DNA of 64,000 nucleotides from a virus: positions 82,605 to 146,604 of IMG/VR virus record IMGVR_UViG_3300017917_002108; one strand, given 5' to 3'. Shown here in pieces: positions 1 to 64,000 of the stretch. Under the pieces are notes generated by a model, which had not been told where the DNA came from, did no database searches, and was given only the letters and a program-made list of their open reading frames with translations. Both the position numbers and the translations under genes were made by a program. The stretch's first letter is position 1. Each line of letters starts with the position of its first letter.

Positions 1-2
1 GC

Positions 3-170
3 AAACTGGACAGAGGTTGGACCTGGCCAGTGTTACCTATTCTAAGCATCCTTAAAATTGCCGATGTTAATAACACTAAAATGTCATTGAGTAACGAAGG
101 TGCTATTCAGATCACTCTAGACAGCGGTCTTGCTACTTACAAATACATTATTCCAGCACAGGCGGCCTAA
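3..170 (+). CDS. C-terminal fragment of DNA polymerase sliding clamp (T4 gp45-like), truncated by window edge
   Basis: Manual translation ...WPVLPILSILKIADVNNTKMSLSNEGAIQITLDSGLATYKYIIPAQAA*, resembling the gp45/PCNA C-terminus; TAA overlaps the next ATG. Confidence 0.6.
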   Translation, partial: KLDRGWTWPVLPILSILKIADVNNTKMSLSNEGAIQITLDSGLATYKYIIPAQAA

Positions 171-538
171 TGATTAATAACATTAGTAGTTCTAGCCAGC
201 ATCTCTATGCCGCAGGAGGTAGTTCAATGCCCTATGTGTCAGTGAATCATAATAATCCTTCATCAGGCATGTTACGTCTCAATGGTTCCGATATGGAAGT
301 GTTTGACGGCAATACATGGATGAAAATTTATGCCAGTTCTGCCAACGTCGGCCTAAATAGTGATGCGGAACAGGCTGTTTCTTGGGCCATCAAACGTATG
401 AAACAAGAAAAAGAGTGGTATGAGTTGGCTACAACTAATGAAGCAGTTCGTATAGCATTAGATCAGTTAGAACAGGCAAAGACAAGATTAGAACTCACAA
501 CAATATTGGCAAAAGAACATGAACAGACAACCAGTTAA
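170..538 (+). CDS. hypothetical protein
   Basis: 122-aa ORF coupled to both neighbours; helical C-terminus. Confidence 0.7.
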   Translation: MINNISSSSQHLYAAGGSSMPYVSVNHNNPSSGMLRLNGSDMEVFDGNTWMKIYASSANVGLNSDAEQAVSWAIKRMKQEKEWYELATTNEAVRIALDQLEQAKTRLELTTILAKEHEQTTS

Positions 539-2060
539 TTTAACACCTTTACAGAAAGACTATGCCGTTTATCTACCTGCGATAAGTTGTTTCTTTTCTA
601 CCTATATCAGTAAACAGAGATTTGATAAATTTGTACCGGACGATAGGATTCCTCAGGGATTTGATCGTGGTATCGAAGGTATGAATTTTCTAAATCCTGA
701 ACAAGGGTATTTTACCTACAAGTATGGTCTGTATTCTGCGGGTCATGCACAATTAGATCTTGAAAAAACAATAATTCAAGATGCAATGATCCAAGATAGA
801 GATCGTAATAATACGGTAATCGTTGGCGATTCAGGTGGTTATCAAATTGGTAAAGGCGTTCTTAAATTTGATTGGCACAACTTCGAAGGCACAAGCGCCA
901 ATGCTACTAGAGATAAGATCCTCAATTGGCTCGAGCTGACCGCAGATTGGAGTATGTTGCTGGACGTCCCTACTTGGGCTAGTGATCACATACATAGTCC
1001 AAAAACCGGATTGAAAAGTTTTGAAGATTGTCTAAATAAGACTCTACACAATAATGACTACTTTATTCGTAATAGACTAGGACAGACTAAGTTTCTCAAT
1101 GTCTTACAAGGCAGTGATTGGGAAACTGCACAAACTTGGTACGAAGCAGTAAAACATCTACCAACTGAAGGTTGGGCCATGGGTGGTAAGAACATGTGTG
1201 ACATGGAAGTCGCACTCAAAAGACTTATCATCCTTCGTGATGACAAACTGTTAGATGATAGAAATTGGATGCACTTCTTAGGAACAGCTCAATTAGATTG
1301 GAGTTGTTATCTAACCCTGATTCAAAGACAGATTAGGAAACATGTTAATGAAAACTTTACCATTTCTTTTGACTGCGCATCACCCTTCATTGCAACCGCA
1401 CACGGACTTGTCTACACCAACGCCCAACACACTAACAAACGCTGGTCAGTCATCATGGACAAAGCCCCAGACAACAAAGCCCTTAGCCAGGCTTTTAATG
1501 TCCCCTTTCCGTTCGAATCAGAAATCGGACGTAGATTGTCAATCGGAGACATTTGCTGGTATAAACCGGGCATGTTGAATAAGGTTGGCAAAGAAGGTAA
1601 GACATCGTGGGATAGTTTTGGTTATGCGCTAATGATGGCACATAATACATACTGCCATATTGTTGCTGTACAACGTGCTAATCAATTGATGGATATCGAA
1701 ACAACAAAGATCAGTCCTAACTGGCGCCAATGGAAGAATCTCAAAGACATGGACAAAAGCGATGAATATTCCGAATGGGTTCCTCGCAATATTCTATACT
1801 TCCATAATTTTGTAGAAGAATTATTCAAGAGCGAAACTCCTATGCAGATGATTGAAGATGCTAGACCCATGTTGAATAAAATGATGGGCATGCGCCTACG
1901 TGGTGGTAACGCTAATAACACTTTTAACAAACATTTTGAAAGTGAAGAAATCGTACTAGATAAGTCAGTGTCACAGGTATCGGCCATGCCAGTACTAGAT
2001 GAAGATAAATTGGATGAGCTTGCTCATGAGTTTTTAGAACAGGAGGCTAATAATGTATGA
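519..2060 (+). CDS. dpdA: 7-deazaguanine DNA transglycosylase (TGT/queuine tRNA-ribosyltransferase-like, DpdA family)
   Basis: TGT-like motifs DSGGYQ, LDVP, VLQG, HFLG, SFD; clustered with folE, queE and a queD-like gene. Confidence 0.8.
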   Translation: MNRQPVNLTPLQKDYAVYLPAISCFFSTYISKQRFDKFVPDDRIPQGFDRGIEGMNFLNPEQGYFTYKYGLYSAGHAQLDLEKTIIQDAMIQDRDRNNTVIVGDSGGYQIGKGVLKFDWHNFEGTSANATRDKILNWLELTADWSMLLDVPTWASDHIHSPKTGLKSFEDCLNKTLHNNDYFIRNRLGQTKFLNVLQGSDWETAQTWYEAVKHLPTEGWAMGGKNMCDMEVALKRLIILRDDKLLDDRNWMHFLGTAQLDWSCYLTLIQRQIRKHVNENFTISFDCASPFIATAHGLVYTNAQHTNKRWSVIMDKAPDNKALSQAFNVPFPFESEIGRRLSIGDICWYKPGMLNKVGKEGKTSWDSFGYALMMAHNTYCHIVAVQRANQLMDIETTKISPNWRQWKNLKDMDKSDEYSEWVPRNILYFHNFVEELFKSETPMQMIEDARPMLNKMMGMRLRGGNANNTFNKHFESEEIVLDKSVSQVSAMPVLDEDKLDELAHEFLEQEANNV

Positions 2061-2262
2061 AAATCGAATCAAGCATTTACAAGAATCACATCGACTTCTT
2101 GACAATCAAATTGAAACATTGATGAAAAATGGACTCTATGAAGATCTAAAACTAGAAGAATTGAAGAAACAAAGGTTGCTTTTCAAGGACGAAATTGCTA
2201 GACTTACTAGACTGCAATGGGAACATGATCACGAAACCGTAGATTATGACGAAGAAAGATAA
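2053..2262 (+). CDS. small coiled-coil protein, DUF465/YdcH-like
   Basis: H..LD..I ... LKKQRL..KDEI pattern; AGGAGG RBS upstream. Confidence 0.5.
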   Translation: MYENRIKHLQESHRLLDNQIETLMKNGLYEDLKLEELKKQRLLFKDEIARLTRLQWEHDHETVDYDEER

Positions 2263-2455
2263 TATGATTTTACTTAGAAAAGATATAACACAGATTCAAA
2301 ATATCCTAGATAAATTTCCCAACATATCTAGTTTTGAAATCAATCAAGACAATAGCAGTGGCATTGGCTCAGTAGTCACCATGACATTCGATCATCAGAT
2401 AGAAGATATTCAAGGATCTTTTACTGTAGAAATTTCAGGCATAGAAAGTTGGTAA
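2246..2455 (+). CDS. hypothetical protein
   Basis: 69-aa ORF in operon. Confidence 0.65.
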   Translation: MTKKDNMILLRKDITQIQNILDKFPNISSFEINQDNSSGIGSVVTMTFDHQIEDIQGSFTVEISGIESW

Positions 2456-2865
2456 TCATGTATACAGAAGAACAATACGAAGAATTTCAAAATCGTATGC
2501 ACGAACGTTTTCCTAAAATGTTTGCGGGAAAATATGGCGGCTTTGCCTGTGCACCAGGTTGGTGGCCTATGCTAGAAAATCTTTGCGAAGTTATACAATC
2601 TCATATTGATCATAAAAAGGGCGAATGCTCTCAGGTTATCGTAGAACAAATCAAAGAAAAGTTTGGCACACTAAGATTTTATGTCAGCGGCGGTGACGAA
2701 TATACCAACGGTGCTATTTCTCTAGCAGAAAGCCTAAGCGGACATATGTGTGAGGAATGCGGTGCTCCTGGTAAGCGTGTCAGCGGAGGCTGGATTAAAA
2801 CACTGTGCGAATTTCATATAGCCGAAAAAGAAGCACTTAAGGCTAATACTGTTAAGGAAGATTAA
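2449..2865 (+). CDS. hypothetical phage protein with C-terminal CxxC...CxxH zinc ribbon (start possibly ATG 2458)
   Basis: QIKEKFGTLRFY motif, CEECG...TLCEFH. Confidence 0.7.
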   Translation: MVIMYTEEQYEEFQNRMHERFPKMFAGKYGGFACAPGWWPMLENLCEVIQSHIDHKKGECSQVIVEQIKEKFGTLRFYVSGGDEYTNGAISLAESLSGHMCEECGAPGKRVSGGWIKTLCEFHIAEKEALKANTVKED

Positions 2866-3422
2866 TGAAAAGAGATTACTCGTCCGGAGTATCTGACAAT
2901 ATCACCTTCTTTACAGGTGTTGAAATTGAACGGACTCCTGCATATCAAATGAAAACTCTATTTGTTGTAGGAGTTCATGATCCGTACGACATCCTAGAAA
3001 TAGTAACAGAAAGTAGATCATATTTAGACGAGTCTAAGCATATTCGTCATATCTATTTTGGTGCCAACCAAAGTTTTAAGACCAGCGGTGTAAACGATGT
3101 CGAAACTTGGCGTTCGTGGGAAAATATGATTTATGTATGTCTAGATTCTAAATATGATCTTTGGTGTACTCTAGATTTTGATGTATCCGAAACGGAGGGA
3201 TTGCTAGAAAGCGGTCTTACCGAAAAGCGTAGATTTATTCCGCAAATTAGTGTAAAATTACCTTATATTAATCAACTAGGCTATAACGCTACACTGAAGA
3301 TAGACGACAAAGATTTTTGTGCAACTAATCCTGGGGTATGGTGCCATAACCTACAGGATCTAATGGGTAGAGATAAGTTTACCGATTGGGATCAATATGG
3401 CAAGGACGAGATAATCAAATGA
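2865..3422 (+). CDS. hypothetical protein within deazaguanine cluster
   Basis: 185-aa ORF, TAATG coupling, AAGGA RBS; motifs G.E.E.T...KTLFVVG and HIYFGANQSF. Confidence 0.75.
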   Translation: MKRDYSSGVSDNITFFTGVEIERTPAYQMKTLFVVGVHDPYDILEIVTESRSYLDESKHIRHIYFGANQSFKTSGVNDVETWRSWENMIYVCLDSKYDLWCTLDFDVSETEGLLESGLTEKRRFIPQISVKLPYINQLGYNATLKIDDKDFCATNPGVWCHNLQDLMGRDKFTDWDQYGKDEIIK

Positions 3423-3772
3423 GTGGTTATGGACAAGCGATAGGTTATACTAATCAGGCAAAAGTGTCTGCGATTAGACCTGCTCGTAAAGTGAGGAAAC
3501 AAAAAGTGAAACTTACATTGAAACAACGATTTCGCAATTGGTTAAATGACACTGAAGAGGCCGATGTTCCTCAATTAGTAGAGTCAGATAGATTGTCTAG
3601 TGAAGGTATGCGTCTGCAGGTTCATAGAGCCAATGGCGGTTATGTTATAGAAACTCGTCACTATGACCATCAAAAAGATCGACACTATAATAATATCCAT
3701 ATCATCACAGACAGCGACGATCTAGGAAATAAATTAGGTCAAATCATAATGATGGAGGCATTGAAGCGATGA
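3419..3772 (+). CDS. hypothetical protein
   Basis: Start revised to ATG 3419 (ATGA overlap with upstream stop). Confidence 0.7.
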   Translation: MSGYGQAIGYTNQAKVSAIRPARKVRKQKVKLTLKQRFRNWLNDTEEADVPQLVESDRLSSEGMRLQVHRANGGYVIETRHYDHQKDRHYNNIHIITDSDDLGNKLGQIIMMEALKR

Positions 3773-3972
3773 AAGAATTTACAGTAAAAGAAAATCAGGG
3801 TTTTAGATTACGTGTAAAGAGTTGGAAGTGTCTCAGTCCTTCTAATCTAAATAGCATCGAATTTATAAATGAATCTCTAAACGAAGAGGGAGAAGTAACA
3901 ACTGCATCAACATATAATTTCTTTATGGATGACATAGAAATCAAAACTCTGTGCGAAGGAATGCTTAAGTGA
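3769..3972 (+). CDS. hypothetical protein
   Basis: ATGA overlap, GGAGG RBS. Confidence 0.65.
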   Translation: MKEFTVKENQGFRLRVKSWKCLSPSNLNSIEFINESLNEEGEVTTASTYNFFMDDIEIKTLCEGMLK

Positions 3973-4364
3973 TTATCAGACAAGATGTACGCCCACATAA
4001 AATGATTTGGGTGACCTTTCGAAAAGAAGGTATCCACAAATATCCGGCAGCCGCAACAGATCCTAATCTAGCAACAGGAGATGAATATGATGTTTCGTTT
4101 TTGGCTAATCCTCATCGCCATATTTTTCACTTTAGGGTTTGGCTTAGTGTCACCCACAATGATAGAGATGTGGAATTTATACAATTCAAGCGATGGCTCG
4201 AAAAACTGTATTCTAGCAACGAAGGTGTACTGTCGCTAGATTATAAAAGTTGTGAGATGATGAGCGACGATTTATATGCTCAGATTCACGCAAAGTATCC
4301 AGATCGTGAGGTTTGGATTGAGGTCTCCGAAGACGGAGAAAATGGTTCGTTTATCAAATACTAA
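3969..4364 (+). CDS. QueD-like T-fold protein (6-pyruvoyl tetrahydropterin synthase family), DpdL-type LxxxHRHxF variant
   Basis: EGIH, LANPHRHIF, EFIQFK, SCEM, EVSEDGENG; lacks the catalytic Cys of CxxxHGH. Confidence 0.75.
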   Translation: MIIRQDVRPHKMIWVTFRKEGIHKYPAAATDPNLATGDEYDVSFLANPHRHIFHFRVWLSVTHNDRDVEFIQFKRWLEKLYSSNEGVLSLDYKSCEMMSDDLYAQIHAKYPDREVWIEVSEDGENGSFIKY

Positions 4365-4377
4365 TAAGGAAATAAAA

Positions 4378-4632
4378 ATGGCTCGTAACTACAAGGACAT
4401 CGATTATTTTGCAAGTCGTCCTGATGTTGTGAAAGTCTGGGATGATCTAGACGCCTATCTCGACTATTGTCGATTTGAACTCTGTGAGTTCAACCCTGCA
4501 GATCTTTATCGTAAGGATTCTGCTAATTACCAATCTTACCTAGCAAGTAAGCGACCACGTAGGCCATATCAAGGTAACAAGCCTCGCTGGGATAACAACG
4601 GAAGACGCAATGGTCAAAGTTTTTCTCGTTGA
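4378..4632 (+). CDS. hypothetical protein with Arg-rich C-terminal tail
   Basis: Start revised to ATG 4378 after AAGGA RBS. Confidence 0.7.
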   Translation: MARNYKDIDYFASRPDVVKVWDDLDAYLDYCRFELCEFNPADLYRKDSANYQSYLASKRPRRPYQGNKPRWDNNGRRNGQSFSR

Positions 4633-5710
4633 TCTAGAAGCTGTTGAAACAAGGTACACAGGCGAGTGGAAAAACCACTTGCCTGCCCTGTTAAGAAAGA
4701 GAGGACACGATGTTCAAATTATCTCTGGTCCTACGGACATTCCTAGTGCCACTACTCCTGGCGCCTTTCTTAATTTTGGCGGGACTAATATCTATAAGTC
4801 TAGCCAAGTTGAGCAGATGGGCCGTTTATTTTGTGACGGAGCCATTCATCCCGGCGATCACTTTATTTTTACTGATGCTTGGCATCCTGGTATCATAAAT
4901 CTAAAGTACATGAGTGAATTACTTGGCATTCCTGTCAAGATTCACGCACTATGGCATGCCGGTAGTTATGATCCCCAAGACTTCTTAGGACGACTCGTTG
5001 GCAACAAGCCTTGGGTGAGACATGCTGAGAAATCTTTCTTTTCAGCTATCGACTATAATTATTTTGCCACAAATTTTCATATCGAACTCTTTGTGAGAAA
5101 TTTACTCAACGACGGAACCTGTGAAAATCCATATCTCAACGAGGATCTAGAAGAAATCATCGACGGAGGGTGGCCAAATATTGTAAGAAGTGGATGGCCG
5201 ATGGAATATATGGCAGATGCATTAGCCATGTATAAAAATATGCCGAAGCGAAATCTAATACTTTTTCCGCATAGGCTGGCTCCTGAAAAACAATTACCGA
5301 TATTTCAAGATCTAAAAGAGCATCTTCCTCAATATGAATTCAAAATCTGTCAAGAATATCCTTTGACAAAAAATGAATATCATAATATGTTAGGAGAAGC
5401 TAAATTAGTGTTCTCAGCTAATCTACAGGAAACACTAGGTATCAGTTGGTATGAAGGTGCTCTAGTAGATGCTATCCCAATGGTTCCGAACAGACTCAGC
5501 TATAAAGAAATGGCTTTGGACACATTTGTTTATCCCAGCGAATGGACTGAATCTTTCGAAGCATATACCGTATACAGGAAAGAAATCTGTCATAAGATAA
5601 TCCAGTATATGGAAAATTATGAAAAATTTTTACCAAGCCTAAATAAACAGGTAGATATATTAACTAAAAATTTCTTTAGTTGCGATAATCTATTAGAGAT
5701 GTTAAAATAA
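4610..5710 (+). CDS. GT-B fold (GT4-like) glycosyltransferase
   Basis: FPHRLAPEKQ and QETLGISWYEG (ExxxxxxxE, GT4 signature), YxEM; sits between the queD-like gene and folE. Confidence 0.75.
   Translation: MVKVFLVDLEAVETRYTGEWKNHLPALLRKRGHDVQIISGPTDIPSATTPGAFLNFGGTNIYKSSQVEQMGRLFCDGAIHPGDHFIFTDAWHPGIINLKYMSELLGIPVKIHALWHAGSYDPQDFLGRLVGNKPWVRHAEKSFFSAIDYNYFATNFHIELFVRNLLNDGTCENPYLNEDLEEIIDGGWPNIVRSGWPMEYMADALAMYKNMPKRNLILFPHRLAPEKQLPIFQDLKEHLPQYEFKICQEYPLTKNEYHNMLGEAKLVFSANLQETLGISWYEGALVDAIPMVPNRLSYKEMALDTFVYPSEWTESFEAYTVYRKEICHKIIQYMENYEKFLPSLNKQVDILTKNFFSCDNLLEMLK
5680..5708 (+). promoter_or_regulatory. sigma70-type promoter upstream of folE
   Basis: TTGCGA(5680-5685)-17 bp-TAAAAT(5703-5708) with extended -10 TG. 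Confidence 0.55.
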
Positions 5711-5745
5711 TATGTCATCCACGACTATAACTCGGAGAATAACAA

Positions 5746-6579
5746 TTGACAAAATTCATACCAGATCCTGTGCTTAACACAGAGATTAACAGAGAATTTA
5801 AAAAAGATGAATACGAGCCGCTAGGCAAACCGGTATATGTAAAAAAAGAAACTGCTCTAGATGCTATGGCAGGTGATGGTGGATATGAAGAAGCATATCT
5901 CGGTGACCATTTGCGTTTTAAAATGAAACGTGAAGGTAAGCGTTTTTGGGCCGGTGACAACATCAGTGACTTTTTACGCGAAGGTGATAAAGAGCGTCTA
6001 ATCGACGAAGCAACAGAGGCATTTGAACTAGTGCTTGATCGTTTACTGATTGATCGAGAAAACGATCCCAACAGCAAAGGTACAGCACGTAGATTGGCTA
6101 AGATGTATTTTAATGAAATCATGTCAGGAAGATATGATTCTCTACCGGACGCAACTGCGTTCCCTAATGATACCGAGGAAAGATATGAAGGCATGTTGGT
6201 TGTTCGTAGTGAGTTGCGTAGTATGTGCTCTCATCATCACCAGCCCGTGGTTGGTGTTGCTTATATTGGCATTATTGCCGCTAGTAAACTTATCGGCCTA
6301 TCTAAGTACACACGTATCGCACAGTGGTGTGCAAGACGTGGTACTCTCCAGGAGGAGCTTTGTAATGATATTGCTAGGGAGATCGAACGTGCCACAGGAG
6401 CCAAAGACCTAGGAGTCTATGTTCAGGCCACACATGGTTGTTGCGAGAATAGAGGTATTATGGCACATAGTAGTCTAACACAAACTACTGTGTTAAAAGG
6501 CGCCTTCAAAGAAGATGCAGGTACAAAGAAAGAATTCTTTGATAATATTAAAATGCAACAGGAGTTTGCCCCAAGATGA
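5746..6579 (+). CDS. folE: GTP cyclohydrolase I
   Basis: SMCSHHHQP, IGLSKYTR, LQEEL, HGCCENRG; TTG start after GGAGA RBS; N-terminal extension. Confidence 0.95.
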   Translation: MTKFIPDPVLNTEINREFKKDEYEPLGKPVYVKKETALDAMAGDGGYEEAYLGDHLRFKMKREGKRFWAGDNISDFLREGDKERLIDEATEAFELVLDRLLIDRENDPNSKGTARRLAKMYFNEIMSGRYDSLPDATAFPNDTEERYEGMLVVRSELRSMCSHHHQPVVGVAYIGIIAASKLIGLSKYTRIAQWCARRGTLQEELCNDIAREIERATGAKDLGVYVQATHGCCENRGIMAHSSLTQTTVLKGAFKEDAGTKKEFFDNIKMQQEFAPR

Positions 6580-6779
6580 GAAAAGAAATGATCGGTGTTT
6601 TGAAACAACATTTTGAAGCACATATTTTAAAACACAAAATGAATGTAGATATTATGCTAGGCAACCCTAGAGCTATTCCAGAACATACAGATCTTATGGA
6701 TGCTATAGAAAAAGAAGTTGCACAGATTGCCGAGTACATGGATAAACTAGAAGTAATGGAAAAGTACTTTAAGGATTAA
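6576..6779 (+). CDS. hypothetical helical protein
   Basis: 67-aa ORF, ATGA overlap. Confidence 0.7.
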   Translation: MRKEMIGVLKQHFEAHILKHKMNVDIMLGNPRAIPEHTDLMDAIEKEVAQIAEYMDKLEVMEKYFKD

Positions 6780-6781
6780 TC

Positions 6782-7000
6782 ATGGCCACTGCAAAAGACC
6801 TAATGGATAATCTTATATATAGAGCTAAAAACATTCAAGAATTTATTGTAGAACGAGAGTGGGAGTTGATTCCCAGCGGAGTGGTAAGATATAATATTCA
6901 ACATACCCAAGGCGAACTAGCTAGAATTTTCGTTCATGCAATGACACAAGATGAAGCAGAAAGATTAGTCGATGATTGGTTCGAAGAGGCAGAAGAATAA
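6782..7000 (+). CDS. hypothetical protein
   Basis: 72-aa ORF, AAGGA RBS. Confidence 0.7.
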   Translation: MATAKDLMDNLIYRAKNIQEFIVEREWELIPSGVVRYNIQHTQGELARIFVHAMTQDEAERLVDDWFEEAEE

Positions 7001-7425
7001 TGCGATTCTTTTCTCCTCTACGCGATGACCTTATGGTCCAACAACAAGTAGATGATGCATGGCAACATTTTGTAGGTGTCATTATGCTCAATCAAACAGG
7101 AAGGAAGGCAGTAAAGACTACACTTCCAGAATTCCTATATTGGTTTCCTACTCCTCATTCTTTATTACAGGCCAACGAAGAATTCGTAAAAAGCATAATC
7201 GCTCCATTAGGTATGGTCAATATAAGATATAAGAGATTAAGAGGCATGTCCGAAGATTATCTATTATGGAATGGTGATAACGCTACCAAATTATACGGTA
7301 TCGGAAAATATGGCAGTGACAGCTATGAAATATTTTTCAAAGAAAATTACAGCGTAGAGCCAACAGATAAAGAACTTAAGCGATATCTTAACGAGGAGAT
7401 CTTCAATGTTGTTAAAGTTACTTGA
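7000..7425 (+). CDS. HhH-GPD DNA glycosylase, MBD4-like
   Basis: W...VGVIMLNQT, IAPLG, HhH LYGIGKYGSDSYEIF, PTDKEL (catalytic Asp position as in MBD4); start revised to ATG 7000. Confidence 0.8.
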   Translation: MRFFSPLRDDLMVQQQVDDAWQHFVGVIMLNQTGRKAVKTTLPEFLYWFPTPHSLLQANEEFVKSIIAPLGMVNIRYKRLRGMSEDYLLWNGDNATKLYGIGKYGSDSYEIFFKENYSVEPTDKELKRYLNEEIFNVVKVT

Positions 7426-7876
7426 AAGATTAGGTCGAAAACGAATCATATTTGATCGTGTGCATAACGAACCGTATCTAGAAAGATATTATCTCTTTTT
7501 AAAAGAGCGTGAACGTTTTCCCTTTAATGTATTCTTGCATAAGTTCTTAAAGGGAGATCCAGACGATGTCCATGATCATCCATGGCCATACGCAACATTG
7601 ATATTGAAAGGTGGGTATTATGAATGGGTTCCACAGTTTGATGATCAAGGCCTTAAATCTTGTGAGGTGCGAAAGTGGCGCGGTCCTGGTCATTTTCGTA
7701 TATGTAGTCCTAACTCGTATCACCGCATTGAGCTTAAACCTGGCGTAACTGCATGGACATTGTTTATGCCTGGTCCTCACAAACGTGATTGGGGATTTCT
7801 TGTAAACAACAAATGGATACAACACGAACAGTATCTAAAGGAGAGATATGAACAAGCTCGTAATCGACCAGCGTGA
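7406..7876 (+). CDS. cupin-fold metal-binding protein
   Basis: HDHPW...ILKGGYYE...HRIEL...WTLF (HxH-E-H cupin ligands). Confidence 0.65.
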   Translation: MLLKLLERLGRKRIIFDRVHNEPYLERYYLFLKERERFPFNVFLHKFLKGDPDDVHDHPWPYATLILKGGYYEWVPQFDDQGLKSCEVRKWRGPGHFRICSPNSYHRIELKPGVTAWTLFMPGPHKRDWGFLVNNKWIQHEQYLKERYEQARNRPA

Positions 7877-8432
7877 ACTTCAAGGACTGGTTGCAAAAAT
7901 ATGTAGAGACATAACACAAAGTAATTGGAAACCAGATTATATCGTAGGAATCACTCGTGGTGGGCTGATTCCTGCTGTCATGATCAGTCAATATTTGAAT
8001 ATTCCAATGTGGACTCTTAATGTCAGTCTCAGAGACAACAACGAAGGCGAAAGTAACCTATGGATGGCCGAAGATGCTCTCGGACCTAATAGTAGAGATA
8101 GATTCATAGACGATCCAGACGATGTTGCAGGTGTCTTGAAGGCTGCAAGCGAGTTATTAGAAGCTGGCACATTCAAAGAAATATTATTAGTAGACGATAT
8201 CAACGACACAGGCTCCACATTTAATTGGATTATAAACGATTGGAAATCTAGTTGCTTTCCCGAAGATCCAGCTTGGGATGAAGTTTGGAATCAAAATGTT
8301 AGATTCGCTGTTTTAATAGATAATCTTTCCAGTGACTGTGAATACAGTATGGATTATGTGGGTAAAGAAATTAATAAATCGGAAAACAATGTGTGGGTAG
8401 ATTTTCCATGGGAAGAATGGTGGACAAAATGA
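7848..8432 (+). CDS. type I phosphoribosyltransferase (xanthine/guanine PRT-like)
   Basis: IVGITRGGLIPA, PRPP loop LLVDDINDTGST, C-terminal WVDFPWE. Confidence 0.85.
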   Translation: MNKLVIDQRELQGLVAKICRDITQSNWKPDYIVGITRGGLIPAVMISQYLNIPMWTLNVSLRDNNEGESNLWMAEDALGPNSRDRFIDDPDDVAGVLKAASELLEAGTFKEILLVDDINDTGSTFNWIINDWKSSCFPEDPAWDEVWNQNVRFAVLIDNLSSDCEYSMDYVGKEINKSENNVWVDFPWEEWWTK

Positions 8433-8812
8433 TTAAAGTAGTACAAGAACAACCAAATGATATCGATGAATCTAAGGCCCCTTGGACTGAACTTGTTGAA
8501 GAAGATTATCATGTGAAAGTATTTCAAGACAAATATCCAGTCACTGAAGGTCATCTATTATTTGTGCCTAAATATAACACAGTACATGTTCTAATGGATG
8601 CTATGGAAGATGCTGTAAGATATGGATTACAAAAAGTAGAAACCAAAGAGTGGGATGGGTTTAATCTAGGTATCAACATAGGACAAGCAGCAGGTCAAAC
8701 TGTTGGTTGGCCGCATGTTCATCTAATTCCAAGACGCCAAGGCGATATGGAAGATCCCACAGGTGGTGTCAGACATGTAATACCAGAAAGAGGTAATTAT
8801 AGAAAGTGGTAA
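8429..8812 (+). CDS. HIT family hydrolase
   Basis: DKYPVTEGHLLFVPK, AGQTV, HVHLIPR; start revised to ATG 8429. Confidence 0.9.
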   Translation: MIKVVQEQPNDIDESKAPWTELVEEDYHVKVFQDKYPVTEGHLLFVPKYNTVHVLMDAMEDAVRYGLQKVETKEWDGFNLGINIGQAAGQTVGWPHVHLIPRRQGDMEDPTGGVRHVIPERGNYRKW

Positions 8813-9645
8813 TGAACAAAAGAACTTTATTCATCGGTGATAGTCATACTATGGGGTATAAATCTGTTCCGGATAAAAATGGGCTGGGCAGTTTTACTCA
8901 ATGGAATGATAATAACTATGCAGAAATTTATTCAGAATACAATAAAAAACCTGTAGTCATCTATGCTTTATCGGGAGCAACAAATAGATTGTATACCGAT
9001 TGGCTAAAGTCTATGTTTGAAAAGTACGATGACATTGACGATGTGTTTATATGCCTTTCATCGTTTAATAGATTTATCATTGCCATTGATGATTTAACTA
9101 ACGAAGAAACTCTGCCCATTGATTGGTTTCAATACAAACTTGATAATTCAACAGATACTGTACATAGGTATATGGATGGCATAGTAAGAGACAAAACTAT
9201 GCAACTGTTGAATAAATCAACTTTTGCAGATTATGATAATTTTCCAGGAATAGAATTCAGTGGAGAAGATGGATTAATCACCCCCGATATAAGAAAACAT
9301 ACCTATATGCAGGTTAAATTGTTTTTTGAACTAAACACATATCTCGAAAAGAGAGAATTTTTGAATAGTGTCTATACCTGGGATAATATTTGCAAAGATC
9401 ACGGTGCTCAGCTCCATTTGTTCAATTTTACTAATAGATTAAAATTTCCCAGCGATTTAAGCTATTACGGGAAACTCAAAAATACTAAAGTAGCTACTAA
9501 GACTGTAGAAACCTTTTTATCAGGCCTAGGAATAAATCATAAAGATTATTTAATAGAAGATAAAGAACATTACAATACCGAATATCATGAGTTAGTGGCA
9601 AAAAATTATATACCATGGTTAAAAACATTAAAAAATTACTCATAA
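8812..9645 (+). CDS. SGNH/GDSL-like protein
   Basis: FIGDSHT block I, A.SG..N block II, C-terminal DxxHY; start revised to ATG 8812. Confidence 0.55.
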   Translation: MNKRTLFIGDSHTMGYKSVPDKNGLGSFTQWNDNNYAEIYSEYNKKPVVIYALSGATNRLYTDWLKSMFEKYDDIDDVFICLSSFNRFIIAIDDLTNEETLPIDWFQYKLDNSTDTVHRYMDGIVRDKTMQLLNKSTFADYDNFPGIEFSGEDGLITPDIRKHTYMQVKLFFELNTYLEKREFLNSVYTWDNICKDHGAQLHLFNFTNRLKFPSDLSYYGKLKNTKVATKTVETFLSGLGINHKDYLIEDKEHYNTEYHELVAKNYIPWLKTLKNYS

Positions 9646-10208
9646 CTGGAGATAGTTTTGCTGCTGTTTGGCCGGATTCAACTAATGGTTGGGTTAATCT
9701 ATTGGCGAGAGAATATGAAGTTTGCAATCTGGCTAAAGCAGGAGTTGGCGAATATAAGATCCTAAAACAAATAGAAAATATCAACATAAACAATTTCGAT
9801 TGTGTGATCGTAAGTCATACCAGCCCTAGTAGAATTCATACTAAAAATCATCCTTTGCATACCACAGGTTTTCATAACGAATGTGATCTAATAGTCACAG
9901 ATTTAATGGCACATTGGAATCCCTTGAATAAAAATTTATCAGGGGCCAAATCATTCTTCAAATACCACTATGACGAACAATATCAGTTAGATATCTATAA
10001 ATTGTTGAGGACCAAAATAAATGATCTAATAAACATACCCTATATTAGTGTCTCCCATGTAGAAATAGCTAATCAATTACGAATTGAATCTCGGCATATT
10101 GATTTCAGTGACCTCTGGAAAACAGAAAGAGGTAATGTGAATCACTACACTGACGCAGGGAATAAAATTGTTTACAATCAAATTAAAAATATAATAGAAA
10201 CCATATGA
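9615..10208 (+). CDS. SGNH/GDSL-like protein
   Basis: ITGDSFA, NLAKAGVG, C-terminal NHY...GN. Confidence 0.6.
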   Translation: MVKNIKKLLITGDSFAAVWPDSTNGWVNLLAREYEVCNLAKAGVGEYKILKQIENININNFDCVIVSHTSPSRIHTKNHPLHTTGFHNECDLIVTDLMAHWNPLNKNLSGAKSFFKYHYDEQYQLDIYKLLRTKINDLINIPYISVSHVEIANQLRIESRHIDFSDLWKTERGNVNHYTDAGNKIVYNQIKNIIETI

Positions 10209-10405
10209 ACGATATACATGTAAATTGGAATCCTAAAAAAATCGATCATCTAGGATGGAACGAAATATGTTGCAGAATAACAGAACAATTTGGTCTCCCC
10301 GGAGATCGGTATGTGACTGAGGTCAGCGAAAATTATATGAAATTTAAATTTAGAGATGACCAAGATAGTCTGATGTGTAGGATGCTGTTAAGCGAATACC
10401 TATGA
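10205..10405 (+). CDS. hypothetical protein
   Basis: 66-aa ORF, ATGA overlap, FGLPGDRY motif. Confidence 0.65.
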   Translation: MNDIHVNWNPKKIDHLGWNEICCRITEQFGLPGDRYVTEVSENYMKFKFRDDQDSLMCRMLLSEYL

Positions 10406-10641
10406 TAAAATTTATTTTAGGATTCTTAGCTGCATGTTTGATTTGGGTTTGGGTATTGTCTAATGTTGATATACCCACATATAAAATCTATGACTGTGGT
10501 ATGGCAGAATGGCATCCTGATACACCTCCCGAAGTGAAAGAAGAGTGTAGGAAAAGACGTTATCAAGAATGGATCAATCGACATGAAAGACAAATTAAAA
10601 CACGCATACATGCAGACAGCATTTATTTTTTCAAGACTTAG
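10402..10641 (+). CDS. small membrane-anchored hypothetical protein
   Basis: N-terminal hydrophobic helix, YDC...EECR. Confidence 0.6.
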   Translation: MIKFILGFLAACLIWVWVLSNVDIPTYKIYDCGMAEWHPDTPPEVKEECRKRRYQEWINRHERQIKTRIHADSIYFFKT

Positions 10642-11110
10642 TCATGCTCGTAGATTACACGTTGGCGCTATCATTGTAAAGGATGATAGGATTATTTCTA
10701 TTGGGTATAACGGCATGCCAGCAGGATGGGACAACGATTGTGAAAATAAAGATTATATGTCTAGTGATGCTGGTGGTTGGCTTGATCCTGATGAGATAGA
10801 AGAACGCTGGCCTTATCAAGAACAGCAACTTCCAAAAGATTCTAATATATGGAGACGATATGCTCTCAAAACTAAACCGGAGGTATTACATGCTGAAACG
10901 AATGCGATCGCTAAACTTGCTAGAAGCACTGAGTCTGGGCTCAATGCTACTATGTTTATTACTCATAGTCCTTGCCTTGATTGTGCAAAGCTCATTTATC
11001 AAAGTGGCATTAATGCTGTCTATTATGCTCATGCTTATCGTAACGAAGATGGAATATCGTTCCTCAAAGCATCGGGAGTAGATGTTGAAAAATTGGACGT
11101 TAACAGTTAA
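10583..11110 (+). CDS. dCMP deaminase (CMP/dCMP deaminase family)
   Basis: VGAIIVKD, SIGYNG, HAETNAI, SPCLDC. Confidence 0.92.
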   Translation: MKDKLKHAYMQTAFIFSRLSHARRLHVGAIIVKDDRIISIGYNGMPAGWDNDCENKDYMSSDAGGWLDPDEIEERWPYQEQQLPKDSNIWRRYALKTKPEVLHAETNAIAKLARSTESGLNATMFITHSPCLDCAKLIYQSGINAVYYAHAYRNEDGISFLKASGVDVEKLDVNS

Positions 11111-11273
11111 CGACGACGGAGTAATTGTTCTTCCAGATGATCTGTTAACAGACCTAGGATGGACAGAAGGGGATACTCTTAAATGGATTGACAATCATAA
11201 TGGTTCGTGGAGTATTGTCAAGGAAGAAGACTTGACAAACTTTATTAAAAAAGGTATAATAAGTAATGAGTAA
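11082..11273 (+). CDS. AbrB/MazE/SpoVT-like DNA-binding protein
   Basis: V...G.IVLPDDL...LGW.EGD.L pattern. Confidence 0.65.
   Translation: MLKNWTLTVNDDGVIVLPDDLLTDLGWTEGDTLKWIDNHNGSWSIVKEEDLTNFIKKGIISNE
11232..11260 (+). promoter_or_regulatory. perfect sigma70 consensus promoter for queE
   Basis: TTGACA(11232-11237)-17 bp-TATAAT(11255-11260), ATG 5 nt downstream. Confidence 0.8.
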
Positions 11274-12120
11274 AATAAAAATCGCAGAGCTGTTTTACAG
11301 CATCCAAGGTGAAGGACGCTATATGGGGGTGCCCAGTGTGTTCCTTAGAACCTTTGGCTGTAACTTTAAATGTGCTGGGTTTGGAATGCCTAGGGGTGAA
11401 CTAAGCTCAGAAGTAGAAGCCATTGCTGCTAGAGTATCGGAGTTTAAGAAGTATGAAGAACTTCCATTGGTTTCTACTGGTTGTGATAGCTATGCTAGCT
11501 GGGATCCTCGCTTTAAGGATCTTAGTCCAATGCTTACTATTGACGCCATCGCAGAAAGAATCTGCGAAATTTTACCATTCAACGGATGGCGAGAAGAGCA
11601 CTTGGTTATTACAGGAGGAGAACCGTTGCTTGGGTGGCAACGTGCTTACCCAGAATTGCTGAGACATCCTAAGATGCAAGGCCTTAAAGAAATCACATTT
11701 GAAACAAATGGTACTCAACCTCTAACAGAAGAATTTAAAGATTACTTATTGGAATGGTTGATGCCTCATCCAGAATATCAAAAAGAAATCACATTCAGCG
11801 TCAGTGCCAAACTAAGTTGTAGTGGCGAGGAAAGGCATGAAGCCATACGTCCAGAAGTAGTATGCGGATATCAAGACTGGGGACATACTTATCTTAAATT
11901 TGTTGTAGCCACAGAAGAAGACGTAGAAGAAGCTATTGAAACAGCAGATATCTATCGTGCAGAAGGATTTACTGGTTCAATTTACTTGATGCCTGTGGGC
12001 GGTGTTGAAAGTGTGTACACACTAAATAATCGTCGCGTAGCAGAACTAGCGATGAAGAACGGACTAAGATATAGCGACAGATTGCAGGTGCCGCTGTTTA
12101 AAAATGAATGGGGAACTTGA
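11266..12120 (+). CDS. queE: 7-carboxy-7-deazaguanine synthase (radical SAM)
   Basis: ELFYSIQGEG...GVPSVFLRTFGCN, CDS, ITGGEPL, ETNGT, LKFVV, RLQV. Confidence 0.9.
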   Translation: MSKIKIAELFYSIQGEGRYMGVPSVFLRTFGCNFKCAGFGMPRGELSSEVEAIAARVSEFKKYEELPLVSTGCDSYASWDPRFKDLSPMLTIDAIAERICEILPFNGWREEHLVITGGEPLLGWQRAYPELLRHPKMQGLKEITFETNGTQPLTEEFKDYLLEWLMPHPEYQKEITFSVSAKLSCSGEERHEAIRPEVVCGYQDWGHTYLKFVVATEEDVEEAIETADIYRAEGFTGSIYLMPVGGVESVYTLNNRRVAELAMKNGLRYSDRLQVPLFKNEWGT

Positions 12121-12584
12121 TGTTTACAAAAATAATTAAAAAAATTACAGGTATTGATAAACTTGAAGCCAGTATTGCTGAGATGCAGGCCAAAGAACTA
12201 GAAGTGGTTGAGAAATTAGCTGCCAATCAACGAGAAGTAGAAAGAGCAAGACAGGCCGTAGAAGCAGCCAAAGAAGAAGAAGAATTAGCCAAACTTAATC
12301 CAAAAGAACGTGCTACCAGAAAAAAAGAACCGTGGGTAGCTGTGCTTAACACACATGTTAATAAAGACAATATCAGGAATGGATTCTTTGAGCTTGACTG
12401 GAATGAGTATTTCGTGCTAAAATTAAAGCAAGAAGGATACGGTTTTGACGGGGACAAAGACGAAGAAATCGTAGATCGGTGGTTCAGAGAGCTCTGTGCT
12501 AATGTGGTAGTTGACGAAGGTGGCAACTTACCTGTTAATACAGGGGTTATTGATATTCAAAGTGTGAAAAAGAATAACCTATGA
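12120..12584 (+). CDS. hypothetical protein with N-terminal coiled coil
   Basis: Start revised to ATG 12120; GFFELDWN..F motif. Confidence 0.7.
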   Translation: MFTKIIKKITGIDKLEASIAEMQAKELEVVEKLAANQREVERARQAVEAAKEEEELAKLNPKERATRKKEPWVAVLNTHVNKDNIRNGFFELDWNEYFVLKLKQEGYGFDGDKDEEIVDRWFRELCANVVVDEGGNLPVNTGVIDIQSVKKNNL

Positions 12585-13567
12585 CATATATTTTAGTTGA
12601 TACTGCTAACACATTCTTTCGTGCTAGGCATGTTATTAACGGCGATGCCGATATCAAGCTGGGTATGGCATTTCATATTACTCTAAACTCTATTCGTAAA
12701 GCATGGCAGCAATTCCATGGCAGTCATGTTATTTTCTGTTTAGAGGGAAGATCTTGGCGCAAGGACTACTACGAACCATATAAACGCAATCGTGCAGAAG
12801 CCCGTGCTGCACATACAGAAAAAGAACAAGAAGAAGATCGTGTATTCTGGGAAGCTTTTGATACATTCAAAGAGTTTATCACAGACAAGACTAATTGTAC
12901 AGTTCTACGAAATGATCAGCTAGAAGCAGATGATCTCATAGCAGGTTGGATACAAAGTCATCCGGACGATAATCACGTTATCATTTCGACAGACACAGAT
13001 TTCGTGCAACTTATCGCACCTAATGTAAAACAGTATAACGGTGTAATGGAATATACAATTACACACGAAGGAATCTTTGATGACAAAGGTAAACCGGTCA
13101 TTGACAAAAAAACCAAAGAACCAAAAGCAGCCCCAAACCCGGAATGGCTCTTATTCGAAAAGTGTATGCGTGGTGATACCAGTGATAATGTCTTCTCAGC
13201 GTATCCGGGTGTGCGTACTAAAGGCACAAGCAAAAAAGTGGGTCTTGCTGAAGCGTTCGAAGATCGTGGCACCAAAGGATTTGCGTGGAACAATCTCATG
13301 CTTCAGAGATGGACTGACCACGAAGGCAAAGAACATAGGGTCCTAGAAGATTATGAACGCAATCGTCGACTAATCGATCTTAGCTATCAGCCAGACCACA
13401 TAAGAGAAATAATCTCTTCAACTATTTCTACAGCAATTACATCAAACAAAAATATCAGCCAAGTGGGAATCAGATTAATTAAATTCTGTAATCTCTATGA
13501 TTTGAAAAAGATTTCAGAACAGGCACAATCATATGCCGAACCATTAAATGCGAGGTATACAATATGA
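12581..13567 (+). CDS. rnh: RNase H / 5'-3' exonuclease (T4 RNase H / FEN family)
   Basis: LVDT.N, SWRK..Y..YK.NR, LEADD, ISTDTDF.QL, GDTSDNV. Confidence 0.9.
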   Translation: MTYILVDTANTFFRARHVINGDADIKLGMAFHITLNSIRKAWQQFHGSHVIFCLEGRSWRKDYYEPYKRNRAEARAAHTEKEQEEDRVFWEAFDTFKEFITDKTNCTVLRNDQLEADDLIAGWIQSHPDDNHVIISTDTDFVQLIAPNVKQYNGVMEYTITHEGIFDDKGKPVIDKKTKEPKAAPNPEWLLFEKCMRGDTSDNVFSAYPGVRTKGTSKKVGLAEAFEDRGTKGFAWNNLMLQRWTDHEGKEHRVLEDYERNRRLIDLSYQPDHIREIISSTISTAITSNKNISQVGIRLIKFCNLYDLKKISEQAQSYAEPLNARYTI

Positions 13568-14040
13568 CAGAGTTACATGCAAAACCAATCATTAAAGATA
13601 AATTTTGGATAGTAGAAAAAGACGGAGAAAAATTTGCTACGTTGCGTAAAAACGAAGATGACAGATTTATCATGAGTAATGAATTAGGTATTAAAATATA
13701 TGATAATCAAGAAAGTCTAACTCGTCAGTTTGGTAAAGATTTTTTTATTGCTAAAATTGTTCAAGAATCCGATGACAATCTACCTAACGAAGTTCACGGT
13801 TATCAGGCCAGTACCACACCGTTCAACTCAATGTTCGATATAAAAAGAAAGCTGCCGTTGTTTACTAAAAGTGATGACAGCAAAAGTTTATATTGTGCTG
13901 GTTACTATGTTATTCGTTTCGATAAAGGTTGGGTAAAAAGTTTTTGTCCCAAACTCATTACTCTACAACGATATGAATATCGAGGTCCGTTTAAAACAGA
14001 ACTTGAAATGAAACAGGTGCTATCTAATGTCTCAAAATAA
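13564..14040 (+). CDS. hypothetical protein
   Basis: 158-aa ORF, GAGG RBS, ATGA overlap. Confidence 0.75.
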   Translation: MTELHAKPIIKDKFWIVEKDGEKFATLRKNEDDRFIMSNELGIKIYDNQESLTRQFGKDFFIAKIVQESDDNLPNEVHGYQASTTPFNSMFDIKRKLPLFTKSDDSKSLYCAGYYVIRFDKGWVKSFCPKLITLQRYEYRGPFKTELEMKQVLSNVSK

Positions 14041-14275
14041 TATTCCTAATAATTTACCCACTGTAGAAAAATTAATTCAGCGAGTTAATATGGCTGAAAA
14101 AAGTCAGCAGAAAGAGATTAGAATCACTGTACAAGAAGCCAGAGATTTAACTAACGAATTAGCTGTTATAACTTCTAAACTAGGTAGAACTATCCAAGAA
14201 ATACATCAAACGCTAAATGAGATTAAGCAGTCTACATCTCAAATAGACATTAAATTCGACGGCGGAACATTCTAA
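14027..14275 (+). CDS. hypothetical coiled-coil protein
   Basis: 82-aa ORF ending DGGTF. Confidence 0.7.
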   Translation: MSQNNIPNNLPTVEKLIQRVNMAEKSQQKEIRITVQEARDLTNELAVITSKLGRTIQEIHQTLNEIKQSTSQIDIKFDGGTF

Positions 14276-14280
14276 AAAGA

Positions 14281-14318
14281 CATAAATATATACGTGGTTA
14301 ATTAGGAACACGTATATA
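14281..14318 (+). promoter_or_regulatory. T4-like late promoter (cATAAATA) overlapping a 10-bp inverted repeat that encloses the RBS
   Basis: ATAAATA 14282-14288; TATATACGTG 14287-14296 / CACGTATATA 14309-14318; AGGA in loop; ATG 14319. Confidence 0.7.
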
Positions 14319-14603
14319 ATGAGCAGACCAAAACCCAAGGTTATTCTTGAATACGCAAATAAGGAAACTTACAAGGTCGAACAGATACTTGAAAGTGAGG
14401 CCATATGGGCTGTATTCTACAAGGGTCAACCGTTTAATTTGAAAAGCGGTAGTCTCTTGGCATCATACCCTGGTCCAAAATACAAGAAAGTAAGTTTTAG
14501 TAATCCCGGACATGCACACAATCTAGCTAAGAAACTAAACAGATTATTTAAAACCAAAGACTTTTCTGTATATAAACTGAACCAAGGTGAGAGAATAGAA
14601 TAA
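14319..14603 (+). CDS. basic hypothetical protein (likely late)
   Basis: 94 aa, Lys-rich, follows late promoter. Confidence 0.75.
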   Translation: MSRPKPKVILEYANKETYKVEQILESEAIWAVFYKGQPFNLKSGSLLASYPGPKYKKVSFSNPGHAHNLAKKLNRLFKTKDFSVYKLNQGERIE

Positions 14604-14604
14604 T

Positions 14605-14994
14605 ATGAATATCAAGGATACCTATACAACGGTATTCCTAAGAGCGGCAGGACAACCGTTTACAGAGCAAACTGTTAAAAGTCTCAAGGGAAAATGGTGG
14701 TACAGTACCAGAGATAAAGAAGTTGGCGGCCTTCGCATAACTGACGATTGCTTGCAATTTGTCCGTGATAATGCTAAAATAAAAACATATGAAATCGATC
14801 TACCCAAGGATCTTATTCTTGGCCCGCAGGTCTTATTATGGTTGGATCAATTTTTAAATTCACCATTTCATTTAACCAAAAAAAATATCACAGTGTTGTC
14901 AGAAAAAACTGCTTTTGAACTGTATTTGTTTTCAGGTGATGTGAAAAAAATGGGTTCTGCAAAGGCAATGAATAAAAGACTTAATCAAGAATAA
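14605..14994 (+). CDS. hypothetical protein
   Basis: 129-aa ORF. Confidence 0.75.
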   Translation: MNIKDTYTTVFLRAAGQPFTEQTVKSLKGKWWYSTRDKEVGGLRITDDCLQFVRDNAKIKTYEIDLPKDLILGPQVLLWLDQFLNSPFHLTKKNITVLSEKTAFELYLFSGDVKKMGSAKAMNKRLNQE

Positions 14995-15015
14995 GCCCTT
15001 AAATTTTTCACACAA

Positions 15016-15022
15016 GTAAATA
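15016..15022 (+). promoter_or_regulatory. T4-like late promoter (GTAAATA)
   Basis: Intergenic TAAATA, 7 nt before ATG 15030. Confidence 0.55.
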
Positions 15023-15029
15023 ATTCGCT

Positions 15030-15302
15030 ATGATTGAAATTAATGCCCTAGACGTACTTAATCGTAGAAAAGTTGATTATATTCCTAATCATTTTTCTAG
15101 AATGAAGGTCAACGACAGCGAAGCCAATATTGTCGAAACTGAATTTTGGATTAAGAATAAGCTACGAGGACGATATTTTTTACTTAAAATTCCTGCTATT
15201 TCGCATGATGGAAAATTAAAAAATAATACTGTCGTGGGATTTGAAAATCATAAAGAGCTAACGTATTTTATGTTGGCCTGTCCACATTTAAGGAGAACAT
15301 GA
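15030..15302 (+). CDS. hypothetical protein
   Basis: 90-aa ORF. Confidence 0.7.
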   Translation: MIEINALDVLNRRKVDYIPNHFSRMKVNDSEANIVETEFWIKNKLRGRYFLLKIPAISHDGKLKNNTVVGFENHKELTYFMLACPHLRRT

Positions 15303-15532
15303 TGACTGACGAAATTAAACAAGAAACAGCACCAGCACCTGAAACCGCTGCACCGCAAGCTGCCGCACCACAGGGTCCAGATTTAAATCTAAGCGATCTA
15401 TCTGCACTAAGAAGTATCGTAGATGTAGCTAGTCAAAGAGGAGCATTCAAAGCGGGAGAATTAGAATCAGTAGGTAAAGTTTACAATAAACTTTCAAACT
15501 TTCTAGACTCTGTCGCTAAGAAGGAGGCTTAA
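15299..15532 (+). CDS. hypothetical protein with Ala/Pro-rich N-terminus
   Basis: AAGGAG RBS; IVDVASQRGAFK motif. Confidence 0.75.
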   Translation: MMTDEIKQETAPAPETAAPQAAAPQGPDLNLSDLSALRSIVDVASQRGAFKAGELESVGKVYNKLSNFLDSVAKKEA

Positions 15533-15534
15533 TC

Positions 15535-16188
15535 ATGGCCGCTCCTTTAAAACACATAGGTAGAATTAAATCAAATAACAGCAAAGTTCTAACAATTTTT
15601 AGAACATTACCCGGCGAATCAAATATGGCCTTAGTATTGCCAGTAGCCAATCTTTCAGATTCGTATCACGATTCTGTGATGAAATTAGTAGAAACCGAAC
15701 AGGCTCAAGAAGCATTTGAGTTTGGAGAAATTATGTTCACCAGAACATTTCCAGATGGAAGACCTATGTTACAGGCCATGCAGGTAGATAACCAACTTCT
15801 ACGAGTTCCTACAGATACTGTTGAGATGATTCCTACTCCAGGCAGCAGTATTGATCTTCATCAATTAAATATCCTGATCGCAGAACAAAAAAACTGTGCG
15901 GTTGACGATCTTTATACATTCGTTTCCGGTGCACCTAAAAAAACTGATGCGGTAGTAGAAGATGTGGCCAAAATAGAGAATCTAGGCAGAGATGTAGGTG
16001 AACCGAATATTCCTAAACCATTAAAGGCTAAAGAAAATGAAGTTTTATCAGATCTTGATCTAGCCAAATCATATCGTAGCCAAGCAGATGCCATGTATAA
16101 AGAGGCTGCAAGATTACGTAAACAAGCAGATGAATTAGATCCGCCAAAAAAGAAAACTGTAAAGGCAGCCGAAACCGCCGATGCCTAA
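15535..16188 (+). CDS. hypothetical protein
   Basis: 217 aa, AAGGAGG RBS. Confidence 0.8.
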   Translation: MAAPLKHIGRIKSNNSKVLTIFRTLPGESNMALVLPVANLSDSYHDSVMKLVETEQAQEAFEFGEIMFTRTFPDGRPMLQAMQVDNQLLRVPTDTVEMIPTPGSSIDLHQLNILIAEQKNCAVDDLYTFVSGAPKKTDAVVEDVAKIENLGRDVGEPNIPKPLKAKENEVLSDLDLAKSYRSQADAMYKEAARLRKQADELDPPKKKTVKAAETADA

Positions 16189-16489
16189 GCCTTTATTTAA
16201 ACCTCCAAAACATTTAGTACAAGAATGGCCGGAGGTATTTGAAGATCTCTACATGAATACTATGCCTGTACACTATCTAGAAAGTGTAAGGTTAGAATTT
16301 CAGAATGGAAGAGTATGGGAAATAAATGTTGCTGATCAACTGAATCTTTCAGCCAGCGAAATAATTGCCGATAGATTAATAGAGACCTTTGCAGAATATA
16401 AAGATGATATCAAGAAAATTGATTTTAAAATCAATATACTAAAATTAAAAGACGATATACAAAGTCAATCAAATAATATATTGAACTAA
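16181..16489 (+). CDS. hypothetical protein
   Basis: 102-aa ORF overlapping upstream stop. Confidence 0.7.
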   Translation: MPKPLFKPPKHLVQEWPEVFEDLYMNTMPVHYLESVRLEFQNGRVWEINVADQLNLSASEIIADRLIETFAEYKDDIKKIDFKINILKLKDDIQSQSNNILN

Positions 16490-16490
16490 T

Positions 16491-18110
16491 GTGGACAAAA
16501 AAATCAAATTTTACGATAAGAATTTTCATAGTATCAGAGAGACGATTAATGAAATAAGCGATTCGTTCTGTGCTGCAAAATGGCTTCAGGTCAGCTTACA
16601 TCTTACCAACGGTAAAACTCATAGTTGCTATCACCCCCCTACACATGATATTGACAGGCAGGATCTAGAAATAGATCCTGCTTCTTTGCATAATACCAAA
16701 CAAAAATTCATAGAAAGAAAAATGATGCTGGAAGGTCAAAGACCTCCGGGCTGCGAATATTGTTGGAAGATAGAAGATTCAGGACATATCAGTGATAGGT
16801 ATTATCGCAGCAGCGAACATTGGGCGGTTGATAAAATAGAATATATAAAAAATCTGCCCTATGATTTTTCTATCAATCCCACATATGTTGAAGTCAATTT
16901 TAATCAGACCTGCAATTTTAAATGTTGTTATTGTAGTCCTCATCTAAGCAGCACATGGCAAGAAGAGGTCGAAGAATATGGTCCTTATAAGATAAATTCT
17001 TCATTACATAATCACATAGCTACGTTACAAAATGCAGGACTCATGCCTACAGGATCAGCAACAAAAGATAATCCGTATTTAGAATCTTTCTGGAAATGGT
17101 GGCCTGATTTATATCCCAATCTAAAAGTATTTCGCATGACCGGTGGAGAACCGTTAATGGATGCAAATACTTTTAAAGTTTTAGATTATGTTATAGAGCA
17201 TCCTAATAAAGAATTAGAATTAAGTGTTACATCTAACCTTTGCCCGCCAAAAGAACTTTTTGAAAAATTCTTGACAAAAGTTAAACAATTAGATTGTGTA
17301 GACCATCGGGTAGAATGTTATGTTCCAGATCCTAAAAACGGAAAGCCTTGGCAAGAATGGCCGCACTATATTATTGGTGCAAAGAACAAAGAATATCACA
17401 GAAGCAATTTACCTTCCATAGAACGAAATGATATACCAGAGACCTTTGAAGGCATAGGTCATGCAAAAGAAAACGGAAGTTTTACATATCTATATTCTTA
17501 TAAAGATTTTGCCTGCAAACATTTTACATTATATGTAAGCCTAGATAGTGTTGATTCTCAAGCAGAATATATCAGAAATGGTTTAAATTTTTCTACCCTA
17601 GAATATAACATAGATAAATTTCTTTCAGAAACAGAGAATACTAGTATTAGTTTTATCAACACATTTAATCGATTAAGTATTCCCGGATTACGAAAATATT
17701 TAGAATTGATGTTAAAGTTACGTAGAAAATTTTCTGGATCTGCTCAGAGATTTAAAGGAACCAAGAGATTCCAGCGTATATGGTTTGATATTCCTTTATT
17801 ACGTAAACCTGAATGGTTAAGTGTATTGAATTGCGGTCCAGAAGAAATAACAGAATTAAAGAATATTCTTATCTGGATGGAAGAAAACAAGAGCAGTAAA
17901 TATGAGAAAAATTTACAAGGTTTTAGACCCTACGAAATTGAGAAGCTGAAAAGAAACATAGACGTTATAGAAAATAACAAATTTGATGAGATAACTAAAT
18001 TAAATAACAACAAAAATTTTAAAGAATTTTTCACCGAACACGATAAAAGAAGAAATACTAATTTTGAAATCAGTTTTCCAGAATTAGCAGAATGGTATAG
18101 GAATTTATAA
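16491..18110 (+). CDS. radical SAM protein with N-terminal Twitch/SPASM-like Cys module
   Basis: CNFKCCYC, TGGEP, TSN; N-terminal FCAAKW..SCYH..CEYCW. Confidence 0.85.
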   Translation: MDKKIKFYDKNFHSIRETINEISDSFCAAKWLQVSLHLTNGKTHSCYHPPTHDIDRQDLEIDPASLHNTKQKFIERKMMLEGQRPPGCEYCWKIEDSGHISDRYYRSSEHWAVDKIEYIKNLPYDFSINPTYVEVNFNQTCNFKCCYCSPHLSSTWQEEVEEYGPYKINSSLHNHIATLQNAGLMPTGSATKDNPYLESFWKWWPDLYPNLKVFRMTGGEPLMDANTFKVLDYVIEHPNKELELSVTSNLCPPKELFEKFLTKVKQLDCVDHRVECYVPDPKNGKPWQEWPHYIIGAKNKEYHRSNLPSIERNDIPETFEGIGHAKENGSFTYLYSYKDFACKHFTLYVSLDSVDSQAEYIRNGLNFSTLEYNIDKFLSETENTSISFINTFNRLSIPGLRKYLELMLKLRRKFSGSAQRFKGTKRFQRIWFDIPLLRKPEWLSVLNCGPEEITELKNILIWMEENKSSKYEKNLQGFRPYEIEKLKRNIDVIENNKFDEITKLNNNKNFKEFFTEHDKRRNTNFEISFPELAEWYRNL

Positions 18111-19501
18111 TGGGTACAAAATACATAGAGATTATTAAAGACACCAGAGACCAACTAAACACCGTAGGCAAAGGATTTTGTTTGGCTAAATGGAATATGG
18201 AAACTCTGTATCTTCATATGGGGGATAACCATAGTTGCTACCATCCCAGACCTCATAAAATTGATAAATCTCTACTGGAATCTAATCCTAGTGCCCTACA
18301 CAATACTCCGTGGAAGAAAGAGCAAAGAAAACTTATGTTAGAGGGCGGAAGGCCAGAAGAATGTTATTACTGTTGGAACATCGAAGATCTACCCGGAGAT
18401 CATATCAGCGACAGAATGAAACACAGCTCAAATCATATTCAAACATTAAAACAGATAGTAGATGCTGGATGGGAAGCAGATTACAATCCAAGGCATCTAG
18501 AAGTTAGTTTTGGTAACGGATGTAATTTTAGATGCGGATATTGCTGTCCTCAGGCCAGCAGTTCATGGATGGAAGAGATTAAAAAACACGGTAACTATGA
18601 TATAACTTATAATCAATACGGTATTGATTTTTTAGGATATAGTGAATTTTATAATAAAGATGATCCGAATCCTTATGTAGATGCGTTCTGGAAATGGTGG
18701 CCTGATCTACAAAAAGATCTCAAGGTTCTTAGGATAACAGGCGGAGAACCGTTAATGAATCCTAATACATTTAATCTCTTAGAGATGTTAGAAAAAGAAC
18801 CTGCTCCGCATCTGCAGATACATGTGAATAGTAATCTAGGTGTGACTCACCGGTTGGTTGTGAAATTAGTAGATCATGTTAAAAGATTGCTTGAAAAGAA
18901 AGCGATAAAAGATTTTAAATTGTATACAAGCATAGACACATGGGGTCCTCAGGCAGAGTATATCAGAACAAATTTAGATATCAAACTGTGGGAACAGAAC
19001 CTAAGCTATTACTTAGATAATCTTCCTCAACAAGATATAAGTTTTATGATCACGTTCAACGTACTTACGGTGACTAACTTTAGAAATTTATTAGAAAAAA
19101 TATTAGAACTTAGAACAAAATTTAAAGGTTCTCCCTGGCATCAAAGAGTACAATTCGATACACCATATTTAAAAGAGCCCCCTCATTGGATGATTAATAT
19201 ACTTCCAGAGTCATTCAACACCTATATGGATCAGCACCTCGAGTTCATCAAAGACAATCTTATTAGAGACCCGGGAGACATCGGATTTAACGAAATAGAA
19301 TACGAAGTGTTCAAAAGAGTTAGAGACTATATGAAAGAAAATCCAGTTGATCCTAAAAAAATCTCTCAAGGACGTAGAGATTTCTATGTGTTCTTTAATG
19401 AAACTGATAAACGCAACGGTACAAAGTTTCACGAAGTATTTCCAGAGTACATAGAATTCATGGAACTTTGTAAACAAGAATATTTAAATTATGACAAATA
19501 A
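18110..19501 (+). CDS. radical SAM protein with N-terminal Twitch/SPASM-like Cys module
   Basis: CNFRCGYC, TGGEP, NSN, SID; N-terminal FCLAKW..SCYH..CYYCW. Confidence 0.85.
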   Translation: MGTKYIEIIKDTRDQLNTVGKGFCLAKWNMETLYLHMGDNHSCYHPRPHKIDKSLLESNPSALHNTPWKKEQRKLMLEGGRPEECYYCWNIEDLPGDHISDRMKHSSNHIQTLKQIVDAGWEADYNPRHLEVSFGNGCNFRCGYCCPQASSSWMEEIKKHGNYDITYNQYGIDFLGYSEFYNKDDPNPYVDAFWKWWPDLQKDLKVLRITGGEPLMNPNTFNLLEMLEKEPAPHLQIHVNSNLGVTHRLVVKLVDHVKRLLEKKAIKDFKLYTSIDTWGPQAEYIRTNLDIKLWEQNLSYYLDNLPQQDISFMITFNVLTVTNFRNLLEKILELRTKFKGSPWHQRVQFDTPYLKEPPHWMINILPESFNTYMDQHLEFIKDNLIRDPGDIGFNEIEYEVFKRVRDYMKENPVDPKKISQGRRDFYVFFNETDKRNGTKFHEVFPEYIEFMELCKQEYLNYDK

Positions 19502-20660
19502 AACGCCTATATACTGTGTAAATGCATATCATACTCTAAGTATTAATTCGGTTGGCACCTGTAAAAGTTGCTGTATGGCAGACGGTGGAACTGAATGGGG
19601 TCAAAGAGTATCCGATACACCGTTAGATGTTATATGGGAAGATCCTTATTTCTTGGATATAAGGAAGTCTCTTGCAGAAGGAATAAGACATCCTGCATGT
19701 AAGAAATGTTGGGAAGAAGAGGATGCTGGAAGACATAGTAAACGTATAAGAGATAACGATAAAAAATTTGGATTTACGCCCTCTGATAAGATCAAGATAG
19801 TTGAACTCAATCTAGGAAATACCTGTAATATACAATGTCGTACATGCCACCCTTACAGCAGTAGCAAATGGCTCAAAGAATATTATGTGACAAATAATAT
19901 AGATATTACTTACAAAAAATTTCTAACCAATGCAAAGGTCTATAACGACTGCTGGGAAGACGATAGCCTGGTATGGTCAGAACTAAACAAGATCGGTAAA
20001 GATATAGAAAGAATAGAATTTTATGGCGGTGAACCTTTCCTTTTAAAACAACAATGGAAATTTTTACAAAAATGTGTAGATGAAGGTTGGTCAAAAAATC
20101 AAATGATACATTACAATACCAACGGTACTACATGGCACGAAGAGAATATTAAATTATTCGAACATTTCAAATATGTGGATGTAGGTTTTAGTATAGATGG
20201 TGTGGGCGAACAATTTGAATTTATGCGATATCTGGCCAAATGGGATGTTGTTTTAGAGAATTTACAAAAAGCTAAAAAATTTCAAGAAGGCAAATCAAAT
20301 GTTTGGTTTGACATCTGTCATACTATCAGTTCATTGAATGTTTACTACATACCAGAATTCATAGAATATTTTGGTAAAGATTGGCGTATATATCTTAATC
20401 TTGTTCATTGGCCTGACTATTATGCCATCACCATCTTTCCAGATGCTATCAAAGAATTAATTATAAAAAAATTAGATTCAATTAGTGAAATAGATCATAA
20501 TCAAATTGTTGGAATTAAAAATCTTGTGGCCAACGGAAAATTTGATCCGAAAATCTGGGAAGAATTCAAAAACAGAATCACAATCCATGACGAATTTAGA
20601 GGACAAGATTATTATAAAACATTTCCTGAATTTGGATCGATTATAAGGAATCACGGATGA
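19491..20660 (+). CDS. radical SAM protein with N-terminal Twitch/SPASM-like Cys module
   Basis: CNIQCRTC, GGEP, NTNG, SIDG; N-terminal YC..SCC..CKKCW. Confidence 0.85.
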   Translation: MTNKTPIYCVNAYHTLSINSVGTCKSCCMADGGTEWGQRVSDTPLDVIWEDPYFLDIRKSLAEGIRHPACKKCWEEEDAGRHSKRIRDNDKKFGFTPSDKIKIVELNLGNTCNIQCRTCHPYSSSKWLKEYYVTNNIDITYKKFLTNAKVYNDCWEDDSLVWSELNKIGKDIERIEFYGGEPFLLKQQWKFLQKCVDEGWSKNQMIHYNTNGTTWHEENIKLFEHFKYVDVGFSIDGVGEQFEFMRYLAKWDVVLENLQKAKKFQEGKSNVWFDICHTISSLNVYYIPEFIEYFGKDWRIYLNLVHWPDYYAITIFPDAIKELIIKKLDSISEIDHNQIVGIKNLVANGKFDPKIWEEFKNRITIHDEFRGQDYYKTFPEFGSIIRNHG

Positions 20661-21895
20661 AATTTTGGACTACAGATAATGTCATACAAGTACATGTAGA
20701 ATTATCAACATTTTGTAATGCCGCATGTCCTAAGTGTCCTAGGTATATTGATGGAACGATGGTTCTACGTCCAGGATTAGAACTTGAACAAATTACCTTA
20801 GAAAAATTTAAAAAATATTTTAATGAAACATTCATAAGGCAGACCACTCAATGGTTATTCTGTGGTACACACGGAGATCCAATGATGGCCAAGGACGCCA
20901 TAGACATATTTGAATATTTGTACTCTATTAATAATGATCTTCAAATCAGAATCAATACCAATGGCGGGATGCGCAATGAGAAAGACTGGAGACGATTAGG
21001 AGAGCTTTCTAAGAAAGTTAATAATAGATTTACCATAACTTTCAGCATTGATGGTCTAGAAGATACAAATCATTTATATCGCAGAAATGTTGATTGGGCC
21101 ACGCTAATTAGAAATGTTAAATCTTATATAAATGCTGGCGGTAGGGCCACTTGGGATTTTTTAGTTTTTAAGCATAATCAACATCAGATCGAAGAAGCAA
21201 AACAATTAGCAGCAGATTGGGGCTTTTCGGAGTTCGCTCCTAAAAGAGCATTAGGTTTTGAGTATGACGGAAATATAAGAGATGTGCCTGTATGGGACGA
21301 AAATGGCAATTACACCCATACATTAGAAGCATCTACAAATCCGGAATTTACCAATCATACACCTGATCAAATTAAATCTGTGGTCAAAATGCCCACAGAA
21401 AGTCTAGTTACATTTTATAAAAATAATAGAGATATACTTAAAGAAAAACATATCAACGAAATGAAACAATGGGATGGATTAAATTGGAACGACCAAATAT
21501 ACGATTATTCCAAGTATAACGAAAAAGTTATAAATTGCAAATCAAACATTGTTTCTATGCATAAAGGAAAAGTTATCTACGGTTCAGAGATTTTCTTAAC
21601 GGCAGGCGGTATTGTTGGTCCATGCTGTTATATAGGTACTCAGTTCGATGTTACCTATAGAACTGTAGAAGTACATCAATTACAAAAAAAGATATATGAG
21701 TACGGAGTTGATAATTTTAATCTAAACAAAAAAACTCTTCACGATATCCTCGAAGAAGGTCATCTAAACAATTTGTATGCTTCGTCGTGGGATAAACAAA
21801 ATAATCAAAGAATATTATATTGTTCGCATACTTGCGGTGAAAATAGTCATATCGATCGAATCTGGAACGAAGAAGCTCGTGCTAAGTTCGATTAG
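20657..21895 (+). CDS. radical SAM protein with C-terminal Twitch-like module
   Basis: CNAACPKC, G..GDP, NTNGG, FSIDG; C-terminal PCCY..CSHTC. Confidence 0.85.
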   Translation: MKFWTTDNVIQVHVELSTFCNAACPKCPRYIDGTMVLRPGLELEQITLEKFKKYFNETFIRQTTQWLFCGTHGDPMMAKDAIDIFEYLYSINNDLQIRINTNGGMRNEKDWRRLGELSKKVNNRFTITFSIDGLEDTNHLYRRNVDWATLIRNVKSYINAGGRATWDFLVFKHNQHQIEEAKQLAADWGFSEFAPKRALGFEYDGNIRDVPVWDENGNYTHTLEASTNPEFTNHTPDQIKSVVKMPTESLVTFYKNNRDILKEKHINEMKQWDGLNWNDQIYDYSKYNEKVINCKSNIVSMHKGKVIYGSEIFLTAGGIVGPCCYIGTQFDVTYRTVEVHQLQKKIYEYGVDNFNLNKKTLHDILEEGHLNNLYASSWDKQNNQRILYCSHTCGENSHIDRIWNEEARAKFD

Positions 21896-23882
21896 CGTTT
21901 TCTAATTCGAACTGTTGATATAACCAATCAAAATCGTTGATCTTTCTTAATTGATCAGGATTGTCTAAATTATCTATACCAAACTTCTTTCCTGCTCTAG
22001 CACCCGATATGGCATACTCCCCGTAAGGCATATTCTTTCCCACAATACACCAGATATCTATTCTATCATCTGTTTCTTCTTGATAATTTCTATCAATCGA
22101 TTTACTGACTAGTTTACAGACTTCTCTGAAAGCAGATTTCCATGTATTGAAGGGATCTGTATTAAATGCAGTATAGTTGCTGACTTCTTTCATAATACGA
22201 ATTTTTTCGCTTATACTGGTGGTCATATCAACACTATTCATATTCATATCTAACACAGCCTGCTTAGGTAGCAACTTGACTCCACCATAACCGTATTCTA
22301 ATCCGTTAATAGGATTTCTACTATGCCAGATATGTACTATATCTCTATCCCATTTGTGTAATAATAAATCAAATTTGAATTCGTCAATGATATCAGCGTC
22401 GCCGTCGACTACATAAAACATAGGTGTAGTTGACAATTTCGCAGCTTCTCTATGAGCATTGTGAATTCCTTTAACTCCGTGAACACGCTTTGCTCTAGGA
22501 AATCTAGATATTAATTTATCGTAGTTATAATCCGCATTTGGTTCATTGTAACTAATAAAAATTATGTCATAGGGCTTAAGTTCACTGGCAACGATGTCGT
22601 GCTCTTTTTTATCAATTAGATATCTATGGTCAATCTCTTTAGCGGTTACAGGAATATTTTTAGACACCAACATAAGACCGCTGTATTTGATTTCACTCAC
22701 ATCTCGATTCAGAAAAACATGATTAAATTTTCTTTCGCTGCTGTTGTGAGAAAATAATGAATTAAAATCAAAATCTTCTAAAGGTTGAATTTCATTAGGG
22801 ATAATCCAAAATAATTCAGTTCTTGTTTTTTCGCAAGCTGAAAGATAATCTTGATAACTTTCAATTTCAAATCGATCAAACGGTATTGTTTGAGAACAAA
22901 CGATGTTGTGTTCTTTCTTATCGATAAAAAATCTATGATCAAACTCTTTTTTAGAGACGGGTTTCTCAGTGGTAAAAAGAACTATACCACTGACATATGA
23001 TTCTTCTTCGACAACTTTATTTTTGAAAATATGATTAATAGATCTATCAAAATCGTATTCACCATTAAACGGATCGTAGTACAAATCAAATATATCTGTA
23101 TTATTGACTTCGACATCTTCCCACACGCACCAGAAAAGAGGTTGTTGTTCTTGAGCAATTATTTTTAAATAGTCTTCATAATTTTTAATCGTATACCTAT
23201 TATATCGATACCTGCTTGCGACAGAATCGTATTCTTTTTTATTGATTAAAAATCGATGATCAATTTCTTTCTTTGATGCTGGCTTATTTTTTGAAAATAA
23301 TACTGGACCGCTTACAAAAGATTCAGTGGTCATGCATAGATTTTTAAAAACATGATTTTCATTTCTATCATAGCTGTTATGATGACTAAAATAGATTTTG
23401 AAAATCTGCTCATTTATAATTTCTGTATTGTTCCATATCGCCCAAAACATGTCGGTACTAGATGTATCCAATGCTCGAATATAATCATCATAATTTCCTA
23501 TCTTAAAAACTTCGTATTTTTTAGGACGGCTAGCAACAACATTGAATTCTTTCTTATTAATATAAAATCTATGATTAAATTCTTTTTGTGTGATTTTGGT
23601 TTCTTTGGAAAATAGCCCGATACCATCATAGCTGTCCCCGTTCAACCAAAGATGTATGTAGCTCTCATCCCATTTAGATACTCTATGATCAAAATTAAAT
23701 GTATTTTCGACAACTAGATCGTCCCATACTATCCAAAAAAATCTAGTAAAGGCCTTGTTCCTAATATCTTCGAATGATGCAACATTTTCTATTTTTTGAG
23801 CAGATGGAAATCTCGAACGAAACTGTTGCCAATCGTTATCATTGATTTCTTTTTTGCTGGTATAAAATATATCGTAAATCAT
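21882..23882 (-). CDS. GT-A-like glycosyltransferase with four N-terminal tandem degenerate domains
   Basis: C-terminal YDIIFISYNEPNAD..VVDGDA (DxD)..YGYGGVKL..WKSAFRE; repeats each ending KE..HR..I.KKE...V.S. Confidence 0.65.
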   Translation of the reverse strand: MIYDIFYTSKKEINDNDWQQFRSRFPSAQKIENVASFEDIRNKAFTRFFWIVWDDLVVENTFNFDHRVSKWDESYIHLWLNGDSYDGIGLFSKETKITQKEFNHRFYINKKEFNVVASRPKKYEVFKIGNYDDYIRALDTSSTDMFWAIWNNTEIINEQIFKIYFSHHNSYDRNENHVFKNLCMTTESFVSGPVLFSKNKPASKKEIDHRFLINKKEYDSVASRYRYNRYTIKNYEDYLKIIAQEQQPLFWCVWEDVEVNNTDIFDLYYDPFNGEYDFDRSINHIFKNKVVEEESYVSGIVLFTTEKPVSKKEFDHRFFIDKKEHNIVCSQTIPFDRFEIESYQDYLSACEKTRTELFWIIPNEIQPLEDFDFNSLFSHNSSERKFNHVFLNRDVSEIKYSGLMLVSKNIPVTAKEIDHRYLIDKKEHDIVASELKPYDIIFISYNEPNADYNYDKLISRFPRAKRVHGVKGIHNAHREAAKLSTTPMFYVVDGDADIIDEFKFDLLLHKWDRDIVHIWHSRNPINGLEYGYGGVKLLPKQAVLDMNMNSVDMTTSISEKIRIMKEVSNYTAFNTDPFNTWKSAFREVCKLVSKSIDRNYQEETDDRIDIWCIVGKNMPYGEYAISGARAGKKFGIDNLDNPDQLRKINDFDWLYQQFELENANRT
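22572..23882 (-). repeat. four ~105-120-aa tandem protein-level repeats
   Basis: Recurring FW.(V/I)W...H.F.N...G..LF.K...KE(F/I).HR..I.KKE motif seen four times. Confidence 0.8.
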
Positions 23883-24757
23883 TTTAGATATGTGTTTGTT
23901 AACTTAATGGTTTCGTTATACAACTCTAATGTATATTTGCTTTGACGAGAATCTAACCAAGGATAATCTAATCCTAATTCTGTTTTAATTTTAACGGCAA
24001 GGTCCTGGGCATCTTCTTCTACAAAGGTATGATTAACCTTTGTTTCATATATCTCTCTTAACATTTCAAAATCTCTAACATCGACATAGTTCCAATCTGT
24101 ACAATTAGTCATCCATGTTCCCATTCGAGCACCAAGAATAGCATACTTCCCATTTTCTTCATGTGCGCCTATAGTTGACCAAATCTTTAATCTATGAAGA
24201 TTATGCCACCATATGCGTTCTTTAATTTCATCTGCGGGAATTCTTACCCCGTCAAGCAGAGTCATTTTGACACCTTCACGGAATCCTGCTCGCCATGCTT
24301 GGAATGGACTGCCTGTTATAACTGTATCACTATACGACTCTTTAAATTGTACGTATCCATCTTCCCAACAAAAATCTACTTGAGCTCTGTCAGTATCACT
24401 GGCTTCATGAGTCTTCATATTGAGTATGAAATCTTTTTTCCATATTTTTACTCCGCCATTCCCATACAATAGACCATTTAATCGATTTCTTCCTAACCAA
24501 CTATAGACCTGTATCTTGGGATCAGAAAAATCTAATTCTAAATTAAAAAATTTATTGTCTACAATATTATCTGCGTCTATGGTAATTACCCAATCTGTTT
24601 CGGATGACTGAGCCGCTGCCTTATGGGCTGCGTCGCTGCCTTTTACTCCGTGAATGCGTTTAGCCCAAGGTACCTTATTACATAGATCCGCATAATGCAG
24701 ATCTGCATTAGGTTCGTCGTAACTCAAAAAGAATAGATCTAACTCAACAGCTTTCAT
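23879..24757 (-). CDS. GT-A-like glycosyltransferase (paralogue of the downstream gene's catalytic domain)
   Basis: FLSYDEPNAD, RIHGVKG, IDADN (DxD), YGNGGVK, WRAGFRE. Confidence 0.7.
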   Translation of the reverse strand: MKAVELDLFFLSYDEPNADLHYADLCNKVPWAKRIHGVKGSDAAHKAAAQSSETDWVITIDADNIVDNKFFNLELDFSDPKIQVYSWLGRNRLNGLLYGNGGVKIWKKDFILNMKTHEASDTDRAQVDFCWEDGYVQFKESYSDTVITGSPFQAWRAGFREGVKMTLLDGVRIPADEIKERIWWHNLHRLKIWSTIGAHEENGKYAILGARMGTWMTNCTDWNYVDVRDFEMLREIYETKVNHTFVEEDAQDLAVKIKTELGLDYPWLDSRQSKYTLELYNETIKLTNTYLK

Positions 24758-25344
24758 AGTTTTTCAAAAATATAATTATCAAAAATTCTTCGTGTATAAA
24801 GACTAAATTTTTCAGTCGGTGCTATCTTTACATGTTTTGGCCTATCGATAAGATCGCCTATTCTTAGACTGATCATTTCTAATAAAATATTAGGATCATT
24901 ATATCCTGTTACTAGAAATATCATTTCAGTTTCACCCGACCAAATAAATTTAGTGTGTTTAGGATCTATTGAAAAAATTAACTCTTGATCTTCCTCGATA
25001 TATTGTACCAATATGTCAGGATCTTGCACAGTAGACCATTGTTTTTCTATAATTCTATGTAACACATCATCTATTTTTATAAGATTATGGGTGGCAAATT
25101 TACTTAATTTAAAAAACTTTTTGGTCGGAATATCTACTCTATAGGAAAACAGACTTTCTTGACCAGTCAAAATTTTATGTGCTTCTTCTTCATCTATTTT
25201 GATTTTATCTAAAAGATCTATACTGCCCTTATGAGGAATAACCGACGTGACGAATCCGTCCTCGTTGAAAATAGCATAAAATTCAGTAGGTGTTGATTCT
25301 TGGATCAATATCCATTCGTCAAAATCCATTAGTTCTTGTTCCAT
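24754..25344 (-). CDS. hypothetical protein in glycosyltransferase cassette
   Basis: 196-aa ORF overlapping both neighbours. Confidence 0.7.
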   Translation of the reverse strand: MEQELMDFDEWILIQESTPTEFYAIFNEDGFVTSVIPHKGSIDLLDKIKIDEEEAHKILTGQESLFSYRVDIPTKKFFKLSKFATHNLIKIDDVLHRIIEKQWSTVQDPDILVQYIEEDQELIFSIDPKHTKFIWSGETEMIFLVTGYNDPNILLEMISLRIGDLIDRPKHVKIAPTEKFSLYTRRIFDNYIFEKL

Positions 25345-26171
25345 GCTATGTCCTCTAATAAACTAATAATTTCGTCTGTGATTAAATCCTTCTCTACATA
25401 ATGAACTAAATCGGTCTGATTATAATTACCGATTTTGAGTTCGCCTGTGGGTTTGAAATAAAAACCTGCATGTTCTGTAACACGATCTGCCGACCAAGGC
25501 CAATTCTGTACCATAGGCTTGAGATGAACTACCTTAGGAAAATCTAAATCATAAGATATTTCGTCCGTGATATCTAGAAGTTTTGATGATAAAGCGAATG
25601 CCTCGTCAGTTCCTACAATTTTAGGTTTCAATTTATCTAAAAATATATTTTTAAATTCTAAAGGATTAGAAATTATAAATCTTCCCAATTCAAAAAATTC
25701 TCTAGAGATAGTGCTGTCTTTTTTAAAATATGTATAAAGAGAATATAGATTAGGTAATTCATTGGCCGTAAAAGTTTTTCTATAAAAATCGTCTGATATT
25801 ATTTCGCCTCTATATGTATAAGATTTATTGCATATATACAATTCGCAATTTTCTACAAAATAATCAACCCAATGACTATAATCTCTAATAAAGATCATAT
25901 CGGCATCAATACAAATTGTATGTTCGAAAGGAGATAATTGATCCATCCAAGATCTACCATTCCAAAAAGTCTGCTCTCTCCATTCGATTACATGATCAAA
26001 CACCCAAGGACTTTTTATTTTATCTAGTTGACTTTTATCATCTATAACTAAAGCTACTTTATCATAGCCTTCTTTTTGTGTATTTTTAATACTGAGTGCG
26101 GCAGCATAGGCACACTTTAGATAATCAAAATCTTGATGAGCAGAGACAATAATCAAATAACCAAAGTTCAT
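25329..26171 (-). CDS. GT8-like glycosyltransferase
   Basis: DY..CA..AA.SIK, SPFEHTICIDADM (DxD), TDEAFAL, VHLK. Confidence 0.7.
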   Translation of the reverse strand: MNFGYLIIVSAHQDFDYLKCAYAAALSIKNTQKEGYDKVALVIDDKSQLDKIKSPWVFDHVIEWREQTFWNGRSWMDQLSPFEHTICIDADMIFIRDYSHWVDYFVENCELYICNKSYTYRGEIISDDFYRKTFTANELPNLYSLYTYFKKDSTISREFFELGRFIISNPLEFKNIFLDKLKPKIVGTDEAFALSSKLLDITDEISYDLDFPKVVHLKPMVQNWPWSADRVTEHAGFYFKPTGELKIGNYNQTDLVHYVEKDLITDEIISLLEDIAWNKN

Positions 26172-27028
26172 ATAATTTCCATTAGTCTCTCTTTGTTTCT
26201 AATTATACTTTGTTTATTCATAACATGTATATCGATTCCTTCGGTAGCTGCCGCCCAAAAACTACCGCAATCGTTGGGTTTATCAATTAAATGTACAAGT
26301 TTATTTCCATCCACCGATAATAAAATATCTTTATCATAAACAGACAGCACAGGAGGTAATGAATATATCTGATCTACTTCGTATCCGTTCATAATATGAC
26401 GGGCCACACTAAATGCTATATCATTTCTAAACTGTCTGGGATCAAATCTATAAAGATCTGCATAGTACCTATAATTGTCTCTGACAAAGTTTACCAAGTG
26501 AAAAAAGAATTTACTTTCTTGACTTTTATCGAACATAACAGTTGTGGCCCAAAACATATGAATACCTGTCTCCGAGACTCTACGATCTAAAACGCCAATG
26601 CGTTCTCCTGTTATATCATTTATGGTTTGACCCATGATTACTGGCGAATCAACATTCCAGTATTCATTTAGGCTATTTGAAAAAATTAAAAAATCAGAAT
26701 CGATCAAAAGTGTTTTATCATAGGGACTTAGGTCCCATGCTGAATATCTATTAGAATTTTCAAATGGAATGTTCTGGCTATCGAATCCGTCGTGTAGTTT
26801 TCTATAATTTTTTGTTACCGGTTTTTCTACTTCTATTATCTTGTCAAATATTTCTAATGCTTTATCTTTATTTCCAGACTCGGTCATCCATTCAAGGGTA
26901 TACTTGTCAGTTACTAGGCTGACCGGAACATTTAAATTTTTCTTAGCCAACCCTCCGGCTATAATCGCCATTAATCCGTAATCCACACTAGGATTGTTAT
27001 GAGCGAAGATCAATACACCGTTGTTCAT
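26168..27028 (-). CDS. GT8-like glycosyltransferase
   Basis: GVLIFAHN, SPYDKTLLIDSDF (DxD), RNDIAFSVA, HVMNK. Confidence 0.7.
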   Translation of the reverse strand: MNNGVLIFAHNNPSVDYGLMAIIAGGLAKKNLNVPVSLVTDKYTLEWMTESGNKDKALEIFDKIIEVEKPVTKNYRKLHDGFDSQNIPFENSNRYSAWDLSPYDKTLLIDSDFLIFSNSLNEYWNVDSPVIMGQTINDITGERIGVLDRRVSETGIHMFWATTVMFDKSQESKFFFHLVNFVRDNYRYYADLYRFDPRQFRNDIAFSVARHIMNGYEVDQIYSLPPVLSVYDKDILLSVDGNKLVHLIDKPNDCGSFWAAATEGIDIHVMNKQSIIRNKERLMEII

Positions 27029-27375
27029 AGATCAAGTAATTTTTCAACTGTTCTGCTATTTTTAATTTTTTGATATTCTTCGTAATATTCGTAGGTAGAT
27101 GTAAAATACCTATCAAGTATTTCATCTCTAAATTTGGTAAGATCGGGGATTAATATAGGATTGTCGTTTTGATCTACTAGGGGAACATTTTCGGTTCGAT
27201 CCTGATCAATTAACATCTGTACAAAAACTATCAATGATCGATCTATTTTAAATAGACCTCCTTGATAGCCGTAGGTTAATTTAGCATTTATTTTTTCTTT
27301 TAGAGTTTTTCTCTGGATAGACAATGTCTGTCTATAATTGGAAAAGTCTAACGCCTTTTTTAGACGCTCGTCCAT
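27025..27375 (-). CDS. hypothetical protein (possible tail-fibre assembly/accessory protein)
   Basis: 116 aa; AGGAG RBS; follows fibre genes. Confidence 0.7.
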   Translation of the reverse strand: MDERLKKALDFSNYRQTLSIQRKTLKEKINAKLTYGYQGGLFKIDRSLIVFVQMLIDQDRTENVPLVDQNDNPILIPDLTKFRDEILDRYFTSTYEYYEEYQKIKNSRTVEKLLDL

Positions 27376-27380
27376 ACCGT

Positions 27381-27423
27381 CTCCTATAAAATACGCACAT
27401 TATTTATGTGGGATAAAATAGGA
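27381..27423 (-). promoter_or_regulatory. T4-like late promoter (cATAAATA) in the loop of a hairpin that pairs the RBS
   Basis: Minus strand: TCCTAT...CACAT-AAATA-ATGTG...ATAGGAG; TATTTAT at 27401-27407 on +. Confidence 0.6.
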
Positions 27424-27432
27424 AGAAAAAAT

Positions 27433-28350
27433 TTAACTACCGGTAATAGACGAAATGACTGTTGAACTTGGGCCCGAAACGGCAAAACTACCCGAAGTTC
27501 CGGTGGGCTGTAGAACTCCATAGGCTCTAACCGAGTCTACTGTAAGCGAAAGTGTACCATCGACTAGATCGCCCGGAGCAGGAAGTCCGGGATCAGAATA
27601 ATTGTCTATCCAGGTAATTCTAAATGTGATAACATTAGCAGTACCTGTTGAATTATTGGCTGTATTGCAAAGAGCTTCTAGTCTCCAATTATTGGCACTA
27701 TAAGGGCTGCTAGAAGATAATGAATAAAATTGCTGATAACTAGATGTCAACGAATAAAAATTTACGGCACCTGTATTACCACCAAACGGCTGAACTCCTG
27801 CCGAAGATAATAAATTACTCCAAGCAGTATTTTGTGCCACCGAAGTTCCACCTGTCCTCGAACTTGCAAATCTTATTTTGCCACCTGCATTGAAAAAATT
27901 TCTAGCCTTTTCAGCATCGGAAAAAGACACTGTAACTGTACAAGACAAAGAATTTGACCAAGATGCAGATGTAGATTGAGATCCCAGTGCATCTGTTACA
28001 TATTGTCCAGCACCAATATCAAATCTATTAGTTTGTGTTGTTGATGCTAGAGTATCATACTGAGTGTTAGGATTTCCGGCACCGTATCTAATTACATCTG
28101 TATTCTGTACTGTAACCATAGAAGTTGGAGCAGTACCGGTTTGATGCAACAGTGCATTGTAGATGTCGTATCGTAATTGATCCCATTGGGTTTTTGTAAT
28201 TTGATTTCCTACAGACACCGCAGAACTAAAAGTAGTTTGACCATATCCGTAACTAGCGTCTGCACCTGAATACGAAGTACTCATCACTCTAATAATCTTA
28301 CTTCTTATAGAATTATAATCCGTAGCCGAAATTAAATCACCGATTGCCAT
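27433..28350 (-). CDS. virion structural protein (Ser/Thr/Gly-rich)
   Basis: 305 aa, S/T/G-rich, in tail operon. Confidence 0.65.
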   Translation of the reverse strand: MAIGDLISATDYNSIRSKIIRVMSTSYSGADASYGYGQTTFSSAVSVGNQITKTQWDQLRYDIYNALLHQTGTAPTSMVTVQNTDVIRYGAGNPNTQYDTLASTTQTNRFDIGAGQYVTDALGSQSTSASWSNSLSCTVTVSFSDAEKARNFFNAGGKIRFASSRTGGTSVAQNTAWSNLLSSAGVQPFGGNTGAVNFYSLTSSYQQFYSLSSSSPYSANNWRLEALCNTANNSTGTANVITFRITWIDNYSDPGLPAPGDLVDGTLSLTVDSVRAYGVLQPTGTSGSFAVSGPSSTVISSITGS

Positions 28351-28360
28351 AATTTATACC

Positions 28361-30115
28361 TTACAATATTACTGCTTCAATTAGTTTTAAACCTACATCA
28401 TCGCTGCTTTCTAGAGCAATAGCAAACACATCATTCGCATGCGGAACAGCGGCGGTAGCAGCACCATCATTAGATGCTATTAATCTTTGACCTTTTTTCA
28501 CAGATCCAATTACTTTGACCGGAACACGTCCCTTGAGAGCAACATAAACACCCCCTTCGAGATCTTTATTCATCATAAACGCAGGATTAGCACTGATAAC
28601 ACCTATAGCTCTGTCGCCCCAACTGCTGGCTGTGATTTCTTTTTCGCCGCCTATTACAACAACAGTACCTGGTTGATATTCAGCATCTGGTAGATATTTT
28701 TCTGCTAGGTCGGCATATCTTGCAGCAGTAGCAGTTCCATTGAACAATGTAGCAGTTAGATTGCCAGATCCATCTCTAGCTGCAATAGTATCAGCAGTCG
28801 CGGTAGTTTTTGCAGATTTATAAGCAGAAGAATCATCTATCGCGGCATCGTCGATTTTTAGTTTATCTGTTTTGTCTGTGGTGCCAATAAATCTATTAGC
28901 TGTAATATTAGCAGAGGTGTCTCTTAAGGCAATAGATGTTGCTACAGCACCAAGTTCTCCCACTAGACTATTGAGTGTAGTAGCGTTTGAAGCTGTTCCT
29001 GTAACTGAACCGATAACATTTCCGTTTAATGTCCCAGTAAAACTACCTATAAAGGTCTGTGTGGCTGCATTAAATGCCACCGTGTCGTCGTTGGCTCTAA
29101 CATTTCCCTTATGGATACCTGTGCTATTTCCTGTGATATTTCCTGTGACATTACCGATAAGTGTGGTTGCATATATATTAGCATACTTACTAGCGGTACT
29201 TCCGATATTAAAAAAGTCTGTTGTACCTGGTAATATAGCACTAGGAGTGAATATAGCAACGTTTCTTAGATCGCTATCACTTACACGTATTCTTATAGCT
29301 ATAGTATTACCTAAACGATTCTCTATTACAGGTTCATCACCATTTTCTACCCTAAATCGTATATCGTTTTGATCACCTAGTGTGAAACCTGCATCATTAA
29401 ATGAAATTTCTTGTTCAAATGCAACTTCGCCTAGTCTGACAAAATCACTGGCTAGGTATCCGCCTAGTCTTGCTGAGTTTGATGCAGTACCCCAAAAATA
29501 ATGATCGGTACTAGTAACACCAGTACTACCATTAGTATTAACTAGATTAAAACCTTTTTTGAGGATAGTGAAACCTGTGATAGGATTGATATCACTGTCT
29601 AGTGTAAATGCATCTTTACTGACTATTCCGATAACCTCGCCGCCCGAAAACAGCTTCATAATAGTGTGGTTAGTGCCTACATTATCTTTAACAACCTGAG
29701 AAGCAACTGTACTAGCACCCAAATCAGGTGCTGCTTCTGGTCCGATGAGAATGAATTCTGTACCGTTATAGGTATATAATTGTTCTGCACTGGTGTCAAA
29801 CCACATATCACCTAGTTGTAAACCAGTAGGAGCGGTTGGTCCTACTTCTGCACCGCTGGCTGTTCTATATCTAATACCGTCGTAGAAACGCAGTTTTTTA
29901 GTACCGCTATCAAACCAAATCTGTCCAGAAAGAGATTTAGGTGGTTGTGTAGTGTTTGAAAAATTCTCTAGTAGATGTAGGAAGTTTTCGTTCTGTACTT
30001 CACCATATCCGGCGTAATTTTTACCTACAAATCGTAGATCAGTAGTGGTGTCAATGGTGCCGTCGTCTACAGAGACTAAAAACGTTCCATTATATCTGTC
30101 TACTTGATATGCCAT
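28361..30115 (-). CDS. tail fibre/spike protein with C-terminal intramolecular chaperone-like (peptidase G2-type) domain
   Basis: Shared N-terminus GKNY.GYGE.QNENF..LENF; GNVTGN repeats; ARYADLAE...GVIS.NPA..MN..VAL.GRVPVKV. Confidence 0.7.
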   Translation of the reverse strand: MAYQVDRYNGTFLVSVDDGTIDTTTDLRFVGKNYAGYGEVQNENFLHLLENFSNTTQPPKSLSGQIWFDSGTKKLRFYDGIRYRTASGAEVGPTAPTGLQLGDMWFDTSAEQLYTYNGTEFILIGPEAAPDLGASTVASQVVKDNVGTNHTIMKLFSGGEVIGIVSKDAFTLDSDINPITGFTILKKGFNLVNTNGSTGVTSTDHYFWGTASNSARLGGYLASDFVRLGEVAFEQEISFNDAGFTLGDQNDIRFRVENGDEPVIENRLGNTIAIRIRVSDSDLRNVAIFTPSAILPGTTDFFNIGSTASKYANIYATTLIGNVTGNITGNSTGIHKGNVRANDDTVAFNAATQTFIGSFTGTLNGNVIGSVTGTASNATTLNSLVGELGAVATSIALRDTSANITANRFIGTTDKTDKLKIDDAAIDDSSAYKSAKTTATADTIAARDGSGNLTATLFNGTATAARYADLAEKYLPDAEYQPGTVVVIGGEKEITASSWGDRAIGVISANPAFMMNKDLEGGVYVALKGRVPVKVIGSVKKGQRLIASNDGAATAAVPHANDVFAIALESSDDVGLKLIEAVIL

Positions 30116-30137
30116 TGATCAACTCCATTATAATAGT

Positions 30138-30144
30138 TATTTAT
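30138..30144 (-). promoter_or_regulatory. T4-like late promoter (gATAAATA)
   Basis: Intergenic, upstream of GGAG RBS and ATG 30115. Confidence 0.6.
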
Positions 30145-30159
30145 CGGAAATAATATCTT

Positions 30160-32250
30160 TTAAATCCTGCCCACTACTACTTCAATAATACCCGAAAAAC
30201 CCTCAAAATCTTCTAGTGCCTTGCCTATAACTGACCCTATTTTAGGGTCTTGTGCAGATTTGGCCTGTCCAAGTCCTGCACTTACTAGCATATCTCCCTT
30301 GCATATCTTTCCTGTTACCTTGCAAAACACTCTACCCTGTAGTGCTAGGGGGACTACTGTTTGCCCTTGGAGCATGCTGTTCATTAAATATGCAGGATTA
30401 CTCGATACTACACCTGCAATTTTTCTAGTCTCGTTGGCGGCTAAAGTTACTTCTTGATCACCACCAAATTCTAATACAGTTCCAGCTTCATATATGTTAT
30501 CGGCCAGATAATTTTCTGCTAAATCTGCATATCTTGCCGATGTAGCTGTACCTATAAAACTATTTGCACCAACATCAATGTCTTTATTTGCTACCCATTT
30601 ATCACCAGAAGTAGCATAAACAAAAGAAGCATTAGAACCTGCTATGAAAATACCTGCTCCATTTGCATCAGCATTATTATTAGAACCATTGGCCAGTGTG
30701 ATTGTCTTGTCAGCTATTTCAACCTGTGTTGACGAAACTGTTGTTGTAGTTCCTTGTACGGTAAAATTACCAGAAACCACAAAATTTCCGTTGGCTGTTA
30801 TAGTTGCTCCGCCAGTAGTTGGATATAATGCGCTGGCTCTTAGTTCAGATCCATAATAAGAAGTAGCATAAATTTTATTAAAACCTGAGGTATTAGTACC
30901 TATATTGATCGGACTTCCCGAAGGAACTAATGCCGTGGTATTTTCAGCTCCCTGTAATAATGCTGTCGCAGCATTAATAAAGGAAATGTCGGGCCCGGAA
31001 GATCCTAGATCAAAATTCAATGTGCCTGTAGTTGATCTTATAGTAGGAACCGTAGAATCTAGATATATTTTAAGAGGTGCTGTGCCACCAGGATTTCCTA
31101 TGTTGATCGAACCACTGTCACTGACATTAATATAGGACAATGTTCCTAATGTGGTCAGTGCAGAACTTAATATATTTGATGCTAATGATGTACCTGTTAG
31201 AGTATTAGCTGCGGCAGGTACTGTGATGTCTTGTGTTCCATCAAATACAACGCCATTTATACTATGAGAAGATGATAATCTTGTAGCTGAAAATGCATTA
31301 CCGCTAAGTGTGGCTCCCACGAACTCGGTAGCAATTACAGTGTTAAAGGTACTCACACCATTACTAGTTATATCTCCAGCAACATTTCCTATTAAATCTG
31401 CGGTTATAGTTCCTGCAGAAAAATCTCCGGCACTATCTCTTGCAACTACTTTTCCAATTTGATTGCTTGGCGTGGCATCTACTGTCCATGTTATTGTTGT
31501 AGATCCATCAAAATTATTACCGCTTAGATATTCTCCAGCTACAAGATTAGCAGTGGTGCTGGCTTTGATTGTTATGTTGTTCTCTCCGTTAAAGAAAACA
31601 CCATTTATATTTCTGCCTGGTTCTAATTTATTAGCAGAGCTTGCATTGCCTAAGAGATTTCCAACAAAATTTCTATAATTAGTTACGTTAAATCCACCTG
31701 TAATGGTAGGAAATCCAGGTAATAAATTAGAAGAACCCGGCGTAAATGTATCTTTAGATGCAATAGCAATTACTAGATCATCGACAGATAATTCTAAAAT
31801 CGCATGATTTACTCCGCTGGTATCTAGCACTCCTCTGGATCTTATTTTTGTAAGGCCAAAACCTTCTACAGCTTCGGGTCCTATCAATTTCCATACTCCA
31901 GTATCATATACGAATAACTGTTCTGTGGTATTTTTATACCACAGATATCCGTCATAACCTTCAGGTTCAGTGTCGGAAAATGATGCGGAACCTACAGGTG
32001 CCCAAACAGTTCCATCATAGACGTTTAGAGTTTTATTAGAAGTGTCGTACCATATTTGACCAGAAATAGGACGCGATGGTGGAGAACTGTTAGCAAAATT
32101 TTCTAGGATGTGTACAAAATTTTCGTTTTGTACTTCTCCATATCCTGTGTAATTTCTACCAACAAGACCTAAACTTGTGCTAGTATCTAATGTGCCATCT
32201 TCTAGTACTACAAGTTCAGTCCCATCATATCTATTAATTAAATATGCCAT
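30160..32250 (-). CDS. tail fibre protein with C-terminal intramolecular chaperone-like domain
   Basis: Shared N-terminus; INGV.F.G..(N/D)IT fibre motifs; ARYADLAE C-terminal module. Confidence 0.7.
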   Translation of the reverse strand: MAYLINRYDGTELVVLEDGTLDTSTSLGLVGRNYTGYGEVQNENFVHILENFANSSPPSRPISGQIWYDTSNKTLNVYDGTVWAPVGSASFSDTEPEGYDGYLWYKNTTEQLFVYDTGVWKLIGPEAVEGFGLTKIRSRGVLDTSGVNHAILELSVDDLVIAIASKDTFTPGSSNLLPGFPTITGGFNVTNYRNFVGNLLGNASSANKLEPGRNINGVFFNGENNITIKASTTANLVAGEYLSGNNFDGSTTITWTVDATPSNQIGKVVARDSAGDFSAGTITADLIGNVAGDITSNGVSTFNTVIATEFVGATLSGNAFSATRLSSSHSINGVVFDGTQDITVPAAANTLTGTSLASNILSSALTTLGTLSYINVSDSGSINIGNPGGTAPLKIYLDSTVPTIRSTTGTLNFDLGSSGPDISFINAATALLQGAENTTALVPSGSPINIGTNTSGFNKIYATSYYGSELRASALYPTTGGATITANGNFVVSGNFTVQGTTTTVSSTQVEIADKTITLANGSNNNADANGAGIFIAGSNASFVYATSGDKWVANKDIDVGANSFIGTATSARYADLAENYLADNIYEAGTVLEFGGDQEVTLAANETRKIAGVVSSNPAYLMNSMLQGQTVVPLALQGRVFCKVTGKICKGDMLVSAGLGQAKSAQDPKIGSVIGKALEDFEGFSGIIEVVVGRI

Positions 32251-32274
32251 AATCGCCCCTTGAATATTCGTTCA

Positions 32275-34113
32275 TCATGATATAAAAGTCCATGAACCGC
32301 TGATAATTTGATAGGTCTTTACTATTCTTGATACTGATAGATTAGGAGCAGCGATAGTTGCGGTAGAAAAACTAATGTTGTTTAGACCGAATGCTGTGCC
32401 GGTTGGTGTAACAAATTCAGTAGAACTGGTGGCAGTTAAAGGATTAATTTCTAAATTAGTTGTATTGTTCACTAATAGAGAACATAAAATTCTAGCTACT
32501 GTTCCGTTTCTGTATTCAGCAACAGGTGCTATTTGTTCTAACCATGCTGCAATTCCAGAATTTGAAATACCATCCGATATATCAAAAGTAAAAGCCAATG
32601 ATCGTGTTTCTGTTACACTATCTACATATTCTTTGGTAGCAGCATCCTGAGCTAAGGTGGGATCAGCGAGATTAGAAATTTTCTTAGAACCTAAATTCAA
32701 TGTTCCCGTACCATTTATATCTAGTGTAAGATCTGTGTTTGATGCTGTTACCTGGATAGTAGCATCATTCATAAAAATATCATCTACTGTAAATTGGGTT
32801 TGAGCACCAAAAGATGTTACTCCAGGAATACTTGTAATTCCAGGTCCCAATGCTGTTGCAGATAATACAGTAACACCATTAATTTTAAATTCTTTACCAG
32901 ATGCTAGATTGAAATGTTCAGTACTGGTCCATGCTTGGCTAGCCAATGCAGGCAAAGAATCATTGTAACCCGCTGCCAGAGCTTCCGGAGAGGATGATGT
33001 AGCAGCTTGGCCAACATCGTGCCATAAAAGCACATGACTCGATGCTCCTTGTAAGATCAGGCCGCCGCCTGCTGCATTAGAGTCTGTGGGAGTTATTCCT
33101 GTTTGTTTTGCTAATACTAGATTTTTATCTTCTATGGTAACTGTGCTAGTATTGACTGTGATCATATCGCCGTTAACTGTTAGATCTCCATCAACTACTA
33201 AGCTTCCTCCCATATAAACTTCGCTGTCGGCGTAACCATCATACATGACTATACGTCTAGCAAGGGATTCGATCTGGAAAGCAGGTTCAGCAATAACATC
33301 TCGTCTAACATTAAGAATCATATTCTTATTAGAAGCGATGTTGGCTAAGATTAAGTTTCCGTCTTGAACTTGAAACTGCCCTTGATTAGCATCACCAATG
33401 ATCAAACCTAGATTCGAGGAAATAATAATCTGACCATTAATAATATTGGAAGTGTCATTTCTTACATAGGAACTAGCTGACTGATTACCTAATTTGTCTG
33501 AGTTGGTTGCGGTTACATTAAACTTGATTCCTTCCAAGGTGCCGGAATTAAAACCTGGTTGGATACTGCCGCTGAATCCCTCAATAGGCAATTTAGGAGT
33601 AAATGTATCCTTAGAAAAAATACCAATCAATATTCCGTTTGTGTATAAAGATGTTATAACTCTGTTTTGATTTAAGGTATCCAATATGTTTACTACCTTA
33701 AGACCACTTACACCTTGGCTGGCTGAATAATCAGGTCCTAATAAAATCGTGCTTGTGCCGTCAAAGAAATATAATTGCTTGTCAACATCATTAAACCACA
33801 TGTCTCCAACACCTAATGTCAAAGGTTGAGAACTTGCGATTGTAGCCGAGCTCACCGGAACAAAACCGCTACCATTATAAACTTTAAGTTTTAGCTCTGA
33901 AGTATCAAACCATATCTGCCCACGTATAGGATGAACGGGTGCCGACGAATTAGAAAAATTCTCTAATAACTTGATAAGATTTTCATTAAACGCTTCACCA
34001 AATCCACTATAATTTTTTCCGATAAGTGTGATATCTGACGAAAGGCTATCAACCTGACCATCTGCTACCGTTGCTAATATTGTTCCGTCTGTTTTATTGA
34101 TTGTATATGCCAT
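32275..34113 (-). CDS. tail fibre protein
   Basis: Shared N-terminus; GDLTVNG...IEDK; I.NLADP..AQDAATK.YVD fibre motif. Confidence 0.7.
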   Translation of the reverse strand: MAYTINKTDGTILATVADGQVDSLSSDITLIGKNYSGFGEAFNENLIKLLENFSNSSAPVHPIRGQIWFDTSELKLKVYNGSGFVPVSSATIASSQPLTLGVGDMWFNDVDKQLYFFDGTSTILLGPDYSASQGVSGLKVVNILDTLNQNRVITSLYTNGILIGIFSKDTFTPKLPIEGFSGSIQPGFNSGTLEGIKFNVTATNSDKLGNQSASSYVRNDTSNIINGQIIISSNLGLIIGDANQGQFQVQDGNLILANIASNKNMILNVRRDVIAEPAFQIESLARRIVMYDGYADSEVYMGGSLVVDGDLTVNGDMITVNTSTVTIEDKNLVLAKQTGITPTDSNAAGGGLILQGASSHVLLWHDVGQAATSSSPEALAAGYNDSLPALASQAWTSTEHFNLASGKEFKINGVTVLSATALGPGITSIPGVTSFGAQTQFTVDDIFMNDATIQVTASNTDLTLDINGTGTLNLGSKKISNLADPTLAQDAATKEYVDSVTETRSLAFTFDISDGISNSGIAAWLEQIAPVAEYRNGTVARILCSLLVNNTTNLEINPLTATSSTEFVTPTGTAFGLNNISFSTATIAAPNLSVSRIVKTYQIISGSWTFIS

Positions 34114-34123
34114 AGTTTATACC

Positions 34124-36199
34124 TTAGAATGCCGGTGGTCCTGAACGAATAATATAGTTCAATGTAAGGAATGGATTCATCACTGAAAATTCTTGTCCCA
34201 ACGAACCAGATGTTTTAACTCCACCCGAAGATGGTAGATATTGACTTTGTCCTATAGTCGTTGGACCTTTATCTGATAGAGAACCAGTATCACTAGGAAT
34301 GGCGCTATCTACTCTAGTAGAATAATATTGTTGCCCAGTTGACCCTTTCATGCTGTGTTCATGTTCAGGTAAATTATTAACTGTTAAACTATTAGAACTC
34401 TGGCCTCCACTGTCTCCAAGGTTATCTGGTGCTGTTCCTGCTACTCTATCTATGTTGCCGCCTCCGGCATCAATATAGCTACCCAACGAATTCGGAACAG
34501 TATTATTGTTATCCATATTGTCTTTGCCCAAAGGAAATCTTCCTCTTAAATCAGGCAATCTAAACGTACCAACACCATTGAGTGCTATAGAATTATATCT
34601 GTTTCCTAAAACGTCATACAAATCCGGAAACTTTGATCTTTCTACTTCGCTACCATCGCACAAAAGATAACCATATGGTGCTTCTGTACCTGCATATGGT
34701 AATATCCCCCCAATCGGCACTGCTAAATCAGAAACAAATGTATTCCTTGTTTGTTTTAGTAGACCTTCCGTTGATCTGTATACTAAAACATAATCATTCT
34801 TTTTCGATAAGTTAGGTGAAGGTTCGTTTTTAGAACTGATCAACGCAGAAGTTAATGTAGTATTAAAAGTTTTAGTGAGTCCACCGACTTGTCCGTCAAA
34901 TGTGAAACTAGGAGATGTCACATCCCCTTCCATCTTGAAAGTTGTGACAAATTTAAGATTAGTAGAAGTTGCCGAATTTCCTGTAATGTTTCCAGAAAGC
35001 ACTCCCTGAAGGGTTTCAGCAACGACAGTCTTAGCATGGACTGTGTTCCATCGTTTTAATTCTGACCCGACATCATATGTGTCTTTGAGTTTAGGTTGTA
35101 TATTATGGAATTGTGATGTACCTGTGACATCTATTCCATCTCCGACTAATAGGTTTTTAGTAATAGCTGCACCACCGGCGGTAATCAAAGTGCCGTTTTC
35201 AAAATTGGTGCTAGCGGTAGTATCTGTTAATATCAACGATCCATTAGATTTAATATTTCCATCAACGTCTAATGCTTCTGTTGGAGCTGCGACATTTATA
35301 CCTACAGTATTTTCTAAAACTCTAAGAATCGTATTAGGAATGCCATCTCGATTGACCTGTAAATCAATACTAGATCCGGGACTGGCATTATAAATTTTTC
35401 CTGCTATATCGCTGTTAGAAATACTGAAAGTACCGTTAACACCTAAAGTAATGCCTTGATTGTTCCTGACGTTAATTCCGTATTCTGTAGTATTGACAAT
35501 GTCAGATCTTAAAAATTTACTGGCTGCTATCTCTACATTATTAATTGTAAGAGATTCTGCAGAAGTATTGGTTCCCCAAATTTTTGTATCTAATCCTCCC
35601 GTACCAATTTCATTACTGGTAAGATTCATACCTGATTTGATGGAGGTGAATCCACTGATCGATACCTTAGGTGTAAAACTATCTTTACTGAAAATAATTA
35701 CAGGTATGTCTTCAATATAAAAAGTTAAGACCACACGCGAAATATTATCAGAATCTATAATCTGTTCTACCAACGGTCCGCTTCTTAGACCTGTTGAAAA
35801 ATTAGGCCCTACTAAAATCCAACGTGTTCCAGAGAATACATATAACTGTTGATTAGTTGTATCTACCCATAACTCGCCAACTTTAGATGAAGCTACTGCA
35901 GGTTCTACACTGCTCTTCTGGATCTGAGATGCTGCTTTCCAAGTAGTACCATCAAAAACTTGTAGAGACGACACAGCTTCTGAAGAATCATACCATAGTT
36001 GTCCTTCTACTGGGTTTACTGGTGCAGTGCTCTTTGCAAAATTTTCTAATATCGCTAAAAAATTTTCGGCAATGGTTTGACCATATCCCGTAACATTTCG
36101 GCCTGGAAATGTCAAACTGGTATCTGTACTTGATGTATTGTCATACACCGTGATCGGTAATTTATTATCTTTGTCTGTAAAGTTTACGATATATGGCAT
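34124..36199 (-). CDS. tail fibre protein with phage tail collar domain (gp10/gp12-like)
   Basis: VPIGGILPYAG..AP.GYLLCDG...F.LPDLRGRFP.G; LPEHEH; NPFLTLNYII. Confidence 0.85.
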   Translation of the reverse strand: MPYIVNFTDKDNKLPITVYDNTSSTDTSLTFPGRNVTGYGQTIAENFLAILENFAKSTAPVNPVEGQLWYDSSEAVSSLQVFDGTTWKAASQIQKSSVEPAVASSKVGELWVDTTNQQLYVFSGTRWILVGPNFSTGLRSGPLVEQIIDSDNISRVVLTFYIEDIPVIIFSKDSFTPKVSISGFTSIKSGMNLTSNEIGTGGLDTKIWGTNTSAESLTINNVEIAASKFLRSDIVNTTEYGINVRNNQGITLGVNGTFSISNSDIAGKIYNASPGSSIDLQVNRDGIPNTILRVLENTVGINVAAPTEALDVDGNIKSNGSLILTDTTASTNFENGTLITAGGAAITKNLLVGDGIDVTGTSQFHNIQPKLKDTYDVGSELKRWNTVHAKTVVAETLQGVLSGNITGNSATSTNLKFVTTFKMEGDVTSPSFTFDGQVGGLTKTFNTTLTSALISSKNEPSPNLSKKNDYVLVYRSTEGLLKQTRNTFVSDLAVPIGGILPYAGTEAPYGYLLCDGSEVERSKFPDLYDVLGNRYNSIALNGVGTFRLPDLRGRFPLGKDNMDNNNTVPNSLGSYIDAGGGNIDRVAGTAPDNLGDSGGQSSNSLTVNNLPEHEHSMKGSTGQQYYSTRVDSAIPSDTGSLSDKGPTTIGQSQYLPSSGGVKTSGSLGQEFSVMNPFLTLNYIIRSGPPAF

Positions 36200-36201
36200 T
36201 T

Positions 36202-36873
36202 TTATACCTCAACAAAACTTGTGAGACTTTGAATTCTAATAGTGTAATCTATTTGAATTAAACGATTTAAAGATTTTTGTACGGGATGGAATATCACATG
36301 AGTCAATAATTTTCCATCTCCGCTAGGATTGTATGATTTTAATCCTAATTCATCGAAAATAAAATCGCCATTCATAGTCTGGCTGTTATCAAATGCTTCT
36401 TGACCGTCAGGTTCGCCGTAGTCTAAAATACAGGAAATTAAGATGTCGCTGTATGTGGCTCCGCTAATATGTCTTATTTCCATCTTATTTCTTACTGGAT
36501 CTAAATTTGCATCTGCATTCTGATCAATTATTTTAAAATAAGTTTGATTATATAAACTTGTATTAATACCAACAGTATTTGGAGTCAAATAGGTGATTAA
36601 TCCTGTCGGGTCAACGGTTGTGCCTCCGTTTCCAAATACCATTTCATAGATGGTACCCTGTCCTTGATTGGACAAAGCATTTACCATGGCTATACTCATA
36701 TTTTCATAATGTATAGCATTGCGTTTATCTATAAAAACTTCTTGTGTTTCTGGGTCAAAAATCTTAATATGCCCTTCAAAATGGACTCCTCCGATCTCGT
36801 TAGGGCGTTTTTCGGCGATTTTTGCTTGTTCCGATTCAATATTTTTGGGCATATTAGTCTCTGGCTTTGTCAT
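36202..36873 (-). CDS. baseplate/virion structural protein
   Basis: 223 aa between giant baseplate gene and fibres; FDELGL..LLTHVIFHPVQKS..R.IQIDYT. Confidence 0.65.
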   Translation of the reverse strand: MTKPETNMPKNIESEQAKIAEKRPNEIGGVHFEGHIKIFDPETQEVFIDKRNAIHYENMSIAMVNALSNQGQGTIYEMVFGNGGTTVDPTGLITYLTPNTVGINTSLYNQTYFKIIDQNADANLDPVRNKMEIRHISGATYSDILISCILDYGEPDGQEAFDNSQTMNGDFIFDELGLKSYNPSGDGKLLTHVIFHPVQKSLNRLIQIDYTIRIQSLTSFVEV

Positions 36874-36880
36874 AATAGTG

Positions 36881-36887
36881 TATTTAT
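36881..36887 (-). promoter_or_regulatory. T4-like late promoter (aATAAATA) overlapping stop codon of giant gene
   Basis: 7 nt before ATG 36873. Confidence 0.6.
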
Positions 36888-39800
36888 TCTGGTAATTCTG
36901 TTGTCTTAGCCGCTATGAATCTTGCGATAGGCGTATCGTTAGACAACAAACTTATTCCTTTGCTGGCAGTAACTTGGCCTCTTTCGTACCAAATTCTTCC
37001 TACTTTCCTTACGATTGTTATTCTAGTTCCGGCTGCAACTTTTTCTGTTAACCTAATATACGGAGTAAGTCCGTCGACTGAAAATTCAGCTTCTTCTATA
37101 GTATCTGATGTTGGACTGGTAGCTCCTAGTGTTTGGTCATACAAGCTGACAGAATTCTTTCTTAATCTACGGCCGCCTACAAATACTTCTATCTCATCGC
37201 AGCAGTAATAATTATTAGGAATAGAATTTCGAATCCATCCAGATCTGTTAGAATTTTTAGGGGTATAATCTAACGGACCAATGATAAGACTACTACCATC
37301 ACTGACGAAATCTGTTTTCTCTTGAGATTCTAAATATGGAAGTGTTTCGTCTGCTCCAACACTTACCACATAACTATCTTTAGCATGAGATTCTTTAATT
37401 GAAGTTCCCAGACATCCTCTTCTTAATTGGCTAACAATATTACCTTGGATCACAAAATATTCTATTCTTTCATTGTTAATAATCACAACACCTGGAATAT
37501 TTCTCAATTGGTCAGGTATCGATAGAGTGCTGGTATCAGTTAATTCCATTGAAGTATCATAATATTTCAATTCCTTGGCCAATAAAATTTGATTAGATTT
37601 TGAATATCTCTTATAATGGTAATTATTCAACATATCCTTATGAATTTCAAAAGCTCTGGGAGATTCGTATACAATATTACCGAATTCGATAATCTTGATT
37701 TTATCGTTGACTGATGTTTCGTCATTTAGATACACTATAGATCTAGCAGGATCAAGATAATAATCTCTGTCTCTTGTGAGACGATAACCATTTTTATAGA
37801 CCCACAGATAATTTACATCAACAGGAGTTCTAGCTAATTTATAATTGATTTGACCTCCTGCGAATTCGTCGGAAATCAAATTCATAGTAGGATACTCGGA
37901 GAACCAAGTAACAATTATTTCATCTGTTTGATTTAATACTAAAGACGGACTGAATAGTAGATTGTAATTATCAACAAAGTATTCTGCTCTGGTATCAGTG
38001 GTTATTCTAATGATATCACCAATTTCTAAATTACTCTGAGGAACATTGATTAAGTTTAGATTACCATTATAGGTATAATCTATAACGAATCTCTGTAGAA
38101 CATTATTAATATAAACCTTAATAGAGCCAGACACGATAGTACCTATAGCTTCATTAGGATCAACACCTACTTCGATATTATTATTTGTTCCATCGTACAC
38201 CACATATGTTGTATCGACACCAACTAAAACTCTACCATTGATTTCTACAATGATATTAGAAACTGCCGAAGCTTTAGATAAAACTACGAACCTGTCTAAG
38301 TCATAAGACCTAGAACTACCGTCATAAACAATCACTTGCTTGTTGATTCGAGTAAACGGCACATTAGTAGAATCGGTTTCTTCAGAAGCTCCAAAACAAA
38401 TTATCTTAACAACTTTTCTAAATTCAGGAGCAGTTCCAAATTGCACTATTGTCTTATCCTTAGTCTCAATAAAATCAGTGCTATCGGCGAATCCGACATT
38501 TATAATTTCACCATCAACAGTGACTAATACCGATGATGTTTGATTGTATAAGGCCTTAGTTAGGAATAAATTCGTAGTACCGTCGGCAACGAACTCTTGA
38601 TAATCTAAAAGTTGTATACCTCCAATTCCTATAGAAATAATCTCAACTATTGACCCCAATGCTGGTGCAACATTAAATTCTACGGTATTTGTGATAAAAT
38701 TAATTGAATAATTTATAGAGCTATCGCCTGTGTATTCTTGTTTTATTTTATCAATATAAACCATTACAGAACTAGCTTCAAAAATCGTCAATCCGATATC
38801 GTATGTTAAAGTATGACCATCTCCTATAACCACTTTGTTTTGTATTGCAGATGCTCCTGGACTAGTTAACGTAAAGACCTTGAAGCTTAGACTGTCTAAT
38901 ACTTGACCAGGAAGATTTTCTTCTGGAGCAGGAACATTATCCGGTGTTATAAATTTATCACCGTCAATTACAATCTCTTCCGGAGTCAGTCCAGCTGCTG
39001 TTACGTATGCTCCACCAATTGCTGCAAGACTGCCTCCACTGATTCTAGTATCTAGTAAGTTCACGTCAGTAATTGTTACCGATCCATCACTGTCTAATTT
39101 TCTAAAAATCAGTGTATCACCCGGATTGGTGCTGATATAATCATGTATTTCTACAATATTAGTAGAACCGTCGCCGACAAAAGTCGGTAGCAGAGCATTA
39201 TTAGGTGCTAGAGTTCTTCCATTGGGCTGTGGCGTTGAACCGTCATATGCTAAGAAATACGGATCATCTACTCTTATAGGTCGATTTTCATTGACTCTTC
39301 TCAAATATATAGATATAGGTTGATTATTTTCTGGAACATAAGGCAAGACCACAAATGTAGTACTACCATCGGCTACATAATAAAAATCAGAATTACTCTC
39401 AACACTGTCCCAGTTATCGGTAAACCACGGTAAGGCGTCCCATCCTCCTGTTACATCAAAGGTTGTTCCTTGAACTTGCACTCCTCCGTAATCTATTCCG
39501 GTCATGAGTTGATTGATTTCTTTACCCAGCATACCAGCAGTTGGTTGATAATATTTTTCAATTCTATTAACACTATCTAATAACTGATCATTCTTATCAT
39601 ATTCGATGACTATGATATCGCCTGCTATTGGAGCAACAAAAAATCTAACTTTACCTTTTAATACTGTATAACCACTTTCTTTAACTGTATAAAGATTTAT
39701 TTCATATTCGTTAGGTAAAACTAATTGATTATTTTTTACTATATGGATCTTAGTTTTATCTGTGCTAGGCGGATAGTTTAAATTAAACATTGCACTATAT

Positions 39801-42800
39801 CCTGTAGCAGTAAAAGTTTGTGTATTTGTAAAACTATTATATAGACCCTGTTTCGCTATTCTATCAAATTTTATCCCTAGATCAAAACTTCTTATCTTAG
39901 TGTTACCTAATATAGCAACAGCATTGGCAATATCTGTATTGGTTCCGTTACCCCCGACAAGAGATATTGACGGCGTTTTTGTATAACCGTATCCTTGATT
40001 GTCTACTCTGATTCCAGATACTCGTCCACTAGATATAAAAGCTGTAGCAGAAGCTCCGATACCGTTACCTTCTATAAGAACTATAGGAGGAGTTTTATAT
40101 CCCGAACCTGGATTGTTTATCTGGATATCGACGATTGAGAAACCGTTGTTCTCTGCCCAGGATTTCCAAGGATATTCATCAAATCTATTATAAGTTGAAC
40201 CAACTGGCAATATTTTTCCGTCTCTAACTGACCAAGCGGCAGGAAGATCAAAATCTGTTAGGGCCGAACCATAATTGTTTTTATCAGTATATCTTGATGT
40301 ATATTCTCTGACCGTGGTCCTATATGGTTTGACTTCGTCTATGTAATTTCTGAATTGATCTAAATTATCATTTTTATAATTAGGACGTTGATCTAAATCG
40401 CCAACATTATGTATTGCATTTAAAAAGCTGGTCTTAAATGCCCAATCTATATATTGTTGTTCTGAGTAAGCATATTTTATCGAACTAAAGAATAATTTAT
40501 TCCATTCTACACTTAGATCATCAACAAAAATGTCTTCTTTTGCTGCTTTGAGAATCATTCGTAATTCTTTGATAGGTTGTAGATCATATAATACAGAATC
40601 ATAAGATCCTATATTGTCATATCCTAAAGACGCTGTAACCGCATTGTATAAAGATTCTTTAATACTGATAGTTCCATTTTGTCTACCTATCAAATTATAG
40701 TTGTTTAGAATAGACCCCATGCCGGTTTCAGTTCTTTCTAAGACTGCCCATCCGCCGCTGCCAAATTCTTTGATTCTTAATAGAGATCCTTGTGTTATAG
40801 TAATTGATGGTTCTTGGTACAGATAATTAATTTCTTTGAATATTTTAGATTTTTCATCAAATCCGGTTGCCCACCAATCAGTATATTCCCAATACAAGCT
40901 GGTATTATAACCTTGAGATTTTCTTCTGTAGAATATTTTTCTCAATTGGTCCCAACCGTATAAGCTCCAGAAATTCTTATCTGTAGAATCTGTTCTAACT
41001 AACACTGAGAAAGGTCTTATTTTCACTATAGCAGTAGTGTATTTTCTACCTTTTGTCAAGACTGTACAAGTTGCCACACGACCTTGGGTATCTAAAGTCA
41101 CGGCGGCCTTTGCGCCAGTGCCGGTGCCTTCAATTTCTATAAACGGCACTGTTCTATATCCGAATCCAGAATCAATAATATCTATAGTGTCAATTTGACC
41201 ATTGATGATATTAGCTCTGAATTCTGCTTTTCTAATCTTAGCTGTCCCTACCTGTTCTAGATCGATATATTCATCTACAGCAATATCATATTCGTTGAGC
41301 TCTTCGCTAGGCAACGGATCTACACTATTAAGATTTTCAAAATTAATTAAATCAGTAAAGGGTCTGGTTTTTAATATACTGTTAATGTTATCAATTACAA
41401 TCTTAAGTGCTTTGTTTCTATTAACAAACATAGTTTGTCTAGGTCTAAAACCAAGTCCATATCTTTGGTTACTTGACAAACTGAAATCTGGTACGGTATT
41501 ACCTGCCTGATCAAAACCCACAAGACTGTCTAACCACTTTCTCTCAAGGGTATCAGCAGGCAACGAATCCGCAACTCCTTCGGTCAATAATTGATATTCT
41601 CTGTGTACAGGATTTAGATTTAATTTGGCTAAATTGTATTCGATATTAATTCTTGCGGTATCGCTGTTTAGAATTGTTTTGAAATTATAGAAAGCGAACT
41701 TATCAGAATCTAGAATTGCTACAAAAGGAATCCCTGTTCCGATAGGATTATTAATATAGGAATTTATAGATGCAGTAGATAATCTTCTATTCGCAGCATC
41801 GGGCAATGTAGTTTTATTTTTCACCCAATAATAATATAATGTTCCTGTAGGATTTCCTGTTGAAGGATTGACCAGCACCTTGGTGTTATATACTGTGTCA
41901 TCGGCATTTTTTGGTTGCCCAGAAATTCCTTCGGCGAGTCCTTCAACAGTATCAGCTAGAATACTCCATTCTGATGGTAACAGAGGAGTCTCTACCCATT
42001 CATAAACATCAATGCTGGAACCCGTTGCCTGATTATTCCAGTTTCCTATTCTATAGCTTAGATCGTCTTGTTCATAATTAATAAACTTTACGGTACTTAG
42101 ATTCCACCATACTTCACCTACTTGATCCTCAAACCATGCTTGAGATTCATCTACCGTAACTGTATCATCACCTAGCATATAAATGGCAGGATCATAGATT
42201 GTTTTGTATTTTATATCTTGGTCGGCAATCGACAAAGTTTTTAATTTATAATGATCTACAATATCTAAATCAGCTAATTTAATATTTTTCTTATCATCAT
42301 AAATTTCTATATTCTTGATAGAATCTATATCAACCTGCTGTGCTTGTTGTCTAATAACAGCAAGACTGTTTACTGCTGAATCTTTTTTAAATAGTCGAAC
42401 CATCCCAACTTCTATATTATTAACTTTATATGTTGGGGAACCAACTACGATAGTAGAGCTTGTACAATCGACCGAATTACCAAAAGATTCGAAAGAAACA
42501 AAATCAGCTTCTAGTTTTTCGGCTAACAAGTAACCTTGATCTTTTCTTTCAAACACGTACACCTGTCCAGGATATCCCAATTTAGTACTGTAGGTAGTGC
42601 GTCTACTATCAAATGTACTGGTGCCAGAATCGAATGTTGTTAATAAATCATAACCAGAATTTTTTGCTCCGACAACTATTCTTTCAGTGGCCGCACTAAT
42701 CGACACGCTAGATCCAAAATACTCATTGGTATAATTTTCAAAACTCTCAAGTTTCTGTACTAGTCTGAACTGGGATTCGGTAGAACTATTTTTCCTAAAT

Positions 42801-45800
42801 ATATATACTGCGCCCTGATTTTGTTTTATAATGTCTGCAAGAGGGCTACTTACAATAATGGTGGTTCCCGAAGCATCTATGTCTACAGAATATCCGAACT
42901 GATCGCCCGAACTTATTTCAGCCGAAGTAACAGTGCTATCATTTATTTCATCTAAATTAGAAGCAGCTATTGTCTGTGTAAGTTCGTAAACACCATAGAT
43001 ATTTTTTTGATATATGAATACCTTTCCTGTATTAGTTACAGAACTATCTCCTATATTACTCCAAGGTTCTCCATCATCAGGTTTTTCGTTCAAACTGGTG
43101 CTGGTTGAGCCGTCATTGAGATTAAGATCTAAAAGTATATGATATCCGGATTGATACTTGACAACATCGCCGGCAAGGTACTCTTGATAAGGACTCCAAA
43201 TTCCTTTGTAATTTGCAAAATATTGTGCATCGCCATTTGGAATTCCTACCACTAGTATTGAACTGTCTCTAGACATAGCTAGGCTATGACCGAACTGATC
43301 GCCGTCTTTGATTAATTCTGCAAGCTGTGATTGATCTAACAATCCCAAGGCCAATGTTGATCCATCGTCATCTAAGGCAACACTGCTTGGTAAAGAATTG
43401 TTAGTGGCTATTGGATCTAATTTGATCCAGTCAACTGTAGACAGTGTAAGAGAACTTCCGTCATAGACATTATCCGATAATGCTTTCCAGAGACTGCCAT
43501 CAGACCATACTATACTGCCCTCGGGATATTCAGTATAAGGTGACAGGATAGGATCATAAGGTCCGTATATGCCCAGATACTTGGTGCTTTCGTAGTGCTT
43601 CCATTTTGTACCATCAAATTCGTATAGATAGACTCTTCCTTTGCCTGTACTAGAACCAATTTGGACATCGCACAATGATCCTTTTGCAGCCACTGCCATG
43701 ACATAGCCCGATTCGGATATCGATATGGTAATAGAGCTGCCAAATAGTTCGTAGGTTCTAGGTCTAGGACTTACAATGTTGGTTTGATTTTCCCATTGCC
43801 CGTTGACAAATTTATAAAGAGATATCATACCTTGGTTAACATAACCTGTTCCCAATCCAACTGCGGATGCTTCTACTAATGTAGCAGGTTGCCAATCTTC
43901 GGTTGTGAAATTAATGGTACTGCCGTCTCCGGCGGAAACATTGTTTACCGCTTCCCACAATTTTCCTTTGTGTAAGACAATATCTCCTGCCAAATAACTA
44001 GAAGTAGAAAGTTCTCCTCTAAATTTACTAGGTACTGCACTGGCCATAGGAGTTCCTATAGCTAACCATATACCATCAGGAGATACTGCTAATGTTTCCC
44101 CGAAGACACCGTTCACTGCTGTTTCAAAACCATCTGCAGGAGGTATGATTTGTGTTAACAATAAAGAACCATTTATGCTAGATCTATCAGAATATACCAT
44201 CACAAATTCTGATGCAGGTATACTGGTAATTACATGCTTTCTCTGTTCTACGTATATTACGGTAGATCCTAAATTAATCGGAGCTGTTATTCCATAATCT
44301 TTGAGTTCATGAGATTTATACTGTTTGGTTTTTTCAATAACTTCCCATTGTTCGCTACCGTTATTATTGATCCATAGTCTAGCACCTTGTTGCAACATGG
44401 CCAATGTCTGAGGATCAACGCTTGAATAATCATCAAACTTGGCTTCTGTGAATAGACCAATAATTGCATGAGTACTGTCCTCTATAACAGGATCATCTGA
44501 TGAAGTAGGAGTTACTGTAAAGGTAGTGAGTGTCACTGCAGAAATTTTAAAGAATCCTGTGAGATTTAAAACTTTAGTGATGCCGATGATGTCATCTACG
44601 GCCAGACCATGAGATCTATTCGTGGTAACAACAACCACCGAATCGACCTTTTCTACAGCTACTATTCTTAATGACAATTCTTCGTTGTACCTTAAAACTG
44701 TCCAAGAATAATTATTAAATGTTATCCATATGTGAGAATTGTCATCGACTTGACTGATGTCTATATCAAGAATACCATCTTTATTATAAACAATAAAATC
44801 GACATCGGACGTATGAACGAATCCAGCTGATCGAGAATTTCCTGTATAAAAACTAATAGGATTTATATCAGTAGTAAAAGTTCTCGGTCTTATAGTAAAC
44901 ATCGACGAATCTATTCTTAGATTCTGGTCAACTATAACATTGCTCTTAGACGATGTGATAATCACAGGCTGAGGATTGATAACTAAAGAATCTTTGGTGA
45001 TAGAAAATTCAATTTCTTTTATCTGTTCGGTGCCGCCAAACTCACCTATCTTAAAGGCCCATTCTTCGTTTAGAACAACACTATCGTCGGTGCTTCTGCT
45101 GAGCTTATCAAATACCTTAACGATCGAATTAGCTGTGCCTTTTTCTCTTATGAATCCTTGATAAAGTCTAAATTGACTTACATCGTCTTCGGCCAATGCC
45201 TGTAGATATTCTCTGGGTTGATATCCGATAGCATGTCTAGCTAGATCTCTTTGACTAGATCCCACACCGTCTGCTTCAACTTCGTAATAATCATTAAATT
45301 GATTTATTCTATAATCGAAATTAGCTACTAATCCCTTGGTAGGCACTGAGTCTAGTTTTGACCATTTGGTTTCGTCAATGTTTTCGACACCTAATTGATT
45401 TTGTTTGCTGACCCAATAGTATGATCTATAGGCAACAATATCGCCCAATCTATAATCTGTAAAGGGCCTCCAAGTTTCAATTTTAACATTATCGAATAAA
45501 AATCCTGGACTGGTATAATCGCCGTCCCAATCAACTGTGCGGAACCCTCGACTCTTGATTCTCATTTGACGATAACCTGTCGGCTTGTCATAGATTACAT
45601 CGTTAAACACTGTCCTGTCATCGAATATAGTAACATGTTCTTTGAGAACAAAATTTGCTCTCATGAAGTATATTCCTGTATTAGAATCTACTGTAGAAAG
45701 AACTAGTGTTTTATAATCTCTAGAAACATTTATAAAATTCGGAGAAAGCGGGGTACCATCTTCTTTTAAGATCTGATAATCATAAAAACTATCTAAGAAA

Positions 45801-48800
45801 TTATCAGCCACTCCGATAGAAACCTTGGCTGTGATCTTGGCTGCACTAGGACTTAGAGTCAATAATGATCCTATACTCCAATTATGCTTAGTCCAGAACA
45901 TAAATTCTTTTACAGATGTAAACCAATCTACTGTGCTTTGAGTAGCAGGGTCGTATCCATCAAAAACGAATCCTATGCTTATTAGATATTCTTGATAACC
46001 TAATAAGAAATCCACAACTTCTTGTATCTTGGTCATTAATCGACCATATGGCATTTTCTTCAGAGCAAGTTTATTAAATTTATTTCTTCTAAATGCCTGT
46101 ACCGCGTTCTTTAAAGGCAAATCAGGTAATTGTTTCCAAAGTGTTTTATCAAACACATTCGTGCTAGTGTGGCTAGATAAACTTCTGTAATAATTGTTAT
46201 TGTATTTTACGACAACGCCGTTGCCATAAAACTTTTCTTCAGTCCAGTTTAAAAAGCTCTCGCTGACTCCCCCAACAGATATAATAGGATCGGACTGAGA
46301 GGTTAAAGATTCGTAATAGTAAAAGAAAGGATTTTTATTATCATAGCCTTGTATCTTCCAGCCTTGAATGGTCTTTTCTAATATTACTCCGCTGTAAACC
46401 AGAGAAAAAATAGGAGAACTAACATTAAAAATAATATCGTAATTTTCCGGCGGAATAAAAACATTGCTGGTAGAAGAATTTGGATTCTTACTATCTAGTA
46501 GATATTTTTGTTGAGGTTGATCGACAAATCCAGAAAGACGTGTACTTAAATTTACATCTATATTAGATATTTTTTCCGAGAGCACACTGATAGGAGTAGT
46601 TTTGCTCTTAAGATAATTAGAAACATAATTTACTAGTCCAGATACGATTTTTGTAGAACTATTTTCATAAATGACATCTGCAATAGTAGAAAAAGTTTCT
46701 GTATTTCTATTAACAGTTTGTCCTAGAATATTAATGGTTATTTCAGATTTATTAAAATTATCAGTAATATATTCAAACGGTTTTAACAGGCATAGAGCAA
46801 TGATATAAGCGAAAGGCCATTCGCTGCTAGATCTCCATGCAGCTTCAACCGGAGCTACGCTACCTATGTCAAAAGATCCTTGATTATTAAATAATGTGAA
46901 ATTCGTTGCTAGGCCCGAATTCAAAGGACTCAGTAACTTACCGTCACCGTCTACGGGAATATGATTTATGAGAGAAGGTCTCTGATACCTCTTATACGTG
47001 CCTGCTCTACTACCCTGACGTATAATTCCGTTCGTTAGATCTTCCCATAGGATTAAATTATTACGAGTGTATGGTGCAGGACCATACAAATTTTCCCACC
47101 AGTTTGGTTTTTCACTAAACCCAAGCATTTCCCATGGACATAAATGAGGTCTATCTGTATCATAAAACCATTTGTATATTCCTCTCCAGTATCCGGGCAG
47201 ATTCTTAGTCCCTGTGGGGTCCGCCATGTTTGAGTAGGTATAGGTAAAAGGATTCTCACTGTCGAAATACACATTATTGATATAATCAATATTTGTATCT
47301 GCAATCCATTTTAAGAATTCAATAGATACGATATTATCAACTGAAGGTTTATCGTATAACGAATTTCCATAATAACCCCCTAATATTTTATCGTTATCAA
47401 AAATACTTTCATCATATTTTTGTTTAATATTATTATAGATTCTGTACTCTAATTCTAATAATAAGTCGTCTCTAAAATCTCCATAGCTGGCAGTTATACT
47501 ACCATCATGTCCTTGTATGACCTCTCTCGGTTCTATGAAAGTATCGTCCATATACTTCATAGGTTTATATTTTTTATATAATCCTAGCTTGGTAGGAGTA
47601 GGAGGAATATAATTACTATAAGATGAAACATATTCTCTTATTTGTATCTGATCGCCTTCTGATAAATCTATCTTTAGATTAATAAAACCAAAAATAGAAT
47701 TAAATTCGTATTGTTCTCCGTGTAGTAATTGCTCTCCGTTATGATAAACATACACTGACCTAGAGCTCAAAGTTTCTAGATCAAATTTTTCTGATAAAGC
47801 AAAAGTTTTGATTCCTGTATCTTCTACAACATAATCAATAGAAGTAAAAGCACCACTGCCTACCATGTCGGATTCAGAAAAGGGCCTAGATGAATTTTGT
47901 GTTTTGCTTATTTCTTCTAAAATTTGATCAACAAAATCTTTTGGCTCTTGGTCGAAATATAAATTGTAGGCTAGATCTATAAATGTGTTTTTAAAATCAG
48001 TATAGGATTTCTTAGCGTACTGTATAGATTTAATGATATTAACTTCTTTATCGCATAATGATAAAATTGATAAAGGAGCTACATTACTGTGTTTTAAAAA
48101 TCTATGACATCTATTTTCGAAAGTGTTTAGATCTCTAAGATTATTTGCTCCTGGAAATACTCCGGAAAAATCGTCTACTAAATCTAATCCTGTTAATACG
48201 TGATCAGATGCCTGACCCAGCGTAAAAGACTGGATTTCAGAATTTAAAGGATTTTTTTCTAGACCTAATGGTAATTCATAATATCCGGCAACAGGATCTA
48301 GGTCTGCAAAAATTTTTATAGTAACAGTATCATTGACACTAAACATTTGTTGAAAAATAAACTTATCTCTATTTCTCTGATAATTTGTACGATACCTAAT
48401 ACCATTTTTATAAAAAATAATTTTTCTAATTTGTGAATCTTGAACAGAATCCCAATCAACAGCCGCACTCTTGATAGTGTCTGTGATTTCTGTGATAACT
48501 ATGGTGTCGATTATGGGTTGTGAATAATCATTATCTAACAATATCCAACTGTTAGCATATTCACTGTTAGGGTTGAATTTATAAAATCCTGTTTTGAATT
48601 TCTTTGTATAGATGGCATCGGAAATCTTATAATCAAACTCCAGATAATCTAAATCAAAACTAAATTTAATGTCCCCAACGTTTTCAATATTAAGATAAGA
48701 CAAGGCAAATCCTAATTCAGTGTCACTGACTCCTGATCCTTTTTGATATCCTAGAATTCTTGTTCCGCCAAACGATGTAACAGGATATGTTTGACTATCT

Positions 48801-50641
48801 GAAAAAGAAACACCATTGGCATCAAATAAATCGAATAGAGGTTCTTGATTGGCTGATGTTTTTTCTTGACTCTTGACCCAATTTGTGCCGTTGTAGTGAT
48901 ACATAAGGCCTGAGTTGTTTGTTCCCCTTCTAATCAATACACATTCATTAATCAACGACTCGCTGTCCGCGGTCTTTCTAAGATTAATCTGTTTATTTCC
49001 GTTATGAGTGATAAAATGAACTTCATAAATTCTATTGTTAGCAAGACTGTCTGTATCAGCGATCACTAGAATTCTGGCGCCTTCAAAAATTGGTTCGCCG
49101 TCAATTAGATAACCGCTACTGCCTTCTATGACAGAAAATACATCTTTAGTAAAATCATCAACATAATCTACAGTTTGCTTGGCTACACTGCCATGATTAT
49201 AAAGTTGTAGATTAGCCTGAAATTCTATAATAGGTCTTTTGGCTCTAGAAATTTCAGCCGCTTCAAAACTAGTTCCGTTAAATTGATGAGCATAATCTAA
49301 CACATTTCTATGAAACCATCGATTATATCTACTCCAAGGATTCGAATCTATACTAGACTTATTGATAGTGACATAGTCCTTGACCGACGGATATGCTGTA
49401 GCATCATCAAACGGTTGCGTGTCAAATCCACCATTATCAAATAAGATTTCTTCTGAACTATTACCGGTTAAATTTGCAGATACGATTAGATCAGAAAATT
49501 TAGTCAGCGTGATTTTTTTTCCTACACCTTCTACTATCCACTTATCGTCTAAGTTCGCATATTTTTCAGGAGAAATCTGTCCTGAAAAATAAATTACCAT
49601 GCCATTAGATAATTCTATATTATTACTGCCCAGATAAGAAGACTTGCCTATGATTTCTTTTTCTACATCAATTTTTGTGTTAGTATCAACATTAGAAATA
49701 ATAAATCTACCCACTCGATTTATATCTGTGGTACTCTGATAAAATAAAATATCTGGTGCATTCATTGGTACTGAAAATATCACTGTACCTCTTTCTGCAC
49801 CGTTGTTGGTTACCCCTGTATTATAATCAAATTGGCTAGCGATGCCGACGTCTTCAATATACTCCCAGTCTTGACTATTTTCGTCGATGGTGCTGCCGTC
49901 TACAGCAAAAATTGTGGTTTTAGATTTCCATAATTTTTCATTGAAGACTACCAGCTCCCCCGGAGCATAATCTCTATTAGGATTGTATAACAGTCGACCA
50001 ATATCTACATTGGTTTTAATCGTAAAACCGTTGCCCGGAGCACTGACTTGAAATTTGTATGTTTGTCCTCGATACAGTGTTATAGTCGGATTATTAGTCA
50101 TGCCGTCGGGAGTAAAGACAAAAACACTGCCTTTACCTAGAGCGACCCGATAGGTGCTGGTTATTCTTTGTGCTTGTCCAGTAATCTTAACCGGCGGCGG
50201 ACCAGCCGGAACCCAGTAGTACTCTCTATAATTTACAAACTTGTCCCAATCAATCGGAGGATTCCATGTGTAATGATCTTGACTAGTGACGACTGCATCT
50301 AACTCTTCGGTATTGCCAAAGAATTTAATTTGATTTTTAAAATCAAGATAGTCATAGAACGAGGTCACTATCTCATTCTGCTTGACCGTAACGCCTGGCT
50401 CTAATTGATACCTACTACGTAATGTCTGGTCAGTATCAAGATAAACATCGGTAGGTACAAAAGTTTTACCGTATCGTCTGCCGATATAGCCTACTGTCTT
50501 TTGTAGTGTTCCTGGCTGAGTAAGAGGGTCTAAAACCGCTGATAAAAATTTACTGTTGCTTTCCGTTTGAAAAACGTTAGGTAAGAGATCTACCGTTCTT
50601 CTAATAGGTAATCCGCTGTCTGGAAAATATTCTTGTGCCAT
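36884..50641 (-). CDS. giant (4585 aa) baseplate wedge/virion structural protein, gp7-like by synteny
   Basis: Uninterrupted ORF directly after gp6-like gene; contains beta-propeller-like, CBM-like and GSGY repeats. Confidence 0.7.
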   Translation of the reverse strand: MAQEYFPDSGLPIRRTVDLLPNVFQTESNSKFLSAVLDPLTQPGTLQKTVGYIGRRYGKTFVPTDVYLDTDQTLRSRYQLEPGVTVKQNEIVTSFYDYLDFKNQIKFFGNTEELDAVVTSQDHYTWNPPIDWDKFVNYREYYWVPAGPPPVKITGQAQRITSTYRVALGKGSVFVFTPDGMTNNPTITLYRGQTYKFQVSAPGNGFTIKTNVDIGRLLYNPNRDYAPGELVVFNEKLWKSKTTIFAVDGSTIDENSQDWEYIEDVGIASQFDYNTGVTNNGAERGTVIFSVPMNAPDILFYQSTTDINRVGRFIISNVDTNTKIDVEKEIIGKSSYLGSNNIELSNGMVIYFSGQISPEKYANLDDKWIVEGVGKKITLTKFSDLIVSANLTGNSSEEILFDNGGFDTQPFDDATAYPSVKDYVTINKSSIDSNPWSRYNRWFHRNVLDYAHQFNGTSFEAAEISRAKRPIIEFQANLQLYNHGSVAKQTVDYVDDFTKDVFSVIEGSSGYLIDGEPIFEGARILVIADTDSLANNRIYEVHFITHNGNKQINLRKTADSESLINECVLIRRGTNNSGLMYHYNGTNWVKSQEKTSANQEPLFDLFDANGVSFSDSQTYPVTSFGGTRILGYQKGSGVSDTELGFALSYLNIENVGDIKFSFDLDYLEFDYKISDAIYTKKFKTGFYKFNPNSEYANSWILLDNDYSQPIIDTIVITEITDTIKSAAVDWDSVQDSQIRKIIFYKNGIRYRTNYQRNRDKFIFQQMFSVNDTVTIKIFADLDPVAGYYELPLGLEKNPLNSEIQSFTLGQASDHVLTGLDLVDDFSGVFPGANNLRDLNTFENRCHRFLKHSNVAPLSILSLCDKEVNIIKSIQYAKKSYTDFKNTFIDLAYNLYFDQEPKDFVDQILEEISKTQNSSRPFSESDMVGSGAFTSIDYVVEDTGIKTFALSEKFDLETLSSRSVYVYHNGEQLLHGEQYEFNSIFGFINLKIDLSEGDQIQIREYVSSYSNYIPPTPTKLGLYKKYKPMKYMDDTFIEPREVIQGHDGSITASYGDFRDDLLLELEYRIYNNIKQKYDESIFDNDKILGGYYGNSLYDKPSVDNIVSIEFLKWIADTNIDYINNVYFDSENPFTYTYSNMADPTGTKNLPGYWRGIYKWFYDTDRPHLCPWEMLGFSEKPNWWENLYGPAPYTRNNLILWEDLTNGIIRQGSRAGTYKRYQRPSLINHIPVDGDGKLLSPLNSGLATNFTLFNNQGSFDIGSVAPVEAAWRSSSEWPFAYIIALCLLKPFEYITDNFNKSEITINILGQTVNRNTETFSTIADVIYENSSTKIVSGLVNYVSNYLKSKTTPISVLSEKISNIDVNLSTRLSGFVDQPQQKYLLDSKNPNSSTSNVFIPPENYDIIFNVSSPIFSLVYSGVILEKTIQGWKIQGYDNKNPFFYYYESLTSQSDPIISVGGVSESFLNWTEEKFYGNGVVVKYNNNYYRSLSSHTSTNVFDKTLWKQLPDLPLKNAVQAFRRNKFNKLALKKMPYGRLMTKIQEVVDFLLGYQEYLISIGFVFDGYDPATQSTVDWFTSVKEFMFWTKHNWSIGSLLTLSPSAAKITAKVSIGVADNFLDSFYDYQILKEDGTPLSPNFINVSRDYKTLVLSTVDSNTGIYFMRANFVLKEHVTIFDDRTVFNDVIYDKPTGYRQMRIKSRGFRTVDWDGDYTSPGFLFDNVKIETWRPFTDYRLGDIVAYRSYYWVSKQNQLGVENIDETKWSKLDSVPTKGLVANFDYRINQFNDYYEVEADGVGSSQRDLARHAIGYQPREYLQALAEDDVSQFRLYQGFIREKGTANSIVKVFDKLSRSTDDSVVLNEEWAFKIGEFGGTEQIKEIEFSITKDSLVINPQPVIITSSKSNVIVDQNLRIDSSMFTIRPRTFTTDINPISFYTGNSRSAGFVHTSDVDFIVYNKDGILDIDISQVDDNSHIWITFNNYSWTVLRYNEELSLRIVAVEKVDSVVVVTTNRSHGLAVDDIIGITKVLNLTGFFKISAVTLTTFTVTPTSSDDPVIEDSTHAIIGLFTEAKFDDYSSVDPQTLAMLQQGARLWINNNGSEQWEVIEKTKQYKSHELKDYGITAPINLGSTVIYVEQRKHVITSIPASEFVMVYSDRSSINGSLLLTQIIPPADGFETAVNGVFGETLAVSPDGIWLAIGTPMASAVPSKFRGELSTSSYLAGDIVLHKGKLWEAVNNVSAGDGSTINFTTEDWQPATLVEASAVGLGTGYVNQGMISLYKFVNGQWENQTNIVSPRPRTYELFGSSITISISESGYVMAVAAKGSLCDVQIGSSTGKGRVYLYEFDGTKWKHYESTKYLGIYGPYDPILSPYTEYPEGSIVWSDGSLWKALSDNVYDGSSLTLSTVDWIKLDPIATNNSLPSSVALDDDGSTLALGLLDQSQLAELIKDGDQFGHSLAMSRDSSILVVGIPNGDAQYFANYKGIWSPYQEYLAGDVVKYQSGYHILLDLNLNDGSTSTSLNEKPDDGEPWSNIGDSSVTNTGKVFIYQKNIYGVYELTQTIAASNLDEINDSTVTSAEISSGDQFGYSVDIDASGTTIIVSSPLADIIKQNQGAVYIFRKNSSTESQFRLVQKLESFENYTNEYFGSSVSISAATERIVVGAKNSGYDLLTTFDSGTSTFDSRRTTYSTKLGYPGQVYVFERKDQGYLLAEKLEADFVSFESFGNSVDCTSSTIVVGSPTYKVNNIEVGMVRLFKKDSAVNSLAVIRQQAQQVDIDSIKNIEIYDDKKNIKLADLDIVDHYKLKTLSIADQDIKYKTIYDPAIYMLGDDTVTVDESQAWFEDQVGEVWWNLSTVKFINYEQDDLSYRIGNWNNQATGSSIDVYEWVETPLLPSEWSILADTVEGLAEGISGQPKNADDTVYNTKVLVNPSTGNPTGTLYYYWVKNKTTLPDAANRRLSTASINSYINNPIGTGIPFVAILDSDKFAFYNFKTILNSDTARINIEYNLAKLNLNPVHREYQLLTEGVADSLPADTLERKWLDSLVGFDQAGNTVPDFSLSSNQRYGLGFRPRQTMFVNRNKALKIVIDNINSILKTRPFTDLINFENLNSVDPLPSEELNEYDIAVDEYIDLEQVGTAKIRKAEFRANIINGQIDTIDIIDSGFGYRTVPFIEIEGTGTGAKAAVTLDTQGRVATCTVLTKGRKYTTAIVKIRPFSVLVRTDSTDKNFWSLYGWDQLRKIFYRRKSQGYNTSLYWEYTDWWATGFDEKSKIFKEINYLYQEPSITITQGSLLRIKEFGSGGWAVLERTETGMGSILNNYNLIGRQNGTISIKESLYNAVTASLGYDNIGSYDSVLYDLQPIKELRMILKAAKEDIFVDDLSVEWNKLFFSSIKYAYSEQQYIDWAFKTSFLNAIHNVGDLDQRPNYKNDNLDQFRNYIDEVKPYRTTVREYTSRYTDKNNYGSALTDFDLPAAWSVRDGKILPVGSTYNRFDEYPWKSWAENNGFSIVDIQINNPGSGYKTPPIVLIEGNGIGASATAFISSGRVSGIRVDNQGYGYTKTPSISLVGGNGTNTDIANAVAILGNTKIRSFDLGIKFDRIAKQGLYNSFTNTQTFTATGYSAMFNLNYPPSTDKTKIHIVKNNQLVLPNEYEINLYTVKESGYTVLKGKVRFFVAPIAGDIIVIEYDKNDQLLDSVNRIEKYYQPTAGMLGKEINQLMTGIDYGGVQVQGTTFDVTGGWDALPWFTDNWDSVESNSDFYYVADGSTTFVVLPYVPENNQPISIYLRRVNENRPIRVDDPYFLAYDGSTPQPNGRTLAPNNALLPTFVGDGSTNIVEIHDYISTNPGDTLIFRKLDSDGSVTITDVNLLDTRISGGSLAAIGGAYVTAAGLTPEEIVIDGDKFITPDNVPAPEENLPGQVLDSLSFKVFTLTSPGASAIQNKVVIGDGHTLTYDIGLTIFEASSVMVYIDKIKQEYTGDSSINYSINFITNTVEFNVAPALGSIVEIISIGIGGIQLLDYQEFVADGTTNLFLTKALYNQTSSVLVTVDGEIINVGFADSTDFIETKDKTIVQFGTAPEFRKVVKIICFGASEETDSTNVPFTRINKQVIVYDGSSRSYDLDRFVVLSKASAVSNIIVEINGRVLVGVDTTYVVYDGTNNNIEVGVDPNEAIGTIVSGSIKVYINNVLQRFVIDYTYNGNLNLINVPQSNLEIGDIIRITTDTRAEYFVDNYNLLFSPSLVLNQTDEIIVTWFSEYPTMNLISDEFAGGQINYKLARTPVDVNYLWVYKNGYRLTRDRDYYLDPARSIVYLNDETSVNDKIKIIEFGNIVYESPRAFEIHKDMLNNYHYKRYSKSNQILLAKELKYYDTSMELTDTSTLSIPDQLRNIPGVVIINNERIEYFVIQGNIVSQLRRGCLGTSIKESHAKDSYVVSVGADETLPYLESQEKTDFVSDGSSLIIGPLDYTPKNSNRSGWIRNSIPNNYYCCDEIEVFVGGRRLRKNSVSLYDQTLGATSPTSDTIEEAEFSVDGLTPYIRLTEKVAAGTRITIVRKVGRIWYERGQVTASKGISLLSNDTPIARFIAAKTTELPE

Positions 50642-50642
50642 A

Positions 50643-53600
50643 TTATGTATTTGATACTATCGAATCTGACTGTGCTCTAATCTCTGATGCTGAAATAGAT
50701 GTTACTATTTCTATATCATCAACTGTTGCTCCGCTGACAAAAATTTCATCTACTCTGCTTTGTATTTCAAATAAACTACCAAAGCTCTGTGTAGGTTGTC
50801 TAGGTACAATGATCATGTTAGATATATCAGGACTAACTGTATTGATCACATAGGTGATAAGTTCGCTGATGTAAAATCTGTCGCCGAAGTCCCAATTATT
50901 GATGTCAAAAAATTCATTTATCGAGGATATTATTCTTACTTTAAGGTCATTATCATTAATAAGTTTATTGGTATTCTTTACTACCTTGAACTTGGCCTGT
51001 AACTTAACATCTGCTGTTGCACCGAACAGTACCTTATATTCTACTGGGTGATAAATGATTTCGTCGCTGACTGTCTTTATTAGATTTAAATTCGATCCAA
51101 AACTGATACGGAGACTATCGCTATTAGGAGCTTCTGGCTTAGTAGATACGCCGGCCAAATAATTTCTAAACTGTGTATCATAATTTCTTGTTAAGATATA
51201 AACATCAATAATATTGCTAGAGCTAGGGTCTATTCTTCTATCGACCATTGCATTGTGAATATATTGAAACTTTAAGTTTGGCCTTCCGATGGCTGCAGAA
51301 TATGTCGGTTCTAAAATCAAAGTGTTGGTAGTCCTATCAACCCTTTTGATTTGATTTTCGGTAGTATCATAAAAATAGATAAGTCTTCCGTCATAGTAGG
51401 TAGTGCTGTCTGCAAGATTGACTAAACTTTCCTTTTGTAGGATTAATATATCACCGTTAGTGTTGTCTATATATTGTTTTATCTTATTACCCAAATCATC
51501 ATTGATTTCACGGAAGAATAGATATTTCAACATGAGATCAGGTCCAACTATGCGTTCAAAAGAATCAGGATTATCTATGACACCGTCATCGTCTGAATCA
51601 AAAAATGTTATTTTAATAGAATCTGAACTTTGGTAACCGTCATCAAATCTTATAGAATCTGCTATCTTAAATGTGATATCAGATTTCAGAGGCAGCAAAA
51701 GATCGCTATCAGGATTGATACCTAAAACTTTAATTTGATCGTAGACGATTTTACCTGTTTTGCTGTCATAGGTCTTGGCCTTGGCATCAAAATAAAATCT
51801 ATTTTGAAACAGGCTAGAGAAAATATAATCTAATCCTCTTATTCTAATTACGTATTCATCAGCTTCTTTAATAAAAGCCAACAGCCAAGAAGAATCTAAA
51901 TTATTATTTGTAGAATCTCCTGCTTTACCTAGATTAAAATTGCTTAACAGATTAAGATTAGAAGCGGTGATCAATTTCCATTCTCCGTCTGCGGCGCTAT
52001 ATCTAATTCCAAAATTTAAATTACTAAACATTTGATTTGCCATTTCGTTTTCTAATGCTGTTGACAAATTAGTTGTAAATTTTGGAACTATTCTAGTAGC
52101 AATGCTGCCTGTAGGAATTATATCGCTAAATTGAATGGCTCCTAATCCGGACTTGAGAATACCTAAATTTCCATTGGTACCATCCCCTGTGATCTTAATT
52201 ACTTTGGTCCACAGGCTGTCTGTCTGTAAGACGTCAGTGTTATCAATGGGTACGATTTTTCCTTTCTTAAAAGCAAATCCTGTAGGTGGTACAAATTTTA
52301 TCAAAGCTCCAGGAATAAGATATTTCAGGGTACTGGTTGTATATGTTCCTACCTTTAAGAGTAGATTTATATCAGACGTATTATAAAAATATCCTGTCGA
52401 TAAATTAACATCAGACGTTACCATTTTCCAAATAGTATTCTGGTCGGTAAATAGAATCTTGTCAAATTTTGTTAGATAAAAATTATATACATCTACTTCA
52501 TTCACTGTCTCTTCGATAGTGTTTCTTATGAAATTTAGAATTTCAATTCTATTAGTAAACTTAAAAGAAAGAGATCTTTCTATTTCTTCTTTGAAAATCA
52601 ATCCATCATCTGCAAAAACATTTACAGAAGAATATTTTCCGCTGGCATCTATAATTTCATAATTTCTAGAAATTCCGCTGCTGGTTCTATTAATTGATTT
52701 AATTTTTAAAATGTTTTGTGATGCAGCCAACGGGGCAAGATTATAATCTTCCCCTGTTACCATACGATTCTGAGTATAATATTGGGCAGGTGCATTAATT
52801 CTAATTGTATCGATAGATTCGCTAGGGGAAGAAGAACTAATGGTATATTTTAAACCCAAGGTTATAGTTAGAGTATGACTTATACCTTGTTTGTTTGCAT
52901 AAGGAATAGCTATTGTAATTCCTCTGAGTTCAGCCGGAGCTATCTGATAAGATAAGCCATTGCTAGTTCTATAATAAACTCTAAATTTTCCTTGCGGTAA
53001 ATTGCCGTATACTCCATCAGCAAAAGCTAGATCAACCCTATCGTTCTCTTTGGTGATCACAGTGTAGATATCTCTAATATTCGATGTCACACTATTGTAG
53101 GCAATATTGTTTCCTGCCAATGCAGAAACTTTAGTCCATTCATTTAATTGTACGCCAGCAGAACTTAAAGCAAATAGCCATACATCGTTGTTATTGATGT
53201 TGTTCGCATCAACTGCTACTATTTCATTGGTAGTGGGTATGTCTATAGAAAAATCTGCTAGTTCCAAAGAACCTTGTTTAAACATCAGATAAAATCCGGT
53301 ATTGGCACTGGTGCCGCCACGACCGTCATTTCTATAGACGAATCCTAATTGATTGCCTGGCGTGGGCGATTCTTCATATATTTCTTCTTTGCCCTTGAAG
53401 CTGGTACTGACCAGTTCAAAGGTCATGTTGCGACCTGCCACAACTTTGCTAAACGTAAAAATTGGCACGTCTGTAGATATAGTTCTAAATCTATATTGTT
53501 CGGTCTGTATGCCTTCGATGACATCTGATCCCTGACTTCTACCAAATTCTGTGTTGTCTGCCATAGCGGCATTTAGTACCGCAACAAATTGTTCTGCCCA

Positions 53601-54053
53601 ATTTTGGTTGGTAGGATCGTTCCAAATAATAGTCTGTTGAGATAGATTTTTTCCGTTGCTGTCTAGAATATTCTCGGTGGTACTTACTGTATCAAATTTC
53701 AATAAACCTTTGGCGTTGATATTACGTTTAGCATTGTAGCTCAACATCTTAGCTAATCTTAATACAGATTCTTTACGTTCTGCTAATTCAATAAAGTTTT
53801 CTCTTGAAGCAAGATCAATACGAAACGCTAGACTTTGTCCTAGAAAAGCAATAGCGTCTATCAGGGCTAGGTATTCCGAGCTTTCGATATAATCATTGAA
53901 ATCTTCAGGATAATTTTCCCTAAAATAAGAAATAATAACCCTACGAAGATTTTCAAAGTCGTAAGATTTGAAATCAGCATTTTTAAATGTCTGATAAATC
54001 CTAGTCCAGTCTTCGTTTAGAATTAAATTGTTTTGTCTAGAAGTTGTGGTCAT
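50643..54053 (-). CDS. baseplate wedge subunit (T4 gp6-like)
   Basis: DFENLR..I...FNDY.ESS..ALID..A, LAKMLSY, FADGVYG..P, ESI..IR.NAP..Y..QNRMVT..DY. Confidence 0.85.
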   Translation of the reverse strand: MTTTSRQNNLILNEDWTRIYQTFKNADFKSYDFENLRRVIISYFRENYPEDFNDYIESSEYLALIDAIAFLGQSLAFRIDLASRENFIELAERKESVLRLAKMLSYNAKRNINAKGLLKFDTVSTTENILDSNGKNLSQQTIIWNDPTNQNWAEQFVAVLNAAMADNTEFGRSQGSDVIEGIQTEQYRFRTISTDVPIFTFSKVVAGRNMTFELVSTSFKGKEEIYEESPTPGNQLGFVYRNDGRGGTSANTGFYLMFKQGSLELADFSIDIPTTNEIVAVDANNINNNDVWLFALSSAGVQLNEWTKVSALAGNNIAYNSVTSNIRDIYTVITKENDRVDLAFADGVYGNLPQGKFRVYYRTSNGLSYQIAPAELRGITIAIPYANKQGISHTLTITLGLKYTISSSSPSESIDTIRINAPAQYYTQNRMVTGEDYNLAPLAASQNILKIKSINRTSSGISRNYEIIDASGKYSSVNVFADDGLIFKEEIERSLSFKFTNRIEILNFIRNTIEETVNEVDVYNFYLTKFDKILFTDQNTIWKMVTSDVNLSTGYFYNTSDINLLLKVGTYTTSTLKYLIPGALIKFVPPTGFAFKKGKIVPIDNTDVLQTDSLWTKVIKITGDGTNGNLGILKSGLGAIQFSDIIPTGSIATRIVPKFTTNLSTALENEMANQMFSNLNFGIRYSAADGEWKLITASNLNLLSNFNLGKAGDSTNNNLDSSWLLAFIKEADEYVIRIRGLDYIFSSLFQNRFYFDAKAKTYDSKTGKIVYDQIKVLGINPDSDLLLPLKSDITFKIADSIRFDDGYQSSDSIKITFFDSDDDGVIDNPDSFERIVGPDLMLKYLFFREINDDLGNKIKQYIDNTNGDILILQKESLVNLADSTTYYDGRLIYFYDTTENQIKRVDRTTNTLILEPTYSAAIGRPNLKFQYIHNAMVDRRIDPSSSNIIDVYILTRNYDTQFRNYLAGVSTKPEAPNSDSLRISFGSNLNLIKTVSDEIIYHPVEYKVLFGATADVKLQAKFKVVKNTNKLINDNDLKVRIISSINEFFDINNWDFGDRFYISELITYVINTVSPDISNMIIVPRQPTQSFGSLFEIQSRVDEIFVSGATVDDIEIVTSISASEIRAQSDSIVSNT

Positions 54054-54070
54054 AACCTATTCCTATCACG

Positions 54071-54077
54071 TATTTAC
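54071..54077 (-). promoter_or_regulatory. T4-like late promoter (GTAAATA)
   Basis: Intergenic TAAATA upstream of gp6-like ATG. Confidence 0.55.
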
Positions 54078-54094
54078 CTTAAAAAATTAACTGC

Positions 54095-54529
54095 TCAGTT
54101 AATGATGTTGTTCTCTTTATCAAAATTAAAAATCATATTTTCGTTGATATTAAAAGGCAAATAAGTAACATCGGCCTGTATTCTAATGCCCATATCTGTG
54201 CTGTCTATCAGCACAGAATTTATAGAAACTCTTGGATCGTAATTTATAATTTCTTCTACATTATCGGAAATTAACTTTTTAACTTCCTCAGTGAAAGGTT
54301 CAAATAGCAAGTCCCATATTATGGTTCCAAAATCTGGATTCATTAATTTTTCGCCTTTACGAATGTAGAAATGATTAATGATATCTTGCTTGACCAAATC
54401 TATGTCATAGCTCTTATAGCCTTTTTTCATTTCATTAGAGTTAAAACCCTTGTATGTAAAAGCGGCTAAACTATCGCTTACTGATGCGTTTACTGACGCC
54501 ACTGATTTTTTATTGTATAATTTTGCCAT
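54095..54529 (-). CDS. baseplate wedge subunit gp25 (GPW/gp25 family)
   Basis: D..LVKQDI.N...RKGEK.MNPDFG....LLFEP...YDPRV. Confidence 0.88.
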   Translation of the reverse strand: MAKLYNKKSVASVNASVSDSLAAFTYKGFNSNEMKKGYKSYDIDLVKQDIINHFYIRKGEKLMNPDFGTIIWDLLFEPFTEEVKKLISDNVEEIINYDPRVSINSVLIDSTDMGIRIQADVTYLPFNINENMIFNFDKENNIIN

Positions 54530-55977
54530 TATGTTTCCCTATCTGTGTTATCCGGTGTTAGAATATCCGGCGCTTGATTTTCATGAAGTGCCCATGGTTC
54601 GTGCATAGGAACACGCTTCATAATACTCTTCAGTGGCGTTTTTACTGCATATCGATTTTTTCCGTCCCATTTTTCCTTAGAACTAGTTTTGATATTATCG
54701 TGTGTAGATAAAGGTACTACAGGAATAGCCGTGGGCCCGTTTAAATGAATCTGTGAGGCTGTTTGCAGAATGGTGCCGCCGCTGGATATGCTTGTAACCA
54801 AGCCTGCTGTTAGTTTGCCGTCTGCTGCGGCAAATATCCTATACTCTTTTCCGGCCTCTGCATGGAAGCTACCAGAAACTGCTTTGATATTAACATTTCT
54901 TCCTGCTTCTAAATTGATATCTCTATCTGCTCTAATGTTTAGGTCGGTTTCGGTATGAATACTAATACTGTCTTCAGAAAAAATATCTATCTTGCCATTA
55001 CTGGTAAGTTCTACCCAAGCGGTTCCTCGAGCATTACCAATATAGATCAAGTCTTCTGAATTATGAAATAAAATTTGATGCCCTGTTCTAGTTCTGATTC
55101 TAAAATACTCATTGTAGGGGATATCAGGATCTCCCTTTTCTTTGTTTTCAGTATCTGCATATTCAACGCCGCCTTCCCAGGGTTTTTTCTTGCGTTGATA
55201 TCTATCATCCCCGTCATCCATGACTATGGAAGTTCCGCCTAGTCTACCAACTGGAACCGGAACTGGACTTTTGCTCTGCTGTTTACCTATAAACTGTTTT
55301 TTAGCTCCGTCACTTCTATCAAAAGGTCCAGGAGTTGATATGCCAAATACCGCATTAGGCACATTGCGTCTGCTAGACGATGTTGTGGTTCCTCGCACAT
55401 CATCTTCTAAAAGACCTTGTTCTAAAAACCTGTCTGCGATAGGGTGTACAGGTTTTTTAATTTTATCAACAGCAAGACTTTTTTCTTGTTCGTTTGCCTT
55501 ACGATTATATTCTCCGACCGGTAAAGGTTGGGTTGTGTCATATAATTTTTTTTGGTCGGCTGTGAGTTCAACATCCGTAGTTCCGCCGATGGCAGGAATC
55601 ATTTGATTCATAAACCTACCAGGAACACAGGCTATAAAGTATCCCGAATCAGAGCTGCCGTTGACAAATACTACCAATACTGTTGTACCAATTTCCACTG
55701 TTGGAAACCACATACCATAACTTTTCTGCGTGTCTTGAAAATCTGATTTATTAAGACCAAGATATTCGTATGCGGTTACGCCGTAGAACGGTGATGCATA
55801 TTTTACAGAATAGGTTTGATTCAAGTCTCCGATAGAATTTCCGTTCTCTCGTAGAAGGGTAACTTCTAGACCTGCCATGAATGCAGGATCGAGATAACCA
55901 ACGACCTTGGCCAGTAGTATACCGGAAGGTAGTTTTCCTTCGTTCTCAGTTACCGGGCTGCGTTTTTCTTGTGCCAT
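54529..55977 (-). CDS. baseplate hub / central spike protein (gp5/VgrG-like, no lysozyme domain)
   Basis: N-terminal OB-like GT.VLVVF.NG; RTRTGHQI; beta-helix repeats near C-terminus; IHLNGP. Confidence 0.75.
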   Translation of the reverse strand: MAQEKRSPVTENEGKLPSGILLAKVVGYLDPAFMAGLEVTLLRENGNSIGDLNQTYSVKYASPFYGVTAYEYLGLNKSDFQDTQKSYGMWFPTVEIGTTVLVVFVNGSSDSGYFIACVPGRFMNQMIPAIGGTTDVELTADQKKLYDTTQPLPVGEYNRKANEQEKSLAVDKIKKPVHPIADRFLEQGLLEDDVRGTTTSSSRRNVPNAVFGISTPGPFDRSDGAKKQFIGKQQSKSPVPVPVGRLGGTSIVMDDGDDRYQRKKKPWEGGVEYADTENKEKGDPDIPYNEYFRIRTRTGHQILFHNSEDLIYIGNARGTAWVELTSNGKIDIFSEDSISIHTETDLNIRADRDINLEAGRNVNIKAVSGSFHAEAGKEYRIFAAADGKLTAGLVTSISSGGTILQTASQIHLNGPTAIPVVPLSTHDNIKTSSKEKWDGKNRYAVKTPLKSIMKRVPMHEPWALHENQAPDILTPDNTDRET

Positions 55978-58280
55978 TATGCTAACATGCTCCCTGAGTT
56001 CTGAGTAGCTGGATCATCTGTTGGAGTAGTTTTTTCAGGTTCGTTCTTAGATGTATCGTACATGATTTGATTAAGTTTATTAACAGCTTCTTGACCTGCA
56101 TAATCAAGGGCTTGGTTGACCTGACGTGCTAGATCAAGTGTCTGGGTAAACGTTCCATTACTAAATTTATTTTCTACACTTTTCACATGATAAATCCCGC
56201 TGAAAGGTGTGACAGTTCCACCATTGGGGAAATTATACAAACCTCCCTGACCTTTAACCCCTAGATTTGGTTCTAAAGGATTTCTCCACGTGATATAAAC
56301 AAAAATCTGACTGCCTTCCCAATTCATAGTTCCGTCTGAGGTTATCTGTGAGTTAGGTCCGTATTCTGCTAGGTAGTTAGAATTTATTCCGCTATCGCTG
56401 AGAAAATAAGGATCTCCCAGTATGTCAATTTTGACACTGGTCATTTCTGCGCTAGATGCAAATGATTTATTAAATGCATCTGCCACAATTTGTTCTACAG
56501 TTTTTTCGCCGCTATATGAAGGTGCTGTTAATTTAGGATCTGGTTTAACTGGTGGAGAACCGTTTTGGCTAGTAGGCGGTGCTGTTCCAGCAACTATCAC
56601 AGCTTTTTTGTTAGCTTCTAGCGCAGAATTCTGAATGTCTGAATTAGAAACCTTATCGTTCTGCTGCGGTGGTCTAGGCATAATACCTGTATAGAACATT
56701 CCGTTAAATGTTAAATCAAATCTTATAATATCATTATTCTGTCCTGTATACAAATAGTCATATCTCTTGCATATGATTTTTTCTAATTTGTCTTGTCCAG
56801 AAGCCGGAGTGGTGGGATTTTGATAATTAGTTGCGCTGACTTTAAAAGGTACGACTCTATAGATAAATTTCTTAGCTCTTACGTTTCTTATAGAATCAAA
56901 ATCAAGCAGTTGTATTTGTACATCTATCCTGAACCAATCGACCATACCATCTTTGATATTCTCACCTTTAAGACTCTTTATACAATACTCTGAAGCCGAC
57001 ACGATATATTTTATGATTTCTGTGATTTTAGCTCCCTGCGGAAATTGAATTTCTCTCTGTTTAGGGTCTATGGTCATTCTATCTCTAACTATACGTCCTG
57101 TGGCCTCATCTATAATATCTCCTTCTAGTTTAAAATTATAGTTTCCGCCCGAGGTGGCTGAAAATCCCATACTGGCCGATCCTATTACTCCTTGCCCAAA
57201 AGTTTCTGCTGCGGCTTCTCTGGCCTGTACTGCTATACGCTGGGTAGCTGGTTTTTTAGGATCTGCCATAGCTTTGAGAACTTCAGCAGATGCACCACCG
57301 TCTAGTCCTACCGGATCCGATGCGTCGATAGGAAATACAACTTCATATAAATCCGGTATTGCTGCCAGTCCGTTATCAACATTTTTTATCTGTAATTGAT
57401 TGAGTGCAACAATAAGACTCTGCGGACCTGAAGATAGAACTTCAGATACTTTCATTCCAGTTAATTTTAAATCAGTCGGTATGTTATTAATAACATCACT
57501 GAAACCTTGATGATGAAAAGGTGCAGCTTCCACCTTATATTTGCTGCCGCCTTCATTAACTGTAAATTCAGTTTTTGTTATTTTAATTGTAAAATATTTT
57601 GATAATGCATCTGAACCAGAAAATACAGCACCGCTGTCTTGGTAACCCAAGAACTCTAATTTTAAAAGGTACGGTGTATCATTTAGGTAAGAAGGATAGC
57701 CTGCATTAATTGCCGCAGCTTGCAGACTTTGCAAAAATAATCCTAGTGAGTATGGTTCATATATTTCAAAAGAAAAACTAGAAACATTGGTATTACCGGT
57801 TTTGGCTGATCCGCCCAATTGAGCCTGCATAACAAAGTTATCTACAAAATACTCAGGGGTTCCGTATTCAGTTTTTACCCGTTGGCTGTCATATCTACCT
57901 GCAGAAGAAAAAACCACATTTTTCATTGCTGCAGGATTGCCTCTATATGTCGAAGGATCGTTGAACTGACTAGGTTCTAAACAACAAAGAGTCCATAAAG
58001 GTACATAAGAAGCAAACTGTTCTAAGACATTTTCGTAAGGAGGTCCACCGACTGGTTTTTTGAATCCAAAAGTTTTTATTGCCAGAGTCTTGGCTGCATC
58101 TTGGATAATTTTATCCGGGCTTGCTGGATTTATGGTTGCTGCCGAACCGTTGCTTTGACCTGTGATAGCCTGAGCGGCACCTTGTATGATATTAGGTACT
58201 GTGGGTATATCTAATATAGGCCTTCCCGAAGGCATCAAAAGATTTCCTACTGTTTGTCCTATGTCTCTAAATATTGACAT
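55977..58280 (-). CDS. baseplate hub protein (gp27-like by synteny)
   Basis: ~767 aa; I.GDP.F and FSG.Y.V..VEN.F..G.FTQTL motif typical of hub proteins; start revised to ATG 58280. Confidence 0.6.
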   Translation of the reverse strand: MSIFRDIGQTVGNLLMPSGRPILDIPTVPNIIQGAAQAITGQSNGSAATINPASPDKIIQDAAKTLAIKTFGFKKPVGGPPYENVLEQFASYVPLWTLCCLEPSQFNDPSTYRGNPAAMKNVVFSSAGRYDSQRVKTEYGTPEYFVDNFVMQAQLGGSAKTGNTNVSSFSFEIYEPYSLGLFLQSLQAAAINAGYPSYLNDTPYLLKLEFLGYQDSGAVFSGSDALSKYFTIKITKTEFTVNEGGSKYKVEAAPFHHQGFSDVINNIPTDLKLTGMKVSEVLSSGPQSLIVALNQLQIKNVDNGLAAIPDLYEVVFPIDASDPVGLDGGASAEVLKAMADPKKPATQRIAVQAREAAAETFGQGVIGSASMGFSATSGGNYNFKLEGDIIDEATGRIVRDRMTIDPKQREIQFPQGAKITEIIKYIVSASEYCIKSLKGENIKDGMVDWFRIDVQIQLLDFDSIRNVRAKKFIYRVVPFKVSATNYQNPTTPASGQDKLEKIICKRYDYLYTGQNNDIIRFDLTFNGMFYTGIMPRPPQQNDKVSNSDIQNSALEANKKAVIVAGTAPPTSQNGSPPVKPDPKLTAPSYSGEKTVEQIVADAFNKSFASSAEMTSVKIDILGDPYFLSDSGINSNYLAEYGPNSQITSDGTMNWEGSQIFVYITWRNPLEPNLGVKGQGGLYNFPNGGTVTPFSGIYHVKSVENKFSNGTFTQTLDLARQVNQALDYAGQEAVNKLNQIMYDTSKNEPEKTTPTDDPATQNSGSMLA

Positions 58281-58281
58281 A

Positions 58282-58581
58282 TTAGACCCCAATAAACTTT
58301 TCTAGGTTTGATTTTTTAGGACAATATATAGCAACTCCAGGTTCGAAATCATAAATTGGATCTCGTAAGACATCCATATTCCTCTGCACAAATACCCACC
58401 ACAGCTCTGAATTTCCATAGAGATCGTAGGCTAAAAGATCTGGTCTATGTCTGTATTGTCCTTCGATAATATATCTAAAATCATCAGCTTCGGCAGGCAC
58501 CGGACGAATTGTTAATAATTCTAAGTAAAGGTTATTTTGTTTGGTAGCAAAAAAAGGTGATGTTCTTTTATAGGTAGCCAT
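58282..58581 (-). CDS. baseplate wedge subunit gp53-like (LysM-like)
   Basis: RPDLLAYDLYG..ELWWVF...N. Confidence 0.75.
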   Translation of the reverse strand: MATYKRTSPFFATKQNNLYLELLTIRPVPAEADDFRYIIEGQYRHRPDLLAYDLYGNSELWWVFVQRNMDVLRDPIYDFEPGVAIYCPKKSNLEKFIGV

Positions 58582-58582
58582 A

Positions 58583-59686
58583 TTATAGATATCCTACAGT
58601 TTTGCCGGCCGCATAATCATTTAGACTAAACTTACGTAATTTTGTTCTATTGTATATGGGCGCCACGGTTACAGAAATAGTGCTCATGATAGGAACCCAG
58701 GTATTGGCACCGTCAATATTACATTTGATATAATTTACATCGTCTTTGAAATCTACACTGAAACTTTTGATAATCACTGGTACTGAATTAAAAACTCTAG
58801 CACCATAGCCAGTTAGATTGCATATAATAGGAGGATTACCTACATTAGGACCTTGGCCAAAAAACATCTTGGTGGCTGTTCGTAGGAAAGTGGTACCTTG
58901 TATCCAATACTGAGCGTCTAATTCGCTTTCAACTGAAAACTCTCCGCTGATTTGTATATCGTCTATTTGACTGTTCTTGTAGGCATAGAAAGGTTGCATA
59001 TTATGTACTGGATCTATCTGCGTATAATTAGCTTTACTGGCTACTGTGATTGTTGGTAAGTATGGCCAAACAAATCCGTTGGTGGCTGATAATCTAGAAA
59101 ATGCCGAGCCGAATAATCCAAAATTACAATTCAGTTTAACACGCCAGTCGTCGGCCGTGCCCGGTTTTACTTCAACAAAGGCACCTTGTTGATTAAATAA
59201 CTCTGCACCGCTGGGCAAGTTTTTTCCTCTAGCCACACTCAAAAGATTGTTAATCATTCCTGCTGCAGAAGATATGCCTGTGGCAAGTTGAGCTAGACCA
59301 CCGCCCAGACCACCGCTGGCCAAACCTAATTTGTTTAAACTTGCACCTATAGCAGCACCGGCATTACTGACCGCACCAGCAACTCCTCCAAGAGATCCTA
59401 GTGCGCTGGTACCACCTGTGGCATTTGATGCTAGACTCTGTATAGGATTTCCTACACTGCCTAATGCTGTTTTTGCCTGCCCCATCATTGTATTAGCGGC
59501 AGCAGTGGCACCGTTTAGACCGCTGCCGAGTTCTCCGCTTAATCTGCCCACTGTTGCATCTACATTAGCTTTTAATGCTGCCGTATCAACTCCGGCCAAA
59601 GCAGTTTTAGCAGACTCTGCTGCAGAACCAACTTGGGATGATACGCTGTTGACTAGTTTAGCCAGAGGATTAATAGATAACGCCAT
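58583..59686 (-). CDS. tail tube initiator / baseplate cap-like protein (gp48/gp54-like) with Ala/Gly-rich N-terminus
   Basis: First gene of baseplate operon; C-terminal PY.P.I, PP...L.GYG, VPV.I.SF.V. Confidence 0.55.
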   Translation of the reverse strand: MALSINPLAKLVNSVSSQVGSAAESAKTALAGVDTAALKANVDATVGRLSGELGSGLNGATAAANTMMGQAKTALGSVGNPIQSLASNATGGTSALGSLGGVAGAVSNAGAAIGASLNKLGLASGGLGGGLAQLATGISSAAGMINNLLSVARGKNLPSGAELFNQQGAFVEVKPGTADDWRVKLNCNFGLFGSAFSRLSATNGFVWPYLPTITVASKANYTQIDPVHNMQPFYAYKNSQIDDIQISGEFSVESELDAQYWIQGTTFLRTATKMFFGQGPNVGNPPIICNLTGYGARVFNSVPVIIKSFSVDFKDDVNYIKCNIDGANTWVPIMSTISVTVAPIYNRTKLRKFSLNDYAAGKTVGYL

Positions 59687-59712
59687 TTTGACAAAATTTT
59701 CCTATTTTACTC

Positions 59713-59719
59713 TATTTAT
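59713..59719 (-). promoter_or_regulatory. T4-like late promoter (aATAAATA) heading the tail operon
   Basis: In divergent intergenic region, upstream of AGGA RBS and ATG 59686. Confidence 0.65.
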
Positions 59720-59767
59720 TCTTGACAAAATGTGCTACTATATTAACTATTGGAGAATACTGAGTAT

Positions 59768-60604
59768 ATGACAGAACAAAAAATAAAATATCTAACAAAT
59801 AAGGATTTATTAAGAGAAATACACCTAAGTAAAAATACCTACTGTTCATACAAAGACCCTGTTCATTCTGACTACGATATCATACTTCCTAGTCTAGAAA
59901 AAATTAATATCAGGACTATAGCAGAAGCCAAAAGAAATAAAGCCACTAAGCTAGGAAAACAGGCCCACGAGGCCGCACAGAAAACAGGAAAAAAGACTTC
60001 TGCTAAAGAACATGAAGTAGATTATAAAAAGATTTCTAAACAGGATCTGGTATTTAGAATTATGACTTTTGAACATATACCGTTAGCGCCTGGTAGGAAA
60101 AAAACTTTGAAAAATACCGCAGACAGTCACGACAAAGTAAACTTTCCTCCTTTCCAACATTGGATATTTGACGAAAACAATAATCTCGTATGTGTTGGTA
60201 AGAGCCATTGGAAAGGTGATCTAGACAAAGGTAATTTTTCTAAGGATCATGGACAAATGACCAATAACCTCGCCCGCATGTTTTTGAAACTCTGCGAGCG
60301 TTATGCTACTAGAGGTAACGTCAGAGGATACACTTACAATGACGAAATGCGTGGTCAAGCCATTCTTCAACTAACTCAAATAGGACTACAATTCGATGAG
60401 TCAAAATCAGATAATCCTTTTGCTTACTATACTGCTGCTGTTACTAATTCATTCGTTAGAATTATCAACATTGAAAAGCGTAATCAAAACATTAGAGACG
60501 ATATTCTAGAAATGAACGGTATGAATCCAAGTTGGACTAGGCAGAATAGCACCGGAGGAGGGGCAGTTAATACTGCTCCCGTTGACGGTAGCGATTGGGA
60601 TTGA
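59768..60604 (+). CDS. gp55: late-transcription sigma factor (T4 gp55-like) with a large insertion
   Basis: YLTNKDLL; RGYTYNDEM...FDESKSDNPFAYYT....NSF.RII..EK; start revised to ATG 59768. Confidence 0.85.
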   Translation: MTEQKIKYLTNKDLLREIHLSKNTYCSYKDPVHSDYDIILPSLEKINIRTIAEAKRNKATKLGKQAHEAAQKTGKKTSAKEHEVDYKKISKQDLVFRIMTFEHIPLAPGRKKTLKNTADSHDKVNFPPFQHWIFDENNNLVCVGKSHWKGDLDKGNFSKDHGQMTNNLARMFLKLCERYATRGNVRGYTYNDEMRGQAILQLTQIGLQFDESKSDNPFAYYTAAVTNSFVRIINIEKRNQNIRDDILEMNGMNPSWTRQNSTGGGAVNTAPVDGSDWD

Positions 60605-60629
60605 TATATTAGATTATAAGTGTTATAAT
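60601..60629 (+). promoter_or_regulatory. sigma70-type promoter for gp47/gp46
   Basis: TTGATA(60601-60606)-17 bp-TATAAT(60624-60629), extended TG, ATG 5 nt downstream. Confidence 0.75.
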
Positions 60630-60634
60630 AAACT

Positions 60635-61645
60635 ATGAATCTATTCAAGAAAGTAGCATGCTTCACGGATATCCATTTTGGTCTAAAGTCCGGTAGTAGA
60701 ACTCACAATATAGACTGTGAAGAATTTGTCAAATGGTTCTGTGAGACCGCACGAGCAGAGGGGTGTGAAACCGCAATATTTCTAGGAGACTGGCACCATA
60801 ATCGGTCAACGACTGATGTCAGTACTATGAATTATACGGTCAGTAATCTAGAAAGATTAAGCCAAAGTTTTGAACGTGTGTATTTCATCCTGGGCAATCA
60901 TGATTTATTTTATAAGGACAAGCGAGAAATCAATTCTATCGAATTCATGCGCCTGTTTCCTAATATCATTCCAATCAAGGATACATTAACACAGGGTGAC
61001 GTGACCATAATGCCATGGTTAGTAGCGGATGAGTGGAAAAACATACCCGATATAAAGAGTCGTTATATTTTTGGACACTTAGAATTGCCCAGCTTTTATA
61101 TGAATGCCATGGTTCAGATGCCTGACCACGGTCAGCTACAACGAACACACTTTGTAAATCAAGACTTTGTATTCACCGGCCACTTCCACAAAAGACAAAG
61201 GGCAGGCAATATCATATACATCGGCAATGCATTTCCGCACAATTATGCAGATGCGGGCGACGACGAAAGAGGAATGATGATCCTCGAATGGGGTGGAGAA
61301 CCCGAATATCGCACATGGCCTGGCCAACCCGTATACAGACTTTATAAACTAAGTCAGATCATTGATCGACCAGACGAATTGCTGCGAGAAAAAATGCACT
61401 GTCGTGTAACTATCGATCTTCCTATAACATTTGAGGAAGCAAATTTCATCAAAGAACAATTTGTTCCTCAATATAATCTACGTGAACTAATGCTGATTCC
61501 TGAAAAAGTAGAAATCGAAACAGCACAGGTAGCAGTAGATATTCAATTTGAAAGCGTCGATACTATTGTACTGAATCAAATCAATGCTATTGAAAGTGAT
61601 ACCTACGATAAAGGACTATTGGTAGACATTTATAAAGAATTATGA
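60635..61645 (+). CDS. gp47: recombination nuclease, Mre11/SbcD-like (T4 gp47)
   Basis: DIHFG, GDWHH, GNHD, GHL, GHFH metallophosphoesterase motifs. Confidence 0.92.
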   Translation: MNLFKKVACFTDIHFGLKSGSRTHNIDCEEFVKWFCETARAEGCETAIFLGDWHHNRSTTDVSTMNYTVSNLERLSQSFERVYFILGNHDLFYKDKREINSIEFMRLFPNIIPIKDTLTQGDVTIMPWLVADEWKNIPDIKSRYIFGHLELPSFYMNAMVQMPDHGQLQRTHFVNQDFVFTGHFHKRQRAGNIIYIGNAFPHNYADAGDDERGMMILEWGGEPEYRTWPGQPVYRLYKLSQIIDRPDELLREKMHCRVTIDLPITFEEANFIKEQFVPQYNLRELMLIPEKVEIETAQVAVDIQFESVDTIVLNQINAIESDTYDKGLLVDIYKEL

Positions 61646-63420
61646 TTAAGATCAAGAATCTAACTGTAAGAAATTTTATGAGCGTGGGTAATCAAACCCA
61701 GGCCATCGACTTCGACCGTGGTCAATTGACTCTAGTCTTAGGTGAAAATCTAGATCTAGGAGGTGATGATTCTGGGGCTCGCAACGGCACGGGCAAAACA
61801 ACTATCATCAATGGCTTGAGTTATGCGATCTACGGTCAAGCCTTAACCAACATCAAACGAGATAATCTTATTAATAAGATTAACAGCAAAGGTATGTTGG
61901 TTACTGTGACCTTTGAAAAGGACGGAGTTGAGTATCATATAGAAAGAGGACGTAAGCCTAATCTATTAAAGTTCTCAATCAACGGTGAAGAACAAGAACT
62001 CAAAGATCTCGACGAAAGCCAAGGTGATTCTCGAGAAACTCAAAAATCAATTGAAGAAGTATTTTCAATGAGTCACGAAATGTTCAAGCATCTAGTAGCG
62101 TTGAACACCTATACAGAACCTTTTCTAAGTATGAAGGCCAGTGATCAGAGATCGATCATTGAACAGCTATTAGGTATCACACAATTATCAGAAAAAGCAG
62201 AGCATCTTAAAGAGCAAATTAAATTCACAAAAGATGCGATCTCTACAGAAAATACAAGAATAGAAACTGTAAAAGCTTCTAACGATCGTATACAACAAAG
62301 CATTGAAGCACTTGAAAGAAAACAACGTATCTGGGAAGATCAAAAAGAATCTTCTCTAGAAAATCTTAGAAAAAGCATAGACAGACTCAACAATATTGAC
62401 ATTGATCAAGAGATTAACAATCAAAAAAATCTCACAGAATGGTCAAAAAACAAAAAAGAAAAAGACAACCTCACTGCGCTGATCGCTAAACAGGTTGCTG
62501 CACTTGAAAAAGAGCAACGTCTATTAGAAAAACTTGAAAAAGAATTAGTCAGCTTGGCAGAGCACAAATGTCATGCCTGCGGACAGGACATTCATGACCA
62601 TAAACATGAAGATATGCTTGCGACCAAATCTAAACAGGTCGAAGACAGCATGACTTCTGTCAAAGAACATGAACTAGAACTGGCAGATCTAAACGAAGCT
62701 CTAAAGCTATTGGGCGAGCTAGGAGCATGTCCTAGCGTTATATATAATACTCTAGAAGAAGCTCTGAATCATAAAAACACCTTAGACGGTCTAGAAAGAG
62801 ATTTGATCATCAAAGAAGCCGAAGCGAATCCATATGCCGAGCAGATTGACGAGCTGCGCAAGACGGCAGTACAAGAGATCGATTGGAATTCTGTAAACGA
62901 ATTAACTAGGATCAAAGATCATCAAGAGTTCCTGCATAAATTACTGACCAATAAAGATAGTTTTGTACGTAAACGCATCATAGATCAAAATCTAGCGTTC
63001 TTAAATCAACGATTGACCTACTATCTAGACAAAATAGGACTTCCGCACATCGTAGAATTCCAAAATGATCTAACAGTGATTATTACACAACTGGGTCAGG
63101 ATCTAGATTTTGATAATCTCAGTCGAGGAGAACGTAATAGGCTAATACTTTCATTAAGTTGGGCATTTAGAGATGTATGGGAAAATCTATATCAAAGCAT
63201 CAACCTGTTATTCATCGACGAACTGGTCGATTCAGGTATGGATGCCAGTGGTGTAGAGTCTAGTATCGCTGTATTGAAACGCATGACCAGAGAGCGAGAT
63301 AAGAACGTTTTCTTAATTAGTCATAGAGACGATTTAACTAACCGTGTAAACCATGTGCTGAAAGTCATTAAAGAAAATGGGTTCACTAGTTACAGCAATG
63401 ACGTGGAGATTTTAGCGTGA
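61642..63420 (+). CDS. gp46: recombination ATPase, Rad50/SbcC-like (T4 gp46)
   Basis: NFMSVGN, Walker A NGTGKTT, coiled coil with CHAC zinc hook, LSRGE, LLFIDE, ISH. Confidence 0.93.
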   Translation: MIKIKNLTVRNFMSVGNQTQAIDFDRGQLTLVLGENLDLGGDDSGARNGTGKTTIINGLSYAIYGQALTNIKRDNLINKINSKGMLVTVTFEKDGVEYHIERGRKPNLLKFSINGEEQELKDLDESQGDSRETQKSIEEVFSMSHEMFKHLVALNTYTEPFLSMKASDQRSIIEQLLGITQLSEKAEHLKEQIKFTKDAISTENTRIETVKASNDRIQQSIEALERKQRIWEDQKESSLENLRKSIDRLNNIDIDQEINNQKNLTEWSKNKKEKDNLTALIAKQVAALEKEQRLLEKLEKELVSLAEHKCHACGQDIHDHKHEDMLATKSKQVEDSMTSVKEHELELADLNEALKLLGELGACPSVIYNTLEEALNHKNTLDGLERDLIIKEAEANPYAEQIDELRKTAVQEIDWNSVNELTRIKDHQEFLHKLLTNKDSFVRKRIIDQNLAFLNQRLTYYLDKIGLPHIVEFQNDLTVIITQLGQDLDFDNLSRGERNRLILSLSWAFRDVWENLYQSINLLFIDELVDSGMDASGVESSIAVLKRMTRERDKNVFLISHRDDLTNRVNHVLKVIKENGFTSYSNDVEILA

Positions 63421-63647
63421 GCACCGAATCACACGACAAGATGATCGAAGCTTTCCAGCAGTATTTTAAATGGCAGGATCGTTTTGAGTATAGAAAATCA
63501 GATGAGGCAGGTATAAAGGCACGTTACTGGCTATCAGAAATACGCAATGAGGCATCAAAAAGACGAGTAGAAATACAGGCAAAACGCAAAGAACGAAAAA
63601 AAGCCAAGAAAGGCATACTAGGCAGGCCGCCCAAGGTAACTAAATGA
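63417..63647 (+). CDS. small basic hypothetical protein
   Basis: 76 aa, GTGA overlap, Lys/Arg-rich C-terminus. Confidence 0.65.
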   Translation: MSTESHDKMIEAFQQYFKWQDRFEYRKSDEAGIKARYWLSEIRNEASKRRVEIQAKRKERKKAKKGILGRPPKVTK

Positions 63648-64000
63648 GTGCAATGGACATATCAAAATCAATCTTTACTAGAAATCCCCGAAGGCTATAT
63701 CGGATTCGTTTATCTAATCACTAATCTCACCACCGGACAAAAGTACATAGGCAAGAAACTAGCACAGTTCAAACGTACTAAACCACCACTCAAAGGCAAA
63801 AAACTTAAACGTAGATCCGTAGTAGAAAGCGATTGGCGCGACTATTGGGGCTCTTCTGATAGGTTAAACGCAGATGTCCAACAATTAGGTCCGGAAAACT
63901 TCACCAGAGAAATACTTTATCTTTGCAAATCTAAGGCAGAAATGTCATATCTTGAGGCTAGAGAGCAGTTTGAGCGCAGAGTTTTAGAAACAGACGACTA
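63648..64000 (+). CDS. GIY-YIG nuclease-family protein (Seg-like), truncated by window edge
   Basis: Manual translation from GTG 63648: MQWTYQN...GFVYLITN...KYIGKK...DWRDYWGSS...NFTREIL. Confidence 0.75.
   Translation, partial: MQWTYQNQSLLEIPEGYIGFVYLITNLTTGQKYIGKKLAQFKRTKPPLKGKKLKRRSVVESDWRDYWGSSDRLNADVQQLGPENFTREILYLCKSKAEMSYLEAREQFERRVLETDD

What the first reader, a model, noticed from the sequence alone, without database searches (positions are those of the whole stretch)
519..12120. QueC-less 7-deazaguanine DNA-modification cluster with an embedded glycosyltransferase: possible novel (glycosylated) deazaguanine base
Seen: dpdA-like, QueD-like, folE and queE genes, with a GT4-like glycosyltransferase directly before folE. 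No QueC, QueF, ArcS or Gat-QueC is recognisable in the window. Known: FolE, QueD and QueE make 7-carboxy-7-deazaguanine (CDG); QueC is needed for preQ0 and its derivatives; DpdA exchanges the base into DNA. Inference: the inserted base is CDG or decarboxylated DG, and the GT-B enzyme (same fold as T4 DNA glucosyltransferases) may hypermodify it. I am not aware of a characterised sugar-bearing deazaguanine in phage DNA.
Basis: partly seen in the sequence, partly recalled or inferred. Interest (0 to 1): 0.8.

Follow-up and report, generated by a model that had tools for sequence, protein, structure and literature searches.

The report
Sugar transferase inside phage deazaguanine genes
A giant uncultured water phage carries the known gene set for swapping guanine in its DNA for 7-deazaguanine, and a real sugar-transferring enzyme travels with that gene set's base-swapping enzyme in many unrelated phages and bacteria, which predicts a sugar-bearing purine in DNA that I found described in no paper.

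Summary
The window carries:
- a TGT-fold DpdA-like transglycosylase (519-2060);
- a QueD-like protein (3969-4364) that is DpdL, the predicted CDG decarboxylase of Cellulophaga phage phiST;
- a GT4-fold glycosyltransferase (4610-5710) directly before folE (5746-6579);
- QueE (11266-12120).

There is no QueC or QueF in the window.

Corrections:
- A true QueD and a divergent QueC-family gene lie elsewhere on the 146.6-kb record. The QueC-like gene is absent from every relative tested.
- dCDG and dDG are already known phage bases (Cui et al. 2023).

New evidence on the GT:
- It is not a passenger. Diverged homologues (29-50% identity) sit beside DpdL and/or this DpdA clade in PA5oct, ACP17, Phosso, five metagenomic lineages and 27 of 31 bacterial or MAG loci.
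- Twelve of those 31 loci lack DpdL, so DpdA is the constant partner.
- phiST, where plain dDG was measured, has no such GT.
- PA5oct DNA carries an unidentified G modification.
- ACP17 DpdA plus DpdL without the GT failed in E. coli.

A sugar-bearing deazaguanine is plausible but unproven, about 0.4. This scan has met the same theme on at least 135 other genomes. I class it as a new variant of a known kind.

The parts
519..2060 (+). DpdA-like DNA guanine transglycosylase (TGT fold), 513 aa
   Evidence: AF2 plus Foldseek: the top 50 PDB hits are all TGT, E 3e-9. Invariant D104-S-G-G-x-Q109, Q197-G198, H252-x-L-G255 and D285 in FDC. hhalign to the ACP17 DpdA gives 96.6% probability. Distant homologues carry Pfam TGT.
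2865..3422 (+). Conserved unknown protein (185 aa) that travels with the module
   Evidence: Found in 71 of 80 related loci. A homologue lies between folE and dpdA in ACP17. Also present in MAG loci L115, L117, L118, L120 and L121. No Pfam or PDB match.
3969..4364 (+). DpdL (QueD paralogue of the T-fold family; predicted CDG decarboxylase)
   Evidence: LxxxHRHxF motif. 33% identity, E 2e-9, to phiST CGPG_00067, which is DpdL. 54-67% identity to the PA5oct, ACP17 and Phosso copies.
4378..4632 (+). Small conserved protein between DpdL and the GT. The listed ORF is 4276-4632; the likely start is the ATG at 4378.
   Evidence: Present in 79 of 80 related loci. Found at the same position in L088 and several MAG loci. 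Function unknown.
4610..5710 (+). GT4-like GT-B glycosyltransferase, 366 aa
   Evidence: pLDDT 93.4. Foldseek top hits BshA, GT4 BA1558, MshA and glycogen synthase, E 3e-11. E274-x7-E282, R222, K227 and H116 are invariant or nearly so in 52 diverse homologues. Homologues give weak Pfam Glycos_transf_1 hits.
5746..6579 (+). GTP cyclohydrolase I (FolE) with an N-terminal extension of about 90 aa
   Evidence: Pfam GTP_cyclohydroI 131.8 bits. NCBIfam FolE models E 2e-38.
6976..7425 (+). Short HhH-GPD-like protein (149 aa); accessory
   Evidence: Pfam HhH-GPD 35.5 bits, covering only part of the profile. Present in 41 of 80 related loci.
7406..7876 (+). Cupin-like protein (cysteine-dioxygenase-like PHROG); a possible oxygenase
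   Evidence: phrog_4786, E 2.6e-38. Found in 73 of 80 related loci at 82% identity. Not found in the PA5oct, ACP17 or Phosso clusters.
7848..8432 (+). Purine-type phosphoribosyltransferase
   Evidence: Pfam Pribosyltran 55.9 bits. Best NCBIfam hits are XPRT and HGPRT. A homologue lies in the PA5oct cluster.
8393..8812 (+). HIT-family nucleotide hydrolase or transferase
   Evidence: Pfam HIT 40.8 bits. Present in 56 of 80 related loci.
11266..12120 (+). QueE-like radical SAM enzyme (CDG synthase)
   Evidence: The five best NCBIfam hits are QueE models, E 1e-13 to 9e-11, all below their cut-offs. QGEG, C32, C36, C73-D74 and TGGEP are invariant against the PA5oct, ACP17 and Phosso QueE.

Best explanation
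This is a DpdL-type 7-deazaguanine DNA-modification module of a jumbo T4-like phage.

Proposed pathway:
1. FolE (in the window), QueD (elsewhere on the record) and QueE (in the window) turn GTP into 7-carboxy-7-deazaguanine (CDG).
2. DpdL is predicted to decarboxylate CDG to 7-deazaguanine (DG).
3. The TGT-fold DpdA-like enzyme exchanges guanine in phage DNA for that base after replication.
4. The GT4-fold glycosyltransferase is an integral partner of this DpdA clade. It most likely uses an NDP-sugar to glycosylate the deazaguanine, either as a free base before insertion or in DNA after it. The position is unknown; N2, by analogy with huimycin, or the nucleophilic C7/C8 are candidates.
5. The purine PRTase may recycle the released guanine to GMP, and so to GTP for FolE.

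Shown here: the folds, the motifs and the gene linkage. Inferred: every chemical step, DpdL's activity (unproven even in the literature) and above all the sugar transfer to the base.
For: Identity of the parts:
- TGT fold with intact catalytic motifs.
- DpdL is homologous to phiST CGPG_00067 and carries its signature motif.
- FolE, QueE and QueD are recognisable.
- The GT has a confident GT4 fold, and its donor-site residues are conserved across 52 homologues of 27-51% identity.

Linkage of the GT to the module:
- The GT abuts DpdL in PA5oct, ACP17 and Phosso.
- The same holds in 8 of 9 diverse GT loci.
- All 17 GenBank phage records with a match covering at least 80% of the GT also have DpdL.
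- GT-DpdL-DpdA trios occur in Magnetospirillum, Sulfotelmatobacter and Verrucomicrobia genomes.
- 27 of 31 genome or MAG loci have the DpdA-like gene beside the GT, and 12 of the 31 lack DpdL.
- In Shimia a YhhQ-like gene (queuosine-precursor transporter family) precedes the GT-DpdA pair.

Literature:
- phiST, with measured dDG, has no GT.
- PA5oct DNA resists G-site restriction enzymes and the base is unidentified.
- A GT that glycosylates a free 7-deazapurine base exists: HuiG of huimycin.
Against: - DG has no hydroxyl, so no obvious O-glycosylation site exists. The chemistry would be N- or C-glycosylation, which retaining GT4 enzymes rarely do.
- No mass spectrometry exists for any GT-bearing phage.
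- DpdL occurs without the GT in RHph_I1_18, Bakedbeans, Ahp1 and phiST. The GT occurs without DpdL in 12 of the 31 genome/MAG loci, mostly alphaproteobacterial. The GT is therefore tied to DpdA rather than to DG.
- No sugar-nucleotide synthesis gene is recognisable in this cluster.
- One GT homologue, P0203, lies on a 7-kb contig with no visible DpdA.
- A divergent QueC-family gene on this record could divert CDG to ADG or preQ0.
Confidence: 0.45

Rival explanations
1. The GT is a required helper of this DpdA clade rather than a base decorator. It may activate or stabilise DpdA, or modify DpdA or a transient intermediate. The final base would then be plain dDG, or preQ0-type in the DpdL-less bacterial pairs.
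For: - DpdA, not DpdL, is the GT's constant neighbour.
- The genes overlap or abut, which suggests co-translation.
- ACP17 DpdA plus DpdL without the GT were inactive in E. coli.
- DG offers no hydroxyl acceptor.
Against: - The NDP-sugar site (EX7E, R222, K227) is invariant across the family. That argues for real glycosyl transfer, not scaffolding.
- phiST-type DpdA3 reaches 100% dDG with no GT.
- I know of no precedent for a GT acting as a cofactor of a TGT-family enzyme.
Confidence: 0.2
2. The phage makes ordinary phiST-like dDG. The GT acts on something else that merely shares the DNA-metabolism gene block, such as a glycosylated pyrimidine (5hmC, 5hmU or 5hoC), a protein, or a small molecule such as a pterin.
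For: - GT4 enzymes have very varied acceptors, for example malate, inositol phosphate and ergothioneine.
- FolE plus PTPS-like plus GT recalls cyanobacterial pterin glycoside synthesis (my own knowledge, not tested here).
- Glycosylated cytosines are common in T4-like phages.
Against: - No thymidylate-synthase-like hydroxymethylase or hydroxylase was found on this record, in two relatives that are 76-79% complete, or in ACP17.
- Adjacency to DpdA and DpdL survives gene-order changes across unrelated phages, and also holds in bacterial islands that lack folE and queE.
Confidence: 0.15
3. Nucleotide-level route. The PRTase converts the deazaguanine base to a nucleotide, HIT and other enzymes process it, and the polymerase incorporates it before or alongside DpdA action.
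For: - A purine-type PRTase and a HIT protein are conserved in the lineage.
- A PRTase is also in the PA5oct cluster and on the P0203 contig together with a NUDIX gene.
Against: - The DpdA-like protein keeps all TGT catalytic motifs, and Cui et al. argue for post-replicative insertion in all known cases.
- The PRTase is absent from the ACP17, Phosso and bacterial loci.
- Guanine salvage explains the PRTase equally well.
Confidence: 0.08
4. In this particular phage the QueC-family gene is active, so the inserted base is a known QueC-dependent one (dADG, dPreQ0 or a derivative) rather than DG.
For: PP-loop SGGLDS and a C-x12-C-x2-C-x2-C zinc motif. Pfam QueC 30.1 bits against a cut-off of 22. 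PADLOC QueC matched over its full length.
Against: - The NCBIfam QueC equivalog scores 15.8 bits against a cut-off of 150.3, and phmmer finds no solved QueC.
- The gene sits 28 kb away, on the other strand, among structural genes.
- It is absent from PA5oct, ACP17 and Phosso. No copy turned up in six large relatives either: a protein search of five found none, and a Pfam QueC search of a sixth found none.
- DpdL at 84% identity across the lineage argues that DG is the conserved product.
Confidence: 0.1

Closest known systems
DpdL/DpdA3 dDG system of Cellulophaga phage phiST (Cui, Hutinet et al., NAR 2023, PMC10516641)
   Same: The set FolE, QueD, QueE, DpdL plus a divergent TGT-family transglycosylase. 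DpdL is homologous and carries the same LxxxHRHxF motif. No QueC within the cluster.
   Different: phiST has no GT homologue. Its short DpdA3 (259 aa) is not detectably similar to the window's 513-aa DpdA (hhalign probability 3.6%). The window adds the GT, a conserved 185-aa unknown, a cupin, a PRTase and a HIT protein.
Gene clusters of Acidovorax phage ACP17, Pseudomonas phage PA5oct and Sinorhizobium phage Phosso (annotated mostly 'hypothetical')
   Same: The same DpdA clade, DpdL at 54-67% identity and the GT at 35-50% identity, with the GT abutting DpdL. ACP17 also shares the 185-aa unknown, and PA5oct shares the PRTase.
   Different: Gene order differs: DpdA-GT-DpdL in PA5oct and ACP17, against DpdL-x-GT-FolE here and in Phosso. 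These phages are cultured. PA5oct DNA is known to resist G-site restriction enzymes, but its base is unidentified (PMC12191111).
Huimycin and dapiramicin tailoring (HuiG glycosyltransferase, actinomycete secondary metabolism)
   Same: A glycosyltransferase uses UDP-GlcNAc to glycosylate a nitrogen of a free 7-deazapurine base derived from preQ0 (bioRxiv 10.64898/2026.04.15.718813).
   Different: The product is a small-molecule antibiotic, not DNA. There is no DpdA. Sequence kinship with the phage GT was not tested.
T4 alpha- and beta-glucosyltransferases and other phage DNA glycosyltransferases
   Same: GT-B-fold enzymes that decorate a non-canonical base in phage DNA after replication.
   Different: They need a hydroxyl on a pyrimidine (5hmC, 5hmU or 5hoC) made by a thymidylate-synthase homologue, and none was found here. 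The window GT's nearest folds are GT4 enzymes acting on small molecules, not T4 GTs.
Bacterial Dpd system (DpdA, DpdB, DpdC plus restriction genes)
   Same: A TGT-family DpdA inserts a 7-deazaguanine into DNA. The bacterial GT-DpdL-DpdA islands sit beside a nuclease-like gene and an integrase.
   Different: No DpdB or DpdC. PADLOC Dpd models do not match the window DpdA. The partner gene here is a GT.

Membership tests
DpdA (TGT-superfamily DNA guanine transglycosylase) | TGT-type TIM-barrel fold | tested here: met
   AF2 model with pLDDT 74.9, and above 90 in the core. All top-50 Foldseek PDB hits are TGT, E 3e-9, probability 1.0.
DpdA (TGT-superfamily DNA guanine transglycosylase) | Catalytic Asp in DSGG[FY]Q and nucleophile Asp in an FDC-like motif | tested here: met
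   D104-S-G-G-Y-Q109 and D285 (FDC) are invariant in 38 sequences. The same motif is in all DpdA-like neighbours of the GT. Equating D285 with TGT Asp280 rests on motif resemblance.
DpdA (TGT-superfamily DNA guanine transglycosylase) | Direct sequence-profile match to TGT or DpdA models | tested here: not met
   No Pfam TGT hit on the record at E<=1. No NCBIfam or PADLOC DpdA hit. A PDB profile search was empty. The only link is transitive: homologues of the L090 DpdA carry PF01702.
DpdA3 subfamily (as defined by phiST CGPG_00065) | Detectable homology to phiST DpdA3 | tested here: inconclusive
   hhalign of A3 against phiST DpdA3 gives probability 3.6%, but 96.6%, E 6e-10, against the ACP17 DpdA. 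Which subfamily Cui et al. assign to ACP17 could not be read, because no supplement is held.
DpdA (TGT-superfamily DNA guanine transglycosylase) | Base-exchange activity on DNA | not testable with these tools
   Needs expression and LC-MS.
DpdL (QueD paralogue, predicted CDG decarboxylase) | LxxxHRHxF in place of QueD's CxxxHGH | tested here: met
   The protein reads L-A-N-P-H-R-H-I-F. The motif is defined in PMC10516641 and is present in all GT-linked copies.
DpdL (QueD paralogue, predicted CDG decarboxylase) | Homology to phiST CGPG_00067 | tested here: met
   tblastn 32.8% identity, E 2e-9, over 92% of the query. The hit coordinates are those of CGPG_00067.
DpdL (QueD paralogue, predicted CDG decarboxylase) | Genome encodes FolE, QueD, QueE and DpdA but no QueC | tested here: inconclusive
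   FolE, QueD, QueE and DpdA are present. A divergent QueC-family gene is also on the record, though the relatives tested lack it.
GT4-like GT-B glycosyltransferase | Two-Rossmann GT-B fold closest to GT4 members | tested here: met
   pLDDT 93.4. Hits BshA, BA1558, MshA, PimB' and PglA at E 3e-11 to 1e-7, TM 0.6-0.66.
GT4-like GT-B glycosyltransferase | EX7E motif and basic residues of the NDP-sugar site | tested here: met
   E274-x7-E282, R222 and K227 are invariant or at least 90% conserved.
GT4-like GT-B glycosyltransferase | Pfam GT family hit above threshold | tested here: not met
   The window protein has no GT hit. The PA5oct and ACP17 homologues give Glycos_transf_1 at 19-21 bits, below the cut-off of 26.4.
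QueE (CDG synthase) | Radical SAM Cys triad plus QueE-specific motifs, and an equivalog score | tested here: inconclusive
   QGEG, C32, C36, C73-D74 and TGGEP are invariant. All best NCBIfam hits are QueE models but score 42-51 bits against cut-offs of 200-300. A 36-residue insert splits the Cys motif.
QueC (preQ0 synthase): the gene outside the window | PP-loop SGGxDS, C-terminal 4-Cys zinc site and an equivalog score | tested here: inconclusive
   Both motifs are present. Pfam scores 30.1 bits, above 22. NCBIfam TIGR00364 scores 15.8 bits against 150.3. No solved QueC is hit.
T4-type hydroxymethyl-pyrimidine glucosylation | A thymidylate-synthase-like dCMP or dUMP hydroxymethylase or hydroxylase that supplies the acceptor | tested here: not met
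   No PF00303 match in G000, G001 (76% complete), G002 (79% complete) or ACP17. PA5oct has one ordinary ThyA.

The most novel reading that the evidence does not exclude
The GT and this DpdA clade together form a two-enzyme system, found in phages and in bacterial islands, that installs a glycosylated 7-deazaguanine in DNA. The sugar would be an N- or C-glycoside on the deazapurine ring. This would be the first sugar-bearing purine in any genome. It would also explain the unidentified G modification of PA5oct-like therapeutic phages and the failed reconstitution of the ACP17 system.
Probability: 0.35. Interest if true: 0.9.

Novelty: new variant of a known kind. Interest (0 to 1): 0.72.

Why it matters
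- All known glycosylated DNA bases are pyrimidines. A sugar on a deazapurine would be a new class of DNA hypermodification, with new enzymology: a GT4 enzyme making an N- or C-glycoside on a nucleobase.
- The family is very common. More than 8000 protein clusters matched the GT, 598 or more IMG/VR loci carry it, and it falls into 1107 clusters at 50% identity.
- It occurs in cultured phages, including PA5oct-like Pseudomonas phages studied for therapy, whose DNA has an unidentified G modification that END nucleases sense.
- It also offers a concrete reason why the published ACP17 DpdA/DpdL reconstitution failed. The GT gene that lies between the two genes was left out.

Tried and rejected
- Megablast of the region against GenBank phages: no match.
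- Pfam, NCBIfam, PHROG and PADLOC on the DpdA-like protein and the GT: nothing useful.
- phmmer and profile searches of the DpdA-like family against PDB sequences: only noise. The fold comparison was needed to place it.
- The ACP17 132-aa gene first taken for DpdL is not DpdL. It is the homologue of the window's 185-aa unknown, and the real DpdL follows the GT.
- The 185-aa unknown and the cupin: the Atlas, Pfam and PDB gave no function.
- Overall charge of the GT, as a hint of DNA binding: acidic, like DpdA, so uninformative.
- Single-protein scans of IMG/VR with divergent GTs found only close relatives or nothing. Alignment A1 was too diverse to give patterns.
- The 150-aa ORF between dpdA and the GT in Pelagibacterium looks like a non-coding frame.
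- Rejected: glycosylated hydroxymethyl- or hydroxy-pyrimidine as the GT's target, because no ThyA-like gene was found.
- Rejected: the QueC-like gene as a conserved part of the module.

Full report
**Where the window lies.** The window is the last 64 kb of a 146.6-kb IMG/VR virus record that CheckV rates 41% complete. T4-like genes surround the finding: RNase H/5'-3' exonuclease at 12581-13567 and, elsewhere on the record, a weak gp9/10-like baseplate match. Relatives reach 270-384 kb. The phage is therefore an uncultured jumbo T4-like phage from a very abundant aquatic lineage. More than 8000 protein clusters match its GT, and 598 or more IMG/VR loci carry it.

**Checking the observation.** The region 519-12120 is one + strand gene array.
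- folE (5746-6579) is unambiguous: Pfam 131.8 bits.
- The radical SAM gene (11266-12120) hits only QueE models best, at E 1e-13 but below the equivalog cut-offs. It shares QGEG, the three Cys, TGGEP and other invariant positions with the annotated QueE of PA5oct, ACP17 and Phosso.
- The 513-aa protein (519-2060) has no hit in any HMM library. It does carry the TGT motif DSGGYQ. I built an alignment with diverse relatives taken from the neighbourhoods of distant GT homologues. The resulting model (pLDDT 74.9) matches only tRNA-guanine transglycosylases among the 50 best PDB hits. D104, Q109, Q197-G198, H252-x-L-G255 and D285 (FDC, resembling the TGT nucleophile motif) are invariant. Some 46%-identical relatives of a family member carry Pfam TGT.
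- The 131-aa 'QueD-like' protein (3969-4364) carries LxxxHRHxF. Cui et al. give this as the mark that separates DpdL from QueD. Its tblastn match in Cellulophaga phage phiST is exactly CGPG_00067, which is DpdL.
- The 366-aa protein (4610-5710) folds with pLDDT 93.4 into a GT-B enzyme. Its nearest solved folds are GT4 members: BshA, BA1558, MshA, glycogen synthase, PimB' and PglA. Its EX7E motif and the basic residues of the donor site are invariant in 52 homologues of 27-51% identity.

**Corrections to 'QueC-less'.**
- A genuine QueD lies at C1:29452-29928 (59.7 bits).
- A 197-aa QueC-family gene lies about 28 kb upstream of the window, on the other strand and among structural genes. It has SGGLDS and a four-Cys motif. 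It scores Pfam 30.1 bits against a cut-off of 22, and PADLOC QueC over its full length.
- That gene is far below the NCBIfam equivalog cut-off and hits no solved QueC.
- It is absent from PA5oct, ACP17 and Phosso. No copy turned up in six large relatives either: a protein search of five found none, and a Pfam QueC search of a sixth found none. One of the five gave only a faint Pfam QueC match (13.8 bits), to what looks like a different gene. Its only GenBank phage relative is an actinophage ExsB.
- I treat it as a sporadic accessory gene and as a caveat for this phage, not as part of the module. No QueF was found.

**Is the GT part of the system?** This is the core question, and the comparative evidence is strong.
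- In GenBank phages the GT has matches covering at least 80% of its length only in the PA5oct group, Phosso, ACP17, Xanthomonas X1/BUDD and Synechococcus BUCT-ZZ01. All of these also have DpdL.
- In PA5oct the order is DpdA-GT-DpdL...PRTase-QueE. In ACP17 it is QueD-FolE-[185-aa unknown]-DpdA-GT-DpdL-QueE. In Phosso it is DpdL-GT-x-FolE...QueE, with DpdA elsewhere.
- The neighbourhoods of five distant GT representatives (29-44% identity) again show DpdL touching the GT. In total this holds for 8 of 9 non-redundant loci.
- Gene order differs between lineages, but adjacency survives, often with overlapping stop and start codons.
- In bacterial genomes a GT-DpdL-DpdA trio occurs in Magnetospirillum (five loci), Sulfotelmatobacter, a Verrucomicrobia MAG and a Rhodospirillaceae MAG. 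In M. aberrantis it sits in an island with a CoiA-like nuclease-domain protein, QueD and an integrase.
- A wider scan gave 31 loci. A DpdA-like gene lies beside the GT in 27 of them, and the other four are cut by contig ends.
- Twelve of the 31 have no DpdL: Pelagibacterium (three loci), Devosia, Ochrobactrum, a Rhizobiales isolate, Azospirillum, Shimia, Sulfitobacter, a Roseobacter isolate, a Rhizobiaceae MAG and one short MAG contig.
- In Shimia a YhhQ-like membrane protein directly precedes the GT-DpdA pair. It belongs to the Vut_1 family, which I know as queuosine-precursor transporters. The score is 24.7 bits, just below the cut-off.
- The GT's constant partner is thus this DpdA clade, and DpdL is a frequent but optional third member. 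Conversely, DpdL occurs without the GT in RHph_I1_18, Bakedbeans, Ahp1 and phiST.

**What the literature adds.**
- phiST DNA has all G replaced by plain dDG, and phiST has no GT.
- Cui et al. expressed ACP17 and phiST dpdL with their dpdA in E. coli and saw no dDG. [quoted passage not shown] In ACP17 the GT gene lies between those two genes, and the paper never mentions a glycosyltransferase.
[quoted passage not shown] END nucleases that sense hypermodified DNA target it.
- I found no paper that links a GT to DpdL or DpdA.
- A chemical precedent exists outside DNA. HuiG uses UDP-GlcNAc to glycosylate a nitrogen of a free preQ0-derived 7-deazapurine in huimycin biosynthesis.

**Mechanism.** Shown: the folds, the catalytic motifs and the linkage. 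Inferred:
1. GTP goes to CDG through FolE, QueD and QueE.
2. CDG goes to DG through DpdL. This activity is unproven even in the literature.
3. DpdA performs base exchange.
4. The GT transfers a sugar.

Because the GT also accompanies DpdA where DpdL is absent, its acceptor should be a feature common to deazaguanines, or the DNA or enzyme itself, rather than something specific to DG. Candidates are N2, as in huimycin (the position is from my own knowledge), or the nucleophilic C7/C8.

The lineage-specific cupin (7406-7876) could supply an oxidised acceptor, but it is absent from the PA5oct, ACP17 and Phosso clusters.

The purine PRTase may recycle guanine released by base exchange into GMP, and so into GTP for FolE. 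This is an inference. A nucleotide-level incorporation route is a weaker alternative.

**Rivals tested.** A pyrimidine acceptor is unlikely. No thymidylate-synthase-like gene is present on this record, in two relatives that are 76-79% complete, or in ACP17. The known glycosylated cytosines need one.

**Verdict.** The module is a DpdL-type deazaguanine system of a known kind, with an integral and undescribed glycosyltransferase partner, which makes it a new variant. Whether the DNA carries a sugar-bearing deazaguanine is open; I put it at about 0.35-0.45. It can be tested directly in cultured phages. Earlier follow-ups in this scan reached the same reading on other DNA: 188 notes in at least 135 genomes. 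I reached mine before reading them. One of those notes prompted the bacterial-genome search.

Noticed in passing
window 11266-12120: This QueE, like those of PA5oct and L088, has an insert of about 36 residues between the second and third Cys of the radical SAM motif (C-x3-C-x36-C). The ACP17, Phosso and L096 QueE keep the canonical C-x3-C-x2-C.
   Followed up: partly
L097:4328-8812 and L097:11511-13040: One metagenomic phage contig carries four TGT-like paralogues, all with DSGGLQ. Three lie in tandem before QueE-DpdL-GT and one lies after the GT.
   Followed up: no
L093:9212-10363 (Vibrio phage Bakedbeans gp176): Here DpdL is the C-terminal third of a 383-aa protein. The N-terminal part of about 260 aa has no Pfam match. 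There is no GT nearby.
   Followed up: partly
window 8806-9645 and 9615-10208: Two adjacent genes begin with GDS(H/F) blocks, like SGNH/GDSL hydrolases (by eye only, no HMM hit). They occur in only 11-14 of 80 related loci. They could be sugar or acyl tailoring enzymes.
   Followed up: no
window 6976-7425: A short HhH-GPD-like protein sits inside the cluster, in 41 of 80 relatives. It is of interest because END defence nucleases sense hypermodified DNA through an inactive EndoIII-like domain.
   Followed up: no
L106:8330-9889 (Magnetospirillum aberrantis): A 519-aa protein with a CoiA-like nuclease domain lies directly upstream of the bacterial GT-DpdL-DpdA trio, with QueD and an integrase downstream. 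This may be a modification-plus-restriction island.
   Followed up: partly
L003:15416-15934 (PA5oct EST35_0320): A 172-aa fragment resembling NAD-dependent epimerases/dehydratases lies between DpdL and the PRTase in the PA5oct cluster. It could be a sugar-nucleotide tailoring enzyme.
   Followed up: no
G000:C1 about 54462-55520, - strand (L001:1498-2528): The QueC-family gene forms a two-gene minus-strand cassette with an unknown 153-aa gene, wedged between + strand structural genes (a Laminin_G_3 protein and a gp9/10-like protein).
   Followed up: partly

What the first reader, a model, noticed from the sequence alone, without database searches (positions are those of the whole stretch)
15016..27423. 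Candidate late-expressed virion-decoration system: four tandem radical SAM enzymes converging on four glycosyltransferases at the end of the tail-fibre operon
Seen: the four radical SAM genes (16491-21895) abut each other and the upstream small genes with gaps of 2 nt or less, or overlaps. The nearest upstream promoter-like elements are T4-late-type TAAATA boxes (14282, 15016). On the other strand, two GT8-like and two GT-A-like genes follow the fibre genes behind their own ATAAATA box. The two units overlap by 14 bp at their 3' ends. Known: Twitch/SPASM radical SAM enzymes include sugar and aminocyclitol dehydrogenases/epimerases (BtrN-type) and protein-modifying maturases, and virion glycosylation is documented in some actinophages and giant viruses. 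Inference: the GTs build a glycan on Ser/Thr-rich fibre or baseplate proteins and the radical SAM enzymes tailor the sugars or protein. That would be an uncharacterised phage surface-modification pathway, distinct from the early DNA-modification cluster.
Basis: partly seen in the sequence, partly recalled or inferred. Interest (0 to 1): 0.85.

Follow-up and report, generated by a model that had tools for sequence, protein, structure and literature searches.

The report
Fibre-linked sugar-transferase and radical-enzyme module
A giant uncultured water phage carries, at the end of its tail-fibre genes, four sugar-transferring enzymes and a fixed set of four radical SAM enzymes that travel together, and are sometimes fused, in hundreds of related phages; they most likely build and edit a sugar coat, probably on the phage's own fibres, but the target is untested.

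Summary
In detail: four abutting radical SAM (rSAM) genes (16491-21895, +) meet four glycosyltransferase-like genes (21882-27028, -) tail to tail with a 14-bp overlap, downstream of the fibre genes.

RS1-3 belong to NCBIfam NF033640 (N-terminal twitch rSAM, function unknown). RS4 is the non-permuted form. GT292 and the C-terminal part of GT666 are GT-A fold enzymes with an invariant DxD. GT280 and GT286 are distant glycogenin/GT8-like paralogs.

In 54 of 81 related loci, including the cultured Ralstonia phage RsoM2USA, the order fibre, h116, GT8-like x2, h196, GT-A, rSAM array lies on one strand, often with overlapping stop and start codons. The convergent layout here is a lineage-specific inversion.

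Natural fusion proteins join N-twitch rSAM domains to GT292-type, GT2 and GT7-like transferases, a carbamoyltransferase and a GNAT. The rSAM-GT link is therefore well supported.

Late expression rests only on conserved, strongly depleted ATAAATA boxes. The target (virion fibre, or host surface as published for pelagimyophages) is not shown. rSAM arrays also occur without the GT cassette in another phage family. The small upstream genes are passengers.

First-stage notes of this scan describe similar GT/rSAM gene sets in other genomes.

The parts
14282..14288 (+). ATAAATA late-promoter-like box, 37 nt upstream of the gene at 14319. It is the only such box upstream of the rSAM array on this strand.
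   Evidence: 5 boxes against 37 expected. A box 34-40 nt upstream of the homologous gene is kept in L005, L013, L027 and L042. No + strand terminator-like site lies between it and 21895.
14319..16489 (+). Six small genes (94, 129, 90, 77, 217 and 102 aa) co-directional with the rSAM array. They are passengers, not part of the module.
   Evidence: In L013-type relatives they stay with the exonuclease/QueE block on the strand opposite the rSAM array. No family hits except phrog_15894, of unknown function.
16491..18110 (+). RS1: N-terminal-twitch radical SAM enzyme of the CYH subtype, with an insertion.
   Evidence: NF033640 at 296 bits in two stretches. C141x3C145x2C148 and N-terminal Cys 27, 46, 88, 91.
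18110..19501 (+). RS2: N-terminal-twitch radical SAM enzyme of the CYH subtype. This is the core rSAM type that follows the GT-A gene in relatives.
   Evidence: NF033640 at 307 bits. 286 relatives in IMG/VR. The gene right after GT292 is of the CYH type in 22 of 23 distinct arrangements.
19491..20660 (+). RS3: N-terminal-twitch radical SAM enzyme of the CC subtype.
20657..21895 (+). RS4: radical SAM enzyme with the core first and a twitch-like Cys domain at the C-terminus, the non-permuted counterpart of RS1-3.
   Evidence: C20x3C24x2C27. Conserved C294, C323/324, C389 and C393. The C-terminal region aligns to the RS3 N-terminal twitch, hhalign probability 93.5%, E 2e-7. NF033640 gives only 47 bits.
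21882..23882 (-). GT666: four tandem repeats of about 105 aa followed by a GT292-like GT-A catalytic domain (about 435-666).
   Evidence: Residues 439-631 are 37% identical to GT292, E 4e-34. Repeats match each other at E 9e-32 to 8e-14 and the catalytic DxD region weakly at E 0.002. Repeat number varies among homologs of 223-874 aa.
23879..24757 (-). GT292: GT-A fold glycosyltransferase with a C-terminal helical domain.
24754..25344 (-). h196: conserved protein of unknown function, always between the GT8-like pair and GT292.
   Evidence: Position conserved in all lineages, including RsoM2USA gp351. Only viral look-alikes, no family.
25329..26171 (-). GT280: distant glycogenin/GT8-like glycosyltransferase.
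   Evidence: The family profile hits glycogenin at E 7e-6. Paralog of GT286, hhalign probability 99.9%, E 1e-31. D89xD91 conserved.
26168..27028 (-). GT286: distant glycogenin/GT8-like glycosyltransferase.
   Evidence: Pfam GT8 E 1.6e-4, 21.8 bits against a cut-off of 24.3. 3 of 27 family members hit GT8. D110 and D112 invariant.
27025..27375 (-). h116: first gene of the GT operon, unknown function, always between a fibre-type gene and the GT8-like pair.
   Evidence: Homolog in RsoM2USA gp354.
27401..27407 (-). ATAAATA late-promoter-like box 32 nt upstream of h116.
   Evidence: A box 32-34 nt upstream of h116 is conserved in L013, L027 and L042.
27433..28350 (-). f305: fibre-associated protein with 27.5% Ser+Thr, and the candidate acceptor.
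   Evidence: Directly upstream of h116 in most loci. In RsoM2USA gp355 it is fused to the N-terminal domain shared by the fibres. It is replaced by other fibre-type genes in L032 and L038. Composition.
28361..36199 (-). Four tail-fibre paralogs (584, 696, 612 and 691 aa) that share an N-terminal domain of about 90 aa. They are the context and possible acceptors.
   Evidence: PHROG tail-fibre hits and a Peptidase_G2 intramolecular-chaperone domain. N-terminal sequences.

Best explanation
This is one conserved accessory module of a clade of giant (Rak2/XacN1/Atu_ph07-like) myophages, attached to the 3' end of the tail-fibre operon. It comprises a fibre-associated protein (f305), two small conserved proteins (h116, h196), two distant GT8-like and two GT-A glycosyltransferases, and a stereotyped quartet of radical SAM enzymes: two CYH-type N-twitch, one CC-type N-twitch and one C-terminal-twitch.

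Shown here: the genes are real and the fold or family assignments hold. The rSAM genes and GT genes are inherited, arranged and even fused together, so they act in one pathway.

Inferred: all components are soluble and are transcribed from T4-type late promoters (ATAAATA). The GTs assemble a short glycan in the cytoplasm on a phage-encoded fibre or fibre-associated protein before virion assembly. The rSAM enzymes use 5'-deoxyadenosyl radicals, with an auxiliary Fe-S cluster, to edit the sugars. Plausible reactions are oxidation, epimerisation, deoxygenation or C-C chemistry of the BtrN/DesII/BlsE kind. The edited positions would then be glycosylated, carbamoylated or acetylated.

The convergent arrangement in this window results from inversion of the rSAM block. 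After inversion the block is read from another late-type promoter at 14282.
For: Families and folds: RS1-3 are NF033640 members at 296-307 bits. RS4 is their non-permuted relative. GT292 has a GT-A fold with an invariant DxD, and its best Foldseek hit is the PBCV-1 capsid-glycosylating A64R. GT280 and GT286 are glycogenin-like paralogs.

Linkage: in 54 of 81 loci the GT cassette and rSAM array are on the same strand, in about 30 of them with a 4-nt stop/start overlap between GT292 and the first rSAM. The 10 loci of the window's lineage are inverted. The array order is stereotyped. The same colinear set, gp355 to gp348, lies in Ralstonia phage RsoM2USA. That set adjoins ORFs 356, 359 and 361, which mass spectrometry confirmed as virion proteins (PMC8504454).

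Fusion proteins join N-twitch rSAM domains to several tailoring enzymes:
- GT292 domain(s) + N-twitch rSAM in 9 proteins (8, P0358).
- N-twitch rSAM + Pfam GT2, E 2e-25 (P0260).
- Glyco_transf_7C + rSAM (P0285, confirmed; P0289, P0290 and P0334 carry the same Pfam family in the precomputed annotation).
- rSAM + carbamoyltransferase (P0449).
- GNAT + rSAM (P0439).

Sugar context: related clusters contain a UDP-glucose/GDP-mannose dehydrogenase and carbamoyltransferases.

Late timing: ATAAATA is about 7-fold depleted, sits upstream of ORFs and is conserved upstream of the h116 and fibre genes.

Other: no module protein has a membrane segment. f305 is 27.5% Ser+Thr.
Against: No result here shows a glycan on any virion protein, and no expression data could be obtained.

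The only paper found that treats similar islands reads the GT8-type GTs as host O-chain modifiers that block co-infection (PMC7029224).

f305 is not universal. In L032 and L038 other fibre-type genes precede h116.

rSAM arrays of 4-8 genes occur in a different phage family of about 165 kb. That family has no GT292-family gene on contigs estimated 66-71% complete, and only a distant GT8-like gene about 40 kb away.

Most loci with both parts belong to one phage clade, so some of the synteny is shared ancestry.

GT-A-fold neighbours also include nucleotidyltransferases such as IspD and MobA.
Confidence: 0.5

Rival explanations
1. Host-surface remodelling. The GTs, with rSAM-tailored sugars, modify the infected cell's LPS core, O-chain or capsule. 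Other phages, or the progeny themselves, then no longer adsorb to infected cells and debris.
For: This is the published reading for GT8-rich 'host recognition clusters' with radical SAM cassettes in pelagimyophages (PMC7029224). Characterised GT8 enzymes include LPS-core transferases (general knowledge). LPS-type nucleotide-sugar genes occur in related clusters.
Against: The same cassette with the same gene order is kept in phages of very different habitats (soil Ralstonia phage and aquatic contigs) and always travels with a phage fibre-type gene and h116. That fits a phage-encoded acceptor better than host-specific glycans. The promoter boxes are late-type, not early. No membrane-embedded Gtr-, Wzx- or Wzy-like component is present, and all proteins are soluble. 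None of these points is decisive.
Confidence: 0.22
2. The radical SAM enzymes act on the fibre protein itself in a RiPP-like manner (cross-links, epimerisation, or oxidation of Ser/Cys as in anSME). The GTs then glycosylate the modified residues.
For: anSME, CteB, SkfB and SuiB are among the best structural neighbours of RS3. Twitch/SPASM enzymes are mostly peptide or protein maturases (NCBIfam side hits). One relative is fused to a subtilase fragment (P0350). Fibre-adjacent Asp/Arg hydroxylases are annotated in Pelagibacter phage Mosig.
Against: No RRE/PqqD-like leader-binding domain was detected. The fusion partners are overwhelmingly group-transfer enzymes typical of sugar tailoring: GTs, a carbamoyltransferase and a GNAT. 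Arrays exist far from any fibre gene in the second phage family.
Confidence: 0.15
3. The cluster makes a diffusible glycosylated small molecule (aminoglycoside- or nucleoside-like), or a hypermodified DNA base, not a surface glycan.
For: BlsE, DesII and viperin-type rSAMs, carbamoyltransferases and aminotransferases are hallmarks of such pathways. The same phage has a separate deazaguanine cluster that includes a GT (earlier finding e1-5703179).
Against: The cluster sits at the end of the fibre operon on the structural strand in nearly all relatives, behind late-type boxes. It contains no scaffold-forming enzyme and no DNA-transglycosylase or kinase. The paper on glycosylated 5-hydroxycytosine mentions neither radical SAM enzymes nor these GT types.
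Confidence: 0.08

Closest known systems
Chlorovirus PBCV-1 A64R and related virus-encoded, cytoplasmic glycosylation of virion proteins. Also mycobacteriophage virion glycosylation
   Same: Virus-encoded soluble GT-A enzymes with DxD. A64R is the best Foldseek match of GT292, and a Che8 GT is among the viral matches. The genes lie next to structural genes.
   Different: Sequence identity is only about 15%. No radical SAM enzymes are known in those systems. The acceptor here is unproven. The host is a Gram-negative-type bacterium's jumbo myophage, not an alga or a mycobacterium.
'Host recognition cluster' of pelagimyophages (Zaragoza-Solas et al. 2020, PMC7029224)
   Same: A hypervariable island next to tail fibres that holds GT8-type GTs and 'radical SAM cassettes'. 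Some of the rSAM arrays found here sit in pelagimyophage-like contigs beside the curli genes that paper describes.
   Different: This window's phage belongs to another clade: its baseplate wedge is 34-36% identical to those of Atu_ph07, SCTP-2 and CBB. That paper gives no family, order or fusion analysis, and it proposes host O-chain modification.
NCBIfam NF033640 (N_Twi_rSAM, twitch domain-containing radical SAM protein)
   Same: RS1-3 score 296-307 bits against a cut-off of 170.
   Different: The family has no assigned function, and no paper on it was found. RS4 is outside it.
Twitch or auxiliary-cluster radical SAM enzymes acting on sugars and nucleotides: BtrN, DesII, BlsE, viperin
   Different: Peptide maturases score equally well. 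The twitch domain is permuted to the N-terminus. No substrate is known.
Glycogenin / GT8 retaining glycosyltransferases
   Same: The GT280 family profile matches the glycogenin N-terminal nucleotide-sugar-binding half, including DxD, at E 7e-6. GT286 gives a weak Pfam GT8 hit.
   Different: Both are below Pfam's cut-off. The C-terminal halves do not match. No self-glucosylation or acceptor is known.

Membership tests
Radical SAM superfamily (PF04055) | CX3CX2C cluster motif and a score over Pfam's gathering cut-off (29.5 bits) | tested here: met
   The motif is present in all four proteins. RS2, RS3 and RS4 score 33.7, 38.5 and 40.4 bits. RS1 scores 21.1 bits, below the cut-off, but is carried by NF033640 at 296 bits.
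NCBIfam NF033640 N_Twi_rSAM | Whole-protein score of at least 170 bits, with the twitch Cys domain N-terminal to the core | tested here: met
   RS1 296, RS2 307 and RS3 302 bits. Four invariant N-terminal Cys across 40 paralogs. RS4 is not a member (47 bits).
SPASM/twitch auxiliary Fe-S domain | The conserved Cys set actually binds a second [4Fe-4S] cluster | not testable with these tools
   Only conservation of the Cys residues is shown. Pfam SPASM scores 18.9 bits on RS3 residues 9-74, below the cut-off of 21.5.
GT-A fold glycosyltransferases (GT2-like) | Rossmann-like GT-A fold with a DxD motif at the end of beta-4 | tested here: met
Pfam GT2 families (PF00535, PF13704) | Score over the gathering cut-off | tested here: not met
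   GT292 scores 17 bits against 27.5 for PF13704. A few distant family members carry PF00535 or PF13641.
GT8 (PF01501) | Score over the gathering cut-off (24.3 bits) | tested here: not met
   GT286 scores 21.8 bits. 3 of 27 GT286-family and 0 of 27 GT280-family members hit at E <= 0.01. Profile-level similarity to glycogenin is E 7e-6 for GT280 and 0.05 for GT286.
T4-type late promoter | TATAAATA -10 element read by a gp55-type sigma factor | tested here: inconclusive
   The exact TATAAATA is absent from the window. The ATAAATA core is depleted about 7-fold, lies 14-37 nt upstream of ORF starts in the window (8-40 nt across the genome) and is conserved in relatives. Transcription itself could not be tested.
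Virus-encoded virion glycosylation system | A glycan demonstrably attached to a virion protein by the viral GTs | not testable with these tools
   Only gene context and fold evidence are available.
Pelagimyophage host recognition cluster | Island between VrlC and gp14 of a pelagimyophage or cyanomyophage-type genome | tested here: not met
   The window's baseplate wedge groups with Rak2/Atu_ph07-type jumbo phages. Only the GT-less rSAM arrays lie in pelagimyophage-like contigs. Homology of the 4585-aa protein to VrlC was not tested.

The most novel reading that the evidence does not exclude
The quartet of permuted and non-permuted twitch radical SAM enzymes carries out radical chemistry directly on a protein-bound glycan of the phage's fibres, in complex with the GT-A enzyme it is often fused to. 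This would create sugars or linkages not known from any virus, and would make receptor-binding fibres chemically diversifiable without changing their sequence.
Probability: 0.3. Interest if true: 0.85.

Novelty: new variant of a known kind. Interest (0 to 1): 0.62.

Why it matters
Virus-encoded glycosylation of virions is known from chloroviruses, giant viruses and some actinophages, but not from T4-like or jumbo phages of Gram-negative bacteria, and never with radical SAM enzymes.

The module is abundant in aquatic viromes. RS2 has 286 relatives in IMG/VR. The rSAM family has 824 clusters at 50% identity with E <= 1e-30. The GT292 family has at least 8000 members.

Its rSAM family (NF033640) has no known substrate. 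The GT, carbamoyltransferase and GNAT fusions give the first concrete clue that the family works on sugars.

One cultured phage, RsoM2USA, carries a minimal version with a single rSAM. This makes the question directly testable. The answer bears on how large phages tune adsorption, stability or immune and defence evasion through chemistry rather than sequence.

Tried and rejected
So I have no gene context for the metagenomic homologs, no expression data and no complex test.
- A broad rSAM alignment (A4) was too divergent for the genome scan. The narrower one (A5) used a single peptide pattern and found only two true hits, both MAG contigs carrying phage-type arrays. This says little about bacterial occurrence.
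- The fold search of RS3 gave a flat list of rSAM cores and does not separate sugar from peptide substrates.
- f305, h116 and h196 have no family, no solved relative and only viral look-alikes.
- The apparent 600-nt insertion in RS2 of the closest relatives was an artefact: hits to the adjacent paralog had been merged.
- The 69 long relatives of about 800-900 aa carry an N-terminal helical repeat region that is not GT-like.
- The DNA-hypermodification reading was rejected as the main explanation on context, and the glycosylated 5-hydroxycytosine paper has no link to these families.
- No paper on NF033640 function was found.

Full report
**What is in the sequence.** On the + strand, four genes run from 16491 to 21895 with a 1-nt gap and overlaps of 1, 11 and 4 nt. 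They are preceded without gaps by six small genes starting at 14319. On the - strand, six tightly coupled genes (27375 down to 21882) follow the fibre genes. The two units overlap by 14 bp at their stop codons. The window is the right-hand 64 kb of a single 146.6-kb IMG/VR record that CheckV rates 41% complete. Its baseplate wedge protein is 34-36% identical to those of Atu_ph07, SCTP-2, XaC1 and CBB. So the phage is a member of the Rak2/XacN1-like giant myophages, not a pelagi- or cyanomyophage.

**The glycosyltransferase genes.** Every Pfam hit is below threshold, so I tested the assignments.
- GT292, modelled from 28 homologs (pLDDT 88.7), has a GT-A domain at residues 1-150 and a helical C-terminal domain.
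- Its best Foldseek match is A64R, the PBCV-1 enzyme that glycosylates the major capsid protein. RmlT, the peptide S-glycosyltransferases SunS and ThuS, and cellulose and hyaluronan synthases follow.
- GT666 ends in a GT292-like domain (37% identity, E 4e-34). It begins with four tandem repeats of about 105 aa (E 9e-32 to 8e-14) that are faintly related to the DxD region.
- GT280 and GT286 are paralogs (hhalign 99.9%, E 1e-31). The GT280 family profile matches the nucleotide-sugar-binding half of glycogenin at E 7e-6. They are distant GT8-like enzymes, not members by Pfam's criterion.
- No protein of the module has a membrane segment.

**Do the two units belong together?** This is the strongest result.
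- RS2 has 286 relatives in IMG/VR. In the 80 loci fetched, plus RsoM2USA, the GT cassette and the rSAM array lie on the same strand in 54. In about 30 of these, the GT292 stop overlaps the first rSAM start by 4 nt.
- They are convergent only in the 10 loci of the window's own lineage.
- The sister lineage (L013) has the order fibre, f305, h116, GT286, GT280, h196, GT292, GT666, then four rSAM genes on one strand. That unit converges on the small genes, which stay with the exonuclease/QueE block.
- The window's arrangement is therefore a simple inversion of the rSAM block, and the small genes 15030-16489 are passengers.
- The arrays are stereotyped: CYH-type N-twitch (usually two), CC-type N-twitch, then C-twitch, exactly as RS1-RS4 here, with expansions up to eight genes.
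- Among 50,697 deposited phage genomes, only Ralstonia phage RsoM2USA has homologs of RS2, GT286 and GT292. There, gp355 (fibre N-domain fused to an f305-like domain) to gp348 form one colinear same-strand set with a single rSAM between two GT-A paralogs. The set directly adjoins virion proteins confirmed by mass spectrometry (PMC8504454).

**Fusion proteins give an independent line of evidence.**
- Among the long relatives, nine proteins are GT292-domain(s) + N-twitch rSAM.
- One is N-twitch rSAM + a bona fide Pfam GT2 domain (E 2e-25).
- One scanned here (P0285) is Glyco_transf_7C + rSAM. Three more (P0289, P0290, P0334) carry the same Pfam family in precomputed annotation.
- One is rSAM + carbamoyltransferase, and one is GNAT + rSAM.
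- The partners are the typical group-transfer enzymes of sugar tailoring.
- Related clusters also contain a UDP-glucose/GDP-mannose dehydrogenase and carbamoyltransferases.

**Timing.**
- The exact T4 late consensus TATAAATA is absent from the window, against 10.8 expected.
- Its core ATAAATA occurs 5 times against 37.4 +/- 5.5 expected, each 14-37 nt upstream of an ORF start.
- Genome-wide, 17 of the 21 copies lie 8-40 nt upstream of an ORF.
- Boxes precede h116 (27401), the fibre gene f584, and the small-gene operon that now carries the rSAM array (14282).
- The h116 and 14319-type boxes are kept at the same distance in diverged relatives.
- No + strand terminator-like site separates 14282 from the rSAM genes.
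- The 15016 element is only GTAAATAA here, though relatives have a perfect box there.
- This is good motif-level support for late expression, but no transcript data could be obtained.

- The acceptor is unknown. f305 (27.5% Ser+Thr) precedes h116 in most loci, but other fibre-type genes replace it in L032 and L038.
- rSAM arrays of 4-8 genes also occur in a second phage family of about 165 kb. There they sit beside CsgG/curlin, FecR, a CHASE2-cyclase, PhoH, a methyltransferase-like gene and a carbamoyltransferase.
- Those contigs lack the jumbo-type baseplate wedge and any GT292-family gene. They have only a distant GT8-like gene about 40 kb away.
- They match the pelagimyophages of Zaragoza-Solas et al. 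That paper already noted GT8 genes and 'radical SAM cassettes' in the fibre-linked host recognition cluster and proposed host O-chain modification (PMC7029224).
- That rival cannot be excluded. I rank it lower for three reasons. The cassette keeps its composition across phages of very different habitats and always travels with a phage fibre-type gene. It has late-type boxes. It has no membrane component.

**Verdict.** Virion-fibre glycosylation with radical sugar editing is the best but unproven reading (about 0.5). Host-surface remodelling (about 0.2) and direct protein modification (about 0.15) are live rivals. The kind of system, virus-encoded glycosylation, is known. The fixed radical SAM quartet and its fusions to transferases are new and give NF033640 its first functional lead. 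First-stage notes of this scan describe similar GT/rSAM gene sets in other genomes.

Noticed in passing
window 1-64000 and whole genome: TATAAATA is absent from the window (10.8 expected). ATAAATA is about 7-fold depleted, and 17 of its 21 genomic copies lie 8-40 nt upstream of an ORF. It looks like the phage's late promoter, with strong counter-selection elsewhere.
   Followed up: partly
window 28361-36199 (-): Four consecutive tail-fibre paralogs (584, 696, 612 and 691 aa) share an N-terminal domain of about 90 aa (GKNYxGYGE...NENF..LLENF) and have different C-terminal parts. Two end in a Peptidase_G2-type intramolecular chaperone.
   Followed up: partly
window 36884-50641 (-): A single 4585-aa ORF lies between the baseplate wedge gene and the fibre genes. 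It may be the counterpart of the VrlC-type giant baseplate protein of cyano- and pelagimyophages. This was not tested.
   Followed up: no
L012:115-6290, also L047 and L058: Contigs with rSAM arrays but no GT cassette carry CsgG, a curlin-repeat protein, a FecR-domain protein and a CHASE2-adenylate/guanylate cyclase just upstream. This is the phage curli operon described for pelagimyophages, here next to a cyclase.
   Followed up: partly
proteins P0241-P0340 and P0341-P0485: Many natural fusions of N-twitch rSAM domains exist. There are 24 double or triple rSAM-rSAM proteins, plus fusions to a carbamoyltransferase (P0449), a GNAT (P0439) and a subtilase fragment (P0350). A class of 69 proteins of about 800-900 aa has an N-terminal helical repeat region of unknown function.
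   Followed up: partly
proteins P0121-P0240: The GT292 family is very large, with at least 8000 metagenomic proteins. Its top members are forms of about 535 aa that score about twice the single-domain value, as if two catalytic domains were in tandem. Almost none has a Pfam annotation.
   Followed up: no
L087 (G003:C1:73017-73730): A GT292-family match interrupted by three stop codons (1 TAG, 2 TAA), about 12 kb from that contig's rSAM array. It may be a decaying copy of the GT gene.
   Followed up: no
L013:13812-15407 (+): In the sister lineage a 531-aa ORF follows RS4 on the same strand. It contains a GCSYTAGDE motif reminiscent of SGNH/GDSL esterases or acyltransferases, and it is absent from the window.
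   Followed up: no
L104 (Pelagibacter phage Mosig 50464-74958): Next to Mosig's tail fibres lies a 20-kb island. It holds two Asp/Arg hydroxylases, a TauD-type dioxygenase, three small rSAMs, a DegT-type sugar aminotransferase, a carbamoyltransferase, methyltransferases and nitroreductases. It is another fibre-adjacent tailoring island with different enzymes.
   Followed up: no
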